From the IMG/VR virus record IMGVR_UViG_3300042519_001716: 64,000 nt of DNA, one strand, 5' to 3'. This document shows positions 1 to 64,000 of the stretch, piece after piece. A program made the translations under genes and the position numbers. The DNA comes from a virus. Its lineage: Duplodnaviria; Heunggongvirae; Uroviricota; Caudoviricetes. How positions within the stretch are numbered: position 1 is the first letter of the stretch; each line of letters begins with the position of its first letter. Below the pieces are notes generated by a model. It searched no databases, was not told the DNA's origin, and saw only the letters and a list, made by a program, of their open reading frames with translations.

Positions 1-42
1 TATTTTAAGCACGGCAGAGATACTGAAACCGCAGTATTCGCA

Positions 43-393
43 ATGTTAATGACCAAAGCAGTTAAAGACCAAGTTAGTCAAGATGACATTCAAAATTTTA
101 ATATTGGTCAAATTGCAAAGGTTGTTCACGAAACAAGTATGAAAAATACTTGTGTTAATTTTGGTGAGGGTGAATTAGTGATGCAAGATAATTACGAAAT
201 TCATTCGGTGAGTGCGTGCCGTGATGAAGATGGTGACCCCGAAGTGCATATTCATATGTACGAAATTAATTCGGGTGAAACTCATTCAGTTCGTGTGTAC
301 CAATTTCCACAATTGGATTGGTTGCTACAAATTATTGAGATGGTGAATAACAAATGTGAATTAACTTTTAATACTGATGAAGATGAAGATTAA
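43..393 (+). CDS. hypothetical early protein (reading frame open to window start, may be 5'-partial)
   Basis: ORF track; frame has no stop between nt 1 and 42; acidic C-terminus. Confidence 0.45.
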   Translation: MLMTKAVKDQVSQDDIQNFNIGQIAKVVHETSMKNTCVNFGEGELVMQDNYEIHSVSACRDEDGDPEVHIHMYEINSGETHSVRVYQFPQLDWLLQIIEMVNNKCELTFNTDEDED

Positions 394-721
394 TAAAATA
401 ATAGTTGCAAGTTCAAGCACTCAATTGAACAATAGAATTAATGAAATGATTACTGAGGGGTGGGAGCAAATTGGCTCTCACTCAGTAGTGGTTGTTCACT
501 CACAAAATAGATATGCCGGCAGTCAGCATATGGATACTATTAATGAAACTGAATATTCAGTTACAATGCAGAAGGTTGCAGATAATACCATTAGTGTTGA
601 TATTGCATTCTATCACCCCGAAGGTGAAGATGGTAATGTAGATGAAACCAAAAAGATTTTTGATGAGGAGGGAATGCGTGAGGAATTTGAAAATAAATTA
701 GCTAACCTAATTAAACAATAA
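377..721 (+). CDS. hypothetical early protein
   Basis: ORF track; 17-nt overlap with upstream gene. Confidence 0.45.
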   Translation: MKMKINKIIVASSSTQLNNRINEMITEGWEQIGSHSVVVVHSQNRYAGSQHMDTINETEYSVTMQKVADNTISVDIAFYHPEGEDGNVDETKKIFDEEGMREEFENKLANLIKQ

Positions 722-725
722 TATT

Positions 726-1196
726 ATGGGAATGGATGTAATGGGTATGAATCCAATTAATAACGAAGGAGAAACCTTCCACGCGAACTTATGGTCTTGG
801 AGACCTATTCACTATTTGTGTGAGTATTTGTCAATGAAAAATAATCTCAATTTTGATACAAAGAATTGGGGTCATAATGATGGTGGTGGATTAAGAACTC
901 AAAAGGAGTGTAATGTGTTGGCTGATAAAATAGAGAGGTATCTTAAAGACCATCCTTTTCTTAAAGGTGATGATGATCGAATGTTTATCTGCTTGGATAT
1001 GTGGTGTGATACAAACACTAATCAATTTGTGAAACCACAAGGAATATCGGTTCAGTATCCTAATGGTACAATCTTATATTCAAGCGTTGTTACAAAATCT
1101 GGTGATGTGGTTCAGCCGGCTCACTCAATATCACTTGGACATTTAAAAAGATTTATTTCATTTCTAAAAGTTTGTGGAGGATTTGAGATATTCTAA
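726..1196 (+). CDS. hypothetical protein
   Basis: ORF track, 156 aa, tight spacing after previous stop. Confidence 0.5.
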   Translation: MGMDVMGMNPINNEGETFHANLWSWRPIHYLCEYLSMKNNLNFDTKNWGHNDGGGLRTQKECNVLADKIERYLKDHPFLKGDDDRMFICLDMWCDTNTNQFVKPQGISVQYPNGTILYSSVVTKSGDVVQPAHSISLGHLKRFISFLKVCGGFEIF

Positions 1197-1250
1197 TAAA
1201 TTATTTGTAGTTTTACAAAATAAATTACTAACCAATTAAATTTAATTCAA

Positions 1251-1586
1251 ATGGAAAATTTACACAATGTCGATTTAGAATTTGTAATGGAAACCGCTGA
1301 GGGTTGTTCAGCACTAAAACCCGATGGGTTTGATGGTAGTAAGGATGGCTATGATAGAGCCGTAATCGGTATAACTGATAATGGCCAGTTAGTCTATTCA
1401 AAGGAATGGATGGTGCGCTTATTACTGGAAATGGATTATAAGAGCATAATGGAGGCCGAAGATAAAACGGACTTAGAACCGATGACTGAGGAGGAGGCTT
1501 GGGAATTTTTAGAATTCAATTGTTTCTGCGCATATGTTGGAGAGCAAACCCCTATCTTTGTTAATACATACGAAACTTTTAAATAA
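1251..1586 (+). CDS. hypothetical protein
   Basis: ORF track, 111 aa. Confidence 0.5.
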   Translation: MENLHNVDLEFVMETAEGCSALKPDGFDGSKDGYDRAVIGITDNGQLVYSKEWMVRLLLEMDYKSIMEAEDKTDLEPMTEEEAWEFLEFNCFCAYVGEQTPIFVNTYETFK

Positions 1587-1615
1587 ATTTATTTCAAACT
1601 TAAATTAAATCAATT

Positions 1616-1993
1616 ATGTCTACAATTATTAAATTAACCTACACGCAAACGGGTAGAACCACATTAGTGAATTTAGAGCAAGTAACTACTGCATTTAGAA
1701 TTTTTGAAAAGACCACGCAGAAATATGCTACCCGTGTTAATTTCCAAAACGATTCATTTTCAATTGTGAATGAAGACCTTCAAACTATTAAGGAGTTAGG
1801 AGAGAAAGCACTATCGGGAGAATATCAATCTAATGATTGGTCGGAAGAAGATGCTGGTGGCGGAGAAGACCTACACGATAGACTTCGTGAAGACTACAAT
1901 AATAATATGGGTGGTGGTTATCAACAACGACCATATCAAAATCAAAGGAGAGGAAATTATAATAATAACTATAATACTAATCAAAGATGGTAG
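1616..1993 (+). CDS. hypothetical protein with G/Q/N/Y/R-rich low-complexity C-terminal tail
   Basis: C-terminus GGGYQQRPYQNQRRGNYNNNYNTNQRW resembles RGG/QN-rich nucleic-acid-binding tails. Confidence 0.5.
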   Translation: MSTIIKLTYTQTGRTTLVNLEQVTTAFRIFEKTTQKYATRVNFQNDSFSIVNEDLQTIKELGEKALSGEYQSNDWSEEDAGGGEDLHDRLREDYNNNMGGGYQQRPYQNQRRGNYNNNYNTNQRW

Positions 1994-2188
1994 AAATGAT
2001 AAAAGAATTATATCAAGGCTCAAAAGACCTTTGGTATAATGACAGAAAAGAATTCTGGGAGATGTATGGTTCATTCGCTTTGGTAGTATTCTGGTTCATA
2101 ATAACTTGGTTCGTATTACTTCCATTAGTCGAAGGACTTTAAAATAGATTTATTTTGTTTTGTTTTTTTGGTTTGGTGATTTGTTAAA

Positions 2189-2226
2189 GGGGTGGGACTT
2201 CCCCCAGTTCCACCTTCTTTTTGTTT
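2189..2226 (+). terminator. Rho-independent terminator candidate (GGTGG..CCACC stem then TTCTTTTTGTTT)
   Basis: GC-rich hairpin followed by T-run downstream of the 1616..1993 gene. Confidence 0.45.
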
Positions 2227-2255
2227 AACCTTCCAGTAGTAAAAATAAAACAAAT

Positions 2256-2645
2256 GTGCATATGTGGAAAAACTTCATTATCTTTGCGAAGTTATTCACA
2301 AAAAATAAAATTCGTATGACAACAAAAAACACAAACAACCTTCCAGTCATCAAGAGATCACTTGGTGGGTTGAAGAAGTTACTGGCGGAGGATTTGAAAA
2401 GTGAGAGACATAAAATTAGGTTTAAACGCTATGGTAGTAAATATGTCATCACTAATAGTAATAGTGATCTGACCAGTAAGTTAGAAAGATCATTTAACTC
2501 ATTTATGAGTAAACTATCTGTTCATTCAGATGGAAAAAAATTACGTGGAATATGCTTCGTCGATAAAAATTCTGATGACTTCAGCGTTGGTTATCAGAAG
2601 GAAGGTGAATTCGTATTACACCAAATAAAAGGAAAGCTGGGTTAG
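2256..2645 (+). CDS. hypothetical basic protein
   Basis: ORF track, 129 aa, K/R-rich. Confidence 0.5.
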   Translation: MHMWKNFIIFAKLFTKNKIRMTTKNTNNLPVIKRSLGGLKKLLAEDLKSERHKIRFKRYGSKYVITNSNSDLTSKLERSFNSFMSKLSVHSDGKKLRGICFVDKNSDDFSVGYQKEGEFVLHQIKGKLG

Positions 2646-2662
2646 TAAAGGTTAGTTATCCT

Positions 2663-2699
2663 GAAGACGGGTTAGTCGTTTCTCCCGTCTTCTTTTTTA
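2663..2699 (+). terminator. Rho-independent terminator (GAAGACGGG-loop-CCCGTCTTC then TTTTTTAT)
   Basis: perfect 9-bp inverted repeat followed by T-run immediately after the 2256..2645 gene. Confidence 0.7.
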
Positions 2700-2771
2700 T
2701 TAAAAATTATTACAAAAAAATTTGTCTGGGATTAAAATAAGTTTATATTTGCAAAACAAAATAATAATCAT

Positions 2772-3431
2772 ATGCCAAACTGGTGCTGGAACAACTTAAT
2801 TATTTCGCCTTCAGATTCAGATGAATCTGGTGAAGGTATCAAAAGACTTCGTGCTAAACTTATGTTTATGCTTGAAGATATGACTGCGAATCCAAAGGTA
2901 TGGGGTGGTTCGTATGACTATCTGGTGGGCAGAGAAAATGATTGGGATGAGATAGATGGCTGGTACGAACATAACCTTCGTGTTTATGGAAGTAAGTGGC
3001 AGAAGTCTGCTGAGGATTTTATCGAGGCGATGGAAGATGATGGCGAATGCATTACTATGGGATTTCAATCTGCTTGGTCGCCTGTTGTTGGATTTACTAA
3101 ATTACTATCAAACCAGTACAGGCTACATATCGAGCATACATATGATGAAACTGGTGACTGGTTCGCAGGAAAGTTGGTTGTTGATTCTGGGGTGGTACTG
3201 GAAGAATTCTGTTTGGATTATTATGCAGGGACATATAAAATTGATGCAGATTTATTCTGGCACGAAATAAGAAGCAATATGGAATGCTGGGTAGAAGATG
3301 ATGAAGATGAAGCCAGAAGCCAATACGCCTCCACGCTGAAGCAACTGGATTTCTTATCACCAGAAGAATTAAAGCAACTGGATGATGAATTCAATGAAGC
3401 ACTCACAGATTATCAAAACGAAAACAAATAA
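2772..3431 (+). CDS. hypothetical acidic protein
   Basis: ORF track, 219 aa, D/E-rich; GC-richer codon usage than flanking DNA. Confidence 0.55.
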   Translation: MPNWCWNNLIISPSDSDESGEGIKRLRAKLMFMLEDMTANPKVWGGSYDYLVGRENDWDEIDGWYEHNLRVYGSKWQKSAEDFIEAMEDDGECITMGFQSAWSPVVGFTKLLSNQYRLHIEHTYDETGDWFAGKLVVDSGVVLEEFCLDYYAGTYKIDADLFWHEIRSNMECWVEDDEDEARSQYASTLKQLDFLSPEELKQLDDEFNEALTDYQNENK

Positions 3432-3440
3432 AACTATATG
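3421..3440 (+). promoter_or_regulatory. conserved early-gene upstream motif AAATAAAACTATATG (includes start codon)
   Basis: one of 6 or more near-identical copies immediately 5' of + strand genes. Confidence 0.5.
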
Positions 3441-3698
3441 GAAAATTTAGAAAGAGATTCTAAGATTGCTAACTTCAATAAGAAGTTAAAAGACATTCTA
3501 ATTGAACTGGCTGTTAATGATGAGCTACCATTGGATATGACCACGCTGGACTCCAGCGTTTTCGATCCCTGTACTACTCCGCTGGTCGATGCCCTGATTA
3601 CACTACAGGAGGATGCTGAATGGGCGTTGGATGATAGATGGGATAGAAGTGATGATGGCTTCAAAGCACAGATTGAATTAATCAACAGCGTAATTTAA
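3438..3698 (+). CDS. hypothetical protein
   Basis: ORF track, preceded by conserved motif. Confidence 0.5.
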   Translation: MENLERDSKIANFNKKLKDILIELAVNDELPLDMTTLDSSVFDPCTTPLVDALITLQEDAEWALDDRWDRSDDGFKAQIELINSVI

Positions 3699-3712
3699 AA
3701 TAAAACTATATG
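3694..3712 (+). promoter_or_regulatory. conserved motif TTTAAAATAAAACTATATG
   Basis: exact copy of the motif family ending in the ATG of gene 3710. Confidence 0.5.
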
Positions 3713-3952
3713 GAATTTATACCAGCCAGCGAAACGGCACGCAAAGAAGTACTGGATTATGCCAGACAGCAGATCAGAGTCTATGGCATTGATGTGGATT
3801 TACTACCTGATGAGTACAGAATCTCGGACAACCCTGAAGAATTTATTAAGGAAGCTGAAGCTCAGGGATTAGTATGGAGTCTCAAGGGCTTCGAGCTTCA
3901 GACTAACAATGACCAGATAAACTTCAATAATATATTCATTAAAATAATTTAA
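3710..3952 (+). CDS. hypothetical protein
   Basis: ORF track, 80 aa. Confidence 0.5.
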   Translation: MEFIPASETARKEVLDYARQQIRVYGIDVDLLPDEYRISDNPEEFIKEAEAQGLVWSLKGFELQTNNDQINFNNIFIKII

Positions 3953-3954
3953 TC

Positions 3955-4170
3955 ATGTCAGAAGAATCAAAATACTTTTTAACGGAGGTGCAATTGCATC
4001 ATATCGAATCCAACAAATGGACAGCAAAACCTAATGGAGCTTATGTAGATTTGTATCCTGAAGATTTTACTGGTGACGCGTGGAATCAAATATGTCAACA
4101 GCTGGAGATTCCAGTTGAATCAGGGTCAGCAACAATATTATACTTTGGTGTTAAAAATGAAACAATATGA
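3955..4170 (+). CDS. hypothetical protein
   Basis: ORF track, 71 aa. Confidence 0.45.
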   Translation: MSEESKYFLTEVQLHHIESNKWTAKPNGAYVDLYPEDFTGDAWNQICQQLEIPVESGSATILYFGVKNETI

Positions 4171-4478
4171 AATATAGAATCAATCAACATGACGAAATGG
4201 AATTCGATGTAATCGTCGAAGATGGTGGCGTGGTATCTGTTTACCATAATGATGAAAATCAGGTTAGCACGTATTACCAAGATAGGCTCACAGAAGATAT
4301 GAGTCCTGATGAGATCTGGGAGACTCTAGGCGAGGGAAAAGCCTATATAAAGGATTGGCCTGAAGGGACTACTAGAGAAGAGATTATTAAGGACGCATTG
4401 AACTGGCTCGTATTACCTGAACCAGAAAGCTGGGAGCTAGATGAAACTATCTGGAGCAAATTTGAATTGAGCTGGTAA
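4167..4478 (+). CDS. hypothetical acidic protein
   Basis: ORF track, ATGA overlap with upstream gene. Confidence 0.5.
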   Translation: MKYRINQHDEMEFDVIVEDGGVVSVYHNDENQVSTYYQDRLTEDMSPDEIWETLGEGKAYIKDWPEGTTREEIIKDALNWLVLPEPESWELDETIWSKFELSW

Positions 4479-4543
4479 CAAAAAAAATATTTTGTTAATT
4501 AAATAATTTTATTTATCTTCGCATACACAAAAAATATATAGTC

Positions 4544-5329
4544 ATGCATAAAAAATTTCTGTTTATGAATTACAAGACAAAAGCCGACGCAAAGCGTATT
4601 ACAGGCTTGAGCTATCTAGGTGGGATCAACACTAGCTCAAAGATCGCAAAAGGACTCAAGTATGACGAGATGACCTACATCCTTTATCTGGCTCCTGCTA
4701 AATCTAGCGGCTACGAGGTTTGCCCTATGCGCAGCAAAGAATGCACAGCTGCCTGCTTAAATGAGAGCGGGCATAACAGAATCGATATTCATGATAATAC
4801 AATTAATAAGGCGCGTATTACCAAGACGAAGTTATTTTTTGAGAATCGTCCTTTCTTTATGGGCTGGCTTATCGATGAGATCAGAAGCGCGCAGCGTAAA
4901 GCAATTGCAGCTGGCAAGAACTTCAGCGTGCGCCTGAACGGTACTAGTGACTTAAGCCCTGAACAGTTTCACCTGGATGGCAAAAACATCCTGGAGCTGT
5001 TCCCAGATGTACAGTTCTATGATTATACTAAAGTCTTCAAGCGTATACAGCTCGCGAAAAAATACAGTAACTATGATTTGACTTTTAGCTTCAGCGGAAA
5101 TAATATTGCTGAGTCACTGTTGGCCCTTGAGCAGGAGATCAGAGTAGCTGTAGTATTTGAAGAGGTTCCTGCACAGTACTGGGGCGTCCAGGTCGTTGAC
5201 GGCGATGCATATGATATGAGATATCAAGATCCAGGGAAGGTCGTGATCGGCCTGAAGTATAAGAAGGTGAGAAATAAAATAGATTTATCTAAAAGTAAAT
5301 TTATTGTTGCCAAAGAAAATATTTTGTAA
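4544..5329 (+). CDS. hypothetical protein with Cys cluster (CPMRSKECTAACL)
   Basis: ORF track, 261 aa, GC-richer composition; no family recognised with certainty. Confidence 0.5.
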   Translation: MHKKFLFMNYKTKADAKRITGLSYLGGINTSSKIAKGLKYDEMTYILYLAPAKSSGYEVCPMRSKECTAACLNESGHNRIDIHDNTINKARITKTKLFFENRPFFMGWLIDEIRSAQRKAIAAGKNFSVRLNGTSDLSPEQFHLDGKNILELFPDVQFYDYTKVFKRIQLAKKYSNYDLTFSFSGNNIAESLLALEQEIRVAVVFEEVPAQYWGVQVVDGDAYDMRYQDPGKVVIGLKYKKVRNKIDLSKSKFIVAKENIL

Positions 5330-5352
5330 CATTGTAAAAAAAAAAACACACT

Positions 5353-5694
5353 ATGGATTATGTAATGGAAATTTCTAGAATGCGCGATACTCTCCATAAG
5401 GAGATTATCCTTACAATGATAACAGATAACCGTCTGGAGAAAGACGAATACCTGATAACATTTAATCGCCCAGTTGAGTGCACGGTAATATATTATAGGC
5501 CAACAATACATGAGGGCACTGAAAATGTTATTATAACTGGAATTGACGGCGTATCAAATGAATTGATGGCAGTTAACGAAGACCATAATGATCGTTTTGT
5601 TTTTTACAGCGATCTCAGGATGGAAGATCTAGCCCTGATTCATAGAATAGTAATGACAAAAAATTATACAATAAAACAATTTCAATTATGTTAG
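5353..5694 (+). CDS. hypothetical protein
   Basis: ORF track, 113 aa. Confidence 0.5.
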   Translation: MDYVMEISRMRDTLHKEIILTMITDNRLEKDEYLITFNRPVECTVIYYRPTIHEGTENVIITGIDGVSNELMAVNEDHNDRFVFYSDLRMEDLALIHRIVMTKNYTIKQFQLC

Positions 5695-6074
5695 AACAGC
5701 TATCAACGCTAGTGAGAAAGCCGAGTAAAATTGATGAGGCGGAGCTAGATAAAATCGGATGGACATCCAGGCGCAATAAGGTCCTGGATTATATGGATCG
5801 GGACCAGGTATTACAAAGGCTCCTGGCGGATTTTAAAATCGTTAATGATCACCTAAAGCAGATAAGATCTACCAGGGATGTAAAGATCTATTATACAGAA
5901 CTTGAAAAAGCTGGCACGTACTACACGTACGCCAGATGCATCTTCAATGTTAACGGTAAGCAAACAGAATTCAGGAAGTACCTGGGAAAGAGCGACGATT
6001 TAAAACCAGGTGACATTGACGAAGACTTTTTAAAACAAATCTTTTTAAAGAAGTTAAAAAATTTCTTGGTATAA
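5688..6074 (+). CDS. hypothetical protein
   Basis: ORF track, 128 aa, 7-nt overlap. Confidence 0.5.
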   Translation: MLEQLSTLVRKPSKIDEAELDKIGWTSRRNKVLDYMDRDQVLQRLLADFKIVNDHLKQIRSTRDVKIYYTELEKAGTYYTYARCIFNVNGKQTEFRKYLGKSDDLKPGDIDEDFLKQIFLKKLKNFLV

Positions 6075-6115
6075 TCAACCAGGTTTATTACTTTTACAAT
6101 CTAATCTAAAAAACA

Positions 6116-6325
6116 ATGGAACCATATAAAGTAAAAGCAAATGAAGAATTTTTTACCAATGTTATCCATGTACTACGCGAAGGCGGCGTATGGGGTTGGC
6201 CTGATGCGGCGGTCCTGTTTACGAAGCGTGGAGATAAATTAATTGGTAATGAAATCGCAAACAGGGAAGCAAAGAAAATTGTTAGCGAAGAATTTTTTAA
6301 CAAGCACTTTGAAGTTTTAAAATAA
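6116..6325 (+). CDS. hypothetical protein
   Basis: ORF track, 69 aa. Confidence 0.45.
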   Translation: MEPYKVKANEEFFTNVIHVLREGGVWGWPDAAVLFTKRGDKLIGNEIANREAKKIVSEEFFNKHFEVLK

Positions 6326-6334
6326 AACTATATG
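6315..6334 (+). promoter_or_regulatory. conserved motif TTTTAAAATAAAACTATATG
   Basis: motif copy ending in ATG of gene 6332. Confidence 0.5.
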
Positions 6335-6730
6335 AAATCAATTAAAGTTAGATTTAACCTGGCAGCCGGTAAGAATTATATGACCTGGAAGATTGACATT
6401 CCAGGACAGCCGGCTAGGTATGTAAACCCGGATGCTGTACAGCTGCGTATGACGGGCTGCACAATTAAGAACCAGAAATCAACAGCTAGCAAGATTCACC
6501 AGGGCGCGCACAAAAGCGTATGTGCCTGGATTCTCTGCAACGAGATCAGCATCCTGGCAGATCTGGATGGGCCAAGTATTACACAGCTAAAAAATTATGA
6601 GCAGCTGTCATATAATCCCCGCGTGCAGCCCAACTGGTTATGCGGGGGACAGAATGTGGACAATGAATCGTATGACAACATTGTTAGTATGGGGAAAACT
6701 TTATTTGTGGAATTAAAAAACATTTCTTAA
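6332..6730 (+). CDS. hypothetical protein
   Basis: ORF track, 132 aa. Confidence 0.5.
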   Translation: MKSIKVRFNLAAGKNYMTWKIDIPGQPARYVNPDAVQLRMTGCTIKNQKSTASKIHQGAHKSVCAWILCNEISILADLDGPSITQLKNYEQLSYNPRVQPNWLCGGQNVDNESYDNIVSMGKTLFVELKNIS

Positions 6731-6751
6731 TATTACAAAAAAAATAAAACA

Positions 6752-7018
6752 ATGGAAAAAGTAGCAAAGTACAAAGCGGCTGCGCAAAGATGGGCAGCAA
6801 GATGGAAAGTTGAGGAGCAACACGCAATAGATGTTGCAGCATCAATATTGATGACTCGTGATAAAGTTATGATGGGCGGTAGCTTCGCTCAAGCGATTGT
6901 AGATAATAATCTGCGTGAAGCTATTAACCGAGCGGATGATACTTGTATCAAGTATTTAAAGTTCTTCAGCATCATCAACTATAACTGTGGTAGTTATGAA
7001 ATCGAAAACGGACAATAA
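6752..7018 (+). CDS. hypothetical protein
   Basis: ORF track, 88 aa. Confidence 0.5.
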   Translation: MEKVAKYKAAAQRWAARWKVEEQHAIDVAASILMTRDKVMMGGSFAQAIVDNNLREAINRADDTCIKYLKFFSIINYNCGSYEIENGQ

Positions 7019-7019
7019 G

Positions 7020-7193
7020 ATGACTAAGAATCAAATCGAACAAAAGATTGGGGAGTTGAAATCATTAAAGCTCCCACAATTAAATAAGCGAAGCAAAGCT
7101 CACCACGACTGGAAGCTGGAGATGGAGAAGCTAACTAGTTTACTGGATGGAGAAATTAATAAGATGAATAACCTTTTAAATAAAACTATATGA
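7020..7193 (+). CDS. hypothetical small coiled-coil protein (start moved to internal ATG right after upstream stop)
   Basis: track ORF 6987..7193 begins at a GTG inside the upstream gene; ATG at 7020 lies 1 nt after the upstream TAA. Confidence 0.4.
   Translation: MTKNQIEQKIGELKSLKLPQLNKRSKAHHDWKLEMEKLTSLLDGEINKMNNLLNKTI
7174..7192 (+). promoter_or_regulatory. conserved motif TTTTAAATAAAACTATATG
   Basis: motif copy ending in ATG of gene 7190. Confidence 0.5.
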
Positions 7194-7417
7194 AAGCTCT
7201 AACAAAAGGAGAACTAATGGATTTCTGGGTGAAGTATGCATATGACAAGCGAGGTGTATGGGACAACGACCCAAGCAAACCCCTGCGCACAGATACTTGG
7301 TGCGATTATCTTTATGATAACTACTGGGAGATTATGCGATTGCAGGGACTCACCAGAAACGATGTCTTCTACGGGATGAGATTCCCAATCAACAGATTTA
7401 AAAAGAATTTAAAATAG
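7190..7417 (+). CDS. hypothetical protein
   Basis: ORF track, 75 aa. Confidence 0.5.
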   Translation: MKALTKGELMDFWVKYAYDKRGVWDNDPSKPLRTDTWCDYLYDNYWEIMRLQGLTRNDVFYGMRFPINRFKKNLK

Positions 7418-7423
7418 ATTTAT

Positions 7424-7741
7424 ATGAAAGCTATATTCATTGATGCAAAAAATCGTCAGGTATCCATTATTGAGAATAAGGGACAGCTGGAAGACAAATA
7501 CTTAATCCTGAAGGTCGACATGGTGGAGATTGGTTTTTACTGGGAGAATGGAGATACTCTATGGGTTGATGAGGAAGGATTAATTAACGGAACCGATTAT
7601 GGATTTCAACTGGAAGGTAGAGAGTTCATGGGCAACGGCTTAATCTACGGGACTAATGTTGAGAACCCTGAATTATGTGATTCCGCCGTTACTCCATTAA
7701 AAGATATCAAAATTAAATTCTTCACCTTAATACCAGCATAA
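7424..7741 (+). CDS. hypothetical protein
   Basis: ORF track, 105 aa, preceded by motif variant TTTAAAATAGATTTATATG. Confidence 0.5.
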   Translation: MKAIFIDAKNRQVSIIENKGQLEDKYLILKVDMVEIGFYWENGDTLWVDEEGLINGTDYGFQLEGREFMGNGLIYGTNVENPELCDSAVTPLKDIKIKFFTLIPA

Positions 7742-8157
7742 TGGCAACACCACTTATACACGCACAGTCCTCTGTCAAGAAATGGAGAGGATGTACAGAC
7801 GACTATGTATCCATCCATGCCAAGATGGATTGCAGCAAGAAGTATTTTCCTGATAACAGGCACAGGCTGCTAACGCATAATATGTTCTTTATCTTTGAGG
7901 TAATCATTCCCCTGTATGGTGAATATATAGTTAACTCGGATGGTAGAAGCGTAAGCGTTAAAGATATCTGCGAGCTTCACATCCTGGAGGATTATCATAT
8001 GAAGTATATCCCGACGCCGCAAGACTGGCTGGAAAACTTGCAGCTCAAGCCCTGGATGAATAACGGCCTGGGAGAAGCACCATCATCCGCCAAGCTACGC
8101 TTCCCAGATGGAATAGTTAGAACAGAAACAAAAACAGTTAGAGAATATATTGATTAA
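7741..8157 (+). CDS. hypothetical protein
   Basis: ORF track, 138 aa. Confidence 0.5.
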   Translation: MATPLIHAQSSVKKWRGCTDDYVSIHAKMDCSKKYFPDNRHRLLTHNMFFIFEVIIPLYGEYIVNSDGRSVSVKDICELHILEDYHMKYIPTPQDWLENLQLKPWMNNGLGEAPSSAKLRFPDGIVRTETKTVREYID

Positions 8158-8175
8158 CCCATAAACCTTATTATT

Positions 8176-8628
8176 ATGTCTGAAATAAAAAAAACAAAAA
8201 GAGAAACAATCGCTCAACTAGCAGAAAAGTTCCCTGGTGTCGCCACATTTGAAGTCGCTTATCAGGGCGCAGGTGATAACTTTGATTCATTCTTTGATTT
8301 CATAATGAAAGATTCAGCAGGTAATGAAATTGAATCATCACAAACTGATGAGGATAGTTTTTTAACCATTGCTGATGATTACATATGGCACATATTTGAC
8401 AAAGCGCAGAGCCAGCCAGATTTTAATAACGACGGCTCGGAAGGTAAAGTTATCTTTGATATGATAAACAAAGTTGTTATCCTGGAAGTAACCTACCTGG
8501 AAGATGTAACCCCAGATTATGACGGTGATGAAGACGACCCAGACTATGATGAGAAGCGTGATGAGTACTGGGATAATATGGATGAAAGGGACTGGGAATA
8601 TCATGTCCAGAAGCCTGAAGAATTCTAA
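8176..8628 (+). CDS. hypothetical strongly acidic protein (DNA-mimic / Ocr-like candidate)
   Basis: 150 aa with dense D/E runs (DYDGDEDDPDYDEKRDEYWDNMDERDWEY); early-region location. Confidence 0.5.
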   Translation: MSEIKKTKRETIAQLAEKFPGVATFEVAYQGAGDNFDSFFDFIMKDSAGNEIESSQTDEDSFLTIADDYIWHIFDKAQSQPDFNNDGSEGKVIFDMINKVVILEVTYLEDVTPDYDGDEDDPDYDEKRDEYWDNMDERDWEYHVQKPEEF

Positions 8629-8645
8629 TCCGCCAGTCGGGCTAG

Positions 8646-8690
8646 CTCCCGCTTGTGCTGCAAGCTTGCGCAGCGGGATCACACTTTTTA
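8646..8690 (+). terminator. Rho-independent terminator candidate (CCCGCT..AGCGGG hairpin with internal GCAAGCTTGC palindrome, then CTTTTTAAT)
   Basis: GC-rich inverted repeat plus T-run directly after the 8176..8628 gene. Confidence 0.5.
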
Positions 8691-8692
8691 AT

Positions 8693-8715
8693 CTTAAATA
8701 AAACTATTTCAAATG
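8693..8715 (+). promoter_or_regulatory. motif variant CTTAAATAAAACTATTTCAAATG
   Basis: variant of the conserved upstream motif, ends in ATG of gene 8713. Confidence 0.4.
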
Positions 8716-8967
8716 GAAGATAGATCATTTAGAGTTGTATGGGAGATCGATGTAGATGCTCCTGATGCAAGGACAGCTGCTGTCCAAGCACATGACAGTG
8801 TCATCAACGGGCTAGCTTCAGTATACGAAATTCATGAGTGGGACCAGCCGGATATGATTACCGCAACCCCGGTTGCGATGATTGATGTGAAGGAACCGGA
8901 TGCCGATCTACCGGTCCCAGACAGAAGGATCTTTAACGAAAACTACATGGGCCCCACAATTATTTAA
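8713..8967 (+). CDS. hypothetical protein
   Basis: ORF track, 84 aa. Confidence 0.5.
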   Translation: MEDRSFRVVWEIDVDAPDARTAAVQAHDSVINGLASVYEIHEWDQPDMITATPVAMIDVKEPDADLPVPDRRIFNENYMGPTII

Positions 8968-8979
8968 GGGACCTAATCA

Positions 8980-8998
8980 TTTAAAATAAAACTATATG
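8980..8998 (+). promoter_or_regulatory. conserved motif TTTAAAATAAAACTATATG
   Basis: exact motif copy ending in ATG of gene 8996. Confidence 0.5.
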
Positions 8999-9184
8999 AA
9001 TCCTCAAATCTTAAAGCTATGGATAGAGTCAAGAAGATCTCATGTCCAGTATTGTCAAGCAATTGGTATTAAATTTACCGAACAAGAAGCTAACGCCATC
9101 CTCAGCATCCTGAACGAACTGGAAGAAGACTTCAACCTGGAGCTATACGCAAAGGAAGAATATCAATTCCAAAATAATTTTTGA
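8996..9184 (+). CDS. hypothetical protein
   Basis: ORF track, 62 aa. Confidence 0.45.
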   Translation: MNPQILKLWIESRRSHVQYCQAIGIKFTEQEANAILSILNELEEDFNLELYAKEEYQFQNNF

Positions 9185-9230
9185 TTTTAAGAAAATATTC
9201 TTAACTTCACTAAAATAAAAAAACACTCGT

Positions 9231-9788
9231 ATGACAGAAGTTATTAACCTATCAAGCAATGTTATTGTTAGCGACCCTTGCTACAGTAGACCAACCTGGT
9301 GCCAAACAGTACTAACAGATGTATTACCTGGAAGATATATTTCCCAGGTGAATGAAGATCCTGAAACCGACAGGTGTGCTGAGCTACTCGTCATACACGA
9401 GGATTATTACCAGAAGCATCTAGACTATGTCGATCATTCAAGCTGCGGGGTTGACAGTGGGCAGCTGGGGATCTTTGATGCCGCGTCATACAGAAACGAT
9501 GCTGCAGCTGCAGGTATCTCAACGCCGCGTATTAAATTCTCTGTTGCAGGTGATTACCAGGACGGTGACGCCTGGTATGAAAAGATGTGTAAGATCACCT
9601 TGGGTGAGCCACTTCGGTATGGAGCGTATGACACAGGTGTGGTTTCCTCAAGCGGATGGGGAGATGGAATGTACCCGCTGCAGGTGGCCAGAAATGATGG
9701 CGGCCAGATTGTTGGAATGCTGGTAACATTCATTGACCTTGAGGACGAAGATGAGGATGACTTCCTGATGGACGATGATGAAGATTAA
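9231..9788 (+). CDS. hypothetical protein with acidic C-terminal tail (DLEDEDEDDFLMDDDED)
   Basis: ORF track, 185 aa. Confidence 0.5.
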   Translation: MTEVINLSSNVIVSDPCYSRPTWCQTVLTDVLPGRYISQVNEDPETDRCAELLVIHEDYYQKHLDYVDHSSCGVDSGQLGIFDAASYRNDAAAAGISTPRIKFSVAGDYQDGDAWYEKMCKITLGEPLRYGAYDTGVVSSSGWGDGMYPLQVARNDGGQIVGMLVTFIDLEDEDEDDFLMDDDED

Positions 9789-9872
9789 ATAAAACTATTT
9801 CAAAATATATTTGCCCCAGATTTTTTTGTTCCAGTTTTTTTCCTTATATTTTATTATAAATTAATAAATGAT

Positions 9873-10055
9873 ATGAAAAAAACAAAAGCAACTCAGTCCC
9901 AGCCCCTGACCTATTCGTCAGTGGCACCAAACATTTACTTCGACGGTACTAGTTACCGTGTAAGAATGATTCTAAACGGAGAGCGCTACAGCAAGAACTT
10001 AACTTCTAAGCGTGCTGCAGTAATGTACCGTAACTCACTTCTTAAGACAGCTTAA
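9873..10055 (+). CDS. small basic protein, possible arm-type/AP2-like DNA-binding domain
   Basis: IYFDGTSYRVRMILNGERYSKNLTSKRAAVMYRNSL resembles integrase N-terminal DNA-binding folds; weak. Confidence 0.35.
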   Translation: MKKTKATQSQPLTYSSVAPNIYFDGTSYRVRMILNGERYSKNLTSKRAAVMYRNSLLKTA

Positions 10056-10081
10056 TAAGCTTCCTGGTATAGGTTTGTTCA

Positions 10082-10117
10082 AAAGGGGACCTGAGGAATC
10101 GGATCCCCTTTTTTTAA
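10082..10117 (+). terminator. Rho-independent terminator (AAAAGGGGA..TCCCCTTTTTTT)
   Basis: inverted repeat plus T-run directly after the 9873..10055 gene. Confidence 0.7.
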
Positions 10118-10129
10118 TATTTATATAAC

Positions 10130-10858
10130 ATGAGAGAACAAAACGAACCAACAAAACTATCCATTACCGGCAAGACGCTAGCGGGACTAGCCGGCCAGGT
10201 ATTCAAAGATGGCCCATATGAATATAGAATATACGTGAAGACCGGCGAGCTTGGAGACTCGACAATCGTATCCATATCCATCTTCATCGAGAACACTCCT
10301 CCGCATGTAGGTGTGGACCTGTACCTAATGGCCCTAAAACGTGTGGCCGAAGTGGCCGGCGATCACATAGAAAATTCAGAATGGATGATCAATAAGGTAA
10401 TCATAGAACAATATGAAGCCCTGGGTGAAATGACCCCAATGGTCACCGGACAAAGATCAAACATATTCGGGCTCCAATCATATAGAAGCCTCGAAGAGAA
10501 AATTAGAACCAATCTAACAAAATCAATTAACTTTCAACAAGTAAACGATATTATAGATGTTAGAAAAAGAAAGCTAACCAAGGTTCTTAACTATATGCAG
10601 AAAACACTACCAACATATAAGCAACCTCTTAACATAACTTACACCATATCTGGTGAAGTAAAAAGACACAACGAAGAAATCCTGGCTCCAAGTATTAAAG
10701 CAGATATCAATGTCACCATGGTAGAAAAACCAAAAGCAAGCGATCACACCGCAAGAGTAATTATAGACGCTATAAAAGATAGTATATATGAAATGATAGA
10801 AGATCTATCACCCATAGACATCCACTCGTATGACAACATTACAATAAAAGTATCATAA
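10130..10858 (+). CDS. hypothetical protein
   Basis: ORF track, 242 aa, GC-richer composition. Confidence 0.55.
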   Translation: MREQNEPTKLSITGKTLAGLAGQVFKDGPYEYRIYVKTGELGDSTIVSISIFIENTPPHVGVDLYLMALKRVAEVAGDHIENSEWMINKVIIEQYEALGEMTPMVTGQRSNIFGLQSYRSLEEKIRTNLTKSINFQQVNDIIDVRKRKLTKVLNYMQKTLPTYKQPLNITYTISGEVKRHNEEILAPSIKADINVTMVEKPKASDHTARVIIDAIKDSIYEMIEDLSPIDIHSYDNITIKVS

Positions 10859-10866
10859 GATGCTCG

Positions 10867-11151
10867 GACCAGTACCATACTGGTCCTCGCCGTATGACGC
10901 CCAGACTAACCCTCTGGGTTTTTTTATGCGTCTATCTTATGACCGCGTATGACTGGCCCACTGTATGACGGTCCAGCAGCGAGCCGGTCAGTATAGTACT
11001 GACTGGCGAGCATTCTAAATAAAACTATTTTAAAATTGCGTATGACACGCCAGGACATATATGCTCGCCCAGTACCATACTGGGCTCGTCCTGCGGAGCC
11101 GTATGACATCCCCTTATTTATGCACAATATATCCCCTCTTTTATGCACAAT
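10867..11151. repeat. noncoding iteron/inverted-repeat cluster: five GTATGAC boxes, three CAGTA-N3-TACTG palindromes, 2x ATCCCCTYWTTTATGCACAAT direct repeat
   Basis: GTATGAC at 10892, 10947, 10963, 11040, 11101; palindromes at 10867-10886, 10984-11006, 11067-11085; direct repeats at 11108-11128 and 11131-11151; only shadow ORFs present. Confidence 0.6.
10900..10927 (+). terminator. Rho-independent terminator (CCCAGA-loop-TCTGGG then TTTTTTTAT)
   Basis: 6-bp stem plus 7-T run after the last + strand early gene. Confidence 0.6.
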
Positions 11152-11350
11152 TAAATCGGCCCGTAATACACCGGACGCGCGCAAGCAGGCGAGCCCTCGA
11201 TCCCCTTTATGGGAGAGGGCGAGATCATATAAAACTGTTTAAATTCCAAATTATTTTTTTTGTGGGTCGTGAGTCACACAAGGTACACTTCCTGGAGAGT
11301 TCCCACTTATCCCCATTTTCTCCCACTTTTTGCGATTGTAATACAGCTAG

Positions 11351-11376
11351 CCAAAAAAAGTGCCCCTAGTGGGGCT
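11351..11376 (-). terminator. Rho-independent terminator on - strand (GCCCC-ACTA-GGGGC then TTTTTTT)
   Basis: stem-loop plus T-run read on the reverse strand, downstream of the leftward HNH gene. Confidence 0.5.
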
Positions 11377-11542
11377 TGTATCGCTATAAAATCAGCTACG
11401 ATGGAATCAGTACCTAAAATGGCAGTATTATACACATATATTTGCATAAATATGGACTTTTTGGCATGTTTCTATTGTGCAGATTTTAGACCATTTATTG
11501 TGCCAAATCCGGAAGTAAAAACGCGCCAAACCAGGAAGTTAG

Positions 11543-11596
11543 TGTTCACAAAATACTGTTGTTCACGGATCGTGAACAGAGAACAAACGTGAACAT
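11543..11596. promoter_or_regulatory. operator-like nested dyad: TGTTCACA-N9-TGTTCACG-GAT-CGTGAACA-N10-CGTGAACA
   Basis: perfect 8-3-8 palindrome at 11560-11578 flanked by two further half-sites in mirrored orientation. Confidence 0.5.
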
Positions 11597-11640
11597 ATAG
11601 GGCTCGCAATCTCTCGATTGCTCGCTGCGAAGCAGGTAGT

Positions 11641-11674
11641 ATGATCGCCCCTTCGCATAAAGTGCTTAGGGGCT
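11641..11674 (-). repeat. 34-bp copy (31/34 identical) of the start region of the LpxH-like gene at 23398-23432; forms a hairpin enclosing an ATG
   Basis: ATGATCGCCCCTTCGCATAAAGTGCTTAGGGGCT versus ATGATCGCCCTTTCGCATAAAGTGCTCAAGGGCT; two of the three differences are compensatory in a 6-bp stem. Confidence 0.6.
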
Positions 11675-11685
11675 TTAACAATATA

Positions 11686-12225
11686 CTATATAAATTTAAA
11701 GATATAACCTTTAAATGATTTTACATCTCCCCTTAAAACCTTTCTAATTCTTTGACTATTTTTTCTTAAAGCAACATTTTTAAGATCGGGGTAAAAATAC
11801 CTTGTAGCTTCATTTACTGAATTAAAGGTTTTTGTTTCATTTGTTTTTTTATTAACCATAAGGACAGGTTTATCGAGTCTACCTAAAGAAACCCCAACAG
11901 TATCGATATAGTGTTTAATATTCTCATCTCCTGTGACCCATTCAAGATTCTCTATTCGATTATCATTTTTAATCAAATTAATATGATTTACTTCTGGTTT
12001 ATTTTCTGTATTAGGAATAAATGCAGTTGCAATTAATCTATGTATAAAATGTCTTTTTCTTTTATAACCATTTTGCAACGTAACATTAATATAACCTTTA
12101 TTTGTTTTTAATGGTGTGAGTAATCTATTTCTATGTTTAGAATATACCTCACCATTCATACTTACAAAATAAACTCCGTCATATCCAGGAATTTCTTTCC
12201 ATATTGATTCATTACTTAAATCCAT
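11686..12225 (-). CDS. HNH homing endonuclease with AP2-type DNA-binding region
   Basis: NGEVYSKHRNRLL..GYINVTL..HRLIATAFIPN..VNHINLIKNDNRIENLEW; typical free-standing phage HNH. Confidence 0.75.
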   Translation of the reverse strand: MDLSNESIWKEIPGYDGVYFVSMNGEVYSKHRNRLLTPLKTNKGYINVTLQNGYKRKRHFIHRLIATAFIPNTENKPEVNHINLIKNDNRIENLEWVTGDENIKHYIDTVGVSLGRLDKPVLMVNKKTNETKTFNSVNEATRYFYPDLKNVALRKNSQRIRKVLRGDVKSFKGYIFKFI

Positions 12226-12517
12226 TATTTTTCTTTTTTACAGGTTTTCTGGTGGCTTTCCTTAATTCTTGTACCGACTCATAAACCATTTGATGTTTTA
12301 TGTTATAATGTTCTATCTTGTGACAGGTTTCGCATAGGGTATATAAAGCTTTATTATCATATTCCCATGGCATTCTACCTTTGATATAATATCCATGATG
12401 TACATGTAGAATCTTATTATTTCTTTTACACCCCCGACATGTGAATTTATCCTTCCGTTTTACCTCATAGGCTTTAGCTTTCCATCTAGGGTCTTGTAGG
12501 AGTTCCTTATAAACCAT
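12212..12517 (-). CDS. HNH endonuclease (zinc-finger HNH)
   Basis: CRGC..HVHHGYYIKG..CETCH motif pattern. Confidence 0.55.
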   Translation of the reverse strand: MVYKELLQDPRWKAKAYEVKRKDKFTCRGCKRNNKILHVHHGYYIKGRMPWEYDNKALYTLCETCHKIEHYNIKHQMVYESVQELRKATRKPVKKKNNGFK

Positions 12518-13016
12518 ATTTCTTTGCTTTTACCTCCAGTTTGTCTTCATCTGGAACATTATAGTCTGGATGGAGTTCTTCAATAACCACATAGGTATCA
12601 TAGAGGTCATATATGAATTTAAAGTATTGTCTCATGGTAACCTCACGATTATGTTTTAGTTCTTTAACTTTCTTCCTTACCTTTCTGCCTTTGATCTCAT
12701 ATATTTTATCAGAAAAGAATTCTTTATAGTTATCCCATACTTTATGGATATCTTTTTGTAATCTTGTTGGGGTTATTGGCATCCAATCTATTGCAGTACC
12801 GTTGCATCTTGGGGCGTGGGCGCATGAGATATAATCAATATGGTGGCCAGGGATTCTAACCACCTTATAGTTTCTTACCGAATATATGCTTCCGCAGTGC
12901 AAGCATTTAACTTTGGTATCCATTTTTGGTGGTGCGCCTTTTGGATAGTTATCTATAAGATATTTTTCCCTATCTTTAATATGGACCAAATGTCTGTTAT
13001 CCTCATATATTTCCAT
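12507..13016 (-). CDS. hypothetical protein with zinc-ribbon-like Cys/His cluster
   Basis: CLHCGS..HHIDYISCAHAPRC. Confidence 0.45.
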   Translation of the reverse strand: MEIYEDNRHLVHIKDREKYLIDNYPKGAPPKMDTKVKCLHCGSIYSVRNYKVVRIPGHHIDYISCAHAPRCNGTAIDWMPITPTRLQKDIHKVWDNYKEFFSDKIYEIKGRKVRKKVKELKHNREVTMRQYFKFIYDLYDTYVVIEELHPDYNVPDEDKLEVKAKKYGL

Positions 13017-13032
13017 AATGAATTTGTTTTAT

Positions 13033-13485
13033 TTATTCCCCTGTAAACGTTCCATCCGACTGAAGATACACCCCTTCTGACATATAAACCCCTTCTCCGT
13101 AATCGTCTGATGATAATTCTCTATACAGCTCAGCCATAGATTCTCTAGCCTGTTCTTCATTGTATTCGTCAATAATATTTTTATCTTTATCTGATAATAA
13201 GGTATAGATCTTATCTAACATCTCGCATGAATTATCCATGAAGATTTGCTCATATTCCATTAAATCTAGATCTATTGCGGATTGGTGGTTAAACCAATGA
13301 TCTTCTGGGAGTTTCTTTTTGGGGTAGTTACTAAAATCTAGAACCATATTGGCCATCATTGCTTTGGATTTTTTAATCATCCTCCTATTCAATTCTAACC
13401 ATAGATCCGCATTTACTTTTGAGTAATAAGTGACTTTTTTCATTTTTTTTATGTTATTTCTTCTATTGTTACCTTGTTCTTTCAT
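13033..13485 (-). CDS. hypothetical protein
   Basis: ORF track, 150 aa. Confidence 0.5.
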   Translation of the reverse strand: MKEQGNNRRNNIKKMKKVTYYSKVNADLWLELNRRMIKKSKAMMANMVLDFSNYPKKKLPEDHWFNHQSAIDLDLMEYEQIFMDNSCEMLDKIYTLLSDKDKNIIDEYNEEQARESMAELYRELSSDDYGEGVYMSEGVYLQSDGTFTGE

Positions 13486-13517
13486 TGTTGCCCATCTACA
13501 GTTAGATGGTTTTCATT

Positions 13518-13739
13518 TTAAATGTTTCTCCATAACCAAAATAAGAATTTATTTTCTCTACGTTTCTTATTTGGTTTATTTTGTTCTTTGATAAGTTGTT
13601 CGTGGCTTAAATAGCTGTTTCTCTCATTATGCTTATTCAACGATGTATTATGTTTTCTCATAACGCTTCCACCAATGTGCATGTAAGGATTGCACGATGT
13701 GATTGATATTGTTATTAATAATATTATAATCTTTCTCAT
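13518..13739 (-). CDS. small putative lipoprotein
   Basis: N-terminus MRKIIILLITISITSC has lipobox-like ITSC. Confidence 0.4.
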   Translation of the reverse strand: MRKIIILLITISITSCNPYMHIGGSVMRKHNTSLNKHNERNSYLSHEQLIKEQNKPNKKRRENKFLFWLWRNI

Positions 13740-13794
13740 AATGTATTGATTTAAGATTTATAATGCTAATATACAGAATTAATTCCATATTTCC

Positions 13795-13832
13795 AAAAAA
13801 ATCCCCGGAGTTAGTTTTCCGGGGGTTTCTTT
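13795..13832 (-). terminator. bidirectional Rho-independent terminator (CCCCGG-loop-CCGGGG flanked by A-run and T-run)
   Basis: follows stop of the 501-aa gene on the - strand. Confidence 0.6.
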
Positions 13833-13848
13833 ATTATATAGATTAAAA

Positions 13849-15354
13849 CTAGTACTTCGTGAATCTATTAAATTGCTCAGATAGTTCCTCTTTTAATTTC
13901 TTTGGTGGGGTCGGCTTAGATAATCTACCTAAGAGCGTGGACTTTATTCCATTATACTCTTCGTGATTCTTTACATCCGCGATAAAGGTAAACATATCCC
14001 CTTTATTATACTCACCATATAATTCTTCAGTTCCTTCTGCAGTTCTAAATGCTGAATTAAGCTCTCCGAACTTCTTTACCTTATTACCAAGTGAATCTTC
14101 GAATGACCAGATATGCCCCATACCAAACTGACTTTGAAATGATTTATGATTCAATAATTTTAAATCAGTGAATAATAACTTTTCGCCAACAGTTCCGATA
14201 TACTCATTAGACTTTTCAGCTCTGGTTAAACCTTCAGTATATTCATGAACAGCATAAATAAGTTTGCTGCAATCAATTACTCTGAATTCACCAGAGGATA
14301 AGATATCTTTAACTGATTGTAAGAACTCACCGAAACCACTACTTGGATCTTTAATTTCAACGCTTTCCCAATATGTTTTAACCTTTTCAGTTAAATCATT
14401 AACAGGTTTGAATTTTTTCATCTCATCCTCGGAAAATAATATATCTTCACATAGATCAGCGGTTGCTTTTCCTTTATTTGTTCTATGGTATTCTTGTCTA
14501 GATCCCCAGCCACTTCCAGTGCTAATATATTCGCCTTCCTTTTTAACATAACCCCTTGAATCCAATGCAAACTTAACAACAGCCATAGCCAAAGGAATTG
14601 GGACAGCAGTTAATAGTGGAGAAATTCCACGACGGCCACCACCTGATGGTTCATCATCAGGATCAAAATCAAAACCTGCATCCATTCTTTCATAGAATGC
14701 TATGGCAGCAATAAACTTGGCTGGATTAATACCAAATACTTTTTTAACACAATCCCCACCGAATCTCTTGATCTCTCCGGTTGCTGTATCTTTTACAAGA
14801 TAACTTTTTCCTCTATATCTATTAACATTACAAAGATGACACTCACTAGACGGTGTCAACATCTCAGATGGAACCGGCTCGTCACCAATCCTTACACTAC
14901 CGCCAGTTGTATTGTCCACAATGGCCAAGACATCCAATCCTTGTAGTTTGAAAATATTTTCCACAGTTACAGTTACAGGAATAAGATCAACATAATAACT
15001 GTACGTGCCCCAGATATCGTTCCAACCGAAACCCGCACGTTTTTTCTCACCAACATTAATGATTGGCTCCGGAACTTTATACTTCTTGCTCATCTTTTTG
15101 ATGGTCTCGATGGCTTGTCTCAATGAAGACTCACTGGACACCCTGAATTTGTATTCAGTTCTAACTGTATTTTTTGGGATGCTAAGACTATCGTCGTCCT
15201 GATTTACATCAGTAGATTCTATTTCTCTTTCAAGATCATTAATTACTTGTACATCCTTTTCGGATTGAACGGGTTCGCCCATTTCATCATTCTCTAAGAT
15301 ATTGGAAATCAGGTCTTTGTTTTCTTTTAAAATGTCAATTAATTTCATATCCAT
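13849..15354 (-). CDS. hypothetical 501-aa protein
   Basis: long ORF; CHLC..GGDC Cys pair; no family recognised. Confidence 0.55.
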   Translation of the reverse strand: MDMKLIDILKENKDLISNILENDEMGEPVQSEKDVQVINDLEREIESTDVNQDDDSLSIPKNTVRTEYKFRVSSESSLRQAIETIKKMSKKYKVPEPIINVGEKKRAGFGWNDIWGTYSYYVDLIPVTVTVENIFKLQGLDVLAIVDNTTGGSVRIGDEPVPSEMLTPSSECHLCNVNRYRGKSYLVKDTATGEIKRFGGDCVKKVFGINPAKFIAAIAFYERMDAGFDFDPDDEPSGGGRRGISPLLTAVPIPLAMAVVKFALDSRGYVKKEGEYISTGSGWGSRQEYHRTNKGKATADLCEDILFSEDEMKKFKPVNDLTEKVKTYWESVEIKDPSSGFGEFLQSVKDILSSGEFRVIDCSKLIYAVHEYTEGLTRAEKSNEYIGTVGEKLLFTDLKLLNHKSFQSQFGMGHIWSFEDSLGNKVKKFGELNSAFRTAEGTEELYGEYNKGDMFTFIADVKNHEEYNGIKSTLLGRLSKPTPPKKLKEELSEQFNRFTKY

Positions 15355-15403
15355 AAATATTATCGTTTATGATACAAATAAAAAGAATAATATTGGGATT
15401 ACC

Positions 15404-15439
15404 AAAAAAAAATCACACCACATATATGATGAGGGTGTG
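15404..15439 (-). terminator. Rho-independent terminator on - strand (CACACC-loop-GGTGTG then TTTTTTTTT)
   Basis: downstream of the 15450..15668 gene on the - strand. Confidence 0.5.
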
Positions 15440-15449
15440 CGTTAGTATT

Positions 15450-15668
15450 TTAAAAGAATGAATCTGGATACCAATCATCTAGTTGACGTCTATTATCTGT
15501 TATCTCTATATGGGTTTTTATAACATCTTCTGTTATGTCATCCTCATTCATTACCCTTAATGCTTTACCATTGAATATAGGTGAGATCACCTTATGATAT
15601 ATTATTTCTCCTTCTGGATCAAGGATGGTTTCAATTAATACTTTGTAGTGGCCTATTATTTTCTCCAT
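15450..15668 (-). CDS. hypothetical protein
   Basis: 72 aa, 12 nt downstream of the radical SAM gene. Confidence 0.45.
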   Translation of the reverse strand: MEKIIGHYKVLIETILDPEGEIIYHKVISPIFNGKALRVMNEDDITEDVIKTHIEITDNRRQLDDWYPDSFF

Positions 15669-15679
15669 AGTAATTTTTG

Positions 15680-17818
15680 TTATATTAATTTTTTTGGTTG
15701 ATAATCAAAGTCAATTGGTTTATGGTTTTTGTTTCCCCAGTATCCATTTCCTTCCCATTGGTATTGGAAGCTAAGGTCTAGTTCTGAGTTAAGTCTTCTT
15801 TCTTCTGCCATTAACATATCAAATTCTTCATGTGATCTACCATTTTCTCCCCAGATTGGTTTTGCGTGTACTCTTGCTCGTACGGCCGCGTTTACCTTTA
15901 TATGAGAAAAATCTACGGTTTTAAATGGCGTTTGTTTTTCAATATTAGATTCCGGTTGTTTAAAATTAAAATCACATTTATATTTCCAGTTTCCATCTCT
16001 ATCTATAATAAACTTATGGTTGGCCCAGAATGGCCCCACGTTTCTTTCTCCGAATTCAACCAGATCCAATTGTTGATCAAACTTTATATCCAATGAGAAT
16101 CCACCTCTGGTTCTCCATAACATTCTGAATAGTACAAACATTTCATTTACCAGAGTATTTGCAAATGGGTGCATGTTTGGTTGTATAATCCGGTAGTCAA
16201 ACTGCTCGTATTCAATTTCATTTAATGTGGATCGATCAAAAATGTTTAATACATAGTGATCTCTTATTAGGTTTGGTCTATGTGGAACATGTACATGATT
16301 AATGGTTACTAAGTTTTGTAAGAATATGGCAAATGATTTGATTCTACATAGCACGTGTATCTTTGTTAACCTAAAGTCTTTGGTCATCCATTGATCCATG
16401 AAGAAGTGTGGTGATACCCCATATCTATCAGGATTTTGACCAACCACCGTATTCATCCCCATACCGAATCCAAATCCCGCAGCTATTGTTAATATGTTTT
16501 GATTTCTATTTCTCCATATGAATGTTAGCGTGTCCGAGAAGTCTTGGTAGTCTTCAGTTGGGAATCCAACAATCCAATTGGTAAACGCGCTTATACCGAC
16601 AATCCTTCCAGATTCCATGTTCTGTTCCATCTCCAGTATGGTTACGCCCTTGGCCATATCATTCAATACTTTCTGGCTTCCCGATTCAATTCCATAGTTA
16701 AGTGCCTCACAACCAGAACCCCTTAGATCCCAATAGAAATCCAGATCCATTCTTCCATCACATCTACAATACCCGGTCCAATGTAATTTTATATCCTTTG
16801 CGATGATGGCCTTGCAGAACGCCCTTAGTTCAGAAAGATTTCCATTTACCAAGCTATCAATAAACCATACAACATCCGTACCTTTGCTATAATATAAATG
16901 TTCAATCTCCGCTAGTGCATCTGTGGCCATCCTTTGTCTATACTTCCAGAAGTGTGTCTCCTCACAGAATGTACATTTGGCAACACAACCTCTGCTGAAC
17001 TCGGTATTGATTCCATTTGGATAAACATATTCATTAAAATCAAAATCGCTGTAGTCAGGTAGCGGAAGATTATTTAAATCCAACCTTTGCTTTTCTGGTT
17101 GTGATAGTATTTGAATTTCATTATGCACAACACCATTCTCCACCTCATCTAATATCTGTAACAATATGGCTTCGCCCTCACCAATGACAGAGTAATCAAT
17201 TAAACCTTTTGGATAGTCATCTTTAAATTGATGTATTCTTAATACCGCATTGGGACCGCCGATAGCGATCTTAATGTTTGGCATAAGTCTTTTTAATTCG
17301 GTGGCCACCCATTTAACTGGCTCCTCATTGCAATAGTACATGGTAAACCCAACCACATCCGGCTTCCAATCAACAATCTGTTGGATATACTGTCGAAGCA
17401 CCGGCTCAATATGCGGATGCAACTCCGTATAATATGTTTTCTCTAACCATTTCCATTCCTTTGCCCCATCCCATGGATCAAAATCAATCTTATTTTCTCT
17501 AATTAATTCTCTAAAAACATTATGTATCTTTATATTTAAATCCAAGCATTTGGTTTCATATCCGGAATGCTTTGCAACGGAAGCCAATCTCGCCGTGTTG
17601 AATGGTGGGAAATTTGGGGACCACTCCGGTAATAACATTAAAAACAATCTTGTTTTCTTTGTTGCTGGAATGATATCAATGGTGGTTAGATTACCTTGCA
17701 CCTTGTTCTTTGCAAAGGGAGCAATCGCTTCCATCATCGCCACATGTTTGTCCTCCGAATCTGGGGTTTTTATTCTTGGCTTGGCCTCGTCTTTTTTGAA
17801 ATTATATAAATCGCTCAT
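15680..17818 (-). CDS. B12-binding-domain radical SAM enzyme with ~300-aa C-terminal extension of unknown function
   Basis: Rossmann-like B12-binding region (VVGFTMYY..IKIAIGGPNA) followed by CVAKCTFCEE (CxxxCxxC) radical SAM motif; 712 aa. Confidence 0.75.
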   Translation of the reverse strand: MSDLYNFKKDEAKPRIKTPDSEDKHVAMMEAIAPFAKNKVQGNLTTIDIIPATKKTRLFLMLLPEWSPNFPPFNTARLASVAKHSGYETKCLDLNIKIHNVFRELIRENKIDFDPWDGAKEWKWLEKTYYTELHPHIEPVLRQYIQQIVDWKPDVVGFTMYYCNEEPVKWVATELKRLMPNIKIAIGGPNAVLRIHQFKDDYPKGLIDYSVIGEGEAILLQILDEVENGVVHNEIQILSQPEKQRLDLNNLPLPDYSDFDFNEYVYPNGINTEFSRGCVAKCTFCEETHFWKYRQRMATDALAEIEHLYYSKGTDVVWFIDSLVNGNLSELRAFCKAIIAKDIKLHWTGYCRCDGRMDLDFYWDLRGSGCEALNYGIESGSQKVLNDMAKGVTILEMEQNMESGRIVGISAFTNWIVGFPTEDYQDFSDTLTFIWRNRNQNILTIAAGFGFGMGMNTVVGQNPDRYGVSPHFFMDQWMTKDFRLTKIHVLCRIKSFAIFLQNLVTINHVHVPHRPNLIRDHYVLNIFDRSTLNEIEYEQFDYRIIQPNMHPFANTLVNEMFVLFRMLWRTRGGFSLDIKFDQQLDLVEFGERNVGPFWANHKFIIDRDGNWKYKCDFNFKQPESNIEKQTPFKTVDFSHIKVNAAVRARVHAKPIWGENGRSHEEFDMLMAEERRLNSELDLSFQYQWEGNGYWGNKNHKPIDFDYQPKKLI

Positions 17819-17836
17819 TAATATTTTTTAAGGGTA

Positions 17837-18001
17837 TTATTTATTTAAATTTTTTAATATTCTTATTTCCCTTTCTGTTTTAGTTATCTCATTCCTTATG
17901 TATCTACTTAAAGCATCTTCACTATATCTAATACTCATAGTTAATAAATCATTTAGATTTACTAACCGTGACTTCAATTCTATTATCACCTTTAAGCTCA
18001 T
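17837..18001 (-). CDS. possible small coiled-coil protein (54 aa, below track cutoff)
   Basis: manual translation MSLKVIIELKSRLVNLNDLL... in the otherwise empty 17.82-18.01 kb gap. Confidence 0.25.
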   Translation of the reverse strand: MSLKVIIELKSRLVNLNDLLTMSIRYSEDALSRYIRNEITKTEREIRILKNLNK

Positions 18002-18011
18002 CGTTTTTTTG

Positions 18012-18332
18012 TTATTTTAATCTATAATAGATATCCAATAATATTTTATATAACCATTGCGGTTTTCTATAATAAAATCCTTTGGATCTATTCTTGGGGT
18101 ACCAACTCCAATGATACCCTATACATATTTCAAACCAAAGTTGTTTAAGCTTCCATTTTCTTTCCCCATTCTTATTTAGATGAATCAAAAATAAATGATC
18201 CGTTCCTTCTTTTCTTCTAAAGTAATATAGTTTACCCAAGTAATAACATGAGCCCTCTAATGGCTCATCATAGTAATTTGAGACGAATCTATAATCAACT
18301 TGTGTATCTTTAACTAATTCTATCTGTGACAT
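18012..18332 (-). CDS. hypothetical protein
   Basis: ORF track, 106 aa. Confidence 0.45.
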   Translation of the reverse strand: MSQIELVKDTQVDYRFVSNYYDEPLEGSCYYLGKLYYFRRKEGTDHLFLIHLNKNGERKWKLKQLWFEICIGYHWSWYPKNRSKGFYYRKPQWLYKILLDIYYRLK

Positions 18333-18336
18333 AATC

Positions 18337-18525
18337 TTACTGTTTAATTCTCATACCATAATCATCAAACTCATTTTCTTCTGGTAACGATTCCATTTCT
18401 CTTTTGAAGATGTAGGAACCAACATCACATAGGATAAGTTCCCAACCCTCTTTACCCATTTGGGACAATAGAGCTTGATTAATATAATCCATTTTAGTGA
18501 TCTGTTTGTATTCAAATAGTTTCAT
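18337..18525 (-). CDS. hypothetical protein (DUF4177-like MKLFEYK..KEGWEL pattern)
   Basis: weak resemblance to the DUF4177 signature. Confidence 0.35.
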   Translation of the reverse strand: MKLFEYKQITKMDYINQALLSQMGKEGWELILCDVGSYIFKREMESLPEENEFDDYGMRIKQ

Positions 18526-18526
18526 A

Positions 18527-18742
18527 TTATTTTATTTTTACGTTTCCGGTTATAGGGTCAATTGAAATTCTATCATTATCTTTAAAGTGATTTGCTATGT
18601 CTTGATACTTTGGGTCCGCGACCACCGATACCGTTAAACCAATGCACACATCTTTTTTATATAATGGTTCTAGTTTATAACTTCGTATCTTTATTTTGAG
18701 TTCGTCTTCCAACATCTCCTTATCTATTATTATCTTAAGCAT
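18527..18742 (-). CDS. hypothetical protein
   Basis: ORF track, 71 aa. Confidence 0.4.
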   Translation of the reverse strand: MLKIIIDKEMLEDELKIKIRSYKLEPLYKKDVCIGLTVSVVADPKYQDIANHFKDNDRISIDPITGNVKIK

Positions 18743-19899
18743 TATATTAAGTTTGTTGGTTGTAGTTGGCTTTCAATATTGTAAAGATAATTTAAAAATG
18801 TTTTATTTAAAATATCTTTTCGATATTCTTTGTTAAAATATAAATCCTGATTGAACTTACATATGTCTAAAACCTCTTTGCTATTATATACATTGGACAA
18901 CTCAACAGCGCTATCTATAATGTGTTTTATTTTATGATCACCATCCATTTCATCATAGTCTTCGTTAATAACCGAATTAAATGTTTTGAATCCCATATCC
19001 CTCAATGTTTTAAGGTGGCCCCTTGATGCAGAAACAACAAATGGTACACCCAAGTATATTGCCTTCCAGGTTTTTTCGGTTATATGGATTTCTAATTGGT
19101 TAAAGTTTGTTTCAGTAATAATATTAACCTTACTTTTATAATACCAATTAGGGTTTACTGTATAAAGATATTCCTCGCGCTTAGATAATTCACTACCATA
19201 CATTACATCATCTTCCAATTGAATTGATTTAAAATTGTCCGAATCTATTCCTAAGTGATCGGTTAATTTTTTATTTAATAGGTTTTTTTTATGTTTATTA
19301 TCCACCCAACTAAGTCTTGTGTCATTTAGTAATTCCCTATCAAATAGTTCTTCAATTATTTTATATTTGTGATAATACATTCTTCTATTTAAACACAAAA
19401 ATTTTTTATCTGGTGTTATGTGATTATGTTTAACAACATAATTTATAAGATGATTATAAGTTGATAGAAAGAAATTAGGAAAGAAAATGGTGTTTAATAT
19501 AAAATTTTCATATTTTACTTTATGTATACCAAGATTATTTGAATTATTAATTGCAACAAATAAACGATTTATATTAATACTATTTGATTTTAATTTATTT
19601 AAAAAATTTAAACTTAATTCATCCGGTCTACTATGTGATTCACCTGAAAAGTCTGATATAAAATAAAAATTCTCTGTTTGTAATCTAATCAGTAATTCTA
19701 TAAATTCAATGGAATGTGTATGTGTGCTATTGGGAAATGACCATCTTACTTCCCATTTGAAAACTAAAAAGTTTAATTTGGTTTGGTCAATAGGGTTGGT
19801 ATCAATATTTTTAAATAGAATTGTGCAATCTATTTTTTCAATAGACTCTCTAATGCGTGTATTAGGCGATATATTGGTATACCAGAAATCTATTCCCAT
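18742..19899 (-). CDS. hypothetical 385-aa protein, possibly glycosyltransferase-like
   Basis: C-terminal EKTWKAIYLGVPFVV segment resembles GT-B sugar transferase motifs; weak. Confidence 0.3.
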   Translation of the reverse strand: MGIDFWYTNISPNTRIRESIEKIDCTILFKNIDTNPIDQTKLNFLVFKWEVRWSFPNSTHTHSIEFIELLIRLQTENFYFISDFSGESHSRPDELSLNFLNKLKSNSININRLFVAINNSNNLGIHKVKYENFILNTIFFPNFFLSTYNHLINYVVKHNHITPDKKFLCLNRRMYYHKYKIIEELFDRELLNDTRLSWVDNKHKKNLLNKKLTDHLGIDSDNFKSIQLEDDVMYGSELSKREEYLYTVNPNWYYKSKVNIITETNFNQLEIHITEKTWKAIYLGVPFVVSASRGHLKTLRDMGFKTFNSVINEDYDEMDGDHKIKHIIDSAVELSNVYNSKEVLDICKFNQDLYFNKEYRKDILNKTFLNYLYNIESQLQPTNLI

Positions 19900-19900
19900 A

Positions 19901-20089
19901 TTATTTAATTTTGAAAAAATTAATAAACCTATCTTTTAATGTGGTTTTCTTATGTGCTTTTAGTGTTTCTTGATATTCAATAACTTCAAGAGCCTCACTC
20001 ATTTTTATTGGAATACCTCTTCTTACCTTATCAGATAATTCTTCAAGACGTTTATCAATAATTGTTTTTCTAAATGTATTTTCTTTCAT
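19901..20089 (-). CDS. hypothetical protein
   Basis: ORF track, 62 aa. Confidence 0.4.
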   Translation of the reverse strand: MKENTFRKTIIDKRLEELSDKVRRGIPIKMSEALEVIEYQETLKAHKKTTLKDRFINFFKIK

Positions 20090-20232
20090 AATGTTGTATA
20101 AAAAAATAATGAATCAAATTTAGAATGCGCAAGAAAGTAACTACCATCTTTACATTGATACAAATTAACTGCCCTACCATTTACTCTATCATAAAATCTA
20201 CATTCTATAAATTTTGAGAATAATCTTTTCAT
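20086..20232 (-). CDS. possible small protein (48 aa) with ATGA overlap to downstream gene
   Basis: manual translation MKRLFSKFIECRFYDRVNGRAVNLYQCKDGSYFLAHSKFDSLFFYTTL; stop overlaps start of the 19901..20089 gene. Confidence 0.25.
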   Translation of the reverse strand: MKRLFSKFIECRFYDRVNGRAVNLYQCKDGSYFLAHSKFDSLFFYTTL

Positions 20233-20236
20233 ATTT

Positions 20237-20881
20237 TTAATCTAATGAATTTGGATAATATAATAATGTTGGGTTCTTCTTTTGAATGTCGATGTCTGAA
20301 TACTTTTCATTAAATGCCATTACATCAAATCTTTTTGTGATAAGATGATGTCCGTTCTTGGTTGGGATTATCTTTTCAATCTTAGGTCCAACCTTATATC
20401 CAATTGGCATTCCAGCTTCATCAAACTCAACCTCAGTAAATGGTTTGCATCCATATTCAATATGTGCAATCATCAGTGGTGATATTTCTTTTTGATCAAC
20501 ATCAACAATCCATCTCTTCTCCGATGTTTTTATTTTACCAACAACAGAATCAAATACATTCTTTTGATTAATTTGTCCTGATTGTATTCTGGTTACAATT
20601 TCTGTTATCATATCCAATGAAACATCCATATGGTTTTGTTTGGCCACATGAATATATGCTCTAGCTTTGAATACCTCACATAGTTGTTTAATTTCGTCAT
20701 ATCGCATATCGAGATATGGAATATTATCAATACAATATGATTTTATTGTCCTAACTGACTGGTGATTATCTCTCTCACCTTCAGGTTGATCTTTCTTGCG
20801 TTTGAATACATAGAGCATATAGAAGTCACCTTCTTTATCAAAGTTCAAGAGCGGTTTAATTAATTCTATATTGTCTACCAT
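20237..20881 (-). CDS. hypothetical protein
   Basis: ORF track, 214 aa. Confidence 0.5.
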   Translation of the reverse strand: MVDNIELIKPLLNFDKEGDFYMLYVFKRKKDQPEGERDNHQSVRTIKSYCIDNIPYLDMRYDEIKQLCEVFKARAYIHVAKQNHMDVSLDMITEIVTRIQSGQINQKNVFDSVVGKIKTSEKRWIVDVDQKEISPLMIAHIEYGCKPFTEVEFDEAGMPIGYKVGPKIEKIIPTKNGHHLITKRFDVMAFNEKYSDIDIQKKNPTLLYYPNSLD

Positions 20882-21035
20882 CTTAAATTTTATTTCTTAT
20901 ATTTCCTTAACTTATTCTGTTCATTTAATATCCAGAGTCTTATCTTCAATCTTTGAAAGAAACCAGTTGTCTCAGATAATAACGTTTTAAAATACATAAT
21001 CTTCTTTTCGATTATTCTTTTTGCCATATGTGTGT

Positions 21036-21941
21036 TTATTTGTTTAAGAATCTTGTAAAAAGATCTTCTGTATCTTTACAGAAATAATACTTCTCTGGTT
21101 GTTTACTACCCTTCATTACTCCCCATCTACCAGCATTATAATAAAAGATATACATCTTTCCTTTGTATTTGAATGTGGCCTTTGCTGGTTCATCCAATAC
21201 AATCATTGAGATAATGTCATATTCAGATAAGAATCCCTCAATAACCTTCTTAGTGTGATTAAATTTATCTTCGAACGTTTTGGGATCGTGACTAACTTCT
21301 TTGTTGCTCTTAAATTCTTTAGGTACCGGCTTAAAGTCTTCCTCATTAATATATCTAGAGACTTTTGAAATAGTTTTATTTGTTCTTAGTTGATCAATAC
21401 TTTCTTTGATGATGGGGTCTTCAGCAAAGTCACATAACTTATATAGGATCTGAGCCTCATCTAATGCATCTGGTAATGCCCTATGTTTCTCCACATAGTT
21501 TCTATCCTGCATCAACCACCTATATACATTCTCTTCCTTGAGACTTATTTCCTCGTCAAGAAGAACTTTAGCATATTCGCTAGCGGTTTCCATTAAACAT
21601 TTGCTTTCTTTGTACCTGAAACCAAGACTAGATAACCACCCCATATCAAATCTCTTGTTATATGCTGTTACCTTGTACTTGTCTAGTATGGCTTGAATCT
21701 CGGCTCTATATGTGTTAATGTCTTGAGCACGTTCGACATCTCTGAATTTCAAATCAGAATGATCAAATATCCAGGATCTCTTATGATAATCACTGAGTGT
21801 GCTTTCCCTAACAATGTTATTGAACAGAATCTCAGTTTTTCTGGTCTCTGTGTCGCATAAAACTATTGCAAGTTCAACTATAGAATTGTTTTTTTCCCTA
21901 ACAAATCCTGTAGTTTCAATGTCAATAATAGCTAATTTCAT
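21036..21941 (-). CDS. DEDDh 3'-5' exonuclease (DnaQ-like) with C-terminal extension
   Basis: LAIIDIETTGF Exo I motif and HRALPDALDEAQ Exo III motif. Confidence 0.7.
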   Translation of the reverse strand: MKLAIIDIETTGFVREKNNSIVELAIVLCDTETRKTEILFNNIVRESTLSDYHKRSWIFDHSDLKFRDVERAQDINTYRAEIQAILDKYKVTAYNKRFDMGWLSSLGFRYKESKCLMETASEYAKVLLDEEISLKEENVYRWLMQDRNYVEKHRALPDALDEAQILYKLCDFAEDPIIKESIDQLRTNKTISKVSRYINEEDFKPVPKEFKSNKEVSHDPKTFEDKFNHTKKVIEGFLSEYDIISMIVLDEPAKATFKYKGKMYIFYYNAGRWGVMKGSKQPEKYYFCKDTEDLFTRFLNK

Positions 21942-21995
21942 CTGGATGTCTCTTATTTTTATACTATAATAAGAGAAAAAAACTACAATTCCAAA

Positions 21996-22703
21996 TTAAT
22001 CCCAATATTTGTGTGATTGCCTAAAAAATTCAGGATTGTTTCTATTGATATATGCTTTAACCATAATGTTAAACATCCAAAAAATACCTTTTGATTTAAA
22101 TCTTCTTGGTGATGTATATATGCCGGATAAATTTAAAATTTTAAATTCTTTGACATTCACTTTCTTTGATAAAGAATAATCCTCTGCAAATAATTCCAGG
22201 GGATTATAACCACCAACTTTCCAATAAGATCGTGTGTTCCAAAGTTGAAATCCACCTATAGCAAATGGTGTTCCGGCTAGTATCGATAACCTTTGAAATA
22301 TATCAAAAACCCTAAATACCCATCTATATGGGTAATCTGTATAAAATGGTACTGTTATTAAATCTTTATGGTGTTTTAAACACTCTTCTAACATAATTGG
22401 ATTTGTTAAAAACACATCAGCATCCAGAAATAACATATAGGGTGTATTAACCAATATACTACCATTAAATCTCGCTTCTGATGGGTAACCACCCTTAATC
22501 ACCTCAATGTCTAATAGATGGCTAAAATCTCTTATTAAGTCCCTTATATGAAATAAAGAATCATATGTATCAGACACATCAGATATTATTATCCTTGTGC
22601 CATTAATATTGGTTTGTTTAGAGATATTATATACACAATCATATAATGTCCTTGACTCATTCTTGGACGGAATAACAATTGTTAAATTATTTTTTATATT
22701 CAT
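21996..22703 (-). CDS. family 2 glycosyltransferase
   Basis: LTIVIPSKNES N-terminal GT-A signature and LFLDADVFL DxD motif. Confidence 0.6.
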   Translation of the reverse strand: MNIKNNLTIVIPSKNESRTLYDCVYNISKQTNINGTRIIISDVSDTYDSLFHIRDLIRDFSHLLDIEVIKGGYPSEARFNGSILVNTPYMLFLDADVFLTNPIMLEECLKHHKDLITVPFYTDYPYRWVFRVFDIFQRLSILAGTPFAIGGFQLWNTRSYWKVGGYNPLELFAEDYSLSKKVNVKEFKILNLSGIYTSPRRFKSKGIFWMFNIMVKAYINRNNPEFFRQSHKYWD

Positions 22704-23415
22704 GTGAGCAATATATTCCGTTGTTATATGTTATATATGAATTATTTTCTATCCAGTCACCAGTGTTTAAGTATCTTATACCATCAACCATTCTGTCCTC
22801 TGGATGATGTATATGTCCACAGATTACTGAGTGACAGTGATGCTTCTTGGCTTGTCTTGTTAATTCTATTTCAAATTGTGTAATAAACTTAACAGCTTCC
22901 TTTACTTTGTCTTTTAAAAACTTGGATAACGATCGTTTCATCCCAAATTTTTTAAGTCTTCTATCAATTGTAATGGCCATATCATAACCAATAGACCCCA
23001 GAACACCCAACCATTTTAATTTAACCACACCATCATAAAGATCCCCATGTGTAATAAAAGTATTTTTCCAAATATACTCGTTGTGAATTTCAATATTTCC
23101 AAAGGAGAATTCCCCATATTCCCTTAAGAACTCATCATGGTTACCAGGAATGTAAATCACTTTACACCCATTCTTTGAATGTGATAAAATTTTTCTTAAT
23201 ACGTTTGTGTGAGACTGTGGCCAACGGAACTTTCTTTTTAATAACCAACCATCTATTATATCCCCAACCAAAAAAAGATATTCAGGTTGATATTGTTTAA
23301 GAATTGCTAAAACACCTTCGGCGTTAGAACCCTTTGATCCGAGGTGTACATCGGATATGAATAATGCTTCTATCTTCATCTTCTTATAAATATCATAATG
23401 ATCGCCCTTTCGCAT
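22687..23415 (-). CDS. LpxH-family metallophosphoesterase (UDP-2,3-diacylglucosamine pyrophosphatase-like)
   Basis: LFISDVHLG, LVGDIIDGW, IPGNHDEFL, ITHGDL and CGHIHHPE blocks align in order with E. coli LpxH motifs. Confidence 0.7.
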   Translation of the reverse strand: MRKGDHYDIYKKMKIEALFISDVHLGSKGSNAEGVLAILKQYQPEYLFLVGDIIDGWLLKRKFRWPQSHTNVLRKILSHSKNGCKVIYIPGNHDEFLREYGEFSFGNIEIHNEYIWKNTFITHGDLYDGVVKLKWLGVLGSIGYDMAITIDRRLKKFGMKRSLSKFLKDKVKEAVKFITQFEIELTRQAKKHHCHSVICGHIHHPEDRMVDGIRYLNTGDWIENNSYITYNNGIYCSHEYKK

Positions 23416-23432
23416 AAAGTGCTCAAGGGCTC
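23398..23432 (-). repeat. second copy of the 34-bp hairpin element, overlapping the LpxH-like start codon
   Basis: see 11641..11674. Confidence 0.6.
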
Positions 23433-23721
23433 TGACGTAGCATTATGTTAAATTTTTATTAACAATTATTTACTTTTTGCCAGTTTTCTCGTATTTATTT
23501 TCTGTAGGTTTTCTGACAGAAAAAGGAAGGCTTTCGCCCAGAGGGTAATTCAGAAATTGAGAGTATGGGTCTAATTGGTGGGGTAGTTCTAAATAAGAAT
23601 GAGACGTACCAACTACAAAAGAGGTCAACGTTTATAAGGTTAATATGGGGAACGATCTGTTGAGGATCAAATCTGGTTAGCTGAAGCTCGTTGGGTTAGT
23701 CAAAGTTGAGAGTAAATTCTC

Positions 23722-23973
23722 CTAGAGGTGATCTATGTCCTTACTTAAGAGTTTTAACCATTGATCTTCATTTATTAGTTTAATTTCTTGTATTTTACCT
23801 TGTCCCATTTCTTTAGATGTTAAATGCCAACTATTACATAATGGACAGTGATAATACCTAGATTCTTTTCTCCATGGTTTATTACTATCTTTCAATATAT
23901 TCAAAGCAGCTTTAGCTTCTCTTTTATTGAATTGTCTTTTATCACATATTACCCTTTCCTTCTTCATTTTCAA
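23722..23973 (-). CDS. small zinc-finger protein
   Basis: ICDKRQ..YYHCPLCNSWH Cys/His pattern. Confidence 0.45.
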   Translation of the reverse strand: MKMKKERVICDKRQFNKREAKAALNILKDSNKPWRKESRYYHCPLCNSWHLTSKEMGQGKIQEIKLINEDQWLKLLSKDIDHL

Positions 23974-24166
23974 TAAAAGATTTCATATAGTTAATATGTT
24001 CATCACATTCCCTAACTTTATTAATTAACATACCCCTAACTCTCATTCCAAGTAATCTATCATCATTACATTCTGTAATAATATCAGATGGAACAACTAT
24101 TGATTGTTTTGCTTCTTCTGCTAAACTTATCGATTGTTTTGCATAATATGTTTTTTCATTTTTCAT
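23942..24166 (-). CDS. hypothetical protein
   Basis: ORF track, 74 aa. Confidence 0.4.
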   Translation of the reverse strand: MKNEKTYYAKQSISLAEEAKQSIVVPSDIITECNDDRLLGMRVRGMLINKVRECDEHINYMKSFIENEEGKGNM

Positions 24167-24168
24167 TA

Positions 24169-25380
24169 TTAGTTATAAAGTTTCTTTTTATTTTTCATTG
24201 TTTCATCCCAATTATAAAAAACATCCCACCAATTCTCAACTGTTTTGTTATCAAAACTGATTTTCTTTTCACTAGGAATAGATTGAAACCAATATACCAA
24301 CCAACCACTCTGTGGATCTCCACTAATTCCTCCACTAATTAAACTATTCCAAGCAACATGTTTTGGTATCGATGTATAATTAAATGGTACTGGTCTACTT
24401 TTTTTCCAATTAGTTTTATTAACCAATGTCTTTGTTCCACCATTTGGCTTCCAATCACCAATATCAGATAATATTGAAGTGGAATTATCATAATCATAGT
24501 CACCAACCGAATTGGGTGAATGATGGGTGTCACCACATCTACCTTCTTTTTGTCCACCAACAAACTTTTTCCAAAAGAAATCACCATCAACAGATCCAAG
24601 CTGTGCTTCAATTTGGTGACCACGACAGTGAATCATTTCTGCAAACCATCTACTGTACATGTTACCATAAACAACATATGTTTTATTATATACCGGTAAG
24701 TCGGCATCTCGGTAACTATTTGATACATCCCCATATGGTGAAGACATATTGGATTCATAAACATATAAGTTTTTTATATATTGAGGATAGTTAATCCAAA
24801 CTTCCTTAACACCATAACTCTCAACCAAATTCTTTAATCCAATTGAATCAAATAATGTTTTGTAATCTGGTGTATATTTGTCAACATAGGGACTACTGTT
24901 TTTATAAACAAGTGGTAGGTTCTGAACCTTAAAATACTTAATAACTTTAATTCCAACATATGGTGTTGCAGATGGATCATTATATCCGCGAAATTTAGAA
25001 CCTTCTTCTATTGCAAATTTTGTCTTTTGGTTATTATTTAATGTCCAATAGAATATATCGTTCTTATTTAAATCCGAAACAACACGACCAGCATAATCTG
25101 GAACAGCCGCCTTTACACTTTCTAACAATACCCCATTGGTATCCGTTGGAATAATATCTATTATAATAACCGGAACAATTAGTTTTGCTCCGGTCGCCGG
25201 CTTAGCCAGAAAATCATCTACAATTGTATCAACAATTGGCCTGTATTTGTATACAACTGCGGTATTTTGCTGTTGTTGGTTGTCATCTAGCTTCCGAGGA
25301 AGAATTGTATCATCCTTTTGGCAGGCAGAAAATAGTAAAATTAAGATTAGATACCTCATATTTTTGTGTTTATAAGGCAA
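24169..25380 (-). CDS. putative secreted lipoprotein (403 aa)
   Basis: N-terminus MRYLILILLFSACQKDD: signal peptide with lipobox Cys followed by acidic residues. Confidence 0.5.
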   Translation of the reverse strand: MPYKHKNMRYLILILLFSACQKDDTILPRKLDDNQQQQNTAVVYKYRPIVDTIVDDFLAKPATGAKLIVPVIIIDIIPTDTNGVLLESVKAAVPDYAGRVVSDLNKNDIFYWTLNNNQKTKFAIEEGSKFRGYNDPSATPYVGIKVIKYFKVQNLPLVYKNSSPYVDKYTPDYKTLFDSIGLKNLVESYGVKEVWINYPQYIKNLYVYESNMSSPYGDVSNSYRDADLPVYNKTYVVYGNMYSRWFAEMIHCRGHQIEAQLGSVDGDFFWKKFVGGQKEGRCGDTHHSPNSVGDYDYDNSTSILSDIGDWKPNGGTKTLVNKTNWKKSRPVPFNYTSIPKHVAWNSLISGGISGDPQSGWLVYWFQSIPSEKKISFDNKTVENWWDVFYNWDETMKNKKKLYN

Positions 25381-25427
25381 AATTAATACTATTTTATTAG
25401 AATAACAAAATATAATTCTATATTTTT

Positions 25428-25976
25428 CTAATCAATTTGATACCAAAGATAATTTAGATACTTATGTGTTTCACTATTTAAAGCTCTCCTAATTTCTTTT
25501 GATCTATTTTTTAATTTTTGTGCTGTTCTTTCCTCAGGTAAAACCAAACTCTTAGCGGCACTATGTTTTGTATTGAATATGACCTCTTCTTTTGTTAAGA
25601 GATCTATTCTTTTTATTTTTACCGGTGAGCAATGGGTATACCCCAACACATTAATAGCGTGGTCTCTGTTTTCTTCATCATTGCTCCATTTCAAATTTTC
25701 TAAAACATTGTTTGTTTTATTACCATCCCAATGATTAACCTGATCATACTTATCTGGATCTGGATTGGGTGAAAAGGATTCCAACAATAGTATGTGTACT
25801 CTATGTTTTTTACCAACACCGTTTTTACTCAATTCTATTCTGTGATAACCATCTTCAGTAAGGAACGGTTTGATAAATTTATTTGACCTAATACTAAAGA
25901 TCTGACCATTTTCGGTAATTGTGTAATGTCCTTTGTAATTCTTTACATTTTTCATTTTAATCTCTGAGTTTTCCAT
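25428..25976 (-). CDS. HNH homing endonuclease
   Basis: HYTITENGQIFS..GYHRIELSKNG..HRVHILLLESF..VNHWDGNKTNNVLENLKW. Confidence 0.7.
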   Translation of the reverse strand: MENSEIKMKNVKNYKGHYTITENGQIFSIRSNKFIKPFLTEDGYHRIELSKNGVGKKHRVHILLLESFSPNPDPDKYDQVNHWDGNKTNNVLENLKWSNDEENRDHAINVLGYTHCSPVKIKRIDLLTKEEVIFNTKHSAAKSLVLPEERTAQKLKNRSKEIRRALNSETHKYLNYLWYQID

Positions 25977-25988
25977 TTTGTTTTATTT

Positions 25989-26960
25989 TTATAGTTCGTA
26001 CTTCATTCTGGGAACGAAAACATCTTCATCATCTTCCATCTCGTTTTTCCAAAAATCTTTTGGTAGCTTAGAAATGAATGTTATATCTTCATTTTCATTA
26101 TCAATCCTTATTTCAATTATCTTATGGCCGTCGTTAACCTTTTCTTGAATTTTAAGTTCAACCAATTCAACAAGGTCTTCATAATAATCACAAAACCATT
26201 CTCCGCCAGTATTTCTATCCTTTTCGTTAAAGAAATCATGTAACTCTCTTTCAAGCCTAACACATAATTTTGTTGTCATGGTCCAAGCTCTTAATGCTTT
26301 AACACACATTGGTGATAGTGTTCCACCACTCCTTTTATCAATTGATAACATATCCATTCTATCTGAAACATTTTTACCTATACCAATTTTTTTATCATAA
26401 TGTTTCATTTGAAACTTCTTTGGTCTTTTGTGTGCCATCTTGTCACCCCACTCGGCAATATATAATGAACAGGTTGTTATCTTTTCATTATAGAGACATT
26501 CATCTTCCGAATCTAATATCTTCTCGTCATATATTTTATACCCATTTTTATCTAATGTGTAGTTTTTAAAAGAATCTATTCTAAATTTAAACCCATAACT
26601 GTTGTATGCTTTAATACATTCATAGTTATTTAATTGCTTTTCTAATTCTTTAGCTGTTATAGACGGTGACTCACCGGTGATCTTTTGATTTAGATCGTCT
26701 ATGTTTAATAACGCAATAACATCTCTAATTTCATCTTTAATTGTTTCCGAGATTTCATATACCGAATTTTTTGTTCCACCAGCATCAATAATTTCTCTCT
26801 CTCTTAATAAATTATTCCAGGATAATCTGGATAAAAAAGTGTAATCACATTGAATCTCTTCCACACATCTCAATATGATGTACCATTCATAATAGCCTTG
26901 AGATTTTAGATGTTCATAAATAAATTTCGTGTCTGAACTAGATAGGTAAATTGTTTTCAT
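25989..26960 (-). CDS. hypothetical protein
   Basis: ORF track, 323 aa. Confidence 0.5.
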   Translation of the reverse strand: MKTIYLSSSDTKFIYEHLKSQGYYEWYIILRCVEEIQCDYTFLSRLSWNNLLREREIIDAGGTKNSVYEISETIKDEIRDVIALLNIDDLNQKITGESPSITAKELEKQLNNYECIKAYNSYGFKFRIDSFKNYTLDKNGYKIYDEKILDSEDECLYNEKITTCSLYIAEWGDKMAHKRPKKFQMKHYDKKIGIGKNVSDRMDMLSIDKRSGGTLSPMCVKALRAWTMTTKLCVRLERELHDFFNEKDRNTGGEWFCDYYEDLVELVELKIQEKVNDGHKIIEIRIDNENEDITFISKLPKDFWKNEMEDDEDVFVPRMKYEL

Positions 26961-27179
26961 TCAATATATTATTTTATAATTTTATTATTATCTAATATAG
27001 TGAAAATTTTTTAAATAAAAAAAATCCCCATAAAAAATTATGAAGATTTAGATTTTTGCTGTGATTTAAATTAAAATAATACTTTAAAAATTTCTCTAGC
27101 GAATACAAATGTCGTTGAGAAGACTAATACACCAACAGCAACAGCTATTAGTAACATTATCAATTCACCTATTTCTTCT

Positions 27180-27578
27180 TTAGTTGGTTTTTTCATTTTG
27201 TTTCCTTCTTTTTTTAGCTCTAAACTTTCTTGCATGTTCAAGATTTTCACTTGGTGTTACCCATTCAAGATTCGTTGTTTTATTGTTTCTGGTATTCATA
27301 TTTTTATGATTAACCTGAACATTTTTTTTCCTCGGTTTTTTTAAAAACATTTCAGCAACCAGCCTATGTAAATAATATTTTTTATTTGTACCATCAGGTT
27401 TTAGTAATGTCACTCTACTATATTCAACAGCAGCGCTCATATCTCTCCATGATTTAATTTCGTTCCCTGTAACTGTGTTTAAAATCCTACCACTTCTAGT
27501 GATTAAATACTTACCTTTAAATCCATCAATTTTAATTGGTTTTGCCGCTCTCTTGGGAAACCTTGTTAATGTTTTCAT
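27180..27578 (-). CDS. HNH homing endonuclease
   Basis: YLITRSGRI..HRLVAEMFL..VNHKNMNTRNNKTTNLEWVT. Confidence 0.7.
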   Translation of the reverse strand: MKTLTRFPKRAAKPIKIDGFKGKYLITRSGRILNTVTGNEIKSWRDMSAAVEYSRVTLLKPDGTNKKYYLHRLVAEMFLKKPRKKNVQVNHKNMNTRNNKTTNLEWVTPSENLEHARKFRAKKRRKQNEKTN

Positions 27579-27657
27579 TTTGATATTATTTTACTTTTTT
27601 AATAATAACAAAATATAATTAATAAAATTGTAAAAAACAAATATCTAATTGTATTTT

Positions 27658-28902
27658 TTAATCTTTTTTATCATCTGAAATAGCATCAACCCCGTCAATA
27701 ATAAACTTAGAGCATTTAACTATAATATTTAAGTTCTTCATTATCTTTTCTTTATTTGCTTTCCATAGAACCAAATAAGTTGGATGTTGTGTAACAGGTA
27801 GCTCAAAATATTTCATAATAGCATATGATACAGATTCGGCTTGTAACTCTTTCATTTCCCTGGTGTTAACTGTGTCATCATCAATATAGAATGGTGATTT
27901 TGTTTTCCAGTGTAATAATTCATGTGCCAATTCGTGTGCCAACGTACTTGCTTGACCAACACCAGAGATATCTGATGATAAATTGATATGTCCTCCGGCG
28001 CTATAACCTTTTTCTCCACCCTCAGCGTCAGATTTAGTTAGTTTAATCCCAAGTGTTTCAGCAAACCTACTCAACCTTTCAGTTAATTCATCTGCCACAT
28101 CACTTGGTTCGTTATCAGCATACCATTTTGGCGTCTCTGGAACCTCGCCCTTATCATTTAATGGATATGTGTCTGAGATATCATATACCTTACCCATTTT
28201 GAATCTGGTGATTGTTTTCCCTTTTCTAACAGCGTCATCCACACCGGTAAAATCTATATTGGATGTGTCACCTTCTTCACCTGATTTAACTTGCATTGGG
28301 AACCATATCCATATTACTGTTGCGCCTGTTTTAACTCCTCTATTTTTTTTCCTCCAGGTATTATACCCCGCAACACGCTGAGCGTCTTTCTTTTGTAAAA
28401 ATATTAATAGTGAATTGGTTAAACTATAATTGTGAAACTTACTATAAAATGTTAGATAATTTCTGATTGCTGCATCCATTGCAACCTGATCTGTTGCATT
28501 AGCTAAATCATTGATATACAACTCTAACTGATCCATAATCACATTCTTTTTTGTTGGATCAACATCGGTATCCTGAATAAAAAGCTCAAGCATTTCGAGA
28601 TCTTCAATGATATTACGTATTTTGTTATGTGACTTGATGAGCCCATTAATTGCATCAAATTTATCATAACCACCAACCCAGTGACCAAGTTCACCTTTCC
28701 ACTCAAAACCTAATTTTCCAAATTCTTTATATAAACCATAGGTTTCATTCCCTCTTGCTCTCTTATCTTCTTTGTCAGAAAATATAATTAATCTATTGTT
28801 ATCTGGATCTTTTTTAACAAAGATATCCTCATCAATTTGTGATTCCTTTAGCTTTGGCCAAATTTTGTGTAGCTGAGATTCGGTTATAATAATCTTTTTC
28901 AT
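27658..28902 (-). CDS. ArdC-like protein: N-terminal ssDNA-binding-like region plus C-terminal HExxH metallopeptidase
   Basis: YNTWRKKNRGVKTGATVIWIWFP resembles the ArdC N-domain; LAHELAHELLHW zinc-peptidase motif. Confidence 0.5.
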   Translation of the reverse strand: MKKIIITESQLHKIWPKLKESQIDEDIFVKKDPDNNRLIIFSDKEDKRARGNETYGLYKEFGKLGFEWKGELGHWVGGYDKFDAINGLIKSHNKIRNIIEDLEMLELFIQDTDVDPTKKNVIMDQLELYINDLANATDQVAMDAAIRNYLTFYSKFHNYSLTNSLLIFLQKKDAQRVAGYNTWRKKNRGVKTGATVIWIWFPMQVKSGEEGDTSNIDFTGVDDAVRKGKTITRFKMGKVYDISDTYPLNDKGEVPETPKWYADNEPSDVADELTERLSRFAETLGIKLTKSDAEGGEKGYSAGGHINLSSDISGVGQASTLAHELAHELLHWKTKSPFYIDDDTVNTREMKELQAESVSYAIMKYFELPVTQHPTYLVLWKANKEKIMKNLNIIVKCSKFIIDGVDAISDDKKD

Positions 28903-28918
28903 ACATATAAATATAAAA

Positions 28919-28944
28919 AAACCCGGAATAATCCGGGTCTTATA
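28919..28944 (-). terminator. bidirectional Rho-independent terminator (AAAAAAACCCGGA-ATAAT-TCCGGGT)
   Basis: 6-bp GC stem with A-run on one side and T-run on the reverse strand. Confidence 0.65.
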
Positions 28945-29361
28945 TTATCTATTATCCTTGATATCGATATAGTTATGGTGAAAATCGGTTCCTAGCTTGT
29001 TAAGAATTAGTCTAGCTCTCAACCTAAATAGATCATCATACTGACAATGATCCTTAAATTTGAGTAACTGGTGTCTTATTGTTGTGTGATCTCTATCACC
29101 CAGAATCTTGCCAATTGAAACAAGGGTCATGTTTAGTTTAATTTTTAAAGCACCGGATAAAAGTTTTCTACTATTAACGATTTCTGTTTTTCTAGACACA
29201 GACGATAACTCTTCTAGAGTAACATTACCTTCTTTACAAATTACCTCGATGATTTCTTCTTTTGTCATAATTGTTTTTTCATAGTTAAGATAAGGGTATG
29301 TTTCTTTAGAAAGCCCAGCCGTTTTTAAGCCGGGGAAACTGTAGGGGCTAATCATTTCCAT
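28945..29361 (-). CDS. DnaA domain IV-like helix-turn-helix protein
   Basis: SRKTEIVNSRKLL..SIGKILGDRDHTTIRHQL matches the DnaA C-terminal DNA-binding signature (RDHTTV). Confidence 0.65.
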   Translation of the reverse strand: MEMISPYSFPGLKTAGLSKETYPYLNYEKTIMTKEEIIEVICKEGNVTLEELSSVSRKTEIVNSRKLLSGALKIKLNMTLVSIGKILGDRDHTTIRHQLLKFKDHCQYDDLFRLRARLILNKLGTDFHHNYIDIKDNR

Positions 29362-29415
29362 ATTTTCATGTTTTCACAAATATATTCACATTTGTGATTC
29401 CACCCAAATATATTT

Positions 29416-30033
29416 TTAGAATGGCATCTCATCTAAAACTCCATATACTGATGGTTTTTCATTAAATCTATTTGTAACAATTCTATAAATGTTTCTAGTT
29501 AGTTCTATATCATATTCAGCATTGTGTAATTTAGATTCATCTATCTCAATACCAACCGCTCTAGCTGTAGACATCAACTTAAAATTTTCCATACCAACAC
29601 GTACATCCGCTAGATATTCTGATGCCAGGACCATTACATCAATAGTGTTACCCCAGAACCATGAATTAAAATAATCATCTTTTTGATGTCTCACATAAAA
29701 CTCTCTCAAAAATGCATTATCAAACGCCGCGTTATTATATCCAACAAGAAACATTTTGTCTTTCTTATCAAACTTTTTAACATACCTTGACAACATTCGC
29801 ATAAACTCTGCGAATACCTCTTCAGCTGGCGGATAAGCCATGATCTGTTCTTCGGTGACGTTAGATGTCTCCAGGGCTTTTGGAACGATTACAGCACCTT
29901 CAAATGGCTTAATTTTAAAGTTAAATGACTCGATAATTGTACCATCGAGTTCAATACAACCAGAGAACTGGTGAATAGCATTAGTTTTGTAATCTAACCC
30001 TGTTGTTTCTAAGTCAAAGAATAGCTTTTTCAT
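29416..30033 (-). CDS. DEDDh 3'-5' exonuclease (DnaQ-like)
   Basis: LFFDLETTGLD and HNAEYDIELT motifs. Confidence 0.7.
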   Translation of the reverse strand: MKKLFFDLETTGLDYKTNAIHQFSGCIELDGTIIESFNFKIKPFEGAVIVPKALETSNVTEEQIMAYPPAEEVFAEFMRMLSRYVKKFDKKDKMFLVGYNNAAFDNAFLREFYVRHQKDDYFNSWFWGNTIDVMVLASEYLADVRVGMENFKLMSTARAVGIEIDESKLHNAEYDIELTRNIYRIVTNRFNEKPSVYGVLDEMPF

Positions 30034-30034
30034 G

Positions 30035-30505
30035 TTATTGTTTTTTTATGCACCAGATCCTTAAGTCTGATAGTTTAGATATGATTGGACGTTGTGTTTT
30101 GGGTGACACCATAATAACCTGGTCATCCTCTAGTATGTCTCGTAAGATCCATTTTGCTACAGGATTAGCCCAGGTTGTGGTGTACTCATTACCTATCTTG
30201 ATTTCTTTTGGTTCCTCTTTAATGTAAAGATTTTCAACAACATCAACATTTTCTTTCCAATGAATAAAATCTAATTTAAAGTGTTTACACAATTTTCTTA
30301 AGAAAGTGTCTTTAGATTCAATTGTTGTTCTATTGGCGGTCATATTAAAGACCTTGAAAACATATGGGTTGTTCTTTATTGGAACTAAATCAATTAGGAA
30401 ACTAATTTTAGCTGTATCAACTACAATCTGATCCTTAGCGAAATCTCGATAAGGGATATTGTATTTTTTAAATAAATCAATGTTTCTGATTGGTTGACTC
30501 GCCAT
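30035..30505 (-). CDS. hypothetical protein
   Basis: ORF track, 156 aa. Confidence 0.5.
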   Translation of the reverse strand: MASQPIRNIDLFKKYNIPYRDFAKDQIVVDTAKISFLIDLVPIKNNPYVFKVFNMTANRTTIESKDTFLRKLCKHFKLDFIHWKENVDVVENLYIKEEPKEIKIGNEYTTTWANPVAKWILRDILEDDQVIMVSPKTQRPIISKLSDLRIWCIKKQ

Positions 30506-30547
30506 TATATTAATATAGTGAAAAAAAATTGTAACTCAAAATAATAT

Positions 30548-31024
30548 TTAATCCTCTTTTGATCTATCCCATTTAGCTTTCCTAGCCGCAGGTGACATAA
30601 CCCATCGCTCATCAATTGTATGTTTAGTGGTGGCGAAGATACATGTTGTTGGTTGCTTAGAATTCTTTAAGTAATTGTTGATATATCCCATTATATTATG
30701 AGCACCTATTGGATTAGCTGAGTGCACATATATTTGAGGTAACGGTATATTGTGTGTCATGCTTTCTGACACCAAAAACTTTGCGGCATCATAACCGGTC
30801 TTCTCGTATATATTACTATAATCTAATGTTGAATTATTTTTAACGTTAGTATAGTATTCAACCATCGCTTGTTCGCCTAGATCGTGATCTAAGGATATAA
30901 CTTCAAATGATGCGAGGCCATATCGTTTTATTTCAGCAACAAATTCCTCGTAACTCCTGACTAATATCCAATGATCACCAACAGGTATTCTAACATCATC
31001 CAGGTACAAATATTTTTTTTCCAT
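30548..31024 (-). CDS. hypothetical protein
   Basis: ORF track, 158 aa (YLDDVRIP..ISLDHDLG). Confidence 0.5.
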   Translation of the reverse strand: MEKKYLYLDDVRIPVGDHWILVRSYEEFVAEIKRYGLASFEVISLDHDLGEQAMVEYYTNVKNNSTLDYSNIYEKTGYDAAKFLVSESMTHNIPLPQIYVHSANPIGAHNIMGYINNYLKNSKQPTTCIFATTKHTIDERWVMSPAARKAKWDRSKED

Positions 31025-31033
31025 TTTTTTTAA

Positions 31034-31591
31034 TTAAGCATATGTCGAGTCAAGATAAGTTACGGAATCACTTCCAGAATATTGTAGATACCAGTTACCG
31101 TTTTCATCTAACCATGCGTATGGTTCATTCGGGCTAACTTCATCTTGCCAACCATATTTTGAATAGAACTCATAATCTTTTCTAAGTAAATTTGCTCTAT
31201 GTGATAGATAGAAAACCGGATTATTAATCCAATCAGGCAATGGAACACAACCATTATGTTCCTCGACTTCCATATTATTTTTAAATCCTCTTTCTTCCCA
31301 TACCATTAATGATATGTTAAAATATTCTTTCAATGCATTCTCATATCCACGCCACATTCTAACACAAGGGTGATTTAACCAACCTTTATATGGCTCTCCA
31401 TCTTTTCTTGGTCTGTTCAACAAAACATTTAATATTTGTTTCGCTTCAACTCTTTGTTTTCCTAATCTTTTATTATCCAAAGATTTTAATGAATCATAAA
31501 AACTCGGATAGGTCATGAATGTTTGCATAATATTGTTAGTTAACTGGTTTATATAATATAGGAGCTGTGCCGTAAACAGGAAGTTTACCAT
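31034..31591 (-). CDS. possible pyrimidine-dimer DNA glycosylase-like protein (DenV family); true start probably internal (MQTFM.. or MTYPS..)
   Basis: MTYPSFYDSLKSLDNKRLGKQRVEAKQIL loosely aligns with T4 endoV N-terminus [28 protein letters not shown]; track start overlaps upstream gene by 55 nt. Confidence 0.35.
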   Translation of the reverse strand: MVNFLFTAQLLYYINQLTNNIMQTFMTYPSFYDSLKSLDNKRLGKQRVEAKQILNVLLNRPRKDGEPYKGWLNHPCVRMWRGYENALKEYFNISLMVWEERGFKNNMEVEEHNGCVPLPDWINNPVFYLSHRANLLRKDYEFYSKYGWQDEVSPNEPYAWLDENGNWYLQYSGSDSVTYLDSTYA

Positions 31592-32450
31592 CCCATTTGT
31601 TTATATATTCTAATTGTAATAATAGTGGTGTTAATGTAACTTGCTTCATTCTATTTGCTTCGGCCTCGGCCTTAGCTGATGTTAGCATAGCCTGAGCGTT
31701 ACCCTCTGCTGTTGCCACTTTAATCTTAGCTTCTGCTTCTGCTTGTTTAACTTTATTCTCTGCCATCAACGCACCTTGAACAGCATTGTTCTTGGCCTCA
31801 ATTGCTTTCTTAAATGTTTCAGGATAAACCAAGTTAGATGTCAACTGATTAATAATAAAACCTTCTGGTAACAAACTAGCGTCTAATGTTGCTCTTACTT
31901 TTGTTTCAAACAATTGACGATTACTAATCAATTCTTCTGCAGTATAAAAGTTTGCTGTCATTCTGAATGCATCATAAATGTTTGTCTTTAAAAAACCATC
32001 TTCGATTTCACCTAAACTTCTGCGGTACTTAGCGAAGATCGATGGTACCTTCTCGCGCTTAACAGAATAGTTTACGATTGGAGAAATGTGAAACTCACTA
32101 CCGTCTTTTGAGTTTACAATGAATGCATTCTCTCCGGAATATTCTTTATGTTGAATGTATGTTGGGAACTCGTAGATATTATGTGTAATTGGATTATAGA
32201 AGACCATTCCGGTAACTTCTGTCACATCACTAACACCTTTGTTATCACCATAGAGGTTCACTTTAACACCCACATGTCCAGCATCAATTCTCTCGCAAGA
32301 GAAAAATAACATTGTTAATAGAAAGAATCCCAATACTGCTGCTCCGATTGTTTTCATAAGTTTTTTTCTTTTTAATTGTTGTTCTAATTTTAATTGTTCA
32401 CGTTGTTTTTCTTGACGAATGTATCGTTCTTCAAATGATTCTAGTGCCAT
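31536..32450 (-). CDS. SPFH/band-7 (prohibitin/stomatin-like) membrane protein
   Basis: N-terminal TM helix, HVGVKVNLYG..EFPTYIQ core and C-terminal Ala/Glu coiled-coil typical of the SPFH family. Confidence 0.65.
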   Translation of the reverse strand: MALESFEERYIRQEKQREQLKLEQQLKRKKLMKTIGAAVLGFFLLTMLFFSCERIDAGHVGVKVNLYGDNKGVSDVTEVTGMVFYNPITHNIYEFPTYIQHKEYSGENAFIVNSKDGSEFHISPIVNYSVKREKVPSIFAKYRRSLGEIEDGFLKTNIYDAFRMTANFYTAEELISNRQLFETKVRATLDASLLPEGFIINQLTSNLVYPETFKKAIEAKNNAVQGALMAENKVKQAEAEAKIKVATAEGNAQAMLTSAKAEAEANRMKQVTLTPLLLQLEYINKWDGKLPVYGTAPILYKPVN

Positions 32451-32451
32451 A

Positions 32452-32871
32452 TTATTTTTTATTTATTGACTTTACAACCTTACTATGTGGTTTCATTGGA
32501 AACTCCGGTTTGGGGTTTTTCTTTCTGGTTTTTACAAATGGTTCATCACTCTTAACACCATCAAATTGTTTAGTGTTTCTTTTCTTTTTAAGAATTTCTT
32601 CTTTGGGAATGTAATCTAATTCGGTTTCACCCAACTTAATTTCATCAAGAGATGATTCAAAAATGTTTTTAAAGCGAGCAAAATAACCTGGAGCTAAATA
32701 AATGAATAGCAACGTTGTTACAATACCGATTAATGCTGAAATTATATTTAATATTGTATTTGGTTCCGTTAATCCAGGAAACACAATGAATTCAAATACT
32801 AATACAATCCCAATAACCATTCCAACAAGATCTAACATGCCAGAATTAAAAAATGTTTTTATCTTTTTCAT
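32452..32871 (-). CDS. small two-TM membrane protein, co-operonic with SPFH gene
   Basis: two hydrophobic helices; 2-nt gap to the SPFH gene. Confidence 0.45.
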   Translation of the reverse strand: MKKIKTFFNSGMLDLVGMVIGIVLVFEFIVFPGLTEPNTILNIISALIGIVTTLLFIYLAPGYFARFKNIFESSLDEIKLGETELDYIPKEEILKKKRNTKQFDGVKSDEPFVKTRKKNPKPEFPMKPHSKVVKSINKK

Positions 32872-32884
32872 AACTTATTTTTTT

Positions 32885-33196
32885 TTAATATAAATCTTCA
32901 GAATATAATTCCTTAAATGTTGTGTCTGATATAATTTGGTTAGCCTCTCTTGCTATTTTCATACCCTCATATCTATCCACAAATCTATTGGTATTTGTAA
33001 CAAATCCCTGAACCGATTCTCCGGCACAATCTTCACCATTTGTACAAGTCCTTTTACCTAATAAAATCACCATAGTACGGATAATATCAGCATGTCTATG
33101 TCCTTCTACAACTAAACCTGTTTCAATGTTTATAGGTTTGTATTTGGGAGTTGGTATATCCTTATACCAAATTGCTGCACAATATATTCTTTCCAT
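32885..33196 (-). CDS. hypothetical protein
   Basis: ORF track, 103 aa. Confidence 0.45.
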   Translation of the reverse strand: MERIYCAAIWYKDIPTPKYKPINIETGLVVEGHRHADIIRTMVILLGKRTCTNGEDCAGESVQGFVTNTNRFVDRYEGMKIAREANQIISDTTFKELYSEDLY

Positions 33197-33206
33197 AACT
33201 TATTTT

Positions 33207-33395
33207 TTAATCTTCTTCGTCAATCACCCATTCTGCATGACATCCACCACCCTCACCATTATCATATAATTTTTTACAGTCATCACAAAAGTGAGATGCC
33301 GCATACTCCCAAGCTTCTTCACTAGAATTAAACCCACCCTTAGATGGGTCACCAAAATCAGATGCGGGCATATAAATTGCTTCCCATTTTTTCAT
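33207..33395 (-). CDS. small Cys-containing protein
   Basis: ORF track, 62 aa, CDDC..GGGCH. Confidence 0.4.
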   Translation of the reverse strand: MKKWEAIYMPASDFGDPSKGGFNSSEEAWEYAASHFCDDCKKLYDNGEGGGCHAEWVIDEED

Positions 33396-33538
33396 TTTCT
33401 AAAATTTACCCCATTGGGATTTATCTCGGTTTTGTTCGGCAATTTTAATACCTAACCAAATCTCGTTAAATAATTGTTTAACCTTGTTAATTATTAATTT
33501 CATAATCTAATATAACTAAAATAATCCGAAATAAAAAA

Positions 33539-34207
33539 TTATTGATCAACATTTTGCATATCGTCCATATGATGATCATCAACACCAAGCTCGAAACCAA
33601 TTTCTCTTTTCTTCATATCATTTAATATTTTTTTCAAATCATATGGCGCGAACTCTGGGTTACCATCCATCCCCACGTCCATTCTACGTCCATTACCGAA
33701 CTTTTTATGGTTAGGTAGGTGACAATGGCCATGAAGGTGAACACGTCCCTTACGAAGCCCATTCCACGATGCAATTGGATAGTGACACATCTCAATTGTT
33801 TCACCTTGATATGAAAATTGTTCGAACCAACTCACACTTAAGAATTTACTTCTGATCTTATCTCTGTTTCTGTCGATGTGATGGTCGTGATTACCTAATA
33901 CCAAATGTATATTCTTGCAAATTAGTCTATTGTGAAACTCCTCAATGTTTTCAAACCCACCGAATGACCAATCACCCAAATGAATTAACACATCATCTTG
34001 ACCAACAACTTCGTTGATGTTATTAACAATCGCCGAATTCATCTTATCGAGAGTTTCGAAGTTTCTTGTTTGTGATTCGGGAACAGAACCATCTGGCATT
34101 CTCCAATTGGTCACACCTCTACATATGTTTTTATGATTGTAGTGTGTGTCGGATGTTATCCAAACTTTAATATCGTTATCTATCTTAATCATACTAACAA
34201 AAATCAT
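33539..34207 (-). CDS. calcineurin-like metallophosphoesterase
   Basis: TSDTHYNH, LGDWSFGG, GNHDHH and GHCHLP motif order. Confidence 0.7.
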   Translation of the reverse strand: MIFVSMIKIDNDIKVWITSDTHYNHKNICRGVTNWRMPDGSVPESQTRNFETLDKMNSAIVNNINEVVGQDDVLIHLGDWSFGGFENIEEFHNRLICKNIHLVLGNHDHHIDRNRDKIRSKFLSVSWFEQFSYQGETIEMCHYPIASWNGLRKGRVHLHGHCHLPNHKKFGNGRRMDVGMDGNPEFAPYDLKKILNDMKKREIGFELGVDDHHMDDMQNVDQ

Positions 34208-34694
34208 CTGATGATGAAACTCTTAATCCGTCTATAATTCTATCGTCATATTTAGGGTCATCAAAAAATGAACCGGCTCCTTTTGAACGTTGTTCTTTTC
34301 TGTAGTCTTGATTTACAACCCAACCATCTGGTTCACCCCAATCAAGTGCCATTATAATAAACTCTTCAACATTACATTCATCACCATACTCATCCACAAC
34401 TCTACCTGAACGAATAAACTCTAATAGAGTTTCTTTATCTTGATAATATTTCTCCTTGTGAAAATTCCAACAGAATTTCCAACCGGAACTTCTTTTACCT
34501 AAATGTATATTGGTATCTTCTAAAAACATTTCCCATGGTGAAAACCATTCCCATTCTTTTCTTGGACTGATGAATTTAAATCCACTCTCAACATTCTCAG
34601 GTGATAAATCAAGATTATTCACAAACCCAATTAAGGTTTGTTTACGAGATTCCATTTCCTCTACGGTTGGTATGCGATAGTAGTTAGTCCCCAT
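34194..34694 (-). CDS. hypothetical protein
   Basis: ORF track, 166 aa. Confidence 0.5.
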   Translation of the reverse strand: MGTNYYRIPTVEEMESRKQTLIGFVNNLDLSPENVESGFKFISPRKEWEWFSPWEMFLEDTNIHLGKRSSGWKFCWNFHKEKYYQDKETLLEFIRSGRVVDEYGDECNVEEFIIMALDWGEPDGWVVNQDYRKEQRSKGAGSFFDDPKYDDRIIDGLRVSSSDDFC

Positions 34695-34947
34695 AGTTAA
34701 TATATTTTGGATGTTTCATTTGTTTTATGAATTGTTTCTTAACAATCCACTCTTTTATTTCTTCGTTTGCCGTTTCTAATGTTGGATATGCAAAACGGGA
34801 TTCTTCCCATCTTAACCCAACCCTTTGTGTTGGTATATAGAAAACATGATCATCATTATGACGAATCACAAGAACTTTATAATTAACACACGATTGTACC
34901 GATAACACTCCCATTATCGATACCACTAATAAAATTATTTTTTTCAT
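34684..34947 (-). CDS. small putative lipoprotein
   Basis: MKKIILLVVSIMGVLSVQSC signal with lipobox. Confidence 0.45.
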   Translation of the reverse strand: MKKIILLVVSIMGVLSVQSCVNYKVLVIRHNDDHVFYIPTQRVGLRWEESRFAYPTLETANEEIKEWIVKKQFIKQMKHPKYINYGD

Positions 34948-34948
34948 C

Positions 34949-35605
34949 TTAATAAAACTTTCTTAATAATTCAATCACATCCCATGCATCTTCCAATGCA
35001 TTATGTGTAACAATACCTTCAATATTCATTCTTTCCTTACAAGTTATAAGTGATGGTAATGATGTGTCATTAGTCCAATCAACACAAAGGATCGCCGGGT
35101 CTAAAACTCTTTGTCGAGTTCTAATTAACTTCTGCCACCATGGTAACTCTTGTAAGAATAGTTTATCAAATGTTCCAAAGTTCTTGCCAGCAACATTTAA
35201 TGTAATTGGTTTAGTTTTCCCATCGATAATTGGTGTTAATTTTCCATTTATATGTGTTGATGGTGAATCTAAAGTTGAATAACCATTACTCCAAAGAAAC
35301 TTATAAAATTCTTTCACAACATCGTCCTCCTCATAGAAGTTATATCCACTATTACTGTTTAACATTCCCCTAACTTCATCTGTTCCCTCAAGATATTCAC
35401 CCATCAAAGAAATAATTTCTTTGTTCATTGTGATTGCTCTTGGCGACCCCTGAATGTTATTCTGAAGAACTATTGCGTTGAACTTTGGTAGTTCTTCGTA
35501 TGGTAATTTGTTATTAGTGTCCTCGATGATAGCCCCAATAGAGAGGACATGATTCATATCATGATTCAGTCCCGAAGTCTCAATGTCAATTGATACGTAT
35601 TTCAT
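34949..35605 (-). CDS. DEDDh 3'-5' exonuclease-like protein
   Basis: YVSIDIETSGLN and HNALEDAWD motifs. Confidence 0.6.
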   Translation of the reverse strand: MKYVSIDIETSGLNHDMNHVLSIGAIIEDTNNKLPYEELPKFNAIVLQNNIQGSPRAITMNKEIISLMGEYLEGTDEVRGMLNSNSGYNFYEEDDVVKEFYKFLWSNGYSTLDSPSTHINGKLTPIIDGKTKPITLNVAGKNFGTFDKLFLQELPWWQKLIRTRQRVLDPAILCVDWTNDTSLPSLITCKERMNIEGIVTHNALEDAWDVIELLRKFY

Positions 35606-35607
35606 AA

Positions 35608-35811
35608 TTAATCTTTTTTAATTGTTCCTATAATACCTTCAGCGCTAGAAAAGCTGAAGAATAAATAAACTATTTTTGTTAGCCAATGCCAGTCAAGAAG
35701 ATTGGGTTCTTTGGTGATAAAAACGAACATTAGATACCAAAACCCAAACCCGAACATTATTGACGCCAGTAAAATTAAGAATATTTTCATAAAAACCAAA
35801 AACTTATTCAC
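35608..35811 (-). CDS. small membrane protein
   Basis: two hydrophobic helices in 67 aa. Confidence 0.4.
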   Translation of the reverse strand: MNKFLVFMKIFLILLASIMFGFGFWYLMFVFITKEPNLLDWHWLTKIVYLFFSFSSAEGIIGTIKKD

Positions 35812-35866
35812 TAATATATCCCTTTTTATTTAAAAAAACAAAAAAAAGCTGGATATTTATATTATT

Positions 35867-36397
35867 ATGGGAATTAAAATAGTTTTAACTGAAGAGCAGG
35901 CTGAAAGATTAGAAGCCAAAGTTGGTAAATTACCAATAACAGAAGCCAATATGGCGTGTACTGACCTTAATTATGATTCACTCAACAGATTTGTAGGTGG
36001 GAAAGAAATGAAAAAATTAGGTAATAATACTATTGTTCATAAGATAGATGATAAAACTATTGGTGTGAAATACCATAGAACCGATATAATAAAAATAGAT
36101 CAAGACAACACCGTTATACTTAACACTAATGGATGGGAAACCACCACAACTAAAGACAGATTGAATCAATTTTTACGTTGTAGAGGATATCACATATTCC
36201 AAAAAAAGGGTATATGGTATCTTTCTGGTAAAGAAGATACATTTAAATACGAAGATGGGGTAAGAATAACATCAAATGGTGATGTTATTAGAGCAAGTGC
36301 AAACGCAATCAAAAATAATATTCTAAATTTAATTAAGAATAAAGAAATTGACCCTAAGTATAGTGAACTTTATGGGTTAAGTAACAACGATAATTAA
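35867..36397 (+). CDS. hypothetical protein; N-terminal MGIKIVLTEEQAERL motif shared with the adjacent large lysin
   Basis: lone + strand gene within a - strand block. Confidence 0.5.
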   Translation: MGIKIVLTEEQAERLEAKVGKLPITEANMACTDLNYDSLNRFVGGKEMKKLGNNTIVHKIDDKTIGVKYHRTDIIKIDQDNTVILNTNGWETTTTKDRLNQFLRCRGYHIFQKKGIWYLSGKEDTFKYEDGVRITSNGDVIRASANAIKNNILNLIKNKEIDPKYSELYGLSNNDN

Positions 36398-36401
36398 TAC
36401 C

Positions 36402-39400
36402 CTATCTTTTTTTAGCCAACTTTAATGTTTCACCTGTAGCTGGATCAAATCTAAACCAATCTTGGTTTGCATTCTGAACCGTATATGTTTGTTTATTTTC
36501 AGGTGACACTCCAACAGCATAAAATTGAGGGTGAAGAATTGTTTCTCCAGTTCTTTTAAGTAACCCCCACAACCCATCTTCGGTTTTAACAATTATATTA
36601 CCGTTTTTATCTACTGGCGAATTTTCAACAAAACGTGATAGGAATGGTACTGACTCGGTACAAGAAAATAAAGATCTTTTTATTCCTCTTGATCCAATAA
36701 TCGCAATTACTGTGTCCTCATCAAATTTCTTAAAACCATGATCAATGTAATCACAGAATGTGGTATATATACTAAAAAAGTTTTGTGATATTGATCTTAG
36801 ACTTTCAATAAATACCATTTTAGATTGGCTAATAGATGATGAATCATAAACTTGATCAAAATTACTTTTAAGTAAATCATTTGATTTAGCCCCAAAAAAA
36901 GATGTAAATGTGGATTTTTCACCAGTGTTTAATGATTCAGCATCATTAATAATATTGATAACAACATCGTCAGTAAATTTAGTTAAAAGTTCAGTCTGAT
37001 TATTTAATTCAATTGACTTCTTAAGTAATTTTAGTTTAACGTTATTTGGATACTGAGTGAAATTAAGCTCGCCTCCAATAACAGCATCAATGATACCTGG
37101 CCAAGCGCTTTCATCATTAATATTATATTTTAATGCTGGATTATTATCATACACTCTTTTTAAATCAGCAGGTGATAGATCTGCTAACTGAAAATTATCT
37201 TCATATCTATGTACACCTTCTCTTGTGAGGCTTGTTACAGGAAATGTTGTATTAGTTAAAAGATCAATAATTTGATTGTGAAATCTTGATGTAGGTTTTT
37301 TATTACCGTGTCTGTGAAAATCACCAACAATACCACCACGTCTATAATCTAATGTCATTAACGATTCACCCTCACCAAAAGCATTTACTCTTCTGAATGA
37401 TATCAACTCACCGTTATTACTTGCTCTACCGCAATGTCCCATTCTAGCTTGTTCATCTGAACAATAGCTCTTGTGTAGATTAACCCAATAATAACCAACA
37501 CCGTCAGCATTTCTATAATCAATAAAAACATCACCAGTCTCTTTATAATCAGTGTCTTTTCTTACTTCTAATGATTCATGCCATTCTTCTGCCTGATCAT
37601 AAGCCATTTGAAATGTGAGATCGCGAATGTTTAATTGTTCTCTTCTTGGTGCACTAACCCAGTGCATAATATATTGATACATGGGTTTAATCCCTTGATT
37701 CCATTGTACAAATCCTTCAGGTGTCTTTTCGTTTAGTTGACTAATGATAGATTCTTTTAAATCATCATCATCCCCTTGTCGAACAATTTCTCTATTTTGA
37801 CCCTTTTCAACTTGATCAATGATAAATTTAACAAACGTATCTGCAATCCAGATTGATAGTTTTTTATTTAAACCGTGAAATTCATTAACCCAATCTTCAC
37901 TAAAACCAAATGTGTTTATGATTGCCTGTCTTTTGTCTGCCTCTAACAATAATGATTCATTTAATGTTTCGGTTTTTGTTTGAGATAAACTTGCGTAAAC
38001 AGATTGATTTCTTTTTCTTATAGAAGATATTAAATTCTTTAATCCAACTTCGTATGTGCCGGCAGTCGCATAATTATTACCATCTTCGTTTTTAAAGTCA
38101 TTTACTAAGTCAGAAGCTGTTTTACCTCTAACCAAATATCTTCTAGCTAATAAATCATAGTAAGCATCAACACCCGCTTCAACGGTTGGAAAAGTTTTTG
38201 AACCAGTTTCAGTGTTACCAACATTAAATGGGTTGTTAGTTCTTCTTGGTCTACTATTACTAGATGAACCGATACCACCTTCTAGTGTTAATTGTGCCAG
38301 AGCTAATTCTGGTGGAACATATTTTCTATATTGTCTGTAAGCCCTCTCCGCGCTATTGGCTAACATATCACCACTAACAACCGCATTGGGATCTCTTTGT
38401 CTAATAAAATTATCCGAAATATCTCTATATGCTCTCTTACCTTCGTTAGTTAATAAATCAAGATCGGTAAAATCAGCACTACCACCACTTGATACCGCAG
38501 GATCAACATGTTTTTTTAAATCATCTGATGTGACACCTTTATCTAAAAGATTATCGATCAATGTTTTAACCATACTAACAGTAATTGTTGCCCCACCAAT
38601 AACATTCGCAGATCCTTTAGTGGCATAATACCCACCGATTGACGTACCAAAATATTCAAGAGGATTAACTCTATTACCATCTTTTTTTAGTGTTAAATGT
38701 AGGTGCGGGCCTTGTGAATTACCAGAGCCTGGTGCCCCCACAACACCACCTGAAAGACCAATGATATCACCTTGTTTGATAACATCACCACTCTTAACAC
38801 CAACATTAGATAGGTGACAATAGCTACTAACAAAACCATCAGCATGAGAAACTGACACACCATCACCACATCTAGAATCTAATGATCCAGCAGCAATAAC
38901 CTTACCGTCTGCTATTGATTTAATTGGTGTGCCATTTTTAGCTGGTATGTCAATACCTTTATGTGCACCACTTGAACGTTTTTCATCCCAACGATAAGTT
39001 TTACCAGATTCAATTGGTAGTGGCGGCATCAAAGCAGCTTCATTTAAATCATTAGTAGTATTATCTGCAGTATCATCAAAGTCTACAATATTTTTATCCC
39101 TCTTATATTTGTTTACTGCCGCAGCGGTTTCTGGACCGAATAAACCATCCGTTCCAAATCTAGGTAGTGCATACCCCAGGATTTGCAATCCTATTTGTAC
39201 CGCCTCAACCGCTTGTTGACGAGTCATTGTACCTAACTTCTGTTCACTAATATCAGAATCAATACCTTTTAATATTTTAAAAAAATCATCTACATCATCT
39301 CCAATAAAGTCGGCTTTGGTTGGCTCATCTACAGCTTTTTTCTCAACATCGGTCTCCAAACCAGAAATAAATTGTTTTCCGGCTTCAATACCTTTATTAA

Positions 39401-39512
39401 TTAAATTAGATCCTTTAGCGATTAAATCGTCTAACTCATCTTCATTTAACCCTTCTTTAGCTATTTTTAATTTAATCCTAGCTATTTGATCTTCTGTAAG
39501 TACAATTCTCAT
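36402..39512 (-). CDS. large multidomain peptidoglycan hydrolase (PG-binding + M23 endopeptidase + GH73 glucosaminidase-like + long C-terminal region), likely virion-associated lysin
   Basis: GTDGLFGPETAAAVNKY (PG_binding_1), HKGIDI..GPHLHL (M23), NNPFNVG..EAGVDAYYDLL (glucosaminidase-like); 1036 aa. Confidence 0.7.
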   Translation of the reverse strand: MRIVLTEDQIARIKLKIAKEGLNEDELDDLIAKGSNLINKGIEAGKQFISGLETDVEKKAVDEPTKADFIGDDVDDFFKILKGIDSDISEQKLGTMTRQQAVEAVQIGLQILGYALPRFGTDGLFGPETAAAVNKYKRDKNIVDFDDTADNTTNDLNEAALMPPLPIESGKTYRWDEKRSSGAHKGIDIPAKNGTPIKSIADGKVIAAGSLDSRCGDGVSVSHADGFVSSYCHLSNVGVKSGDVIKQGDIIGLSGGVVGAPGSGNSQGPHLHLTLKKDGNRVNPLEYFGTSIGGYYATKGSANVIGGATITVSMVKTLIDNLLDKGVTSDDLKKHVDPAVSSGGSADFTDLDLLTNEGKRAYRDISDNFIRQRDPNAVVSGDMLANSAERAYRQYRKYVPPELALAQLTLEGGIGSSSNSRPRRTNNPFNVGNTETGSKTFPTVEAGVDAYYDLLARRYLVRGKTASDLVNDFKNEDGNNYATAGTYEVGLKNLISSIRKRNQSVYASLSQTKTETLNESLLLEADKRQAIINTFGFSEDWVNEFHGLNKKLSIWIADTFVKFIIDQVEKGQNREIVRQGDDDDLKESIISQLNEKTPEGFVQWNQGIKPMYQYIMHWVSAPRREQLNIRDLTFQMAYDQAEEWHESLEVRKDTDYKETGDVFIDYRNADGVGYYWVNLHKSYCSDEQARMGHCGRASNNGELISFRRVNAFGEGESLMTLDYRRGGIVGDFHRHGNKKPTSRFHNQIIDLLTNTTFPVTSLTREGVHRYEDNFQLADLSPADLKRVYDNNPALKYNINDESAWPGIIDAVIGGELNFTQYPNNVKLKLLKKSIELNNQTELLTKFTDDVVINIINDAESLNTGEKSTFTSFFGAKSNDLLKSNFDQVYDSSSISQSKMVFIESLRSISQNFFSIYTTFCDYIDHGFKKFDEDTVIAIIGSRGIKRSLFSCTESVPFLSRFVENSPVDKNGNIIVKTEDGLWGLLKRTGETILHPQFYAVGVSPENKQTYTVQNANQDWFRFDPATGETLKLAKKR

Positions 39513-39532
39513 AAACTATAAATATCATTTAT

Positions 39533-39751
39533 CTAGGTAATTTGATCTTTATCATTACCATTATCTTCATTATTCCAATTTAACCAATCATCCCCTTTAT
39601 AATCCGGGTGATTTTTCTTCATGTAATCAATCCCAACCACCCATCTCCAAGAGATTAGTCCAACAATAATAAAGATTAATCCAAAAACTGGTAAGTATTC
39701 CATATAGTTATTTTTTAGTTTTATTATGAGGTTTAGGTCTACCGTTTTCAT
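39533..39751 (-). CDS. small membrane protein
   Basis: one TM helix, 72 aa. Confidence 0.4.
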   Translation of the reverse strand: MKTVDLNLIIKLKNNYMEYLPVFGLIFIIVGLISWRWVVGIDYMKKNHPDYKGDDWLNWNNEDNGNDKDQIT

Positions 39752-40070
39752 CTAATAAAACGAAGACTATCTTGTCAATTTTAATAATAGATTGTTTAGT
39801 TTTCTTATTTCTAACATCACAGCAGATTGTTACTGATGTTGTCCCAAATTTAACCAAGTCCATTCCAAACTCGATTACATCACCACTCTTTGCTGTGGCC
39901 ACGAAATCAATCTCAGACATTATCTTAGTAACAATATTAGAACTATCTAATTGACAGATGGCATATATTGCAGCCTCCTCGTCAATCCATTGTAACAATC
40001 TACCACCAAACAAGGTTCCTCTGGGGTTTAAATCTTCTGGTTTAATTAATTTCCTGGTTCTATATATCAC
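39708..40070 (-). CDS. hotdog-fold acyl-CoA thioesterase (YciA/4HBT-like)
   Basis: LNPRGTLFGGRLLQWIDEEAAI matches the thioesterase superfamily signature. Confidence 0.6.
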   Translation of the reverse strand: MIYRTRKLIKPEDLNPRGTLFGGRLLQWIDEEAAIYAICQLDSSNIVTKIMSEIDFVATAKSGDVIEFGMDLVKFGTTSVTICCDVRNKKTKQSIIKIDKIVFVLLDENGRPKPHNKTKK

Positions 40071-40594
40071 TATCTATTTAATTTCGTTATGCATTCATCA
40101 ACCTTATCTCTCAACCTACCACCAAATCCATGATCACCATCTACCGATACGTGTCTCCACATTGCAACTCTTGGTGACAACCACTTGAACGCATGGTATA
40201 GATCTAGATCATCAATTGCTATCCAATTAGAAATCTTATTATCTTTAACCCACTTTGCAATTTCTAACGCCCTTTCATGTTCTAATGACGACCTACTCAT
40301 TTTATTCCATAAGTCCTGATGTGTAGTTATATCAATTAATCGGGCGGTTATACCATAGTGCCAGAAAATTCGTTTCATCTGATTGAATGTAAAATGCTTT
40401 TTCCAATCCGAACTAAGTACTAATTCAGCGTTTGTTTCCTCACATATTTTTTGTAGTGCTTCGCAGTCTTCTTTAACCCAAGGGTAGGGTATTTGAAAAT
40501 CTTCTGCGCCACCTGTTATAGTGACCTTACCATCTCTCCAAGTTCCCCAAGCTAATGGGCCATCGACATCAATGAATATTATTTTTCTTCTCAT
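40070..40594 (-). CDS. HAD-superfamily hydrolase-like protein
   Basis: IIFIDVDGPL (motif I-like) and WIAIDDLD (motif IV-like). Confidence 0.45.
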   Translation of the reverse strand: MRRKIIFIDVDGPLAWGTWRDGKVTITGGAEDFQIPYPWVKEDCEALQKICEETNAELVLSSDWKKHFTFNQMKRIFWHYGITARLIDITTHQDLWNKMSRSSLEHERALEIAKWVKDNKISNWIAIDDLDLYHAFKWLSPRVAMWRHVSVDGDHGFGGRLRDKVDECITKLNR

Positions 40595-40904
40595 TTCTTC
40601 TTTTAGTTAGTAACCTAAATGTATTAAAAATACCTAACAACATAAAGAGTTGTACTGGCCAAAATGGAAAATTTTGTAGCTCATGTAACATCCAAAATAT
40701 ATTCATGAAGACCCATGAAAATAATGTAATGTTAGTGTCTCTATTATGTTTTTCCTTTATTAGGAGATATATTGTAAGAAGTGATGTCGGGAACACCATT
40801 AAAGTTGCTAACCACGTAAACTTCAGACACCAAAATATGTCCTTTAATAACCACGAAGTTACATGGATTTCTTGTATATCAAAATAAAAATTACGAATTC
40901 TCAT
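40569..40904 (-). CDS. membrane protein
   Basis: three hydrophobic helices. Confidence 0.4.
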   Translation of the reverse strand: MRIRNFYFDIQEIHVTSWLLKDIFWCLKFTWLATLMVFPTSLLTIYLLIKEKHNRDTNITLFSWVFMNIFWMLHELQNFPFWPVQLFMLLGIFNTFRLLTKRRNEKKNNIH

Positions 40905-41316
40905 CTATGTACTGAAGTTGTGGTGTCCACACACCTTCTGATACAATTGTTGGGTTATTGTTTCTGTCGATCATAACCCACTCAACCTTAACAATACCCC
41001 ATGGTTCAAATTGTTCTAACACATCTTGTAGAGTAAATGATTTGCAGCTATAGATATCGAACTGAGCCATCGCGGGCTCATGATGATCCCATATGTGTAT
41101 TGACGCGTGTGATGTGGCTAATGTAACAGTTCCAGTTAATCCCTCATTACCAGGAAAGTCTACATAAACACTGGTTGGGCCAGCAACAACTTCCATTTTA
41201 ACTTTATGAACTAATTGGATAAACCAATCATTTAAAACGCTAACCTTTTTTGGTGGGTTATTAAGCCAAACCTTCATTAAAAGGTGTTGGTGATAAGGTA
41301 CAAATTCTTCCTGCAT
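40891..41316 (-). CDS. speD: S-adenosylmethionine decarboxylase-like protein (SpeD/SpeH class)
   Basis: LATSHASIHIWDHHE resembles the pyruvoyl AdoMetDC ESHISIHTWPE processing/active site. Confidence 0.55.
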   Translation of the reverse strand: MQEEFVPYHQHLLMKVWLNNPPKKVSVLNDWFIQLVHKVKMEVVAGPTSVYVDFPGNEGLTGTVTLATSHASIHIWDHHEPAMAQFDIYSCKSFTLQDVLEQFEPWGIVKVEWVMIDRNNNPTIVSEGVWTPQLQYIDENS

Positions 41317-41400
41317 TAATATATTTTTTACTATACATATATATCATAAAATTGGATTTTTCTACGATATTTAAAATATATTTTATATTACTTACCTCAC

Positions 41401-42081
41401 TTATTTTTTGTATTTTTTAAAGTTATCTATGAATGGTTTTTCATATTTCTTTAATTCTTTAGTATCTAAACCGTTATATAAACCAGTTGACATAAAGGCT
41501 TGAATTTCATCATCAATTATTTTTTTGTCATCAATATACCCCATTTTGATAATCTTTTTTTTGAGTTTTTCATAATGAGATGGATTAATTTCAGAAATTA
41601 AATTGTCACAAATCTTTTTATATTCCTTATTTGTATAATATAATCCATGGGCGATTTCGTGATTCATTGTACTTGATTTAAAACTATCCGCACCAATCAA
41701 ATACCATTTTTTTCTTGGTTCCTCAAATCTTAGTGGATAATTCTCACAATGATACCATATGTTACTCATTATTTCGTCATATGGCCCCTTGTCTTTATCA
41801 AAGACATTCATCGCTTTGTCAACAATATTTGATGGTATATTAAACCCAGACCAATCTTCGGGATATGTAAACAAATCTTTGTTCCATCTGTTTTTATAAA
41901 TCATCATGAATTTTTCCCAGGTGAAAAAATGCCCTCTTATTTCTTTATATGGGGACTCATAAAATTCTTGATATCTACAAAACAACATTGTTCTTTGATA
42001 ATCATCTTTGATTGATACTGCGAATATTTGTGGTATAATTTGTTTTACTTCACCAACAACATATTCATTTTTAATTTTCAT
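41401..42081 (-). CDS. hypothetical protein with HExxH motif (NHEIAHGL)
   Basis: ORF track, 226 aa. Confidence 0.45.
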   Translation of the reverse strand: MKIKNEYVVGEVKQIIPQIFAVSIKDDYQRTMLFCRYQEFYESPYKEIRGHFFTWEKFMMIYKNRWNKDLFTYPEDWSGFNIPSNIVDKAMNVFDKDKGPYDEIMSNIWYHCENYPLRFEEPRKKWYLIGADSFKSSTMNHEIAHGLYYTNKEYKKICDNLISEINPSHYEKLKKKIIKMGYIDDKKIIDDEIQAFMSTGLYNGLDTKELKKYEKPFIDNFKKYKK

Positions 42082-42099
42082 ATAAAATGTTTAAAGATA

Positions 42100-42429
42100 T
42101 TATAGAGAAAAACTTTCTCCACATCCACATGTGCGTGATGCGTTGGGGTTTACCCAATGAAACCCCTTTCCATTTAGACCGTCGGAAAATTGTAATTCCG
42201 TTCCGTATAAATAAAGAACAGATTTTTTATCAATTATAACACTCAGCGGCCCAAGATCAACAACCTCATCCATATCCGTAACCTGGGTATCAAAATCCAT
42301 AACATATGAAAGACCACTACATCCACCACCCTTAACACCAACCCTTAGTTTATGTGTATCTGGTGCTATCTGTTGTGAAGCCATTAACGTTACTAGATGA
42401 TTTAATGCGTTGTCACTTATTGTTATCAT
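42100..42429 (-). CDS. iscA: A-type iron-sulfur cluster carrier (IscA/SufA/HesB family)
   Basis: LRVGVKGGGCSGLSY and C-terminal CGCGESF conserved cysteines. Confidence 0.8.
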   Translation of the reverse strand: MITISDNALNHLVTLMASQQIAPDTHKLRVGVKGGGCSGLSYVMDFDTQVTDMDEVVDLGPLSVIIDKKSVLYLYGTELQFSDGLNGKGFHWVNPNASRTCGCGESFSL

Positions 42430-42641
42430 TATTTAATGCCAGATTTATTTAATAAACTATCTGTAGTTTTTTTATCTATTTTAATTTCACTATTGGTCTG
42501 AGTCTCTTTTCTTAATCTTGTTAACTCTTTTTGTTGGAAGTAACATATCAATAGCAAAGCCACAGCCCCACCCATTGTTATATTCTTTTGATTCTTTTTT
42601 AAAAATTCTATCATAATTAATTTATATGTGTGTTTCTTCAA
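42429..42641 (-). CDS. hypothetical small protein between iscA and iscU
   Basis: 70 aa; overlaps neighbours by 1 and 20 nt. Confidence 0.4.
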   Translation of the reverse strand: MKKHTYKLIMIEFLKKNQKNITMGGAVALLLICYFQQKELTRLRKETQTNSEIKIDKKTTDSLLNKSGIK

Positions 42642-43032
42642 AGGTAATTTCTTCTAACCCCTGTTTTTTTCTGTAATCATTTATTGCAGATTTTATTGCA
42701 TCTTCCGCTAAAACTGAACAATGTATTTTAACTGGAGGTAAACTTAACTCCTCAACTAAATCCATATTATCAATTGTAATCGCCTCATCTAACGATTTAC
42801 CTTTTAACCATTCTGTGGCAACCGAAGATGATGCTATTGCTGATCCACAACCAAATGTTTTAAACTTAGCATCAATAATTATATTATCCACCACCTCAAT
42901 TTGTAACCTCATTACATCTCCACATTCTGGGGCACCAACTAAGCCGGTACCAACATTTGATTTAGTTTTATCTAATGTTCCAATGTTTTTAGGGTTTTCG
43001 TAATGATCTATTACTTTTTGTGAATATGACAT
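42622..43032 (-). CDS. iscU: Fe-S cluster scaffold IscU/NifU
   Basis: GAPECGDVMRLQI, FGCGSAIASSS and PPVKIHCSVLAEDAI signature blocks. Confidence 0.85.
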   Translation of the reverse strand: MSYSQKVIDHYENPKNIGTLDKTKSNVGTGLVGAPECGDVMRLQIEVVDNIIIDAKFKTFGCGSAIASSSVATEWLKGKSLDEAITIDNMDLVEELSLPPVKIHCSVLAEDAIKSAINDYRKKQGLEEITFEETHI

Positions 43033-43052
43033 ATTTGTTTATATGATAAATA

Positions 43053-43298
43053 TCAGTTAATTAGTTCATCCGTATTGATATTGTGGTCATCTAATATTTC
43101 GTGTATCTTTTCATACACCAACTCTAAGGCGTCATATTTGTCAATTTCTTTACCCTCCATTGACCACTCTAAACCTTTCTTAGTGTTATGTACAATATTC
43201 CATAACGCCAATGCCATATCCAAAGACTTGACAGCTCTTAGATGTGCTAATACATCATCTGGTTCATTTAAATCAAATTCTAACGTTGCTTTCGCCAT
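43053..43298 (-). CDS. hypothetical protein
   Basis: ORF track, 81 aa. Confidence 0.45.
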   Translation of the reverse strand: MAKATLEFDLNEPDDVLAHLRAVKSLDMALALWNIVHNTKKGLEWSMEGKEIDKYDALELVYEKIHEILDDHNINTDELIN

Positions 43299-43431
43299 AA
43301 ATCACTTAGTTTTTTACCTGGTTTTATTACTCTGCCGCTCTCATCCATCATTGGGGCACGGTATATCTCAAACGCAATCCACAGATAAGTGACAAACATG
43401 ATCAATATAAAAAATTTCATATTAGATATTT

Positions 43432-43731
43432 TTAAATTTGTTCAATATACTTTTTTTTCCAAAACTCCCACCATCTTCTTTTGATAATTGGTTTACATTC
43501 AGAAAATGGGTTGTCACCAAATGATGCTTTATTCAGATATTTTGAAGATAAAACATTAAAGAATATCTCATGGTACTTTGGATCTATCGTTGCAAAATCA
43601 GCGGTTACTTCAGCTCTTAATGTTATTGGGCCGTCCGGTGTAAATATGATGAACTGTTCGTCCAACCTAACCAGCGAACTGGTTTTCATATTAATATAAG
43701 AACCATTACCTATGTGAAAATCACTATTCAT
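43432..43731 (-). CDS. hypothetical protein
   Basis: ORF track, 99 aa. Confidence 0.45.
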   Translation of the reverse strand: MNSDFHIGNGSYINMKTSSLVRLDEQFIIFTPDGPITLRAEVTADFATIDPKYHEIFFNVLSSKYLNKASFGDNPFSECKPIIKRRWWEFWKKKYIEQI

Positions 43732-44034
43732 TTACTCTGTTTGTGTTGTTAAAATTAATTCAAATTCATCAGCCGCTTTTTTGTTTTGTTCTTTAAAAAT
43801 TTCAAGTGCTGTTTCATAACGACCAACCTCAGTAAATCTGATAAATAATTCATCTCGTAAACTATCTCTTTCATTGATCAACATTTGTTTTTCAATGTCA
43901 CCACCCTGAATAAAATTATCAACGGATTTGTGTTTTTGTAGTTCGTATTGCTGTTTGAAATAAAAGAACATCGTTATTATTAGTCCTAGTAGAATAATTG
44001 TTACCCCAGCTCTAATTTTTGTTTCTCTTTTCAT
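43732..44034 (-). CDS. membrane-anchored protein
   Basis: N-terminal TM helix. Confidence 0.45.
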   Translation of the reverse strand: MKRETKIRAGVTIILLGLIITMFFYFKQQYELQKHKSVDNFIQGGDIEKQMLINERDSLRDELFIRFTEVGRYETALEIFKEQNKKAADEFELILTTQTE

Positions 44035-44333
44035 TTGTCTAAATTTTTAATATCCATTAATGTTTTTTCTACCTCTAGTTCTGATAGGTAACCTAACACA
44101 TCATTAGTGATTGGTGTATCATAAGTTATCTCACCGTTTTTACCAAAGACAGCCAATTCATATAAACCATTAGGTCCGCCATATGTGTGTGGCCCTTGTA
44201 CAATACTAGCCCCATAACCATTTGAAAATTTTACTACACATTGTTTCCCCATTCCAATTGGATGTCCTTTGAAGTTCAACTCTTGAAATGTTGTCACGTC
44301 GAAGTTGTTTGTTGGTCTTGTTGTTGTTTTCAT
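44031..44333 (-). CDS. hypothetical protein
   Basis: ATGA overlap with upstream gene. Confidence 0.5.
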   Translation of the reverse strand: MKTTTRPTNNFDVTTFQELNFKGHPIGMGKQCVVKFSNGYGASIVQGPHTYGGPNGLYELAVFGKNGEITYDTPITNDVLGYLSELEVEKTLMDIKNLDK

Positions 44334-44755
44334 CTTTAATTTTTTGTGCGAATGCTCGCGTTAAATAATAATTCATAGCTAAAATATTTCTTCAGCAATA
44401 CCTAAGACTTCTGCGAGTCCAAACAAGGCTGCCGATGATTTAAAATCACCATTAAATAATTGATAACAGGCCCCGAATCTTAATCCACTTTTGAATAAAC
44501 TTATCCAAAAATGTGTATTGGTTTTACTTTCTTTCTCTTGCATATTTTTAATATAAATAAAATTATTGAATTAAAAAAATAAGTAATAATGTTATTATCA
44601 TACCAAGAGTGGCATAATATGAAACGTCTTCTGAAAATTTAATCTGTTCGGGTCTTTTACCTTGATTTTTCATGAGTATTAGTTTAGACCGCTAAATTAA
44701 TAATCTTTTTTTAAATTAAAAAGATTTTAATGATTATTTTTTAACTGGTTATAAA

Positions 44756-46141
44756 TCAACGATTTATGATGTCATATTTTTCTTTTTCTGGTGAGACCAT
44801 AGAATATTTTAACATTTTCTTGCTTAAGATTTCAATAGCTGGTTCGAATTCTTGGGGCACTGTAGTGTTTGCTTTGGCTTTGTTTTGATTCAATAGTCCT
44901 CTTCTGTATTGTAAATTAATTCTTTTTTTATTTAAAGACATCGCCATATGAATATATAAAGCACCAACGTTAAATTGTTTGGCCATACAGTTTTTCATTA
45001 TCATCCCTTCTATTTTAAACTGATCTTCACTCAAAATAAGCATTGGTTTAAAAACTTGATTATCAATGATAATTTCCTGTTCCAGATCTTTTATCATTTC
45101 ATGGGGTATTGTGTATCTTAACTTATATCCAAGTTTAAAATGTTTTTTATATAGATCCCAGGTATCTTTCAATGTGATAAGCTGGTGTGATGAATTCGAT
45201 TTTAATTTGACAATCAGTCCATTTTGTTTTAAAAAATCTTTTAATGTATATAAATCAAATAATGTATTCAACACCCCATCATTAATATACGCTTCGATCT
45301 CCGAATATGTTTTCAACGATTTGGTAATGGCTTTCTTTTCTGCATCATTTTCACAAATAAATAATTTGTTTGATTTAATGTACTCCATACAAATAGTGTT
45401 CCACTCAAACTCCCTGAAATAATCCACGTAGTTTTCACCTAATAGTGTGCATAAAAAACGAAGAGATTTAAGATTTATTTTACATTTCTTTTCTTTAACC
45501 GATAGTGTGGAAATTAAAAATCTGGACTTAATCCCATATTGGTCTAAAACGGCAGGTAAAAACTTATTGTCATTAAGTTTCAACCATTTCTTTTTAGGAA
45601 ACACTTCACATATGTGCCAGTAAACATTATCATGCCCTTTGATTCCCTTTTTATCTAAATGATAATCAACGAGCATATCATATAGTGGGTTGATAGCTTG
45701 GTCTTTTTCGTATTCCTTACCTTCCAGATTGATTTTTAACTCCTTAACAATTGATTTATAAATTTCACTAATTGTTCTTTTATATTTTACACCCCAAAAA
45801 TTATATCTTTTCTCTCCACCATAAAAACCTCTTTGAGTAATTTCAATTAACATATCAAAATTATTCTTTTTTACTTTTGCGGTGTTTTGATATAGTTTAT
45901 GTGTGTTGTCTTTTTTATTGACCAATCGATATATAACAGTAAAATCTCCAGTATTTTTGTTTATGGTTAGGCCATGTTCGTAGGTTAGATAGTTCATTCT
46001 ACCAAGACGAAGATACTCAACATAAAATTCTGATGTAAAGATTAAGAAATCATCATCAGCTGCTAATTTTAATTTAGCTTCGCTTCGTAATGGTTTGTTT
46101 TTTTCATACTTCTCTTGTTCATAATAATGTAAAATTTCCAT
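44756..46141 (-). CDS. large hypothetical protein, paralog B of the tandem pair (degenerate metal-site motif)
   Basis: VFPKKKWLKLNDNKFLPAVLDQYGIKSRFLISTL aligns with paralog A; EGMIMKNCMAKQF replaces A's EGAHMHHCVATY. Confidence 0.55.
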   Translation of the reverse strand: MEILHYYEQEKYEKNKPLRSEAKLKLAADDDFLIFTSEFYVEYLRLGRMNYLTYEHGLTINKNTGDFTVIYRLVNKKDNTHKLYQNTAKVKKNNFDMLIEITQRGFYGGEKRYNFWGVKYKRTISEIYKSIVKELKINLEGKEYEKDQAINPLYDMLVDYHLDKKGIKGHDNVYWHICEVFPKKKWLKLNDNKFLPAVLDQYGIKSRFLISTLSVKEKKCKINLKSLRFLCTLLGENYVDYFREFEWNTICMEYIKSNKLFICENDAEKKAITKSLKTYSEIEAYINDGVLNTLFDLYTLKDFLKQNGLIVKLKSNSSHQLITLKDTWDLYKKHFKLGYKLRYTIPHEMIKDLEQEIIIDNQVFKPMLILSEDQFKIEGMIMKNCMAKQFNVGALYIHMAMSLNKKRINLQYRRGLLNQNKAKANTTVPQEFEPAIEILSKKMLKYSMVSPEKEKYDIINR

Positions 46142-46192
46142 CTATATAAGGGTTTACCTAAAATATAGACGAAAAAATTATATTATTAAACC

Positions 46193-48094
46193 CTAAAATT
46201 CTCGTTCATTGTCAAAGAGCATTCGGTATATAGCGTCTTGTTCCCTTTCTTTTATTTCAATTGTTTTACCGTTTATAACCAATGGTATTTTTTCTTTACC
46301 GGTTGATTTGATTGACCCACGATATGTTTCAATTCTATGTTTAAGTTTTTCAATGATCACTTCAAATCGTTCTGGTGGTTTTGCGTTACAATAATATTTG
46401 GCTTGAACCATTTTCTTTTGTAAATCGAATTCACAAGTTACTCTCTCATGACCTTCACTAGATTTCTCTCTGATTGATATAATAATACTATTATCTCTAT
46501 CAGCATATGTTGCAACACAATGATGCATGTGCGCACCTTCTTCAGTATATTCTGAATCGCTCTTAAGGATAACCGGATAAAAATCCTCACCATCTATAAG
46601 ATTAACCATTGATGGTTTAATAACGCTCTCAACATGTTTAATTAACTTATTGTCAAATGTGTATTGAATAGTATATCCTTTCTTTATTGATCTATCAATC
46701 TTGGATAATTCTAGGTGTTCATGATGAAAATCCATAAGTCCATTGCATTTGATTTCCATTTCAGGGATATGAACCCTGATCTTCGTTATTAAATCTAAAT
46801 GATCATTAAACTGTCTGATTTGATGTTTTATTGTTTGTGAATCATTCATTGCTGGTGATGAAATATTTATATCATTAAAAAACTCATTAATTAATTTTAA
46901 TAATACCGATCTTTCTGAATCTCTGATATCATATTCAAATTTATCATTTAAAATGGAGTACATTGATTCTATGTGATTTTGATCATCATATAAAATCCAA
47001 CTATTATCGAAATAGTAAGGAGATAAATTATGAATATACTTGTGTACGTTTGAATACCCAAAATACTTACCAAGCAGCGTCAGTTTACATAAATCTAATT
47101 TTGGGTTACTATGAAGTAATTTAATTAATGATTTAGTTTTAAGTCCCATTCTATCTAAAATAGAAACAACTAATTTATTATCATTGTTTTTTAAGTACTT
47201 TTTTGTTGGGTACCATCTTAAGATTAGATCCTCATAGTTGTTGGGAACTTTTATTTTATTAACCTGGATAAACAATTTAAGAAACCCTTTGTATGCGAAA
47301 TCAGTAATAGTTTTAGGGTCTACAAAATAACGTGAGTCTAGTTGTTGTGTTTTTGACGAAATGGTATGAAATAATATCTTGTTAAATTCAGAATCAACAA
47401 ATTGATTCAAGAATAACTCATTGATTTTGTCTGTGCGTCTAGGTTTAGATGTGGGGTTAAGAAACGAAAAATCATAAGTACACGCATTGGTTTCTTTTAA
47501 AAACTCCTTTAATATTTCTTGTAGATAAATAAAACTATTTTGTCTAATTTTCATTATATTCTTATCGCCACGGTATATAATAATATTACCTGTTTTTAAG
47601 TTCATGGTAACACCCATAGAATAAGTGCTCTTTCTAAAATATTTACAATTTAAATCTCGATACTTTTCAAAACGGCAAAATCTAATAGATATTTTTTCAT
47701 CAGACATACTGATGTTCCTCTCAAGTATTGTTGTTTTGACCTTAGCAAATGGGTCACCATAATATTTTTTTAATTTAGTTTCATCTTGTGTGTAGAACGT
47801 GCCGAGCCAATATAATTGAACCTTATCATCAGGTAAATCATCATCACAATAAAAAAACTTGGTATTTTTCTTTTTACTTCCTTTTTTATTATGTAAAAAC
47901 AATGTATCAGGAGTGGAAACCCGTTTTGATGTTATTGTTTCATCTAAAAAGAGAAATAGATCATCAATACCCGTTGTTTCTAATTGAATTGACGCCACTT
48001 TTTCTTTCTCCGGTCTAGATGATAAGGTGGAATAATCCCTATATAATGTGATTTCAAAGAAGTTAAATCTTTGTTTTAAGATGTTATTTACCAT
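46193..48094 (-). CDS. large hypothetical protein, paralog A (EEGAHMHHCVATY putative metal-binding motif)
   Basis: 633 aa; WYPTKKYLKNNDNKLVVSILDRMGLKTKSLIKLL shared block with paralog B. Confidence 0.55.
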   Translation of the reverse strand: MVNNILKQRFNFFEITLYRDYSTLSSRPEKEKVASIQLETTGIDDLFLFLDETITSKRVSTPDTLFLHNKKGSKKKNTKFFYCDDDLPDDKVQLYWLGTFYTQDETKLKKYYGDPFAKVKTTILERNISMSDEKISIRFCRFEKYRDLNCKYFRKSTYSMGVTMNLKTGNIIIYRGDKNIMKIRQNSFIYLQEILKEFLKETNACTYDFSFLNPTSKPRRTDKINELFLNQFVDSEFNKILFHTISSKTQQLDSRYFVDPKTITDFAYKGFLKLFIQVNKIKVPNNYEDLILRWYPTKKYLKNNDNKLVVSILDRMGLKTKSLIKLLHSNPKLDLCKLTLLGKYFGYSNVHKYIHNLSPYYFDNSWILYDDQNHIESMYSILNDKFEYDIRDSERSVLLKLINEFFNDINISSPAMNDSQTIKHQIRQFNDHLDLITKIRVHIPEMEIKCNGLMDFHHEHLELSKIDRSIKKGYTIQYTFDNKLIKHVESVIKPSMVNLIDGEDFYPVILKSDSEYTEEGAHMHHCVATYADRDNSIIISIREKSSEGHERVTCEFDLQKKMVQAKYYCNAKPPERFEVIIEKLKHRIETYRGSIKSTGKEKIPLVINGKTIEIKEREQDAIYRMLFDNEREF

Positions 48095-48162
48095 AGTATT
48101 TTAAATTATTAACAAATATATAATAGTTTTCCGAATAATTATAAAAAATAAAGAATAATTTT

Positions 48163-48291
48163 ATGGCAAAAGCAAAAGGAAGTTCTTCTGCAATGAAGAT
48201 ATCATTTGGTAAAAAAACAAGAGGTAAAGCTCGTAAATGTTACGGACCAAAGGATCAAAAACCAAAGAAATATAGAGGTCAGGGACGTTAA
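48163..48291 (+). CDS. possible very basic 42-aa peptide (below track cutoff)
   Basis: manual translation MAKAKGSSSAMKISFGKKTRGKARKCYGPKDQKPKKYRGQGR in an intergenic gap; speculative. Confidence 0.2.
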   Translation: MAKAKGSSSAMKISFGKKTRGKARKCYGPKDQKPKKYRGQGR

Positions 48292-48785
48292 TCTAATCGA
48301 CCAGCACCTTTATATCCACTAAGATAACGGGGTTCAAGTAAGCTACTTACTTTGACCCCTTCATCTTTATTTGCTGAGTGAACAAACATATCCATACCTA
48401 AGTAAACTCCGCAATGCCAACCGCTTGGGCTTTGCTTACTTCTAAAGAAGACAATATCACCAACCATTAATGAATCTTTAGGTATTCTTTTGGTTTCTTT
48501 CCACTGAGCAGCACAGTTTTCACCTAATTTCCTACCATATACCTCCCAGTATAATTTCTTACTGAACTGGGAGCAGTCAATACCTTTCATTGTAGATCCG
48601 CCTAAACGATACTTGACACCATACCATCTCATTACAAACGAAGACAATGGAGTCATTTCTACATTGTTTTCTTTATTGTAAGTGACATAATCTGAAAACT
48701 GATTTTGTGCGTTGGATGAATAATAAGTTAATCCTAACAATAGTGTTAACGTAACCGATAATAAATTAGTTTTATTTTGTCTCAT
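48288..48785 (-). CDS. secreted NlpC/P60 cell-wall peptidase (endolysin candidate)
   Basis: signal peptide MRQNKTNLLSVTLTLLLGLTYYSSNAQ; GIDCSQF catalytic Cys and GWHCGVYLG His blocks. Confidence 0.7.
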   Translation of the reverse strand: MRQNKTNLLSVTLTLLLGLTYYSSNAQNQFSDYVTYNKENNVEMTPLSSFVMRWYGVKYRLGGSTMKGIDCSQFSKKLYWEVYGRKLGENCAAQWKETKRIPKDSLMVGDIVFFRSKQSPSGWHCGVYLGMDMFVHSANKDEGVKVSSLLEPRYLSGYKGAGRLD

Positions 48786-49087
48786 AATATTGATAATAAA
48801 TAATATGACAGTTTGTAGCCAGCAAATGCACCCAAGGCCGATGGTATTGGAAATACAATTAACTTACCCAAATCTGTTACATATTTTGGTCTATTAACTA
48901 TTTTACCCATAAAGAAGTAATAAGTTAAATAACCGATTAATACTGCGATGTCCGTTCTAGTTGCTATAAAGACAACTAAGGTTGCACCGATAAACCCAAA
49001 TGTAAAATTATCTCTAACACCTTCCCAGATTTCTAACCATGTGGCATTTTTCCATTCTTTGTATATTTTTTGTGTTTGTTTTCTCAT
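48782..49087 (-). CDS. holin-like membrane protein
   Basis: 2-3 TM helices, 101 aa, 4-nt overlap with downstream NlpC/P60 gene. Confidence 0.4.
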   Translation of the reverse strand: MRKQTQKIYKEWKNATWLEIWEGVRDNFTFGFIGATLVVFIATRTDIAVLIGYLTYYFFMGKIVNRPKYVTDLGKLIVFPIPSALGAFAGYKLSYYLLSIL

Positions 49088-49336
49088 TTAATTTACTAAC
49101 GGTATTTTTATGTTTATAGTAATACCTGCTCTACCTGCTGATATATCATATGTGTTCTGTCGGTTATCATTTATCCATCCATACTTATTAAATCTGAATA
49201 TGATTACCAATTTACCTTCAAAAACGGCATAAATTGCATTATCCGCATAATCTATTGATGGGTGTATAATGTGGCCTAATTTCCAAGACTCTCTGAATTC
49301 TTCTTCTAATTCATCGGGTGTAATGTGAATGAACAT
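49088..49336 (-). CDS. hypothetical protein
   Basis: ORF track, 82 aa. Confidence 0.45.
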   Translation of the reverse strand: MFIHITPDELEEEFRESWKLGHIIHPSIDYADNAIYAVFEGKLVIIFRFNKYGWINDNRQNTYDISAGRAGITINIKIPLVN

Positions 49337-49337
49337 A

Positions 49338-50501
49338 TTAATTACTTAATGGTGCTTTTATTGCTGGGTGTGATTGATAATTTTCCAATATTACATCATG
49401 ATCTCCAAATGAAAATATACCATCTCTAACATGTACTGTTGGTAGATTGAATGGTTCTCTTTTTATTTGTTCCTTAGCTTGTTCAATATGGTTTGAATAT
49501 AAATGCACATCACCTAAATTACCAATTAATTCATCGGGAACCATATTCATTTCATCCGCAATCATTTTTAATAATAAACCATAAGACGCTATGTTGAACG
49601 GTAACCCTAAGAATGTATCAACTGAACGTTGGTTCCACATTAGTGAGATTGCCCTTTTAGGAATATTGTATACTTGTAATTCTTCTCTTAATCCACCACC
49701 GAATGGAACAATGTCATCAACCATCAATTGAAACTTCTCTTCTCCTACTTTTTTCTTTAATAAATCCCACATCTCTTCTCCCGTTAATTTTCTAGTGTAT
49801 ACTTGAAACCCATAATGACAAGGCGGAAGAACCATATGTTCTAACTCACCAACATTCCAAGCACTTACCATCAATCGTCTTGAGTCTGGGTTTGTTTTAA
49901 GTTCATCAATTAAGTTTTGAATTTGGTCAATTGTTTTATCACCCTCAACATATGTATCGTTTCCAGTTAATGGATCTTTCAACGTGGTCTTAATTAATGT
50001 TTTGGTGTTCCACTGTCTCCACTGTGCACCATATATGGGACCTAACTCACCCCACTCTTCGGCAAATTCGTCATCTGTTTTAATTCTTTCAATGAATTCT
50101 TCTTGAGTTAATGGTGTTAAGTCATCAGGATTACTAAACATAATTTCAATATGTGGTTGCATTCCCATTATGTCACCACACATATATCCATCAATAAGTT
50201 CAGTTACTTCTTTAGTGTAGTTCTTGTAAGCATCACCATTCCAAATGTTACATCCGTTCATAACTAGATACTTGATGTTGGTGCTCCCACTTAAAAACCA
50301 AATTAACTCGGTCACCATTGTCTTCCAAGCCATCTTCTTAGTTGTAAGTAATGGGAACCCTTGTGACATTCTATGCCGAATTTGTCTACCAAATACTGAA
50401 ATGGTACCTGTACCAGTCCTATCACTTTTTGTGATACCATTATCTAAAATATCTTGTAATAATTCTTGATATTTTGAATCCAATGTATTCATATTTCTCA
50501 T
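49338..50501 (-). CDS. thyA: thymidylate synthase (ThyA family) with two internal insertions
   Basis: DRTGTGT, PCHY catalytic Cys, GLPFNIASY (Asn retained), GDVHLYSNH; ~45- and ~35-aa in-frame insertions relative to E. coli ThyA. Confidence 0.85.
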   Translation of the reverse strand: MRNMNTLDSKYQELLQDILDNGITKSDRTGTGTISVFGRQIRHRMSQGFPLLTTKKMAWKTMVTELIWFLSGSTNIKYLVMNGCNIWNGDAYKNYTKEVTELIDGYMCGDIMGMQPHIEIMFSNPDDLTPLTQEEFIERIKTDDEFAEEWGELGPIYGAQWRQWNTKTLIKTTLKDPLTGNDTYVEGDKTIDQIQNLIDELKTNPDSRRLMVSAWNVGELEHMVLPPCHYGFQVYTRKLTGEEMWDLLKKKVGEEKFQLMVDDIVPFGGGLREELQVYNIPKRAISLMWNQRSVDTFLGLPFNIASYGLLLKMIADEMNMVPDELIGNLGDVHLYSNHIEQAKEQIKREPFNLPTVHVRDGIFSFGDHDVILENYQSHPAIKAPLSN

Positions 50502-50863
50502 TCCAGTATTTTTAATGTTTTTTTATTATCTCTTTCAAGCTCATGTGAATAATGTTCTCTCATGCCGACTATTCTATGAAAATCTTTATATGCATCATTA
50601 TGATAATATTTTAAATAACTAACCCCTGATTCATATTGTGAGATAATACTTTGATAGTGTTGTTCTTGAGAATCAAAAGTACTCTCCTCAATTAATATCT
50701 TGGATTCTAACTCACAAATCACATTTTGTAGTGAGTCCTCTTTAGACACAAGAATTGGTTCTGGTACCATATCATGCGGCTTCCTGATTGCTGTTATCAC
50801 TAACAAGATAATGATAACAACACCACCAGTAATTCTTATTAATAAATCTTTTTTATTTCCCAT
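50498..50863 (-). CDS. membrane-anchored protein
   Basis: N-terminal TM helix; ATGA overlap with thyA. Confidence 0.45.
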   Translation of the reverse strand: MGNKKDLLIRITGGVVIIILLVITAIRKPHDMVPEPILVSKEDSLQNVICELESKILIEESTFDSQEQHYQSIISQYESGVSYLKYYHNDAYKDFHRIVGMREHYSHELERDNKKTLKILE

Positions 50864-51068
50864 TTTTGTAATAAATGTTTTTTTGAATTTGTATCCCCAT
50901 AAAAAAGGTTAACCACCTTAATGAAATTCCGAAAGCGGGTGAAGATACCCCGGTTTCATAAAACTCTTCTTTATTATAGAAAACAATAATGGCAGGAATA
51001 AGAAACCAATGATATTTTTTTCGATATATAAAAAAATCGGTATGATATTTTGGTTCTCTATTCGTCAT
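50853..51068 (-). CDS. hypothetical protein
   Basis: ORF track, 71 aa. Confidence 0.4.
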   Translation of the reverse strand: MTNREPKYHTDFFIYRKKYHWFLIPAIIVFYNKEEFYETGVSSPAFGISLRWLTFFMGIQIQKNIYYKNGK

Positions 51069-51348
51069 AGTTTCCGGTTGTTCTTCTTAATAAACGATCC
51101 ACATCATCTTCTTTTTCTTTAAGTTCGATCATACGAATATAATAACAATCAGCATTCGCATTAGAGTTTGCTGTTTTTATATTCTTCTCAAACCATTTAC
51201 TAAACCATTTACCTTTGTAAGTTAAAACTTGACATCTTTCAGAAAATTCTTCTGCATCTGATTGATCTAGTAAACCTTCACTTACTAATTTGTTCAGTAC
51301 AATGTCTTTAACCTTGTTGTAATTCTCCATCTCCGCTGTTAGATCCAT
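51058..51348 (-). CDS. hypothetical protein
   Basis: ORF track, 96 aa. Confidence 0.45.
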   Translation of the reverse strand: MDLTAEMENYNKVKDIVLNKLVSEGLLDQSDAEEFSERCQVLTYKGKWFSKWFEKNIKTANSNANADCYYIRMIELKEKEDDVDRLLRRTTGNYDE

Positions 51349-51538
51349 TTTCTTTTTGTTTTAAGTTTTTTAAACATTTGTATATAACGTGACTTTCCAC
51401 TATGCTAAATCTATCATTACAACCATCTAAGGCTATTTCTAATAGCTTGATAGCTAGTGTGTTATCCATTTTGTCTAATAGGGAATCCAAGTCCGATTCG
51501 TTCTTAAATTCCAATAAATCATTAAAAATTGCTGGCAT
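51308..51538 (-). CDS. hypothetical protein
   Basis: ORF track, 76 aa. Confidence 0.4.
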   Translation of the reverse strand: MPAIFNDLLEFKNESDLDSLLDKMDNTLAIKLLEIALDGCNDRFSIVESHVIYKCLKNLKQKENGSNSGDGELQQG

Positions 51539-51590
51539 AGGACAATATTAAGTAAAAAAAATTAAAAAAACAAATACTGTATTTATTATT

Positions 51591-51947
51591 ATGGAATTAA
51601 GAGTAAATGGTAATAGTTTTCCAGTCGAAATGCTAACACATCCTGATGATATTCAAAAGGGTATGATGGGTAGGGAAAATCTAGATGGTTGTATGGGATT
51701 CAAACTAAAGAAGGGGTTCCATAGTTTCTATATGAAAGACTGTTTAATACCATTGGACATTATATTTGTGTTAAATGGTCGAATTAATAAGATCTTTAGG
51801 GACTGTCAGCCTTGCTCTGATGTTGATTGCGCCCATTTTACCGCAGCTGCGGATCATGTGTTTGAATTCCCTTCTGGTACTTGTTCAGACTTTAGTGAGG
51901 GAGACACAGCAAATCTTTATTTAGGAACAAAAAATAATCCGGTTTAG
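51591..51947 (+). CDS. DUF192-like protein
   Basis: FYMKDCLIPLDIIFV resembles the DUF192 (COG1430) core. Confidence 0.45.
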   Translation: MELRVNGNSFPVEMLTHPDDIQKGMMGRENLDGCMGFKLKKGFHSFYMKDCLIPLDIIFVLNGRINKIFRDCQPCSDVDCAHFTAAADHVFEFPSGTCSDFSEGDTANLYLGTKNNPV

Positions 51948-52248
51948 GATTTGTTTTTTTCTTTTTTTTACCTATATTTTATAAAGAAAATAATCAAATA
52001 AATATTTATATAAAAACATACAACTATGGGATGCGGATGTAAAAAAAAGAATGAAGACCAGCCAGTTCAGGGCCAAACTGAACCAACACCACCACCAACG
52101 CCGGAGGTTCAACAAGAACAAGTTATCCAAGTGGCGGTAGCTCTTCGAGAAATGATTGAAAATAAAGAACTTTAAGATTGATTATAGCGGATACTTTGTG
52201 TCCGTTATTTTTTACTCTTAGAGTATATAAGAATATATATTTTTAAAT

Positions 52249-52446
52249 ATGAAAGGAAACACTAAATTAACAAGTGTAACCGTCTTAGATGACGTTTACA
52301 AAAAATTCAAAGTCAAAATTATTGACGGTAGTATTAATTTTCAGAAACTGGTAAACAGATCTATGGATTTATACAATAAGAGCGAGGACTTCAGAAAACA
52401 AGTTGATAATCACGAGAGTCTAGCTTCGACAGGATCAAAGTTTTAA
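52249..52446 (+). CDS. hypothetical protein
   Basis: ORF track, 65 aa, first gene of + strand block. Confidence 0.4.
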   Translation: MKGNTKLTSVTVLDDVYKKFKVKIIDGSINFQKLVNRSMDLYNKSEDFRKQVDNHESLASTGSKF

Positions 52447-52450
52447 ATTA

Positions 52451-53806
52451 ATGAAAAAAAAGATTTTATTATTATCTGATGATTTAAGAATGACATCTGG
52501 AATCGCAACTATGTCAAAGGAAATTGTTATGGGAACAATTGATAAGTATGATTGGATACAACTAGGCGCAGCAATATCACATCCAGAGATTGGAAAAATT
52601 GTTGATGTTAATGATGATATCAGAAAGAGAACAGGTGTTGAAGACGCTAATCTTAAGATAATTCCATACAATGGTTATGGTGATATTAACATCCTTAGAA
52701 AGTTAATAAATGAAGAAAAGCCAGATGCTATCTTACACTTCACCGATCCGCATTATTGGCAATGGTTATATGATAATGAACATGAGATCAGACAACACAC
52801 ACCAATATTATATTATCACATATGGGATGATTTACCAGACCCACAATACAATAGAGATGTTTTTGAATCTTGTGATTGGTTAGGTTGTATATCTAAACAA
52901 ACATATGGAATTGTACATCGTGTTGGTAAGAGAACTGATAAAGTAACATTCAAACCATTGGAAGATTGGCAGATAAGTTATGTTCCACATGGTATCAATC
53001 CAGAAACATTTAAACCACTGGATAAAGTTTCAGATGAAATAAAAAATATTATCTTTGGTGATAAGAAGTATGATTTTGTTTTATTTTTTAACAGTAGAAA
53101 CATTAGAAGGAAACAACCAAGTGATGTTATCTATTCATTTAAATTGTTTTGTGATCAACTACCAAAAGAAAAAGCAGATAAGTGTTTATTATTAATGCAC
53201 ACAGCCGCTGTTGATGAGAACGGAACAGACTTACCAGCAGTTATCGAAGCTCTTTGTCCATATGATGTTAAGTTCACAGGATTAAAGTTAGAACAAGATA
53301 AGTTAAATGAAATATATAACCTAGTTGATTGTACTATCAACATCGCTAACAATGAAGGGTTTGGTTTAACAACAGCAGAATCATTGATGGCTGGTACACC
53401 AATTATTGTTAATGTGACTGGTGGCTTACAAGATCAATGTGGATTTGAATATAGTGCAGATGATTATATTTCAGTTGGAACGTTACATAATAAAAAAGTA
53501 CACAGCTCAATATCACATGGCGAATGGGTAGAACCGATTTGGTCATCAGCTATAAATTTAAATGGATCTGTACCAACCCCATACATTTTTGATGACAGGG
53601 TAAACGATGATGATGTTGCAAATGTTATCATGAAGATGTATAAGATAGGTAAGAAAAAAAGAAAAGCAAGAGGTTTGCTAGGTAGAGAGTTTATGATTAA
53701 CAATCTATCAAATAAAATAATGTGTGATAAAATGTCTGAAGGGATTGAGCAAGCAATCAGTAACTTCAAGCCGAGAAAGAAATTTGATTTATATAAAATT
53801 ATATGA
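52451..53806 (+). CDS. GT4-family (GT-B) glycosyltransferase
   Basis: NEGFGLTTAESLMAGTPIIVNVTGG matches the retaining GT4 E-x7-E/donor-binding signature. Confidence 0.6.
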   Translation: MKKKILLLSDDLRMTSGIATMSKEIVMGTIDKYDWIQLGAAISHPEIGKIVDVNDDIRKRTGVEDANLKIIPYNGYGDINILRKLINEEKPDAILHFTDPHYWQWLYDNEHEIRQHTPILYYHIWDDLPDPQYNRDVFESCDWLGCISKQTYGIVHRVGKRTDKVTFKPLEDWQISYVPHGINPETFKPLDKVSDEIKNIIFGDKKYDFVLFFNSRNIRRKQPSDVIYSFKLFCDQLPKEKADKCLLLMHTAAVDENGTDLPAVIEALCPYDVKFTGLKLEQDKLNEIYNLVDCTINIANNEGFGLTTAESLMAGTPIIVNVTGGLQDQCGFEYSADDYISVGTLHNKKVHSSISHGEWVEPIWSSAINLNGSVPTPYIFDDRVNDDDVANVIMKMYKIGKKKRKARGLLGREFMINNLSNKIMCDKMSEGIEQAISNFKPRKKFDLYKII

Positions 53807-55056
53807 GAAAACCATTTTTATTATTTAGAGGGCCAGTAAAAACAAGAAGTGGATATGGTGCACACTCAAGAGATTTGCTAGAAGCGTTACATAAGATGGA
53901 TATGTTTGATATTAAAATAGATAGCTGTTCATGGGGATCAACACCGTTAACCGCGTTGGAGGATGATAACATGTTTCATAAATGGATTGATTCAAATATT
54001 GTAACCAATATAAATGTTCAGCCAGATTTTTATGTGCAAGTGACAGTACCTAACGAATTTCAAACATTAGGTAAAATAAACATAGGAGTAACCGCCGGTA
54101 TTGAAACAACTGTAGCGCCAAAGAATTGGATAGACGGTTGTAACAAGATGGATATGGTTATAACAACATCTGAATTTTCAAAGGATGTTTTATTGTCAAC
54201 TGTTTATAATGAAAATGATAATGTTACTGGTAAACTAATAAAACAATATAGAATTGAAAAACCATTGTTAGTATTGTTTGAGGGTGTTGACACATCTATA
54301 TACAATAACGAGTATACTGGAATCGACCTAGACATAAAAGAAGATTTTGCTTATCTGTTTGTTGGTCATTGGTTGAAAGGAGATACTGGTCAAGACAGAA
54401 AAGATGTGGGGATGTTGATTAGATGTTTTACAGAAGCATTTAAAGATCAAGAAGATCAACCAGCACTTGTTTTAAAGACATCTGCGGCCTCTTTCTCTAT
54501 TAAACAAAGGGAAGAGTTCAGAAAGAAAATTGAAGGCCTTGTTGGTCAAATTGATAACCCACCTTCGATATACCTTTTGTTCGGTGATTTAAGTAACAAA
54601 GAGATGAACGAGCTTTATAATCATCCAAAAATAAAAGCTATGGTTACTCTCACCAAGGGTGAGGGATTTGGTAGACCTCTACTAGAATTTACAATGACAG
54701 GTAAACCCGTTATTGCATCTAATTGGTCTGGGCATAAAGATTTTTTACCAATGGATAAAGCTATTATGATTGGTGGTAAACTTACGGATGTAGATCAAAG
54801 TGCTATTGACGATTTTATTATTAAAGGGTCTAAATGGTTCACAGCAAATTATAATGAAGTTGCAGAGGTTTTAAAATTGGTTAAAATAGATTATGAAAAG
54901 TTTTTATCTAAATCAGAAACATTAAGAATTGAAAACAAAGAAAAGTTTTCTATGGAAAAAATGATGGAAAAGTTTAGATCGTTTATCCCAGATGAGGCCA
55001 AAGAAGAACCAATACAAAAGCAATTAAATTTACCTAAATTAAATAAAATAAAGTAG
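53803..55056 (+). CDS. GT-B glycosyltransferase (GT4-like)
   Basis: TKGEGFGRPLLEFTMTGKPVIASNWSG; ATGA overlap with upstream GT. Confidence 0.5.
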   Translation: MRKPFLLFRGPVKTRSGYGAHSRDLLEALHKMDMFDIKIDSCSWGSTPLTALEDDNMFHKWIDSNIVTNINVQPDFYVQVTVPNEFQTLGKINIGVTAGIETTVAPKNWIDGCNKMDMVITTSEFSKDVLLSTVYNENDNVTGKLIKQYRIEKPLLVLFEGVDTSIYNNEYTGIDLDIKEDFAYLFVGHWLKGDTGQDRKDVGMLIRCFTEAFKDQEDQPALVLKTSAASFSIKQREEFRKKIEGLVGQIDNPPSIYLLFGDLSNKEMNELYNHPKIKAMVTLTKGEGFGRPLLEFTMTGKPVIASNWSGHKDFLPMDKAIMIGGKLTDVDQSAIDDFIIKGSKWFTANYNEVAEVLKLVKIDYEKFLSKSETLRIENKEKFSMEKMMEKFRSFIPDEAKEEPIQKQLNLPKLNKIK

Positions 55057-55057
55057 T

Positions 55058-55336
55058 ATGCCAAAAAGGAAAAGAGAATCAATATTTTTAACTACACCTA
55101 CCCCGCAATCATCTTCTTTCACAATTGCTGACGCAAAGTATATTGATACATGTGAATGGTGTTTTCAATTCGATGATGACCAACCGATAGTATTTGCAAA
55201 AGGGTCAAAAAAAGAGTTTGCATCTGAACCTAAAATAAGTTTTACCTTAACAAATAGAACAGATAGTACCATGACTTTTTTTGATGATAAAACAAAAAAG
55301 AAATTAAAGATCTTCACAAGAGAAAAGGCCATTTAA
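55058..55336 (+). CDS. hypothetical protein
   Basis: ORF track, 92 aa. Confidence 0.4.
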   Translation: MPKRKRESIFLTTPTPQSSSFTIADAKYIDTCEWCFQFDDDQPIVFAKGSKKEFASEPKISFTLTNRTDSTMTFFDDKTKKKLKIFTREKAI

Positions 55337-55337
55337 T

Positions 55338-56183
55338 ATGAAAATTTTAGTAACAGGCGGGGCTGGGTTTATTGGTACTAATTTAATTAAAAGATTGGTA
55401 TCTGAGAAACATGATGTTGTTTCACTGGACAATTATGATAGTGGGTCGGTGTCTAACCATATTGATGGGTGTAACTATCATAGTGGCGATATTGAAAGTA
55501 TATCACTTATGGATAAAGATTTTGATTTAATTTATCATTTGGCTGCGCTTAGTAGAATACAACCATCATTTGAAAATCCATCAGAGTTCTTTAGAGTAAA
55601 TGTAATTGGTACTGAGGCTGTATGTGAGTGGGCTAGAAAATTGAATATAAGAGTTGTATACAGTGGGTCATCTTCAAGATGGCACGACCCGTTTCAATCA
55701 CCTTATGCTATGTATAAGAAGTTAGGTGAGGATGTGTGTAAGATGTATAAGAAAGTATTTGGTAGTAAAATTGAAATTACTCGCTTCTACAATGTTTATG
55801 GGCCCAATGAAATAACTGAAGGCAAATGGGCAGCAGTCATTGGTTTATGGAGAGGTCAGGTTAAAAAAAATCACCCTATTACAATTGTGGGTGATGGTAA
55901 ACAACGTAGAGATTTTACACACGTTGATGATATTGTTGATGGGTTAATTAGGATAGGTTTTTCAAATGAAGAACATGAGGATGCGTGGGAATTGGGTACT
56001 GGTTTTAATTATTCCTTAAATGAAGTGGCCTATATGTTTGAACAAAGGTTTAATGCAGTAAAAGTATATATGGCTGAGCAAAAAGGGAATTATAGAGAGA
56101 CTAAACGTGAAAACAACGACGCGTTAAATAGACTAGGATGGTCACCTAAAGACAGACTTAAAAATTATATAGATACTTTATGA
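55338..56183 (+). CDS. NAD-dependent sugar epimerase/dehydratase (extended SDR)
   Basis: MKILVTGGAGFIGTNL Rossmann motif and YAMYKK catalytic YxxxK. Confidence 0.75.
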   Translation: MKILVTGGAGFIGTNLIKRLVSEKHDVVSLDNYDSGSVSNHIDGCNYHSGDIESISLMDKDFDLIYHLAALSRIQPSFENPSEFFRVNVIGTEAVCEWARKLNIRVVYSGSSSRWHDPFQSPYAMYKKLGEDVCKMYKKVFGSKIEITRFYNVYGPNEITEGKWAAVIGLWRGQVKKNHPITIVGDGKQRRDFTHVDDIVDGLIRIGFSNEEHEDAWELGTGFNYSLNEVAYMFEQRFNAVKVYMAEQKGNYRETKRENNDALNRLGWSPKDRLKNYIDTL

Positions 56184-56800
56184 AAATAAGCTTCGCCATT
56201 ACAGTATGTAATGAACTAGAGGAGATAAAAAGATTAGTTCCATTTATACTTGAGCACAAAGGAATTCAGGATGAAATTGTTATTTTATTTGACGATAAAA
56301 ATGGTAACAAAGAGGTACTAGATTTTCTTTTACCTTTTAATATTAAACCCAACGTACAAGTATGGAGAGGTTTAGATTGGGATAACAACTTTGCCGATTG
56401 GAAGAATAAGTTAAACGAGTATTGTACAGGAGATTATATATTTCAGTTAGATGCTGATGAAATGGTTACTGAGTTTTTAATTAAAAATGTAAGTCAAGTA
56501 ATTCAAGAAAATAATGAGGTTGATCTTTTTTATCTAGCAAGGGTTAATACTGTTGATGGTATAACCATGGAACATATTAATAAGTGGAGATGGAATTTGG
56601 ATAAAGAAGGTAGAATTAATTTTCCAGATTATCAAGGTAGGATCTATAAGTCTAATCTTAAATGGGAGGGTAAAGTTCATGAAAAAATAACAGGAGTCAA
56701 ATATTATGCAGTACTACCGTTAGAGGAAGAATATTGTTTGATACATCATAAATCAATTAATAAACAAGAGAGTCAAAACAATTATTATAACACAATTTAA
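56180..56800 (+). CDS. family 2 glycosyltransferase-like protein
   Basis: ISFAITVCNE N-terminus and FQLDADE DxD motif. Confidence 0.5.
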   Translation: MKISFAITVCNELEEIKRLVPFILEHKGIQDEIVILFDDKNGNKEVLDFLLPFNIKPNVQVWRGLDWDNNFADWKNKLNEYCTGDYIFQLDADEMVTEFLIKNVSQVIQENNEVDLFYLARVNTVDGITMEHINKWRWNLDKEGRINFPDYQGRIYKSNLKWEGKVHEKITGVKYYAVLPLEEEYCLIHHKSINKQESQNNYYNTI

Positions 56801-56804
56801 TCAA

Positions 56805-57350
56805 ATGGAAGTATTGGAAAATATCTACAATAAAAGATGTGAAATACCATCAGACATTAATGAACATTTACCAACATTAAAAAAATATGCTGAAGAGTGT
56901 GATCATATAACCGAAATGGGGGTTAGATGGGTAGTGTCTACTTTCGCGTTTATGATGGGTAAACCTAAAAAATTAATATCAATCGATATTAACCCAGTTG
57001 AAAAACATGGTATCCAAACAATAGATTTAATATCATTAGCTAAAACCGCTGGTGTTGAATTTGAATTTGTTTTAGGTGACACAACAGAAATAGAAATTGA
57101 AGAAACAGATTTTTTATTTATAGATACCCTACACACATATACTCAACTAAAAAAAGAGTTAGCTTTGCATCCAAGTAAAGTTAAAAAATACATTGGCTTT
57201 CATGATACCACAACATTTGCTCAAGTGGGTGAATATAAAGAAGTGGGGTTGTGGCCAGCAATAGAGGAGTTTCTAAGTAGTAATCCTGAATGGGTTATTG
57301 CTGAAAAATTTGAAAACAATAATGGTTTAACAATTTTAAAAAAAATATAA
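56805..57350 (+). CDS. class I SAM-dependent methyltransferase-like (Methyltransf_24-type)
   Basis: ITEMGVRWVVST and FLFIDTLHTY blocks resemble O-methyltransferase family 24. Confidence 0.4.
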   Translation: MEVLENIYNKRCEIPSDINEHLPTLKKYAEECDHITEMGVRWVVSTFAFMMGKPKKLISIDINPVEKHGIQTIDLISLAKTAGVEFEFVLGDTTEIEIEETDFLFIDTLHTYTQLKKELALHPSKVKKYIGFHDTTTFAQVGEYKEVGLWPAIEEFLSSNPEWVIAEKFENNNGLTILKKI

Positions 57351-58106
57351 ATGAACAAACTAATATTAGCAACCGGTAGCAATCTAAACTACCTACACAA
57401 GATGACAGGTTATTTGAAGTCTATTGAAGAGAACTCGAATTTCGATTCAAATTATTTAATCTTCTTAGGTGATGATGAAATGAAGATGAAGTATCAAAAA
57501 ATAACAATAGCAAATGTTTATGAAAAAGATTTGGAAGTTGTACCATCAAACTATTGTATACAACATGGTGAGTTTTTAAAGTCAAAGTTATTCAATGAAT
57601 CAACAAATGATGATGATGTTATTTTCTTTACTGATGGCGACATTAAAATACAAAGACCTTTGAGTGAGGATGAAATAAAACAATTTAAAAACTTTAAAGA
57701 TGATGATGTATATGTGGGTTATAACGAATCACCAACAGACACTTTATATAACGAATCTTTAAGGTTAGGTATAATCAATAGTGAATCAGATTTATTAAAG
57801 TATGATCTAAAGAAGATTAAGGTTTATAATACCGGTGTACTAGCAATGAATAAGAAAACATGGTTAAAATTAATGAATCAATTCATTGAGTTGTATCCGT
57901 TAGTTAATAATACTTTTCACCACTATGCTAAACAACAATGGTTATTATCGCTATTGATAAACACCAAGGGCTACAATGTTTATGAGATGCCGTATGATAT
58001 TCATAATCATCTACATTACCCTAGCCCCGCTGGCACACAACGAGATAATAACGGAACAGTATATTATAATAATAAAAAGGTTTTATTTAAACACAAATGG
58101 GATTAA
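57351..58106 (+). CDS. putative nucleotide-diphospho-sugar transferase
   Basis: LILATGSNLNY N-terminus and FFTDGDIKI DxD-like motif; weak. Confidence 0.3.
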   Translation: MNKLILATGSNLNYLHKMTGYLKSIEENSNFDSNYLIFLGDDEMKMKYQKITIANVYEKDLEVVPSNYCIQHGEFLKSKLFNESTNDDDVIFFTDGDIKIQRPLSEDEIKQFKNFKDDDVYVGYNESPTDTLYNESLRLGIINSESDLLKYDLKKIKVYNTGVLAMNKKTWLKLMNQFIELYPLVNNTFHHYAKQQWLLSLLINTKGYNVYEMPYDIHNHLHYPSPAGTQRDNNGTVYYNNKKVLFKHKWD

Positions 58107-58107
58107 A

Positions 58108-58764
58108 ATGGAAAAAGAAATTAAATTAATTAGGTCATTAGAAATTGACAAAATAACTGAAAAAGAATTAGAGGACTTCTTACCTAAATTAGGAATGAAT
58201 GATGAGTGCCTAAGGGAAATGCCTGAAGAGTTATCAGAATACTATGGTAAAGGTCTTAAGTTTTGGCAATATCCAAATCAATTTAGTAAGTATCTTAAAC
58301 AACTTTCTAAATATGAAATTAACTCTTACTTAGAAATTGGTTGTAGATGGGGTGGAACATTCATTATCACAAATGAAATATTAAAATTAAAAAATCAAGA
58401 TGTTAAATCATATGCATGTGATTTGATACCGATATGTGGTGTGCTAACTGAATATAAAAATTATTCTGACTTCACATATGTTCACGAATCAAGTTTTGGT
58501 TTAACTAAGAGTCACGTGGGTGATCAGATTGATTTGATTTTAATCGACGCCGAACATTCATACGATGCAGTTAAAAAAGACTTAGAGGTTGCTAAACAAT
58601 TCAATCCAAAGTATGTTGTATTCCATGACATAACTAACGATGTGTGTAGGGGCGTAAATCAATTTTGGGAAGAAATAAAAAACGACTATAAACATCATGA
58701 GTTCATTGAACAATATGATAGTGTTGTTGGTACATACTTAGGAATCGGATTAATCGAATTATAA
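58108..58764 (+). CDS. class I SAM-dependent methyltransferase (Methyltransf_24-like); start moved to ATG after upstream stop
   Basis: YLEIGCRWGGTF and LILIDAEHSYDAVKKDLE blocks; track ORF starts inside upstream gene. Confidence 0.5.
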   Translation: MEKEIKLIRSLEIDKITEKELEDFLPKLGMNDECLREMPEELSEYYGKGLKFWQYPNQFSKYLKQLSKYEINSYLEIGCRWGGTFIITNEILKLKNQDVKSYACDLIPICGVLTEYKNYSDFTYVHESSFGLTKSHVGDQIDLILIDAEHSYDAVKKDLEVAKQFNPKYVVFHDITNDVCRGVNQFWEEIKNDYKHHEFIEQYDSVVGTYLGIGLIEL

Positions 58765-58765
58765 T

Positions 58766-59851
58766 ATGTATGATTATTTAATTGTTGGGGCGGGATTTTA
58801 CGGATCTATATGTGCGCATGAGTTAACCAAAGCTGGTAAAAAGGTTTTAGTTATTGACAATAGAGAACATATAGGTGGTAACTGTTACACAAAAAATAGA
58901 GACGGAATTAATGTACACGAATATGGTGCACATATATTTCATACATCAAATGAAGAAGTATGGAAATGGATTAATCAATTTGTGACGTTTAACAATTATG
59001 TTAATTCACCTGTTGCATATTATCGTGGTAAATTATATTCTTTACCGTTTAATATGTGGACATTCAATCAACTGTGGGGAATTACAACACCTGATGAAGC
59101 TAAACAAAAAATAGAAGAGCAATCTGGTGGTATTAGTGAGCCTAAAAACTTAGAAGAACAAGCGATTAAGTTAGTGGGTAAAGATGTTTATGAAAAATTA
59201 ATTAAGGGGTATACAGAAAAGCAATGGAGAAAGCCATGTGATCAACTACCTAAGGAAATTATTAAACGATTACCAGTTAGATTTACATATAACAACAACT
59301 ACTTTAATGACAAATATCAAGGTATTCCTATTGGTGGTTACACACAGGTGTTTGAAAAACTATTAGATGGTGTTGATGTTAAATTAAATTGTGATTATTT
59401 CAAGGATGAATTACCAGAACATGATAAGGTTATATATACCGGGCCAATTGATATGTTCTTTGATTACAAATATGGTGAACTAGAATATAAAACAACAAAA
59501 TTCGACCATATTCATTTTACTGATAAATCAAACTATCAAGGTAATGCTGTTGTTAATTTTACCGATAAAGAAATACCATATATAAGAATAATAGAACATA
59601 AACACTTTGAATTTGCTGACACACCAACGACCTGGATTACAATTGAATATCCAACAGAATATAAGGCCGGTGTAACTGAACCTTATTATCCGGTAAATGA
59701 TGTTGAGAATAATAAAAAATATCAGCAATATAAATTAGAATCAGATAAGTTTGAAAATATACATTTTGGTGGTAGATTAGCAGAATACAAATACTATGAT
59801 ATGCATCAGGTAATTGAGTCGGCATTAAATTATATAAAAAAAGAGATATGA
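58766..59851 (+). CDS. glf: UDP-galactopyranose mutase
   Basis: YDYLIVGAGFYGSICAHEL..KKVLVIDNREHIGGNCYT FAD-binding N-terminus characteristic of Glf; 361 aa. Confidence 0.8.
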   Translation: MYDYLIVGAGFYGSICAHELTKAGKKVLVIDNREHIGGNCYTKNRDGINVHEYGAHIFHTSNEEVWKWINQFVTFNNYVNSPVAYYRGKLYSLPFNMWTFNQLWGITTPDEAKQKIEEQSGGISEPKNLEEQAIKLVGKDVYEKLIKGYTEKQWRKPCDQLPKEIIKRLPVRFTYNNNYFNDKYQGIPIGGYTQVFEKLLDGVDVKLNCDYFKDELPEHDKVIYTGPIDMFFDYKYGELEYKTTKFDHIHFTDKSNYQGNAVVNFTDKEIPYIRIIEHKHFEFADTPTTWITIEYPTEYKAGVTEPYYPVNDVENNKKYQQYKLESDKFENIHFGGRLAEYKYYDMHQVIESALNYIKKEI

Positions 59852-60954
59852 ATATAACATTTGTTTTAGCCGTTTATAATAAATTAGATTTAACAAAGGA
59901 ATGTTATAAACGTCTTCGTGATGTTTACCCAACAGCACCTTTAGTGATTAGTAGTGGTGGGTCAAGTGATGGAACAAAAGAATGGTTGGCGTCATTAGAA
60001 GATGATAATTTATCTTATCTACATGATGATGAAAGGTTAACATTCTCTGACACATATAACACCGGAATTAAATTAGTTGATACCGAGAAACTCGTTTTAA
60101 TACATAACGATATGGTTATTGGTGAAGGATTCCTAGAAGCCATAGAAAGATTATTAGAACCAAATATGTTGTTGTCATATACAACTATTGAACCACCAAT
60201 ATTCAGAGGTCACCAGAGACCAGGTAAAGTATTATTGGATCTTGGTAGTGGGTTTGATAATTTTGACGATTTTAATTTTAATAGCTATGTTAAACAATGG
60301 AATCAAAACGATAAATTATATGATGGCGCGGTATTTTTTATGTCTGGATATAAAAAGATGTTTGAAGATGTTGGTTTCTTTGATGGTTTTAGTTTTTTTC
60401 CGTGCTTCTGTGAAGATGATGATTTTTTAATCAGAGCAAAATTAAAAGGTTATAACTTAAAGACTTGTGAATCAGCCATAACATATCATTTTGTTTCTCA
60501 AACATCTAGATTCGGTGATGATTTCAAAAAAGATAGAGGATTGTATGAGGTTTGTTCAATTAGAAACTTTGTTAGAAAATGGGGAATACCATACACAGCG
60601 TTTAATGAAATGAGATATTGGGAGGAAAAGGATTTTAAATACAAAACCTTTAATATGGGGTTAACAACCAGGAGCAGATCTTATTTAATGAGATTGGAAC
60701 CATTCTTCGATAAAATCAATTTAGGAGCCATTCCTGAGGACTATATAGAGAATGAACAGAAGAATACCAAATATGATTTAAGATCAAAATTTACCCTTAC
60801 AGAAGACGTTGATGTGATGATTTATGAAACTAACCCATTTGATGAAGAGGATCTAGAAACACTTAAGAAATTAAGGCTCTCAATTCCTTATTATGAACCA
60901 GGGGAATACCAAATAGGTAATATGTTGATAGAAATAAAAAAGGAGCTTAATTAG
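59848..60954 (+). CDS. family 2 glycosyltransferase
   Basis: ITFVLAVYNK N-terminus typical of GT-A; ATGA overlap with glf. Confidence 0.5.
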   Translation: MNITFVLAVYNKLDLTKECYKRLRDVYPTAPLVISSGGSSDGTKEWLASLEDDNLSYLHDDERLTFSDTYNTGIKLVDTEKLVLIHNDMVIGEGFLEAIERLLEPNMLLSYTTIEPPIFRGHQRPGKVLLDLGSGFDNFDDFNFNSYVKQWNQNDKLYDGAVFFMSGYKKMFEDVGFFDGFSFFPCFCEDDDFLIRAKLKGYNLKTCESAITYHFVSQTSRFGDDFKKDRGLYEVCSIRNFVRKWGIPYTAFNEMRYWEEKDFKYKTFNMGLTTRSRSYLMRLEPFFDKINLGAIPEDYIENEQKNTKYDLRSKFTLTEDVDVMIYETNPFDEEDLETLKKLRLSIPYYEPGEYQIGNMLIEIKKELN

Positions 60955-60968
60955 CTCCTTCTTTTTTA
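60935..60968. terminator. bidirectional Rho-independent terminator (AAAAAAGGAGCT-TAAT-TAGCTCC-TTCTTTTTT)
   Basis: at the convergence of the + strand glycan operon and the - strand operon. Confidence 0.6.
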
Positions 60969-61426
60969 ACTTCCTTTTTGATCAGTTTAAATAGTACCTG
61001 ATACTTGTCTTTCGTTTTACCCGCATCCTTTAAATCTTCTTTGGTAATTTCAGGATATTCAATTTCAATTTCTTGATTTAAAAGCACACCATATTCATTA
61101 TCAAATTCAATGTATTGAGGGTTAATAACTTTACCAGTTACGTTACCTTCATCATCCTTAACTTCATTGTACATTTTTACTAAGACACCACCATTACCAT
61201 CTTCTTCTCCATACTTTTTGATTAATTCATCTCTTAATGTCTCAACCTTAGTTCTCTCACTTTTAAGTTCCGTTGAAAAGTCACTCAATTCGTATTTCAA
61301 AATGATTGAAAGGTTTTGTTTACTGAACCCCTCAAACACTTGTTCTCCGGTTTGTGGTTCGATATACCCGTTAATTTCGCTTTCTAATTGTAAAACATCT
61401 CCTAGTTTTAAAGTAATTTTGTCCAT
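60947..61426 (-). CDS. hypothetical protein
   Basis: ORF track, 159 aa, K/E-rich. Confidence 0.45.
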   Translation of the reverse strand: MDKITLKLGDVLQLESEINGYIEPQTGEQVFEGFSKQNLSIILKYELSDFSTELKSERTKVETLRDELIKKYGEEDGNGGVLVKMYNEVKDDEGNVTGKVINPQYIEFDNEYGVLLNQEIEIEYPEITKEDLKDAGKTKDKYQVLFKLIKKEVKKEGAN

Positions 61427-61478
61427 AAATTTTTATTTTTCTTTTATAATATATATTTTATTTTTAAAAAAGTCAACC

Positions 61479-62486
61479 CTACAGAACTGTAAATATTGCA
61501 TAAGTTATCATCATTGATATCCAAATTATTAATGCTTTTAGATATGTTAGAAACCCAGTATGAAAATACCTTTGGCCAATAGGTAAGCACTTATGTGATG
61601 GTGAAATAAGGTATGCTGAATATTCTAAGGTAAAGAATAAAACAAAATAATGCATCCCAAATACACTCGTTAATAAACTAACAATTCCAGCATATTTTGC
61701 TGAAGAACCTAATAGAAATGAGGCTAAAAACCCTAACACAGAGACAATCAATATGTTAGATGGTGCGTTGTATTGTTTTATTATTGCTTCTATCTGTGTA
61801 TAATAAGATCCAACAAGGTTACCAAGAATAATAACAAAAGCAACAATCCATATTAGTTCCCAGTCGATATAGCCCAATATTTTACTCCAACTTTTAGAGT
61901 AATATACTAACCATATTGTGAATCCTGTGAAGAAACCAAAATAGTATTCAGTAAAAAACACACACATTAATATGGTTACTAAAAATGGTATAACCACCAT
62001 CGTTATGTTTTGCATATTAATTGGTTCATCTTTAACTTCGATATCTATTTCATCATCTTTTAATGATAAGATATAATAAGTAATATATAACGCTGAGATT
62101 AAAAGCAATGGCCAGATATATGACATGAATTGCATATAGGTTAAACTTAACACAGCCATTGGAATAATAACAGTTTTCTCTAAAGGTGACCATAGATAAT
62201 AGTGATGTGTTGCTAGATAGTCGATGATGCCAAACTTCTTACGTTTCTTATTATCAACCGGTGCAATACTATTCAACATAGACGCCGATAACGCAACGCG
62301 ACCAGGGATCGGTAAGATCCCACCAAATAGTGATACTAAGAATACCACCATTCTCTTTGACTTAACTTTTTGTTCAAGTAGTCTGAAGATGTCCATAAGG
62401 TATCCTCTTTCTTTGAGGATACCTGTTACGAACATAATGAATATTAAATAGACAAGGAATACTTGACCGTTGATTAGAATCTCCAT
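61479..62486 (-). CDS. polytopic inner-membrane protein (~9-10 TM; transporter or glycan polymerase/flippase-like)
   Basis: hydrophobic helices throughout 335 aa. Confidence 0.4.
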   Translation of the reverse strand: MEILINGQVFLVYLIFIMFVTGILKERGYLMDIFRLLEQKVKSKRMVVFLVSLFGGILPIPGRVALSASMLNSIAPVDNKKRKKFGIIDYLATHHYYLWSPLEKTVIIPMAVLSLTYMQFMSYIWPLLLISALYITYYILSLKDDEIDIEVKDEPINMQNITMVVIPFLVTILMCVFFTEYYFGFFTGFTIWLVYYSKSWSKILGYIDWELIWIVAFVIILGNLVGSYYTQIEAIIKQYNAPSNILIVSVLGFLASFLLGSSAKYAGIVSLLTSVFGMHYFVLFFTLEYSAYLISPSHKCLPIGQRYFHTGFLTYLKALIIWISMMITYAIFTVL

Positions 62487-63358
62487 GCGAATATAATTGT
62501 GGTTCTTGATTGTTTTGCGTCTTGATTTAAACCTGGCATATGCTCAATGTTTAAATAACCCTTATTGTTGAAACGATATTGTACAAGTGGTCCAATATAC
62601 CATTCTTTAGATCCACCTTCGAAGTCATTATATCTAAACATATGTGACACACCTAATGTTAAATCATTATTGATTATGTTTCCATATGATGCGGTATATG
62701 CGTATTCTCTTTCTTGTTCTTCTTTGGTTCCAGCTAAGTTACCCTCGTAAATTGCATTAAACCCCCAAATACCATTCTTACCAATTCTATCACCTAATAA
62801 TAATTTTGGTTCAATACCCCAACGACCATCTAACATTTTGGTTTCGAAGTATAGTGTTGGGTTACCCCACACTTTACCCCAGTCGGCAAGAGCATAACGA
62901 AACTCCCAAGAGAATCCTCTCCATTTGAATTCCTTGTCACCATCTTCACCGTCATAAACTGTGTGAGAATAAAGATCTAATTGAAGTCTGTTACCTAAAC
63001 CGAATGTGAATTCATCTCTCATTCTAATTTGTGCCGGTCCGTTTCTTCTTTGTCTGATGTCAAACCACTTCTCGTACATTGCGGTACCTGGTGGGTTCAT
63101 CACATAAACTCTAGTGGATGCAAACATTCTCATTGTTGTCCAAAGTGGTTGACCATAAGGACCTACCTTGGTCATTAAAGGTACCTTCTTTGCTGTAACA
63201 ACAATTTCTTGTAATTGATTAGGGACTGTGTCCGTTTGAACTTTTAAGGATTGTTCTGAACCTTTCTGAATTGCACTACTACTGTATTGTCCAAATGACA
63301 TAGTGGTAGTAAACAATAGTGCTAACATTAGCGATAGCATTGTGATTGTTTTTCTCAT
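62474..63358 (-). CDS. outer-membrane beta-barrel protein with signal peptide and TonB-box-like QEIVVTA segment (start set to internal Met)
   Basis: MRKTITMLSLMLALLFTTTMSFGQ signal; C-terminal TTIIFAWRF aromatic terminal strand. Confidence 0.45.
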   Translation of the reverse strand: MRKTITMLSLMLALLFTTTMSFGQYSSSAIQKGSEQSLKVQTDTVPNQLQEIVVTAKKVPLMTKVGPYGQPLWTTMRMFASTRVYVMNPPGTAMYEKWFDIRQRRNGPAQIRMRDEFTFGLGNRLQLDLYSHTVYDGEDGDKEFKWRGFSWEFRYALADWGKVWGNPTLYFETKMLDGRWGIEPKLLLGDRIGKNGIWGFNAIYEGNLAGTKEEQEREYAYTASYGNIINNDLTLGVSHMFRYNDFEGGSKEWYIGPLVQYRFNNKGYLNIEHMPGLNQDAKQSRTTIIFAWRF

Positions 63359-63390
63359 TTTGTTTTTGTTTAAGAAAAGTTTATAAAATT

Positions 63391-63481
63391 GCGGGGAGGA
63401 AGAGATTCGGACTCTCGATTGAATGTTAAGTCCAATAGCAGCTTCGGAGGCTGTCGGTTTAAACCACTCACCCACCTCCCC
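63391..63481 (-). promoter_or_regulatory. structured 5' leader candidate (outer GGGGAGG/CCTCCCC stem enclosing two or three internal hairpins)
   Basis: GCGGGGAGG at 63391-63399 pairs with CCTCCCC at 63475-63481; inner GAGA/TCTC, CAGC/GCTG and GGTTTAAACC elements. Confidence 0.4.
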
Positions 63482-63524
63482 TTAAATTTATTATTAATAT
63501 AAACAAAAAATATCTGATAATCAA

Positions 63525-63953
63525 CTATCTTTCAATTAGAAATACTCCTAATCCATTCCAAAAATCTTTTGAGTCTTCACCAGATGTATATAACTCCTTA
63601 TGATGGGTTATCATTAAGTTGTTATCTTCAATAAATTTATCGAAGGCCCCACTGTTCCAATTCCAATCATCCATAATTACTATGGTTTCTTTGGAGAAAA
63701 TTGGTAGCATGTTTGTTAATGCAACATATTGATCATGATACTTTGTTTCACCATCATAAAAAATAATATCAACATATGGTAGCGTTTTAAAATCAAATGT
63801 TTGGTAATCAGTTTTGTATACCGATATGTTATTCACATTACCAAATCGTTTTACATTATGTAAAAATTCTTCTTGTGGTAAAATATCTATATTGTGTTTG
63901 TAGTAGTTACCTAACTTCTGACTAACACCCTTTGGTGTTAAATTAGGTGACAT
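63525..63953 (-). CDS. methyltransferase-like protein (Methyltransf_24-like fold suspected)
   Basis: IIFYDGETKYHDQ..ETIVIMDDW resembles the FIDxxHxY/DD blocks of the two MTases in the + strand cluster; in-frame stop two codons upstream of the ATG, so complete. Confidence 0.35.
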   Translation of the reverse strand: MSPNLTPKGVSQKLGNYYKHNIDILPQEEFLHNVKRFGNVNNISVYKTDYQTFDFKTLPYVDIIFYDGETKYHDQYVALTNMLPIFSKETIVIMDDWNWNSGAFDKFIEDNNLMITHHKELYTSGEDSKDFWNGLGVFLIER

Positions 63954-64000
63954 AAAATTATCAATTGCAATTGATTTAATATCATTACCATATATCGCAG

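Follow-up and report, generated by a model that had tools for sequence, protein, structure and literature searches.

A repeated A/T-rich element at the stop/start junctions of small early genes in an uncultured Bacteroidota-type phage

A repeat at gene junctions of the early block

The window, that is, the whole 64,000-nt stretch of phage DNA analysed here, carries an A/T-rich repeat of 12-19 bases where one small early gene stops and the next starts. We counted its core, AAATAAAACTAT, and a longer form, TTTAAAATAAAACTATATG (the 19-mer), against chance expectation. The core occurs in 10 exact copies where 0.09 would be expected, which bears out a previous sequence-only reading that had noticed near-identical repeats at early-gene starts. 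Eight of these copies lie on the + strand within a small-gene block at 3.4-11.0 kb (3426, 3698, 6320, 7178, 8696, 8984, 9787, and 11017), all in a single orientation, and the 19-mer has six matches at ≤3 mismatches in the window against 0.29 expected, including exact copies at 3694, 6316, and 8980, one with a single mismatch at 7174 and one with three at 7408. That the motif was confined to the + strand early block was nearly right, the exceptions being two exact 12-mers that are probably incidental, one (21370..21381, - strand) in frame within a DnaQ-like exonuclease gene (..TNKTISK..) and the other (47527..47538, + strand) antisense within a PcfJ-like gene (46193-48094, - strand). The repeat contains two TAAAA cores and has A at positions -6, -12, and -13, and its core is a partial palindrome (AAATA-N4-TATTT).

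Five copies lead directly into the ATG of an open reading frame (3438, 3710, 6332, 7190, and 8996) as AAATAAAACTATATG, the core fused to ATG; a sixth start previously counted with them, 8713, is reached only through 6 extra bases. Seven copies or variants terminate at an ORF ATG or 6 nt short of it, and in six cases the stop codon belonging to the upstream gene falls inside the repeat. The ATG codons that follow the repeat are true starts, with coding-type conservation directly downstream and stop codons just upstream. The first copy (AAATAAAACTATATG, 3426..3440, + strand), described before as near-identical over 3424-3440, does end in the ATG (3438) of an 86-aa gene but matches the 19-mer over no more than its last 15 bases; it contains the stop TAA (3429-3431) of gene 2772-3431, and its junction is kept at the orthologous position in the relatives L124, L165, and L247. 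The exact 19-mer at 3694..3712 (+ strand) contains the stop TAA (3696-3698) of gene 3438-3698 and ends in ATG 3710 of an 80-aa gene, and that at 6316..6334 (+ strand) contains the stop TAA (6323-6325) of gene 6116-6325 and ends in ATG 6332 of a 132-aa gene; the latter junction is kept with one change in L121 and L122, at 77-79% amino acid identity, and shows 0 mismatches to L124 over 6315-6362. The third exact 19-mer (8980..8998, + strand) ends in ATG 8996 of a 62-aa gene, with the upstream stop (8965-8967) outside the repeat. At 7174..7192 (+ strand), the 19-mer with one mismatch (TTTTAAAT...) joins ORF 7020-7193 to ATG 7190; the mismatch abolishes the first TAA, so that the upstream ORF runs through the repeat into an ATGA overlap with that start, and the L124 counterpart has one extra A, with which the upstream gene stops at the second TAA.

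Other copies are less regular. The variant TTTAAAATAGATTTATATG (7408..7426, + strand), identical in L124 and L248, contains a stop TAG (7415-7417) and ends in ATG 7424 of a 105-aa DUF3846 gene. In the long-spacer form CTTAAATAAAACTATTTCAAATG (8693..8715, + strand), the core at 8696 is followed by 6 nt (CTATTTCAAATG) and then ATG 8713. Degenerate copies are found at ATG 6752 (AAAAATAAAACAATG, 6739..6754, + strand), where the L124 orthologue reads AAATAAAACTATG, and, with a long spacer, at ATG 5688 (ATAAAACAATTTCAATTATG, 5669..5690, + strand). The variant TTTAAAATAGATTTATTTTG (2139..2158, + strand) lies where gene 1987-2142 ends (stop TAA 2140-2142) and is followed by a terminator hairpin (2189-2216). 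Two more variants of the earlier reading, near 9785 and 11024, do hold exact cores (9787 and 11017), although without a usable start codon downstream. The former, TTAAATAAAACTATTTCAAAA, contains the stop TAA (9786-9788) of gene 9231-9788, is not fused to a start codon and runs directly into a -7 box, TATATTTG (9806-9813), the whole spanning 9785..9813 (+ strand). The latter, CTAAATAAAACTATTTTAAAAT (11014..11035, + strand), conserved in L124, stands alone in non-coding DNA past the final + strand gene, and ATG 11041 behind it opens no frame; its core lies at 11017-11028, not at 11024-11050 as first given.

Translation signals and host type

The phage is of Bacteroidota type, a host type hinted at by the TAnnTTTG -7 boxes of the window and by a diverged relative binned with a Sediminibacterium MAG. 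The starts of its early block have neither a Shine-Dalgarno signal nor a G-rich peak (G ≤0.07 at -17 to -4), and A reaches 0.85 at -13 and -12. Initiation in F. johnsoniae is stimulated by A-3, A-6, A-12, and A-13 (Baez et al. 2019, PMC6847099), and the non-SD core of Flavobacterium, TAAAAA, which precedes the start of first as well as internal genes by ~7 nt, “cannot be a promoter” (Lomsadze et al. 2018, PMC6028130). The low G content and these Flavobacterium-type A-rich determinants uphold the earlier view of a translation-initiation region in a host without Shine-Dalgarno use. Like the A-rich region of Bacteroidota (PMC6847099, PMC6028130), the phage repeat places a TAAAA(A) core a few bases before the start and A at -6, -12, and -13, and precedes internal cistrons as well as first genes. 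However, cells show a loose bias in composition, with A favoured at -3, whereas the repeat is an exact 12-19-mer, conserved about tenfold better than the start regions around it, with T at that position. Predicted RNA accessibility is 0.58 at repeat starts and 0.58 at other starts.

Conservation and cassette boundaries among relatives

Compared with L124, repeat-bearing starts diverge by 2.2% at -20..-1 and by 8.7% at +1..+30, and are at background further upstream, a footprint that fits a ribosome site and not a promoter. Other starts diverge by 19% at -20..-1, which is the background rate; the repeat is thus, as previously proposed, more conserved than an ordinary ribosome-binding region. 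Since ordinary starts drift at background, generic ribosome loading can do without an exact sequence, and the constancy of the copies must be due to something more specific, the candidates being short-homology cassette exchange or a putative sequence-specific factor. In L165, whose genes reach no more than 40-75% identity, 24 repeat positions show 0 mismatches. The window, L124, L165, L247, and L248 have kept the repeat, which is loose in the sub-lineage L121-L123, where orthologous genes have much looser junctions. The spacing between core and ATG ranges from 1 to 10 nt.

Homology blocks shared with L124 start or end exactly at 3426, 3708, 8696 (where a block begins), and 9788, and at the 3694..3712 copy homology ends inside the repeat, at 3708 with L124 and at 3702 with L121. 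The 8980..8998 cassette, repeat plus gene, is missing entirely from L124, and gene 3438, flanked by two copies in the window, L124, L247, and L165, is absent from L248, where a single copy links its two neighbours. Amino acid identity to L124 varies from 45% to 99% per gene. Breakpoints were not significantly enriched at the repeat over gene boundaries generally (4 of 10 versus about 3 expected). The orthologues of 4167, 8176, and 6752 are preceded by the repeat in one relative but by another kind of start region in a second one, and for this reason the suggestion that it marks a co-regulated gene set looks doubtful from the sequence comparison.

The 19-mer in other genomes

The 19-mer had 121 matches in bacterial genomes. 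Of these, 70 were dropped because they are antisense to a single conserved gene, and among the 51 that remained, 22 are gene starts. In 3 of these 22, a TAnnTTTG box ends 3 nt before the 19-mer, which therefore constitutes essentially the whole 5'UTR of those cellular Bacteroidota genes. Among nine independent contexts in IMG/VR, most of them without detectable homology to the window, six are gene starts, and in four of the six the upstream ORF also stops within the 19-mer. Another group of GP88-bearing contigs carries a different start-fused consensus, AATTAATCAAnAAAAATAAAAGTTATG, in 6-17 copies at ≤1 mismatch.

A proposed start-associated element acting on the mRNA

We consider it somewhat probable that the repeat is a start-associated gene-junction element acting at the mRNA level, a shared ribosome landing site as well as a cassette seam, and not a promoter. 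This reading draws on its observed position, strand, stop/start anatomy, composition, conservation, and cassette boundaries, and on the 19-mer serving as 5'UTR or junction elsewhere. Ordinary host-type promoters would produce polycistronic early transcripts carrying the repeat, in which TTTAAAATAAAACTAT(ATG) would give the upstream gene stop codons in two reading frames and then offer the next gene an unstructured A-rich ribosome-loading site, with its two TAAAA cores and A at -6, -12, and -13, the start being chosen in the manner of Bacteroidota ribosomes, which make no use of Shine-Dalgarno sequences. Within 6-11 nt, a ribosome would either finish one gene and initiate again or be newly recruited, and the repeat may in this way enhance or couple translation. 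With the same 12-19 bases at both ends of many small genes, it would also provide a seam for the gain, loss, and exchange of cassettes between related phages via short-homology recombination, which may actually occur within the repeat; such exchange and selection acting on the start region would jointly maintain the identity of the copies. Weighing against this reading are the background-rate drift of ordinary starts, the T at -3, an RNA accessibility no higher than elsewhere, the copies at 9787 and 11017 that lack a start codon, the looser junctions of L121-L123, and the absence of a significant excess of breakpoints at the repeat.

It is very improbable that the repeat is instead a phage-specific promoter, used by a phage-modified host or phage polymerase to give each small gene a leaderless or very short-leadered mRNA. 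Phage promoters typically show such high identity between copies, those copies that have no start codon (9787 and 11017) would make sense, and the relatives are found on contigs of 115-281 kb, a size range where certain phages carry polymerase genes of their own. CTATA, which precedes the start and resembles positions -5..-1 of T7 and SP6 promoters, also speaks for a promoter. So does TATG, the core of the phiKZ late promoter (PMC4666361). Nevertheless, the promoter, sigma or activator site that the sequence-only reading had joined to the initiation region finds no support, as the repeat lacks a bipartite structure and comparison with relatives revealed neither a conserved block nor a -33/-35 partner upstream of the 19 bases. 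Moreover, since the ATG is a real start codon, transcription starting inside or after the repeat would remove it: a phiKZ-type start at G or a T7-type start after CTATA would lose the AUG, and only a leaderless start exactly at the A would work. The variable spacing between core and ATG also argues against a promoter, and so do the upstream genes that end in or run through the repeat, in operons with host-type promoters of their own. One such promoter, a Bacteroidota -7 box (TATATTTG, 2744..2751, + strand) with a -33 TTG, heads the operon of the first two repeat-fused genes, separate from the repeat; further TAnnTTTG boxes lie at 2279-2286 and 9806-9813, a degenerate one (TATCTTCG) at ~4513, and others in L035 at ~2851 and ~5122. 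In cellular genes the 19-mer sits downstream of canonical -7 boxes, a sigma-70-type scan showed no enrichment (49 hits versus 40 expected), and the 64 kb yielded no RNA polymerase, sigma or RegA-like protein. In other phage contigs, promoters that are genuinely repeated have two parts and stand at a clear distance upstream of gene starts, the ATG following 9-17 nt past the end of the repeat in L067 and a -7 box 17 nt downstream of it in L041. A promoter role is not supported, given that the repeat abuts a verified start codon, often holds the upstream stop and is separate from the TAnnTTTG promoters heading the operons.

Two other explanations were considered. The repeat could be the operator of a sequence-specific trans-acting factor defining a regulon switched together, either a phage-encoded RNA-binding translational repressor or activator covering the start codon, like T4 RegA on early mRNAs, or a DNA-binding repressor on oriented intergenic sites, like the stoperators of mycobacteriophage L5. 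We regard this as unlikely, although several observations agree with it: conservation beyond what a start region needs (2.2% versus 19%, and the invariance in L165), upkeep in certain lineages, as expected if only some had the factor, the single orientation within the block, the partial palindrome, reverse-complement-like copies adjoining -7 boxes at L035 2841 and window 9787-9813, and the alternative consensus of the other GP88-bearing contigs, which looks like a site co-evolving with a lineage-specific partner. Against it, no RegA-like, KH, S1, HTH or sigma domain was found in 28 early proteins and about 40 others, the 1 to 10 nt spacing is variable, the presence of the repeat at a gene in one relative and its absence in another would be odd for a regulon, and the 19-mer also occurs at cellular genes and in non-homologous phage contigs, which cannot share a phage factor. 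Quite unlikely, in turn, is that the repeat serves chiefly as a recombination linker and has no role in expression itself, persisting by inheritance among gene-exchanging phages. The homology blocks that begin and end at copies, the clean one-cassette difference in L248, the extreme mosaicism (45-99% per gene) and the copies at 9787 and 11017 without a start codon are all compatible with a linker, which would, however, need neither ATG fusion, fixed strand nor register with stop and start codons. In addition, the conserved footprint reaches the first ~30 coding bases, the composition agrees with known initiation determinants, twelve to nineteen bases are short for efficient homologous exchange, and breakpoints at the repeat do not exceed those at other gene boundaries.

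Comparison with known systems

The closest known analogue of the repeat is the Start-Associated Sequences (SAS) of Cluster K mycobacteriophages (Pope et al. 2011, PMC3203893; 2025 survey, PMC12699233). Both are short asymmetric repeats (13 bp in SAS, 12-19 here) in about 10-20 copies, in one orientation and limited to the non-structural gene region, a few bases from ATG start codons and at times holding the upstream stop codon; both accompany different gene families in different relatives, vary in abundance by sub-lineage and have a putative function. Their sequences are nevertheless unrelated, SAS (GGGATAGGAGCCC) having a Shine-Dalgarno core that the A/T-rich phage repeat lacks, the host phyla are not the same, the phage repeat is often fused to the ATG at zero spacing, and we saw no counterpart of the extended inverted-repeat companion (ESAS). 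In the PeSL cassettes of T4-type phages (Arbiol et al. 2010, PMC2839356), repeated regulatory motifs likewise flank small, variable early genes and mark points of cassette insertion, deletion, and swap, but they consist of a sigma-70-like promoter plus a terminator stem-loop, neither of which the phage repeat has. T4 RegA operators are similar as AU-rich sites overlapping the AUG of many early mRNAs, and L5 stoperators as 13-bp intergenic sites of fixed orientation close to stop and start codons, although no RegA homologue or repressor was found in the window. The L5 stoperators are further set apart from the phage repeat by their spread over early and late regions and by the role of the same sequence as the early-promoter operator.

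Gene junctions of the early block

The early block of the window (positions 1-11,000), made up of 28 small + strand genes of nearly all no known function, contains a short and asymmetric A/T-rich repeat of 12-19 bases, present in multiple copies with a single orientation. Its invariant 12-base core, AAATAAAACTAT, occurs 10 times in the whole window versus 0.09 expected, eight of them on the + strand of the early block, and its full 19-base form, TTTAAAATAAAACTATATG, has six matches with at most three mismatches versus 0.29 expected. These counts establish that the start-fused repeated element noticed in the sequence-only reading is real, with slightly corrected coordinates. The eight exact cores and their variants all lie on the + strand between 2.1 and 11.0 kb, a region of non-structural genes. 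Five copies are fused to the ATG of an open reading frame (ORF; genes 3438, 3710, 6332, 7190, and 8996), another has six more bases before ATG 8713, and the variant TTTAAAATAGATTTATATG is fused to ATG 7424, the spacing to the ATG being 0 nt in six copies and 6 nt in one (1-10 nt in relatives). Weaker relatives of the repeat precede 5688 and 6752, and two copies have no start codon behind them. An ORF starting at ATG 11041, behind the copy at 11017, was rejected because its frame is closed.

The ATG that follows the repeat is the true start codon, since stop codons closely precede it and coding-type conservation (MKSIKVRFNL / MKRIKVRFNL) sets in directly behind it. Besides being a gene start, the repeat forms a junction between two genes: the stop codon of the upstream gene falls inside it at 3429, 3696, 6323, 7415, and 9786, and the 19-mer supplies TAA in two reading frames. 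In copy 7174, a single mismatch removes the first TAA, so that the upstream ORF continues across the repeat as far as an ATGA overlap; in the counterpart of this copy in the related metagenomic locus L124, an extra A moves the upstream ORF onto the second TAA. Where a junction of the block lacks the repeat, the two genes mostly overlap (ATGA or TAATG) or are separated by 1-4 nt, and the repeat is therefore the spacer wherever the gap reaches 6-11 nt. We rejected -1 frameshifting on TTTAAAA, as the shifted frame meets a stop within 10 codons. A G+C-rich hairpin (CCCGCT...AGCGGG) at 8629-8690 separates gene 8176 from copy 8696; L124 lacks it at this position, which gives it the look of a small insertion, and its T-run lies 7 nt away, so it is not a canonical terminator.

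Conservation and cassette exchange among relatives

Its conservation sets the repeat apart from a generic start region. Compared with L124 (19% overall divergence), the window diverges by 2.2% at positions -20 to -1 of repeat-bearing starts versus 19% at other starts, and by 8.7% versus 25% at positions +1 to +30. At the 12-mer positions, L124 shows 5 mismatches out of 82 (15 expected) and the much more distant early-block relative L165 none out of 24 (7 expected). In the sub-lineage L121-L123 the exact form is lost (10/43 and 13/46 mismatches, equal to background) and all that remains is a loose TTTAAA(A)T[AT]AA...TATG pattern. The IMG/VR contigs L047-L054, a group sharing the GP88-family gene at 55-56% amino acid identity, have their own start-fused consensus, AATTAATCAAnAAAAATAAAAGTTATG, which precedes 6-17 genes per ~20 kb with at most one mismatch and carries stop codons in its TAATTAATCA part. 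Each lineage thus keeps its own uniform junction, which calls for either ongoing homogenization or a lineage-specific partner. In two related IMG/VR contigs, L029 (11734-11752) and L004 (2194-2212), the orthologue of the exonuclease-like gene 34949-35605 has the exact 19-mer fused to its start, while the window gene itself (- strand) has a start region of the ordinary kind; in relatives, the repeat thus also occurs beyond the small-gene block.

The repeat flanks variable small genes and coincides with end points of insertion, deletion, or replacement between relatives. Homology blocks shared by the window and L124 begin or end exactly at 3426, 3708, 8696, and 9788. Gene 3438 is flanked by two repeat copies in the window and in the relatives L124, L165, and L247; it is missing from a further relative, L248, where a single copy joins its neighbors. 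Likewise, the cassette formed by the repeat and gene 8996 is absent from L124. Identity to L124 ranges from 45% to 99% depending on the gene, some window genes being nearer to the other sub-lineage. Depending on the genome, orthologues of genes 4167, 8176, and 6752 bear either the repeat or another start region, which argues against a fixed regulon and makes the co-regulated gene set proposed for the repeat-bearing genes doubtful. No excess of breakpoints at the repeat over other gene boundaries could be demonstrated (4 of 10 versus ~3 expected); recombination within it is thus plausible although unproven, and a repeat acting purely as a recombination linker, devoid of any role in expression, seems rather improbable to us.

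Translation, transcription, and regulatory readings of the repeat

We consider it fairly probable that the repeat would be a start-associated junction, loading host ribosomes in a stop/restart manner and also providing a seam for cassette exchange. The regions upstream of early-block starts lack any G-rich Shine-Dalgarno peak (G at most 0.07 from -17 to -4) and are rich in A (up to 0.85 at -13 and -12). Initiation in Flavobacterium johnsoniae is stimulated by A at -3, -6, -12, and -13 (PMC6847099), and the core that GeneMarkS-2 detects in Flavobacterium is TAAAAA, located ~7 nt ahead of the gene, in first and internal cistrons alike (PMC6028130). With its TT-TAAAA-TAAAA-CTAT-ATG layout, TTTAAAATAAAACTATATG places A at -13 to -10 and at -8 to -5, matching the non-Shine-Dalgarno determinants at -6, -12, and -13 and the TAAAA core; it thereby shares with the Bacteroidota initiation region the A-rich TAAAA(A) core ~3-9 nt upstream, although the latter favors A at -3 whereas every ATG-fused copy has T there. 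The translation-initiation half of the sequence-only reading, in a host not using Shine-Dalgarno, is supported. Predicted RNA accessibility from -20 to +10 does not discriminate between starts that carry the repeat and those that lack it (0.58 either way).

The exact 19-mer also occurs beyond this phage. In IMG/VR, gene starts account for 6 of 9 independent contexts; the upstream ORF ends inside the 19-mer in 4 of them, and one junction is common to 22 large contigs without detectable homology to the window. Among bacterial genomes, 70 of 121 exact matches correspond to the antisense strand of a single conserved coding gene, mostly from Bacteroidota (loci L126-L244; sense ..AATGATAATCCATATAGTTTTATTTTAAATGAT.., ..NDNPYSFILND..), and the apparent enrichment of the 19-mer in Bacteroidota genomes, inflated by these matches, is largely an artefact. 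Of the 51 others, 22 are gene starts, three of them with a TAnnTTTG box whose end lies 3 nt upstream of the 19-mer, which is then essentially the whole 5'UTR. Its appearance as the start region of cellular genes implies that no phage factor is needed there.

Bacteroidota sigma-A promoters combine a -33 TTG and a -7 TAnnTTTG box ~19 nt apart, with transcription starting 4-5 nt past the latter. Canonical -7 boxes are found at 2279, 2744, and 9806, intergenic and apart from the repeat, together with a degenerate one at ~4513, two further ones in L035 (an upstream extension of the window), and terminator hairpins at 2189 and ~2672. Five of the seven ATG-associated copies lie at most 11 nt past the upstream stop codon, and no host-type -7 box separates these five from the nearest upstream promoter. 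The boxes and terminators indicate that the early block consists of a few operons under host-type promoters. The diverged relative L165 (40-75% amino acid identity in the early block) was binned with a Sediminibacterium MAG, a weak hint of a Chitinophagaceae host. A near-palindromic AAATA(A/G)TTTTATTTA element, common to the early host-type promoters directly upstream of the -7 box (window 4490-4520; L035 2830-2860 and 5105-5130), is similar to the junction repeat in reverse complement, and reverse-complement-like copies of the repeat adjoin -7 boxes at L035 2841 and window 9787-9813.

The other half of the sequence-only reading, an early or middle phage promoter, is not supported. Upstream of the 19 bases there is no conservation, either between copies or between orthologous junctions, a -33/-35 partner is absent, the repeat contains no Bacteroidota sigma-A box, a sigma-70-type promoter scan gave no enrichment (49 matches versus 40 expected), and no RNA polymerase or sigma factor was recognized in the 64-kb window with PHROG and Pfam. 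Transcription starting inside or after the repeat would delete the AUG, so that a promoter would be workable only as a leaderless start exactly at the A. Moreover, the distance from core to ATG differs in relatives (TAAAACT-ATG, TAAAACTAT-ATG, TAAAACTATTTAAAA-ATG), which looks like the behavior of a ribosome site, and the true promoter repeats of other phage contigs examined are bipartite and well upstream of the gene, as TTGG..N..TATCTTTG in L041 and TTGTAACC-N17-TATAAT in L067, where the ATG comes 9-17 nt past the repeat end. A leaderless-type phage promoter is thus highly improbable. T7-like single-subunit polymerases are phage-encoded and recognize promoters conserved over ~23 bp, from -17 to +6; here a CTATA likeness is the sole match, no such polymerase is found in the 64 kb, and a start after CTATA loses the AUG. 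The late promoter of the phiKZ-type non-virion polymerase is TATG, with G as +1 (PMC4666361), and the enzyme is encoded by split beta/beta' genes; we rejected this candidate too, since the G is the third base of the verified start codon, whose AUG a start there deletes, and no beta/beta' fragments were found within the 64-kb window.

The repeat might instead be the operator of a putative sequence-specific factor, a conceivable but unlikely alternative. In its most specific form, which we regard as a little more doubtful still, a putative phage-encoded regulator would sit on the start codons of a set of early mRNAs, forming a RegA-like translational switch evolved for non-Shine-Dalgarno hosts with lineage-specific pairs of site and factor (AAATAAAACTATATG here, AAAAATAAAAGTTATG in the other group). 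Among early genes, only 4167 is found in every repeat-rich locus and in none of the repeat-poor ones, a correlation drawn from about two lineages, and gene 7190 shares 99% identity with its L124 orthologue; neither product has a recognizable domain. T4 encodes its own RegA, whereas Pfam scans of all 28 early proteins detected no RegA-family member, and no repressor or integrase was identified in the window. In L5-type stoperators, the site also serves as the operator of the early promoter and is bound by the phage repressor. If a dedicated factor did bind the repeat, it would represent a new post-transcriptional switch.

Comparison with known start-associated repeats

The closest known elements are the Start-Associated Sequences of Cluster K mycobacteriophages, whose function is still unverified (PMC3203893; PMC12699233). 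They agree with the junction repeat in copy number, orientation, position, occasional inclusion of the upstream stop codon, association with variable genes, and variation between sub-lineages. Their consensus, GGGATAGGAGCCC, contains a Shine-Dalgarno core, whereas the repeat has another sequence and host, lacks such a core, and is accompanied by Bacteroidota-type signals; we therefore see it as an analogue of these sequences and not a member. PeSL cassettes likewise flank variable small genes at end points of insertion, deletion, or replacement, but they carry a strong promoter and a terminator stem-loop, while the repeat has neither hairpin nor promoter hexamers. Start-associated repeats, so far described in one mycobacteriophage group, thus also arise in an unrelated phage-host system, which suggests that phages have a general way to organize and shuffle small early genes. 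Operon-internal gene starts are only partly understood in Bacteroidota, which ignore Shine-Dalgarno sequences, and an exact natural element of 12-19 bases, better conserved than neighboring start regions, is a ready test object that could also serve as a portable translation part for Bacteroidota engineering.

Other elements of the window

With 33% G+C, the window is A/T-rich, and it resembles a portion of a large phage, or phage-like element, that is uncultured. It has no match among GenBank phages at the DNA level (megablast of the region) and no cultured relative or transcriptome on record; the near-identical sequences are metagenome contigs (L035-L040). PHROG and Pfam matches include a thymidylate synthase, three DnaQ-like exonuclease paralogues (21036, 29416, and 34949), HNH endonucleases, phosphoesterases, an M23-peptidase tape-measure-like protein, a B12 radical-SAM enzyme (15680-17818), and glycosyltransferases, clustered with epimerases at 52-61 kb. 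NifU-like, SAM-decarboxylase-like, ArdC-like, and PcfJ-like proteins are also encoded in 11600-64000, where no capsid, portal, or terminase was recognized among ~40 proteins tested. Relatives occur on contigs of 60-281 kb, so the window may be part of a large phage; extending past its end toward virion genes yielded only short contigs.

A second oriented repeat family, CGTATGAC, has 11 copies, all on the + strand of the early block (2313-11107; 0.72 expected), five of them clustered in non-coding 10827-11107 and two giving genes 2316 and 9231 their start context, tcgtATGACA, which is the same in relatives. Between the + and - gene blocks, ~800 bp of non-coding sequence (10860-11680; 86% identical in L124) contain the palindrome CCAGTACCATACTGG at 10869 and 11069, direct repeats ATCCCCT..TTTATGCACAAT at 11108 and 11131, GTTCAC/GTGAAC repeats at 11540-11600, and several long imperfect inverted repeats; this region could be an origin or control region. 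The conserved element TTCTTAATATTACAAAAAA precedes gene 6752 (6710-6746) and is found again, with 92-94% identity, ahead of other genes in relatives (L121 3550-3586; L122 7312-7347), including twice in L124 (10380-10420 and 10675-10707) before tandem paralogues; it may represent a weak -7-type promoter cassette. Immediately beyond the early block, the near-identical contigs L039 (11238-13575) and L035 (16776-18263) diverge: some of these contigs have a NUMOD4/HNH endonuclease gene (window 11686-12225), whose place is taken by other genes in L039, in what looks like a presence/absence polymorphism of a homing endonuclease.

Follow-up and report, generated by a model that had tools for sequence, protein, structure and literature searches.

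The window, as we call the whole 64,000-nucleotide (64-kb) stretch analyzed here, derives from a jumbo phage of a family of uncultured freshwater giant phages, and contains a block of small early-type genes on the + strand. The largest of these codes for 261 aa, and the gene families represented, a set with an anti-defence flavour, include DUF3846, DUF6915, DUF1281_C, GP88 and DUF4241. A non-coding cis element of about 0.8 kb (10859–11685; Table 1) closes the block at its 3' end, with HNH genes directly to its right whose presence varies between relatives. The initial annotation had drawn attention to a repeat cluster at 10860–11260; the repeats are there, but the non-coding element covers about double that length, and its most conserved part, the core, falls outside the flagged span.

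Table 1. Features at the 3' end of the + strand block, in window positions
Feature	Position	Strand	Remarks
60-aa gene, candidate binder of the YGTATGAC sites	9873–10055	+	model with AP2/integrase-arm-type DNA-binding fold
242-aa gene	10130–10858	+	lineage-specific insert that separates the array from the 60-aa gene
A1 element	10862–10890	+	GCTCG, hairpin with CCA loop, CTCGC
Array of five YGTATGAC sites	10892, 10947, 10963, 11040, 11101 (10892–11107)	+	all in one orientation
Intrinsic terminator of the + strand block	10899–10925	+	
TTATGAC variant within the array	10937	+	
B1 element (A-type, reversed)	10979–11011	-	GCGAGC, hairpin, GCGAGC
AT-rich block TCTAAATAAAACTATTTTAAA	11012–11039	+	in all lineages, distant ones included
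A2 element	11063–11088	+	GCTCG, hairpin, CTCG
Two 21-bp direct repeats	11108–11151	+	each with the DnaA-box consensus TTATGCACA (11118, 11141)
Degenerate reversed site	11163–11169	-	GTAATAC here, GTCATAC in most relatives
B2 element	11189–11223	-	GC-rich hairpin, CTTTATG loop, GCGAG flanks
AT-rich tract	11224–11262		about 87% A+T; relatives keep composition, not sequence
Invariant core	11263–11345		most conserved segment across 31 aligned relatives
Intrinsic terminator facing the + strand one	11353–11375	-	stem kept, loop varies in L071 and L073
Conserved right-hand segment	11376–11601		TACGAT (11397); inverted repeat ATATTT/AAATAT; GCCAAA-N4-GAAGT direct repeats
A3 element, then GTAGTATGATC and a GC-rich hairpin	11602–11673	+	A3 at 11602–11625; hairpin with CATAAAG loop at 11647–11673

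No credible gene is found in the region, as had been proposed: the relatives retain the DNA motifs but differ by indels whose lengths are not divisible by three, there is no conserved reading frame, and ORFs of 30, 68 and 102 aa, considered as possible small genes, are not kept in the relatives because of such frame-shifting indels. Rfam 15 gave zero matches at the gathering score across the whole window, and at permissive thresholds only chance-like, sub-threshold matches in the region, scoring 23.7 and 18.8 bits where the cut-offs are 155 and 56. A scan of the region for sigma-70-type promoters showed no excess, with 11 matches against 9.5 in shuffles. Local GC is raised, again in agreement with the earlier description: 10860–11260 has 47.6%, and the neighbouring 400-bp stretches have 33.3% and 27.0%.

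The three repeat families attributed to the cluster were all recovered. GTATGAC occurs five times, all within 10892–11107 and on the + strand, whereas dinucleotide shuffles give an expectation of 0.01 (10859–11260) to 0.05 (10859–11685) copies and reached at least five in none of 500 trials. The inverted repeats are GGACCAGTACCATACTGGTCC (10866–10886), CCGGTCAGTATAGTACTGACTGG (10984–11006) and GCCCAGTACCATACTGGGC (11067–11085), and ATCCCCTYWTTTATGCACAAT forms a tandem pair (11108–11128 and 11131–11151). A sixth GTATGAC lies at 10828–10834, inside the 3' end of the 242-aa gene. The sites are 7–8 bp long and the spacing within the array is irregular (16, 55, 61 and 77 bp); relatives carry three to eight + strand copies within 700 bp to the left of the core, and across lineages 39 of 50 sites have a C immediately before the motif.

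Interleaved with the array sites are hairpin elements of the form GCTCG-hairpin-CTCGC, which alternate in orientation, the flanks of B1 being complementary to those of A1. Twenty hairpin variants keep complementary stems between conserved flanks. In L075, A1 shows the compensatory change CAGTA/TACTG to CACTA/TAGTG and A2 a C-G to G-C exchange (alignment columns 304/320), and in the B1 stem two positions alternate between G-C and G-U when read on the + strand (columns 203/221 and 206/218). These variants and substitutions indicate that the hairpins are real structures. The right half of B2 recurs as an inverted copy at 11640–11662, the layout of 11602–11673 resembles that of A1 followed by a site and a terminator, and the 27-nt hairpin at its end has an identical copy elsewhere in L075. 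The early block does end, as had been described, in an intrinsic terminator, and at this position L100 has another stem, GTCCC/GGGAC, followed by a T-run. The two terminators of Table 1 are convergent, with the array between them.

Convergent terminators, alternating GC-rich hairpins and variably present HNH genes could together make up an ordinary junction, composed of bidirectional terminators, mRNA-stabilising hairpins, REP/BIME-like repeats and a conserved homing-endonuclease target, with GTATGAC lacking a function of its own. The BIME mosaics of bacteria also consist of GC-rich hairpins in alternating orientation. We regard this as very improbable. It does not account for the core, which is invariant without being a hairpin, or for the 60-aa gene being kept in synteny, and for the motif itself it leaves unexplained the orientation, the enrichment over the block, the codon-level selection and the absence elsewhere that are described below.

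The core contains the palindrome GTGAGTCAC (11269–11277), the sequence GATTGTAATACA (11334–11345) and, between them, repeats phased at 10 bp (TTCCCAC at 11300, TCCCCAT at 11310 and CTCCCAC at 11320). As a structured RNA the core was rejected, since it has no consensus fold (alifold energies of -2.0 and -5.5 kcal/mol for the two strands). The two strands of the region fold with equal stability (z of -5.6 each), as expected from palindromic DNA. To the left of the core, the AT-rich TCTAAATAAAACTATTTTAAA motif also forms stop/start junctions within the + block. To its right, the conserved segment carries an insert of the window lineage (11535–11593) that holds a palindrome (11560–11578). The direct repeats at 11108–11151 are variable between lineages, with other sequence at this place in L073, L080 and L078; the two DnaA boxes that they carry are 23 bp apart, start to start, and L075 has TTATCCACA twice, likewise 23 bp apart, in a different place. 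In the non-coding regions of 16 lineages the DnaA-box consensus reaches 1.06 per kb against a background of 0.16–0.19 per kb (about sixfold), with zero to three boxes per lineage, none in seven of the 16, and differing positions.

The overall architecture is kept in relatives, all of them metagenomic and numbering more than 35: we recovered 35 true relatives from JGI metagenomes with a 19-nt pattern taken from the core, and the same arrangement is found in more distant ENA lineages. The region is 78–88% identical to that of L073 and the adjacent 242-aa gene 60–64%; that the region is far more conserved than its flanking genes holds against the 242-aa gene only, other genes of the block being equally conserved. 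Searches of deposited phages returned nothing, either when the region was compared by blastn with 50,697 phage records or when the 242-aa neighbour was used in tblastn, and IMG/VR scans with the 242-aa protein and with the core pattern were likewise negative. The 65 IMG/VR matches to the 15-mer palindrome CCAGTACCATACTGG were single and none was related by blastn, and we attribute them to chance. The comparison indicates that the non-coding element is under purifying selection across a deep family. Moreover, the frame-shifting indels, the lack of an Rfam family and of a core fold, the presence of hairpins both ways round and the inversion of one site between lineages (see below) suggest that the element acts at the level of DNA, rather than as a coding or RNA gene.

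Distribution of the YGTATGAC word and its candidate reader

GTATGAC is not confined to the cluster. All 15 copies of the 64-kb window fall within positions 1–11107, of which, in addition to the array, eight are on the + strand and two on the - strand of the + block (0.61 and 0.33 expected). The question whether similar densities occur elsewhere thus has a mixed answer: the motif is enriched about 13-fold over the whole upstream block and is missing from the remaining 53 kb, where about five copies are expected and where zero was reached in none of 200 shuffles. Across 19 loci, the 155 kb examined to the right of the core contain no copy on the + or the - strand, whereas the density to its left is about 0.4–1.6 per kb. 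Enrichment over the block together with absence beyond it points to a function that covers the block and not to a purely local site.

The copies inside genes are orthologous between lineages, and their TAT-GAC comes after one of the rare codons TCG, GCG, CCG or ACG. These genic copies are kept by selection at the nucleotide level. Sites selected in this manner are found up to 8.5 kb from the array, and two genic copies (2314 and 9229) overlap start codons that are conserved in relatives. Distant lineages commonly carry the variants GTAAGAC, GTATTAC and GTAATAC, and at one orthologous position the site is inverted, L075 having GTATGAC and the others GTCATAC. A literature search for GTATGAC returned primer sequences only.

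The candidate reader of these sites is the 60-aa protein encoded upstream of the array. In its model an antiparallel sheet of three strands packs against a helix at the C-terminus, and the model matches structures of AP2 and integrase-arm members, the best matches including 3jtz, 3rmp_C and 1bb8. Both fold searches place AP2 and integrase-arm domains above dsRNA-binding domains. Pfam (AP2 and Arm-DNA-bind included) gave no match for the protein or for ten distant members of its family, a profile search of PDB sequences gave nothing, and the distant members show weak dsRNA-binding motif matches (E 0.036 to 0.71). The gene lies upstream of the array in all lineages checked that have sufficient upstream sequence, except L082, which lacks it at that place and yet has the array (with GTAAGAC and GTATTAC variants). 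Looking across lineages for co-variation of the protein sequence with the site variant, we saw no clear case. The 242-aa neighbour was not supported as an initiator or binder, being absent in many lineages and having an uninformative fold, with no Rep fold.

Since the sense strand of the + block carries 13 of the window's 15 copies, the word might also be read in RNA. GUAUGAC in early-block transcripts would then be the target of an RNA-binding regulator or nuclease, as are the targets of T4 RegA and RegB, and transcription of the region would yield a hairpin-rich RNA, bearing several motif copies, that serves as a decoy or a source of 3'-UTR-derived small RNAs. The overlaps with conserved start codons, the position of the first array copy in the 3' UTR, between hairpin and terminator, the G-U pairs of the B1 stem, preserved only in the + strand reading, the lack of the motif in all other genes and the weak dsRNA-binding matches of the distant family members are all consistent with this possibility. 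However, four of the five array copies are downstream of a well-conserved intrinsic terminator and have no evident promoter, the hairpin elements occur equally in both orientations, the variants GTAAGAC, GTATTAC and GTAATAC have no AUG, and one orthologous site is inverted. The lack of an Rfam family, the equal folding of the two strands and the ranking of AP2 and integrase-arm folds above dsRNA-binding domains also argue against it, and we consider a role in RNA improbable.

Comparison with replication origins and other phage sites

The initial annotation took the cluster to be bound by a site-specific protein, at a replication origin or a packaging or partition site. The first part is supported by the signs of selection, the lack of an Rfam match and the adjacent gene with a predicted DNA-binding fold; none of the three functions is established. 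As an origin, the oriented repeats would be iterons for an initiator or accessory protein, the tract at 11224–11262 the unwinding element, and the core with its phased repeats the place where the replication machinery is loaded, with host DnaA assisting in some lineages. At least three repeats in the same orientation are present (five to six YGTATGAC on the + strand in 10828–11107), together with two conserved AT-rich blocks, 10-bp-phased repeats, nested inverted repeats, the enrichment of DnaA boxes in 16 lineages (in pairs 23 bp apart in two of them), a small adjacent gene of predicted DNA-binding type and flanking terminators that would shield the central zone from incoming transcription. 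There is also a precedent in T4 oriE, where 12-nt direct repeats adjoin small early genes (PMC3016281).

Several observations weigh on the other side. Transcription is convergent at the element, so that an origin here would send forks head-on into both blocks. The cumulative GC skew of the 64-kb window has its maximum at about 10 kb and its minimum at about 51–52 kb, which is the polarity of a terminus and not of an origin, the skew here also following gene orientation. The divergent junction at about 51.5 kb was considered as an alternative origin and rejected, as it has no repeats. Like the present element, plasmid Rep/iteron origins, lambda ori and T4 oriE combine direct repeats and AT-rich DNA with a neighbouring small early gene and, in some members, DnaA boxes; the present repeats, however, are shorter, irregularly spaced and not tandem, and they reach into genes kilobases away, although iterons need no selected sites within genes. 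DnaA boxes are missing in seven of the 16 lineages and not conserved in position, the 60-aa protein is far below the size of known Rep initiators and not Rep-like, and no helicase, primase or Rep gene was found next to the element. An origin is thus a possibility to which we give only limited credence.

The region also recalls the injection-stop region of phage T5 (iss, untranslated repeat region 3), an untranslated stretch that ends a block of small early genes, is conserved above many ORFs and contains nested direct and inverted repeats, palindromes, DnaA boxes including TTATGCACA and a nearby HNH gene (Davison, bioRxiv 10.1101/866236). The element described here fits that account: a conserved untranslated region of around 1 kb after small early genes, with "nesting-doll" repeats, conservation above that of many neighbouring ORFs, TTATGCACA boxes and an HNH gene close by. 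By analogy, the small-gene block would enter the cell first, possibly within a long terminal repeat, and the repeat region would halt transfer or define the boundary of the repeat, a packaging site or the terminus. The anti-defence flavour of the block genes and the presence of GTATGAC on one side of the core only would suit such a role, as would the ends of many independent contigs, which fall no more than about 130 bp from the core, and a 312-kb contig that stops 272 bp past it. Contig ends are, however, scattered from -170 to +310, other contigs span the region unbroken, and the ends may be explained as breaks of the assembly graph at a segment identical among co-occurring strains. There is no DNA similarity to deposited phages, T5 included, and no relative of the 242-aa protein among them; no gene of the size of A1 is in the block, and the A1, A2 and dmp families were absent from the Pfam and PHROG scans run on the window, with no homologue of any of them recognised. 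The eight DnaA or DnaA-like boxes of T5 form conserved pairs 3 bp apart, whereas those found here have starts 23 bp apart where they are paired, and are not conserved and lost in about half of the lineages. Moreover, a block-confined oriented 8-mer with an adjacent gene of predicted AP2 fold has not been described for T5. No terminase gene is nearby. Position 1 of the window was considered as a genome end and rejected, as it falls inside a gene. In any event, an entry stop or genome end of the T5 kind seems rather improbable.

Among the window ORFs scanned there is no terminase, ParA, ParM or TubZ, an absence that tells against a packaging or partition site, and in the window as in its relatives the flanking genes include no partition NTPase of the last three types. 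As for a partition site, repeats next to a small gene of predicted DNA-binding type are present. The predicted fold of the candidate binder is also that of the integrase N-terminal domains that bind the arm-type sites of lambda, P4 and HPI attP, where a core is likewise surrounded, within a few hundred bp, by several short oriented sites. In contrast to these integrases, the 60-aa protein is a stand-alone domain with no recombinase catalytic domain, the core palindrome here is GTGA-n-TCAC and not a pair of 11–13-bp arms around a 6–8-bp overlap, and no integrase or tyrosine recombinase was found among the ORFs scanned.

A putative boundary of the early-type block

On balance we tentatively favor a conserved cis-acting element, occupied by protein, that would serve as a boundary or control site where the early-type block ends on its 3' side, possibly as a polar barrier or insulator. 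The 60-aa protein would bind as a monomer to the asymmetric 8-mers, a nucleoprotein complex would form on the dense terminal array, and the sites scattered through the block would extend that complex over it. Given the orientation of the sites and their location where transcription and GC skew converge, such a complex would most likely act as a polar barrier or insulator. It would block the passage of transcription or replication forks between the early block and the remaining genome, and it may also shut the early block off.

Tus/Ter and RTP/Ter are polar barrier sites of bacteria, and TTF-I acts on the Sal-box repeats downstream of rRNA genes. The mode of action proposed here would resemble that of the Tus/Ter or TTF-I/Sal-box terminators, the phage element belonging to neither. 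The likeness lies in short asymmetric sites with a monomer-type reader (here a candidate), in one orientation per side, in an innermost cluster with outer back-up sites and in the convergence of transcription and GC skew. Ectopic copies would be harmful, which is consistent with the avoidance of the motif elsewhere in the present genome. Unlike those systems, the element has no homology to Tus, RTP or TTF-I, has a single orientation set and not an opposed pair, and uses sites of 8 bp against 18–23 bp.

Some observations sit less easily with a barrier. A fork trap normally consists of two opposed sets of sites, and the present sites have essentially a single orientation; the AT-rich tract, phased repeats and enriched DnaA boxes would suit an origin better; in L082 the array is kept without the 60-aa gene at that place, and protein and sites show no clear co-variation; and the sense-strand bias with the start-codon overlaps at 2314 and 9229 would also suit a motif that works at the level of RNA.

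A bolder version, which we put forward as a speculation more likely wrong than right, makes the word a "genome domain marker": the 60-aa protein, a stand-alone domain of AP2 fold, would read an oriented 8-mer that is kept only in the first-expressed block of about 12 kb and purged from the other 250 kb or so, and the array with the core would be a polar stop. This would be either a T5-like entry pause, the lineage being no relative of T5, or a Ter-like barrier encoded by the phage that sets the early block apart from the remaining genome. The block of about 12 kb is perhaps also the first DNA to enter the cell.

To our knowledge, hardly any of the DNA signals that act in cis in giant phages, be they origins, ends or boundaries, have been described, and for uncultured lineages we know of none. 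The element offers a concrete and testable case, with a short oriented word, a candidate 60-aa reader and a sharp border in the genome, and its more than 35 natural variants are a ready-made mutational series. Should it turn out to be an origin instead, it would be the first origin candidate for this phage family. If the word and the protein form a polar barrier or an entry stop, large phages would partition their chromosome into functionally marked domains, and the puzzle of the T5 DNA-transfer stop would extend to an unrelated group, where it would be open to comparative study.

The element and its arrangement

The non-coding stretch extends over 10859-11685, twice the length of the 400 bp free of any credible gene noted in the initial annotation, and it holds no conserved ORF. 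The ORFs of 30, 68 and 102 aa found in it are not conserved, because the indels of relatives are not multiples of three, while the DNA motifs are kept in those relatives; a search of Rfam with the region gave no match. The three CAGTA-N3-TACTG inverted repeats (10866-10886, 10984-11006 and 11067-11085), the two 21-bp tandem copies (11108-11128 and 11131-11151) and the five GTATGAC copies (10892-11107, + strand in every case) described earlier are all present, the terminator claimed at 10900-10927 was found with slightly shifted ends, and local GC is raised (47.6% in the span vs 33% and 27% in the flanks). The observation itself is confirmed and extended; the table lists the features.

Features of the non-coding element, from left to right
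Feature	Coordinates	Strand	Description
A1	10862-10890		GCTCG, then CCA-loop hairpin, then CTCGC
Site			YGTATGAC, right of A1
Terminator	10899-10925	+	directly after the site
Sites			two or three more, between + strand terminator and B1
B1	10979-11011		A-type element, orientation reversed
AT-rich block			conserved, TCTAAATAAAACTATTTTAAA, right of B1
Site			between AT-rich block and A2
A2	11063-11088
Site			right of A2
Variable segment			differs between lineages; here two direct repeats that both contain TTATGCACA, the DnaA-box consensus
Reversed site			degenerate in the window
B2	11189-11223
AT-rich tract			between B2 and core
Core	11263-11345		invariant; palindrome GTGAGTCAC; three TYCCCAC-type repeats at exact 10-bp spacing; GATTGTAATACA
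Intrinsic terminator	11375-11353	-	faces the + strand terminator
Right-hand segment			conserved, after the - strand terminator
A3	11602-11625
Last hairpin	11647-11673		GC-rich

The flanking sequences of A1 and B1 are complementary to each other, and smaller inverted repeats are therefore nested within larger ones. The last hairpin (27 nt) recurs with 100% identity, at another position (12027-12054), in the distant relative L075, one of the metagenomic loci (L numbers) compared with the window. An insert at 11535-11593, found only in the window's lineage and not in L071, L073 or L080, contains a 19-bp palindrome, TGTTCACGGATCGTGAACA (11560-11578), with GATC at its centre. On the right the region adjoins two HNH endonuclease genes (11686-12517, - strand) that are missing from L071 and L073. 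Some distant lineages carry, in the non-coding region, five to six copies of a TGTCCCA repeat (L082, 2100-2210; left of the array in L122 and L094), similar to the phased repeats of the core.

GTATGAC as a property of the + block

The initial annotation noted the GTATGAC word in the cluster; the whole block of small early-type genes on the + strand to its left is enriched, genes included, and the site is a property of that entire block. The array holds five copies vs 0.01-0.05 expected from dinucleotide-preserving shuffles, none of 500 of which reach five, and a sixth (10828) falls within the final codons of the upstream gene. All 15 copies in the window (13 on the + strand) lie in its first 11.1 kb; the + block genes carry eight on the + strand (0.61 expected) and two on the - strand (0.33 expected). 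In the other 52 kb there is no copy where about five are expected, an outcome seen in none of 200 shuffles. Across 19 loci, partly homologous and so not independent, the word occurs at about 0.4-1.6 copies per kb on the left side of the array; the 155 kb right of the core lack it on both strands.

Genic copies occupy orthologous positions in relatives. The residue preceding Tyr-Asp varies (Ser, Pro, Thr or Ala), yet its codon invariably has CG in the last two positions, and the Asp codon is GAC throughout; since GAC makes up 27% of the Asp codons of the + block and TCG 8% of its Ser codons, this constancy indicates selection on the nucleotide sequence. The consensus across lineages is YGTATGAC, with GTATTAC, GTAATAC and GTAAGAC as additional forms in distant lineages. 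A motif acting at the RNA level is a minority option: the sense-strand bias of the sites and the overlap of two of them with start codons favour it, but most array copies lie downstream of a terminator, the hairpin elements are bidirectional and some site variants contain no AUG.

The DUF4241 gene (9231-9788) has four sites, at 9229, 9390, 9485 and 9626 (order + - - +), the first of which overlaps its start codon; most of them, including one reversed copy, recur in relatives. Because this gene lies directly upstream of that for a 60-aa protein, its sites could serve autoregulation. The + block also shows a stop/start junction motif of its own, TAAATAAAACTAT(ATG). The sequence ATAAAACT occurs 15 times in the window, nine of them in the first 11.3 kb and all of these on the + strand (3428, 3700, 6322, 7180, 8698, 8986, 9789, 11019 and 11229); two copies are retained in the non-coding region with no gene following.

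Source genome, relatives and conservation

The window has no DNA match among deposited phages, and its gene content points to a large uncultured phage. The + block encodes a GP88-family protein, DUF3846, DUF6915, DUF1281_C, DUF4241 and also DUF4314; the - strand block to the right encodes HNH endonucleases, RNase T-like exonucleases, an ArdC-like (ArdC-N/M78) protein and a PcfJ-like protein (27658-28902 and 46193-48094 for these two families), a B12-binding radical-SAM protein (15680-17818, - strand, 712 aa) and a thymidylate-synthase-like enzyme (49338-50501, - strand), which at 387 aa exceeds the Pfam model by about 120 aa. The last two may have a role in DNA base modification. Relatives (L071-L080 among those compared) carry Tad3, and the gene content of the + block (1-10858), of the - block and of relatives is reminiscent of anti-defence sets or plasmid leading regions. 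In this phage-like genome a further + strand block (52451-60954) is made up of two genes for glycosyltransferases and one for a UDP-galactopyranose mutase (58766-59851; about 60% identity to glf from gut phages and Streptococcus). ARAGORN predicts a putative tRNA-Arg(CCG) of unusual length (91 nt; 63391-63481, - strand) that overlaps the start of the ORF at 62474-63475. The window begins (1-42) inside a gene, since its first ORF corresponds to a 143-aa gene of L077 (346-777) with the N-terminal part cut off; the start of an independent 1.1-kb contig (L126, 1-30) lies 13 nt inward of that of the window. In relatives the + block extends leftward, and its far boundary therefore lies outside the window.

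Several freshwater metagenomes contain exact copies of the protein encoded next to the element, in loci at least 99.8% identical, and contigs with homologues of it reach 255 and 312 kb. The 19-nt invariant core retrieved 45 loci from JGI metagenomes, 35 of them true relatives whose divergence varies widely; the 60-aa protein led to two additional, distant lineages. Identity to L073 is 78-88% for the region, 60-64% for the adjacent 242-aa gene and 80-94% for other + block genes; the region is thus under roughly the same constraint as the block's conserved genes, and not a stronger one. The 'GCTCG-stem-loop-CTCG' element exists in 20 versions across lineages, with unrelated yet complementary stems and conserved flanks, A1, A2 and B2 show compensatory double changes, and in L100 the + strand terminator is swapped for another stem and T-run. 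By these comparisons the hairpins are real structures. In B1, G-C and G-U alternate at two positions when read on the + strand, a weak hint that this strand may be the one that folds; the left half folds with z of about -5.6 on either strand, as expected of palindromic DNA, and no consensus RNA structure was found for the core.

The ends of 14 of about 39 related contigs, the 312-kb contig among them (+272), fall within about 300 bp of the core. Many independent contigs stop no more than about 130 bp from it, at +19 (twice), +36, +78 and +133 on one side and at -11, -20, -91, -100 and -121 on the other. Loci with ends near the core (window 11268-11286) are L074, L078, L088, L091, L092, L096, L097, L101, L108, L114 and L118. 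Either these could be physical DNA ends or they are assembly-graph breaks at a segment identical in co-occurring strains. The ends spread from -170 to +310, and contigs that approach from either side overlap; co-occurring strains share an identical core, which by itself would produce such breaks.

A candidate reader and the proposed role

By synteny, the 242-aa gene beside the array is a lineage-specific insert; the gene found ahead of the array in almost all lineages, including the most distant (41-47% identity), is the 60-aa ORF (9873-10055). In the L082 lineage it is missing at that place and the array is retained. The protein belongs to no Pfam or PHROG family. Its AlphaFold2 model, for which 30 homologues were used, is a confident one (pLDDT 86), with four strands and then a helix; a Foldseek search agreed with the other fold search in ranking (3jtz, 3rmp_C, AP2), but at non-significant scores (E of at least 0.35). 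The family comprises about 97 clusters, in almost all of which the proteins stand alone at 50-115 aa. The sites would suit a monomeric AP2-type domain that recognizes asymmetric words of 7-8 bp; it is synteny and fold that suggest this pairing, and protein and site variants showed no clear co-variation across lineages.

The initial annotation had proposed a cis-acting site bound by a site-specific protein, specifically a replication origin or a packaging or partition site. The general idea is supported, with a candidate protein now at hand; the specific functions are not established, only some defining features of an origin being present. We know of no counterpart in which an invariant core and alternating hairpins with conserved flanks go together with a stand-alone AP2-fold gene and with an oriented 8-mer that is found in one block and absent elsewhere. 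An origin is a serious rival, to which the AT-rich tracts, the phased repeats and an about 6-fold enrichment of DnaA boxes across 16 lineages all point, although the boxes are missing in seven of the 16 and their positions are not conserved. A T5-like DNA entry-stop or end signal is a weaker rival, though the one whose analogue is best described: the architecture agrees with that of the T5 iss region as Davison describes it, but there is no sequence relationship to T5 and its DnaA-box pattern is not found here.

That the element is DNA working through a bound protein, at the border of the small-gene block, is well supported. Somewhat more likely than an origin is that the bound array would act there as a polar barrier, insulator or shut-off device. 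We prefer such a role because the sites are oriented, because they lie at convergent transcription and at a peak of cumulative GC skew with the polarity of a terminus, not that of an origin, and because back-up copies run through the block and are purged elsewhere, as harmful ectopic barriers would be.

Follow-up and report, generated by a model that had tools for sequence, protein, structure and literature searches.

The phage DNA analyzed here raises the question of why one short sequence stands both beside a homing-endonuclease gene and in the 5′ region of a phosphoesterase gene, and whether the hairpin it can form is kept by selection. We addressed this question in the window, by which we mean the whole 64,000-nt stretch of DNA that was analyzed. 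The 34-mers at positions 11641 to 11674 and 23398 to 23431 are identical at 31 of 34 bases (ATGATCGCCCCTTCGCATAAAGTGCTTAGGGGCT versus ATGATCGCCCTTTCGCATAAAGTGCTCAAGGGCT), and a shuffled-sequence control for a 34-bp repeat pair gave 0 matches. The initial annotation had reported this repeat and a compensatory pair among its three differences, and both observations hold: two of the differences form a single stem pair, exchanged between C-G and U-A, and the third lies in an internal loop. The likeness of the two copies, here called R1 and R2, reaches 39 nt at 87% identity.

We read R1 and R2 on the minus strand, since this strand carries the genes of the surrounding block. R1 (11641 to 11679) forms a hairpin from 11673 to 11647 (GCCCCU/AA/GCA-CUUUA-UGC/GA/AGGGGC) at the end of the minus-strand gene block, 12 nt past the stop codon of an HNH gene, as the initial annotation had placed it. 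R2 (23398 to 23436) forms a hairpin from 23430 to 23404 (GCCCUU/GA/GCA-CUUUA-UGC/GA/AAGGGC) in the 5′ region of the phosphoesterase gene, with an ATG at 23415 to 23413 in its loop. The apparent 15-nt loop of both copies pairs within itself (GCA/UGC), making each an interrupted hairpin. The folding energies are -15.7 kcal/mol for R1 (z -3.7) and -14.3 kcal/mol for R2 (z -2.6), and the opposite strand of each folds about equally well. Because a compensatory double change would arise among 3 random substitutions with a probability of 0.021, the covariation between these two copies is by itself suggestive but inconclusive evidence for structure (p~0.02). The firm structural evidence comes from the wider family to which they belong.

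A family of hairpins with a nearly invariant apex

We collected near-identical strains (L081 to L095) by exact-protein look-ups and 21 further loci from one metagenome pattern scan. The resulting family comprises 68 covariance-model matches, representing 32 distinct sequences from about 40 metagenomic loci. The element is 35 to 40 nt long. Its GC-rich outer stem of 5 to 7 bp is changeable so long as it remains paired; above it stand a symmetric GA/GA internal loop, a co-varying 2-bp G-C/C-G stem, and a fixed CUUUA loop. The apex is nearly invariant across copies (GA-GCnCUUUAUGC-GA; in fuller form, GA-GC[A/C/U]CUU[U/C]AUGC-GA), and it is carried by at least 11 different fully paired stems. These include GCCCUU/AAGGGC, GCCCCU/AGGGGC, GCCCC/GGGGC, GCCCCC/GGGGGC, GCCCGCC/GGCGGGC, GGCCCU/AGGGCC, GGCGCC/GGCGCC, GGCCGC/GCGGCC, CCUGU/ACGGG (with G.U), GCCCUC/GAGGGC, and GCCCAG/CUGGGC. 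The flanks are weakly conserved, with A[A/G]AG on the 5′ side and a CGAUCUAC-like sequence on the 3′ side. The sense tail after the hairpin reads CGAUCA, CGAUCU, or CGUAUU; in many copies it runs GAUCUAC, equivalent to GTAGATC when the other strand is read, whereas it is GAUCAU in the window copies and CGUAUUAC in others.

Among 28 distinct copies anchored on the loop, 8 of 10 pairs vary on both sides, and there is a single one-sided change (U.G). Among them 86% of cells are paired compared with 70% in shuffles, and 41 cells show a double change against an expectation of 10, a value that none of 500 shuffles reached. When the partner register was slid by 1 to 3 columns, pairing fell to only 25 to 53%. 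The model alignment of all 68 matches agrees with the result from the 28 copies; over both sets, shuffles pair 69 to 70% of cells, double-change cells number 41 to 48 against 10 to 11 expected, and slid registers pair at 25 to 55%. Because the seed copies had been filtered on the five inner stem pairs, we repeated the check without that filter: all five stem pairs were present in 12 of 12 exact-core matches and in 9 of 11 matches with one mismatch, the two unpaired exceptions being chance matches in an actinomycete and a planctomycete genome. The two apical pairs, which were never used for selection, vary solely by compensation (G-C to C-G in 3 to 6 copies, C-G to U-A in 2), and a third apical "pair" (A-U) is not kept across copies. 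A single G.U pair occurs (in L096), and the tandem G.A is present on this strand only.

These data establish a multi-copy hairpin family under selection for pairing, and under still stronger selection for its 15-nt apex, and they bear out the proposal of the initial annotation that selection acts on a base-paired structure. Rfam covariance models gave no match to the window at gathering score and only noise (E >0.04) around R1 and R2, and the loop sequence occurs in the literature only in unrelated primers, with no relevant paper. The family therefore appears to be undescribed so far. A GGGATG box upstream of many copies was considered as the start of a small open reading frame (ORF) and rejected as not coding, since its frame relative to the hairpin differs between copies.

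Copies in this phage and among its relatives

We scored the covariance model over the whole window with filters off. R1 (56.6 bits, E 1e-17) and R2 (58.6 bits) were recovered together with a third copy on the plus strand, R3, at 11187 to 11226 (28.7 bits, E ~1e-7; GCCCUC/GA(U)/CCC-CUUUA-UGG/GA/GAGGGC). R3 faces R1 across a convergent gene junction. The initial annotation had counted two elements; both are real, and R3, which it did not contain, brings the total in the window to three. R3 is also present in L088 to L094 and L097, with orthologous GUAUUAC-flanked copies in L101, L102, L103, and L109. A fourth copy lies approximately 4.4 kb to the left of position 1 in the near-identical strain L114, which overlaps the left end of the window with 99 to 100% amino-acid identity to positions 1 to 1196. 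This phage thus has no fewer than four copies, three of them inside the window. A weak model match at 11061 to 11091 was considered as a degenerate copy and assigned instead to a separate hairpin family, CCAGTACCATACTGG.

Copy number ranges from 3 to 5 per 64 kb or per contig, and the homologous junction of some relatives (L102, L103, L106, L109, and L111) holds up to five copies in alternating orientation within 1.5 kb. A covariance-model search of 80 IMG/VR relatives, covering up to 10 kb from the phosphoesterase gene, found no copy, and exact-pattern scans of IMG/VR did not find the element; it therefore seems confined to a sub-lineage. A scan of 185,579 cellular species genomes with the GCC-stem variants of the pattern returned two unpaired chance matches and no CRISPR arrays. 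We accordingly rejected the idea of a solitary CRISPR-repeat mimic (an RNA anti-CRISPR), as those GCC-stem variants matched no CRISPR repeat in the cellular genomes. A near-identity search with 10.5 to 24.5 kb of the window against GenBank phages gave no match. Pfam matches to Kyano_Gp96, T4_Y16D, and GP88, together with distant tblastn matches to large T4-like phages of Vibrio and Aeromonas, place the genome among uncultured T4-like myoviruses.

The convergent junction and the orientation of copies

Genes from 11686 to approximately 51.3 kb lie on the minus strand and genes before 10.9 kb on the plus strand, and the two blocks converge on a noncoding, repeat-rich junction of approximately 830 bp (10859 to 11685) that holds R3 and R1. 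These two copies mark the ends of the converging gene blocks, face to face. The junction also contains five copies of CGTATGAC, two of TTTATGCACAAT, a second hairpin family, two intrinsic terminators, a CGGAAGT tandem at 11508 to 11540 (with a period of 22 to 25 nt), and four TGTTCAC units at 11543 to 11597. Junction blocks at 11265 to 11470 and 11011 to 11048 are kept in L101 to L112. Searching the junction against relatives with blastn-short gave no match, and a more permissive blastn search against them found the TGTTCAC and ACTTCC motifs and did not find the element. A candidate small RNA at 11345 to 11440 was rejected, as it folds no better than shuffles (z -0.4).

In nine contexts involving six unrelated genes, the element is oriented like the gene whose stop codon precedes it by 7 to 77 nt, an argument that rests on about seven independent genomic sites. 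Many junction-region copies of relatives have the GGGATG box 8 nt upstream and a canonical terminator directly before them; copies that abut canonical terminators are L111-4124, L109-2349, L102-2638, L101-7287, and L109-928, and copies beside promoter-like boxes are R2 and the copy in L116. At the equivalent spot in L028, which is without the element, there is an unrelated stable hairpin (GGGGTCCgttaGGACCCC). A terminator scan of the window flagged none of R1, R2, and R3, and no U-tract follows them in the sense orientation; U6 is found only with AAAAAAG-flanked copies, on the opposite strand. A scan for sigma70-type sites called none after R1, R2, or R3. R1 and R3 are followed by noncoding DNA, and R2 is followed by a ATATTTATAA box and an ATG, with no Shine-Dalgarno sequence.

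The phosphoesterase gene and its start codon

The calcineurin-like ("LpxH-like") phosphoesterase gene (22687 to 23379, minus strand) matches Pfam Metallophos with an E of 3e-13, and its probable true start is at 23379. The longest ORF, of 242 amino acids, and the public gene calls begin instead at the loop ATG of R2, and the Metallophos domain begins at residue 18 of this long ORF. The initial annotation had proposed a hairpin that encloses the start codon and could act as a translational operator. That proposal does not survive comparison with relatives. All 80 IMG/VR relatives begin the phosphoesterase at an internal Met (MKIEA...), 12 codons or 36 nt downstream of the loop ATG; upstream of that Met their sequences are nonhomologous and end in a conserved (A/C)TATTTAT box 3 to 5 nt before the ATG. 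The window has a corresponding promoter-like box, ATATTTATAA, at 23384 to 23393 on the minus strand, between R2 and the real start codon. Its putative promoter role is suggested by the recurrence of ATATTTATAA-type boxes at six other genes of the window, where they stand 4 to 12 nt ahead of the ATG and often directly after a terminator. In L098, a close relative with R2, the loop ATG opens a frame that meets a stop after six codons (ATG CGA AAG GGC GAA CAT TAA). The relatives' starts, the L098 stop, and the position of the box together indicate that the public calls over-extend the phosphoesterase by 12 codons. These comparisons show, at the level of sequence, that the loop ATG is not the phosphoesterase start codon. 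That ATG is a constituent of the invariant loop in all copies, even those distant from genes. The 31-codon ORF that starts at the loop ATG of R1 (11563 to 11658, minus strand; MRRGDH) exists, as the initial annotation had noted, but we judge it to be spurious: it is the translated conserved 3′ half of the hairpin and not the remnant of a gene.

R2 is limited to the close clade of the window (L081 to L087, L098, L100, L107, L108, and L115). In L101, L111, and L112, the same gene lies behind a terminator, TTAAC, 21 nt, GATATTTATAA, and ATG, with no hairpin. The spacer from TTAAC to the box is 53 nt in the window versus 21 nt in these three relatives, and the extra sequence is R2. The 285-nt noncoding stretch upstream of R2 folds no better than shuffles (z -1.5). 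The phosphoesterase-glycosyltransferase gene pair is rearranged in the window relative to relatives.

The HNH gene and its slot beside the junction copy

The gene that ends beside R1 is a free-standing HNH homing-endonuclease gene (11686 to 12225, minus strand) with NUMOD4, HNH_3, and I-HmuI-like matches. Its position had suggested that R1 was a footprint of HNH-mediated homing, an idea that the initial annotation had proposed to check against relatives lacking the HNH gene. Such relatives keep the same copy and junction, which speaks against a footprint: the junction copy is present without this HNH gene in L101, L102, L103, L104, L105, L106, L109, L111, and L112. The order in L101 and L112 is a homologue of w12212 (82% identity), a 358-amino-acid gene, the element, and the junction; in L105, too, that 358-amino-acid gene is followed by the element and the junction. 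This gene has sub-threshold LAGLIDADG matches and matches PDB entry 2dch, a "putative homing endonuclease," at an E of 0.002. The neighbor of the junction copy is YunG-like in L104 and an unrelated protein of 132, 194, or 151 amino acids in L102, L103/L111, and L106, respectively. The stop codons of these neighbors always lie 7 to 52 nt before the element. In the 97%-identical strain L082, homology to the window ends at 12230, five bases before the HNH start. A search through w12212 for near-identical strains without the HNH gene returned only HNH-positive strains.

Because the junction copy is kept with differing neighbors, the HNH gene is one of several interchangeable occupants of a slot. 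The comparison shows that the junction copy is the widely conserved one and that, judging from its presence in these relatives, it does not depend on the HNH gene. The element might still be a homing target or landmark, given that two families of homing endonucleases directly abut the junction copy. By-eye reading of two relatives without the element (L016 and L041) found TnpB-like and HNH-like ORFs in the junction-side slot.

Copies at the edges of variable cassettes

Homology between the window and L101/L112 runs through w12212, a different gene, a 43-nt island at the element, unrelated DNA, and the junction blocks. At the fourth locus, L110, L113, L114, and L116 share an identical 65-nt island, although the DNA on both sides is unrelated between them; the island consists of the start codon of a leftward gene, a CTATTTATAC box, and the hairpin. 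Read on the opposite strand, this copy comprises the hairpin, UUUUUU, 11 nt, CTATTTATAC, AAT, and ATG. In L114 it is antisense to both of its neighbors. R1 of the window is 100% identical over 33 to 37 nt to the copies of L110, L113, L114, and L116 amid unrelated flanks, and R2 matches the junction copy of L101, L103, L104, and L111 exactly in its core. The copies are thus intergenic and lie at the ends of gene blocks and at the edges of variable cassettes. No recombinant that joins the flanks of two copies appeared among the loci, and none of the 21 pattern matches has a hybrid R2-left/R1-right junction. A simple R1 × R2 recombination was rejected as well, as it cannot yield the gene order of the window.

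Interpretation and alternative explanations

The reading that we favor, tentatively and at somewhat less than an even chance, is that the element acts as a single-stranded hairpin, probably RNA, that serves as punctuation for transcription units and offers homology at which cassettes can be exchanged. The hairpin would be read single-stranded, most likely within RNA of the same sense as the transcripts of the neighboring genes, and a putative factor would contact the invariant apex. Punctuation would consist of defining, protecting, or insulating the end of a transcription unit. Approximately 35 nt kept identical in unrelated surroundings would then, as a by-product of this role, provide short patches of homology at which cassettes, including HNH and LAGLIDADG homing-endonuclease genes, could be swapped or inserted. 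R2 would be a copy that landed in the phosphoesterase promoter spacer in one sub-lineage, its ATG being simply part of the loop. The sense single-stranded reading draws on the tandem G.A restricted to this strand, the one G.U pair, and the sense orientation after gene stops; punctuation is suggested by R1 and R3 at block ends, the adjacent terminators and boxes, and the plain hairpin at the L028 spot; and cassette exchange is suggested by the sharp identity islands between unrelated flanks and the presence or absence of R2. Several observations count against the favored reading. Both strands fold equally well, so that folding does not favor RNA over DNA; several copies lie just past a canonical terminator, where little sense RNA is expected; the L114 fourth-locus copy is antisense to both neighbors, with hairpin and U6 on the other strand; the orientation argument has only about seven independent sites behind it; recombinants between the flanks of two copies were not seen among the loci; and 3 to 5 copies are too few for a general signal of the roughly 90 genes. 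No candidate for a binding protein was found in the window, and no HUH/Y1, RNA-binding, or RNA-polymerase gene is among the Pfam families listed for it.

The arrangement of the junction also invites a reading at the DNA level, in which a single-stranded or cruciform hairpin is bound by a replication or recombination protein at an origin-like junction. Copies concentrate amid iteron-like repeats (the CGGAAGT tandem, four TGTTCAC, five CGTATGAC, and DnaA-box-like GTGAKTCACACA), up to five of them alternate within 1.5 kb in L102, L103, L106, L109, and L111, several follow terminators, where little RNA is expected, and the window encodes a small protein with a DnaA_C domain. We further assume that the CGUAUUAC/GAUCUAC flank recalls HUH nick-site motifs and that TGTTCACC is the iteron of the P4 ori. 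Transcription, however, converges at the junction and does not diverge from it, R2, the fourth-locus copy, L111-4124, and L109-928 lie well away from the junction repeats, the Pfam families listed for the window include no HUH, Rep, or Y1 protein, and the origin assignment is a matter of resemblance. We consider this reading unlikely. Quite unlikely, in our judgment, is a small mobile or copied element, a REP/MITE-like hairpin or homing-endonuclease landmark whose position at cassette edges would come from its own mobility or targeting. Such an element would account for stretches of 33 to 37 nt, stem included, that are 100% identical across unrelated flanks though stems are free to vary; R2, possibly flanked by CATAATG/CATTATG, resembles an insertion of approximately 32 nt in a promoter spacer; the junction slot is occupied by HNH, LAGLIDADG-like, or, where relatives do not carry the element, TnpB-like or HNH-like genes; and the GTAG-AUC-stem with which many copies begin on the other strand presumably resembles the GTAG foot of REPs. 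Against it stand the low copy number, the lack of terminal inverted repeats and of target duplication beyond chance, the window copies with GATCAT rather than GTAG, and the absence of the element from IMG/VR and, for GCC-stem variants, from the 185,579 cellular species genomes; nor did the window yield a transposase or RAYT. Stems that diverge beneath an unchanging apex indicate prolonged selection for function and not just recent copying.

It is very unlikely that the copies are ordinary intrinsic terminators, or terminator-promoter cassettes, whose loop is conserved only by shared ancestry. Divergence is much greater in the stems than in the 15-nt apex, the reverse of the terminator pattern. 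The fourth-locus copy read on the opposite strand (hairpin, UUUUUU, and then the CTATTTATAC box and ATG) does look like such a cassette, the reverse-strand tails always begin CU(U/C)U, and three genes (10130, 27658, and the L101 phosphoesterase) have a plain terminator directly before a ATATTTAT box. Yet a sense U-tract is absent, most antisense tails are weak, the terminator scan passed over R1, R2, and R3, and the canonical terminators adjoining several copies would make the element redundant. Least probable by far is the reading of the initial annotation, an operator sequestering the phosphoesterase start codon together with a remnant at 11.6 kb left by HNH-mediated homing. The use of the loop ATG by the longest ORF and the public gene calls, and an HNH gene 12 nt from R1, are what speak for it; the start 36 nt downstream in relatives, the in-frame stop in L098, and the promoter-like box before the real ATG oppose the operator, and a junction copy that is widely conserved, also without the HNH gene, opposes the remnant, as does the restriction of the phosphoesterase-side copy to one sub-lineage. 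The initial annotation was thus right in its structural inference and wrong in its start-codon and HNH-footprint readings.

If the punctuation and homology reading holds, a structured motif with strong covariation joins a small set from uncultured aquatic T4-like phages, the placing of variable cassettes and homing-endonuclease genes at fixed genome points gains a testable handle, and the phosphoesterase start is corrected from public calls that are 12 codons too long. The family overturns nothing established; its proposed function comes from sequence comparison, and a role in genome mosaicism is plausible. A more specific version, which is speculative and which we think improbable, is that a phage or host factor reads GA-GCnCUUUAUGC-GA in single-stranded nucleic acid, and that the element thereby sets unit ends and directs the insertion and swapping of cassettes, including those of two homing-endonuclease families, between co-infecting aquatic T4-like phages.

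Comparison with known systems

REP and BIME sequences are imperfect palindromes of 30 to 40 nt that are intergenic, often follow gene ends, and form clusters in alternating orientation, and in these respects the element resembles them. REPs occur in tens to hundreds of copies per bacterial chromosome, their loops are not invariant, the foot of the palindrome has a conserved GTAG or GTGG tetranucleotide, and a RAYT gene accompanies them. Many copies of the present element show a GTAG-like foot on the other strand, and the window copies lack GTAG. There are only 3 copies in 64 kb, and no Y1/HUH family is among the Pfam matches listed for the window. The stable intercistronic hairpins of T4 are of the C(UUCG)G type. 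Like these and like terminators, the element places a GC-rich hairpin behind the final gene of a unit and is interchangeable in position with plain hairpins of relatives; unlike terminators, it is without a sense U-tract, has a conserved 15-nt apex with tandem G.A, and often has a separate canonical terminator adjacent to it.

In lambdoid nut sites, boxB has a stem of 5 bp capped by a GNRA-like pentaloop and follows an early promoter and boxA; the stem of lambda boxB is GCCCU/AGGGC. The element shares with boxB a small number of copies per genome, an invariant loop on a co-varying stem of similar sequence, and a location in leaders and between units, and a loop read by a protein is a feature of boxB. 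It differs in its interrupted hairpin and 15-nt apex and in having no GNRA-like pentaloop, early promoter, or boxA, and its junction copies follow gene ends. Rolling-circle and CRESS-DNA origins pair an invariant loop with a co-varying GC stem and have iterons close by, a combination also seen here. The element departs from them in that the Pfam families listed include no HUH Rep, the loop does not contain the nonanucleotide-like motif, which is outside it, iterons lie a long way from several copies, and the phage is T4-like, with a large double-stranded DNA genome.

The closest comparison is with the PeSL and PmSL cassettes known from T4-like myoviruses (Arbiol et al. 2010; Comeau et al. 2014, PMC4122927). 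A PeSL is defined as a stem-loop followed by a sigma70-like -35/-10 promoter and then a Shine-Dalgarno sequence and start codon, with a loop that is not conserved; recombination between PeSL copies gives rise to mini-circles or deletions, and PeSLs have been proposed to supply homology for cassette exchange in T4-like phages (PMC4122927). Like PeSLs, the present copies are short stem-loops repeated between the genes of a T4-like phage; they adjoin a promoter and start codon in R2 and, on the other strand, in the fourth-locus copy; they are concentrated where the genome varies, flanking indels and gene replacements between close relatives (the 5′ slot of R1, the flanks of the fourth locus, and the presence or absence of R2); and they form homology islands between unrelated cassettes. 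They differ in that an invariant apex sits on a co-varying stem, neither a promoter nor a gene follows R1 or R3, orientation to the promoter box is not fixed, and copy number is low. We therefore rejected the identification as a PeSL by definition, given the conserved apex, the variable orientation, and copies without a following sigma70 promoter or Shine-Dalgarno sequence. By analogy, however, the element may be regarded as a variant of the same general kind, and the factor-read element that sets unit ends and directs cassette exchange would, if real, be a sequence-specific, structure-dependent counterpart of PeSLs.

Convergent junction and candidate small RNA

The junction at which the plus-strand and minus-strand gene blocks converge (10859-11685) is 830 bp long, is non-coding, and carries iteron-like repeats, namely five copies of CGTATGAC, two copies of TTTATGCACAAT, a CGGAAGT tandem, and four copies of TGTTCAC. 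Also present are a DnaA-box-like sequence, GTGAGTCACACA, and a second co-varying hairpin family, CCAGTACCATACTGG, located at 10868-10888 and 11068-11086. Elsewhere in the window, a minus-strand gene (28945-29361) specifies a small protein with a DnaA_C domain. The junction may be an origin or a regulatory hub. The plus-strand block beside it (3000-11600) has a GC content of 38 to 42%, compared to 29 to 35% in the rest of the window.

On the minus strand at 11345-11470, we detected a ATATTTATG box and a TGTGTATAAT box, followed approximately 70 nt farther on by an intrinsic terminator (11375-11352). The block around these boxes and the terminator is kept at 70 to 83% in the related loci L101-L112. 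We consider this unit a candidate small RNA; its folding was no better than that of shuffled sequences.

HNH and T5orf172/MUG113 genes and gene order

Three HNH/NUMOD4 genes and one T5orf172/MUG113 gene, all on the minus strand, span coordinates within 16 kb (11686-12225, 25428-25976, 25989-26960, and 27180-27578), and the HNH genes at 11.9 kb and 27.2 kb have in common an 80-nt stretch that is 70% identical. We also examined by eye the final gene before the junction in two relatives that lack the small co-varying hairpin found in the window: it appears TnpB-like in L016 (14010-15377) and HNH-like in L041 (13515-14903). The slot adjoining the junction seems to draw in selfish genes generally.

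Gene order around the phosphoesterase-glycosyltransferase pair varies by lineage (window 18-24 kb compared to L001-L080, L101, and L111). In most IMG/VR relatives, the pair adjoins the junction, with the genes corresponding to w20237 and w19901 of the window upstream of the pair, whereas in the window and L101 the pair is located upstream of w20237.

Gene starts and promoter-like boxes

In public gene calls, the phosphoesterase (22687-23415, minus strand; likewise in the near-identical strains L081-L087) is 242 aa long, counted from the ATG in the hairpin loop. The true start is most likely at 23379, giving a protein of 230 aa. A (G)ATATTTAT(A) box lies 5' of this gene (23384-23393, minus strand), and the phosphoesterase gene of more than 40 relatives is preceded by a kept form of the box, (A/C)TATTTAT. 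The box also occurs upstream of genes 10130(+), 27658(-), 35867(+), 36402(-), 42622(-), and 51591(+). It is separated from the ATG by 4 to 12 nt, often with a terminator hairpin immediately before it, and a Shine-Dalgarno sequence is absent at these gene starts. We describe the box as promoter-like, with leaders that would be very short.

In five genes on the plus strand (3694, 6316, 7174, 7408, and 8980; window 3694-9008), a different motif, TTTAAAATAAAACTAT, directly abuts the start codon ATG, and the related TAAATAAAACTATTTTAAAA is present in the junction of the window (11017-11036) and in the junctions of relatives. This motif is probably a second class of promoter or initiation signal.

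Other features of the window

ARAGORN called a 91-nt tRNA-Arg(CCG) at 63391-63481 (minus strand), overlapping an ORF at 62474-63475. We consider this call probably false because the interval has no Rfam tRNA match at gathering score. Within the minus-strand region, a plus-strand island of sugar-nucleotide and glycosyltransferase genes (52451-60954) includes a UDP-galactopyranose mutase with approximately 60% identity to the versions in Streptococcus suis phages.
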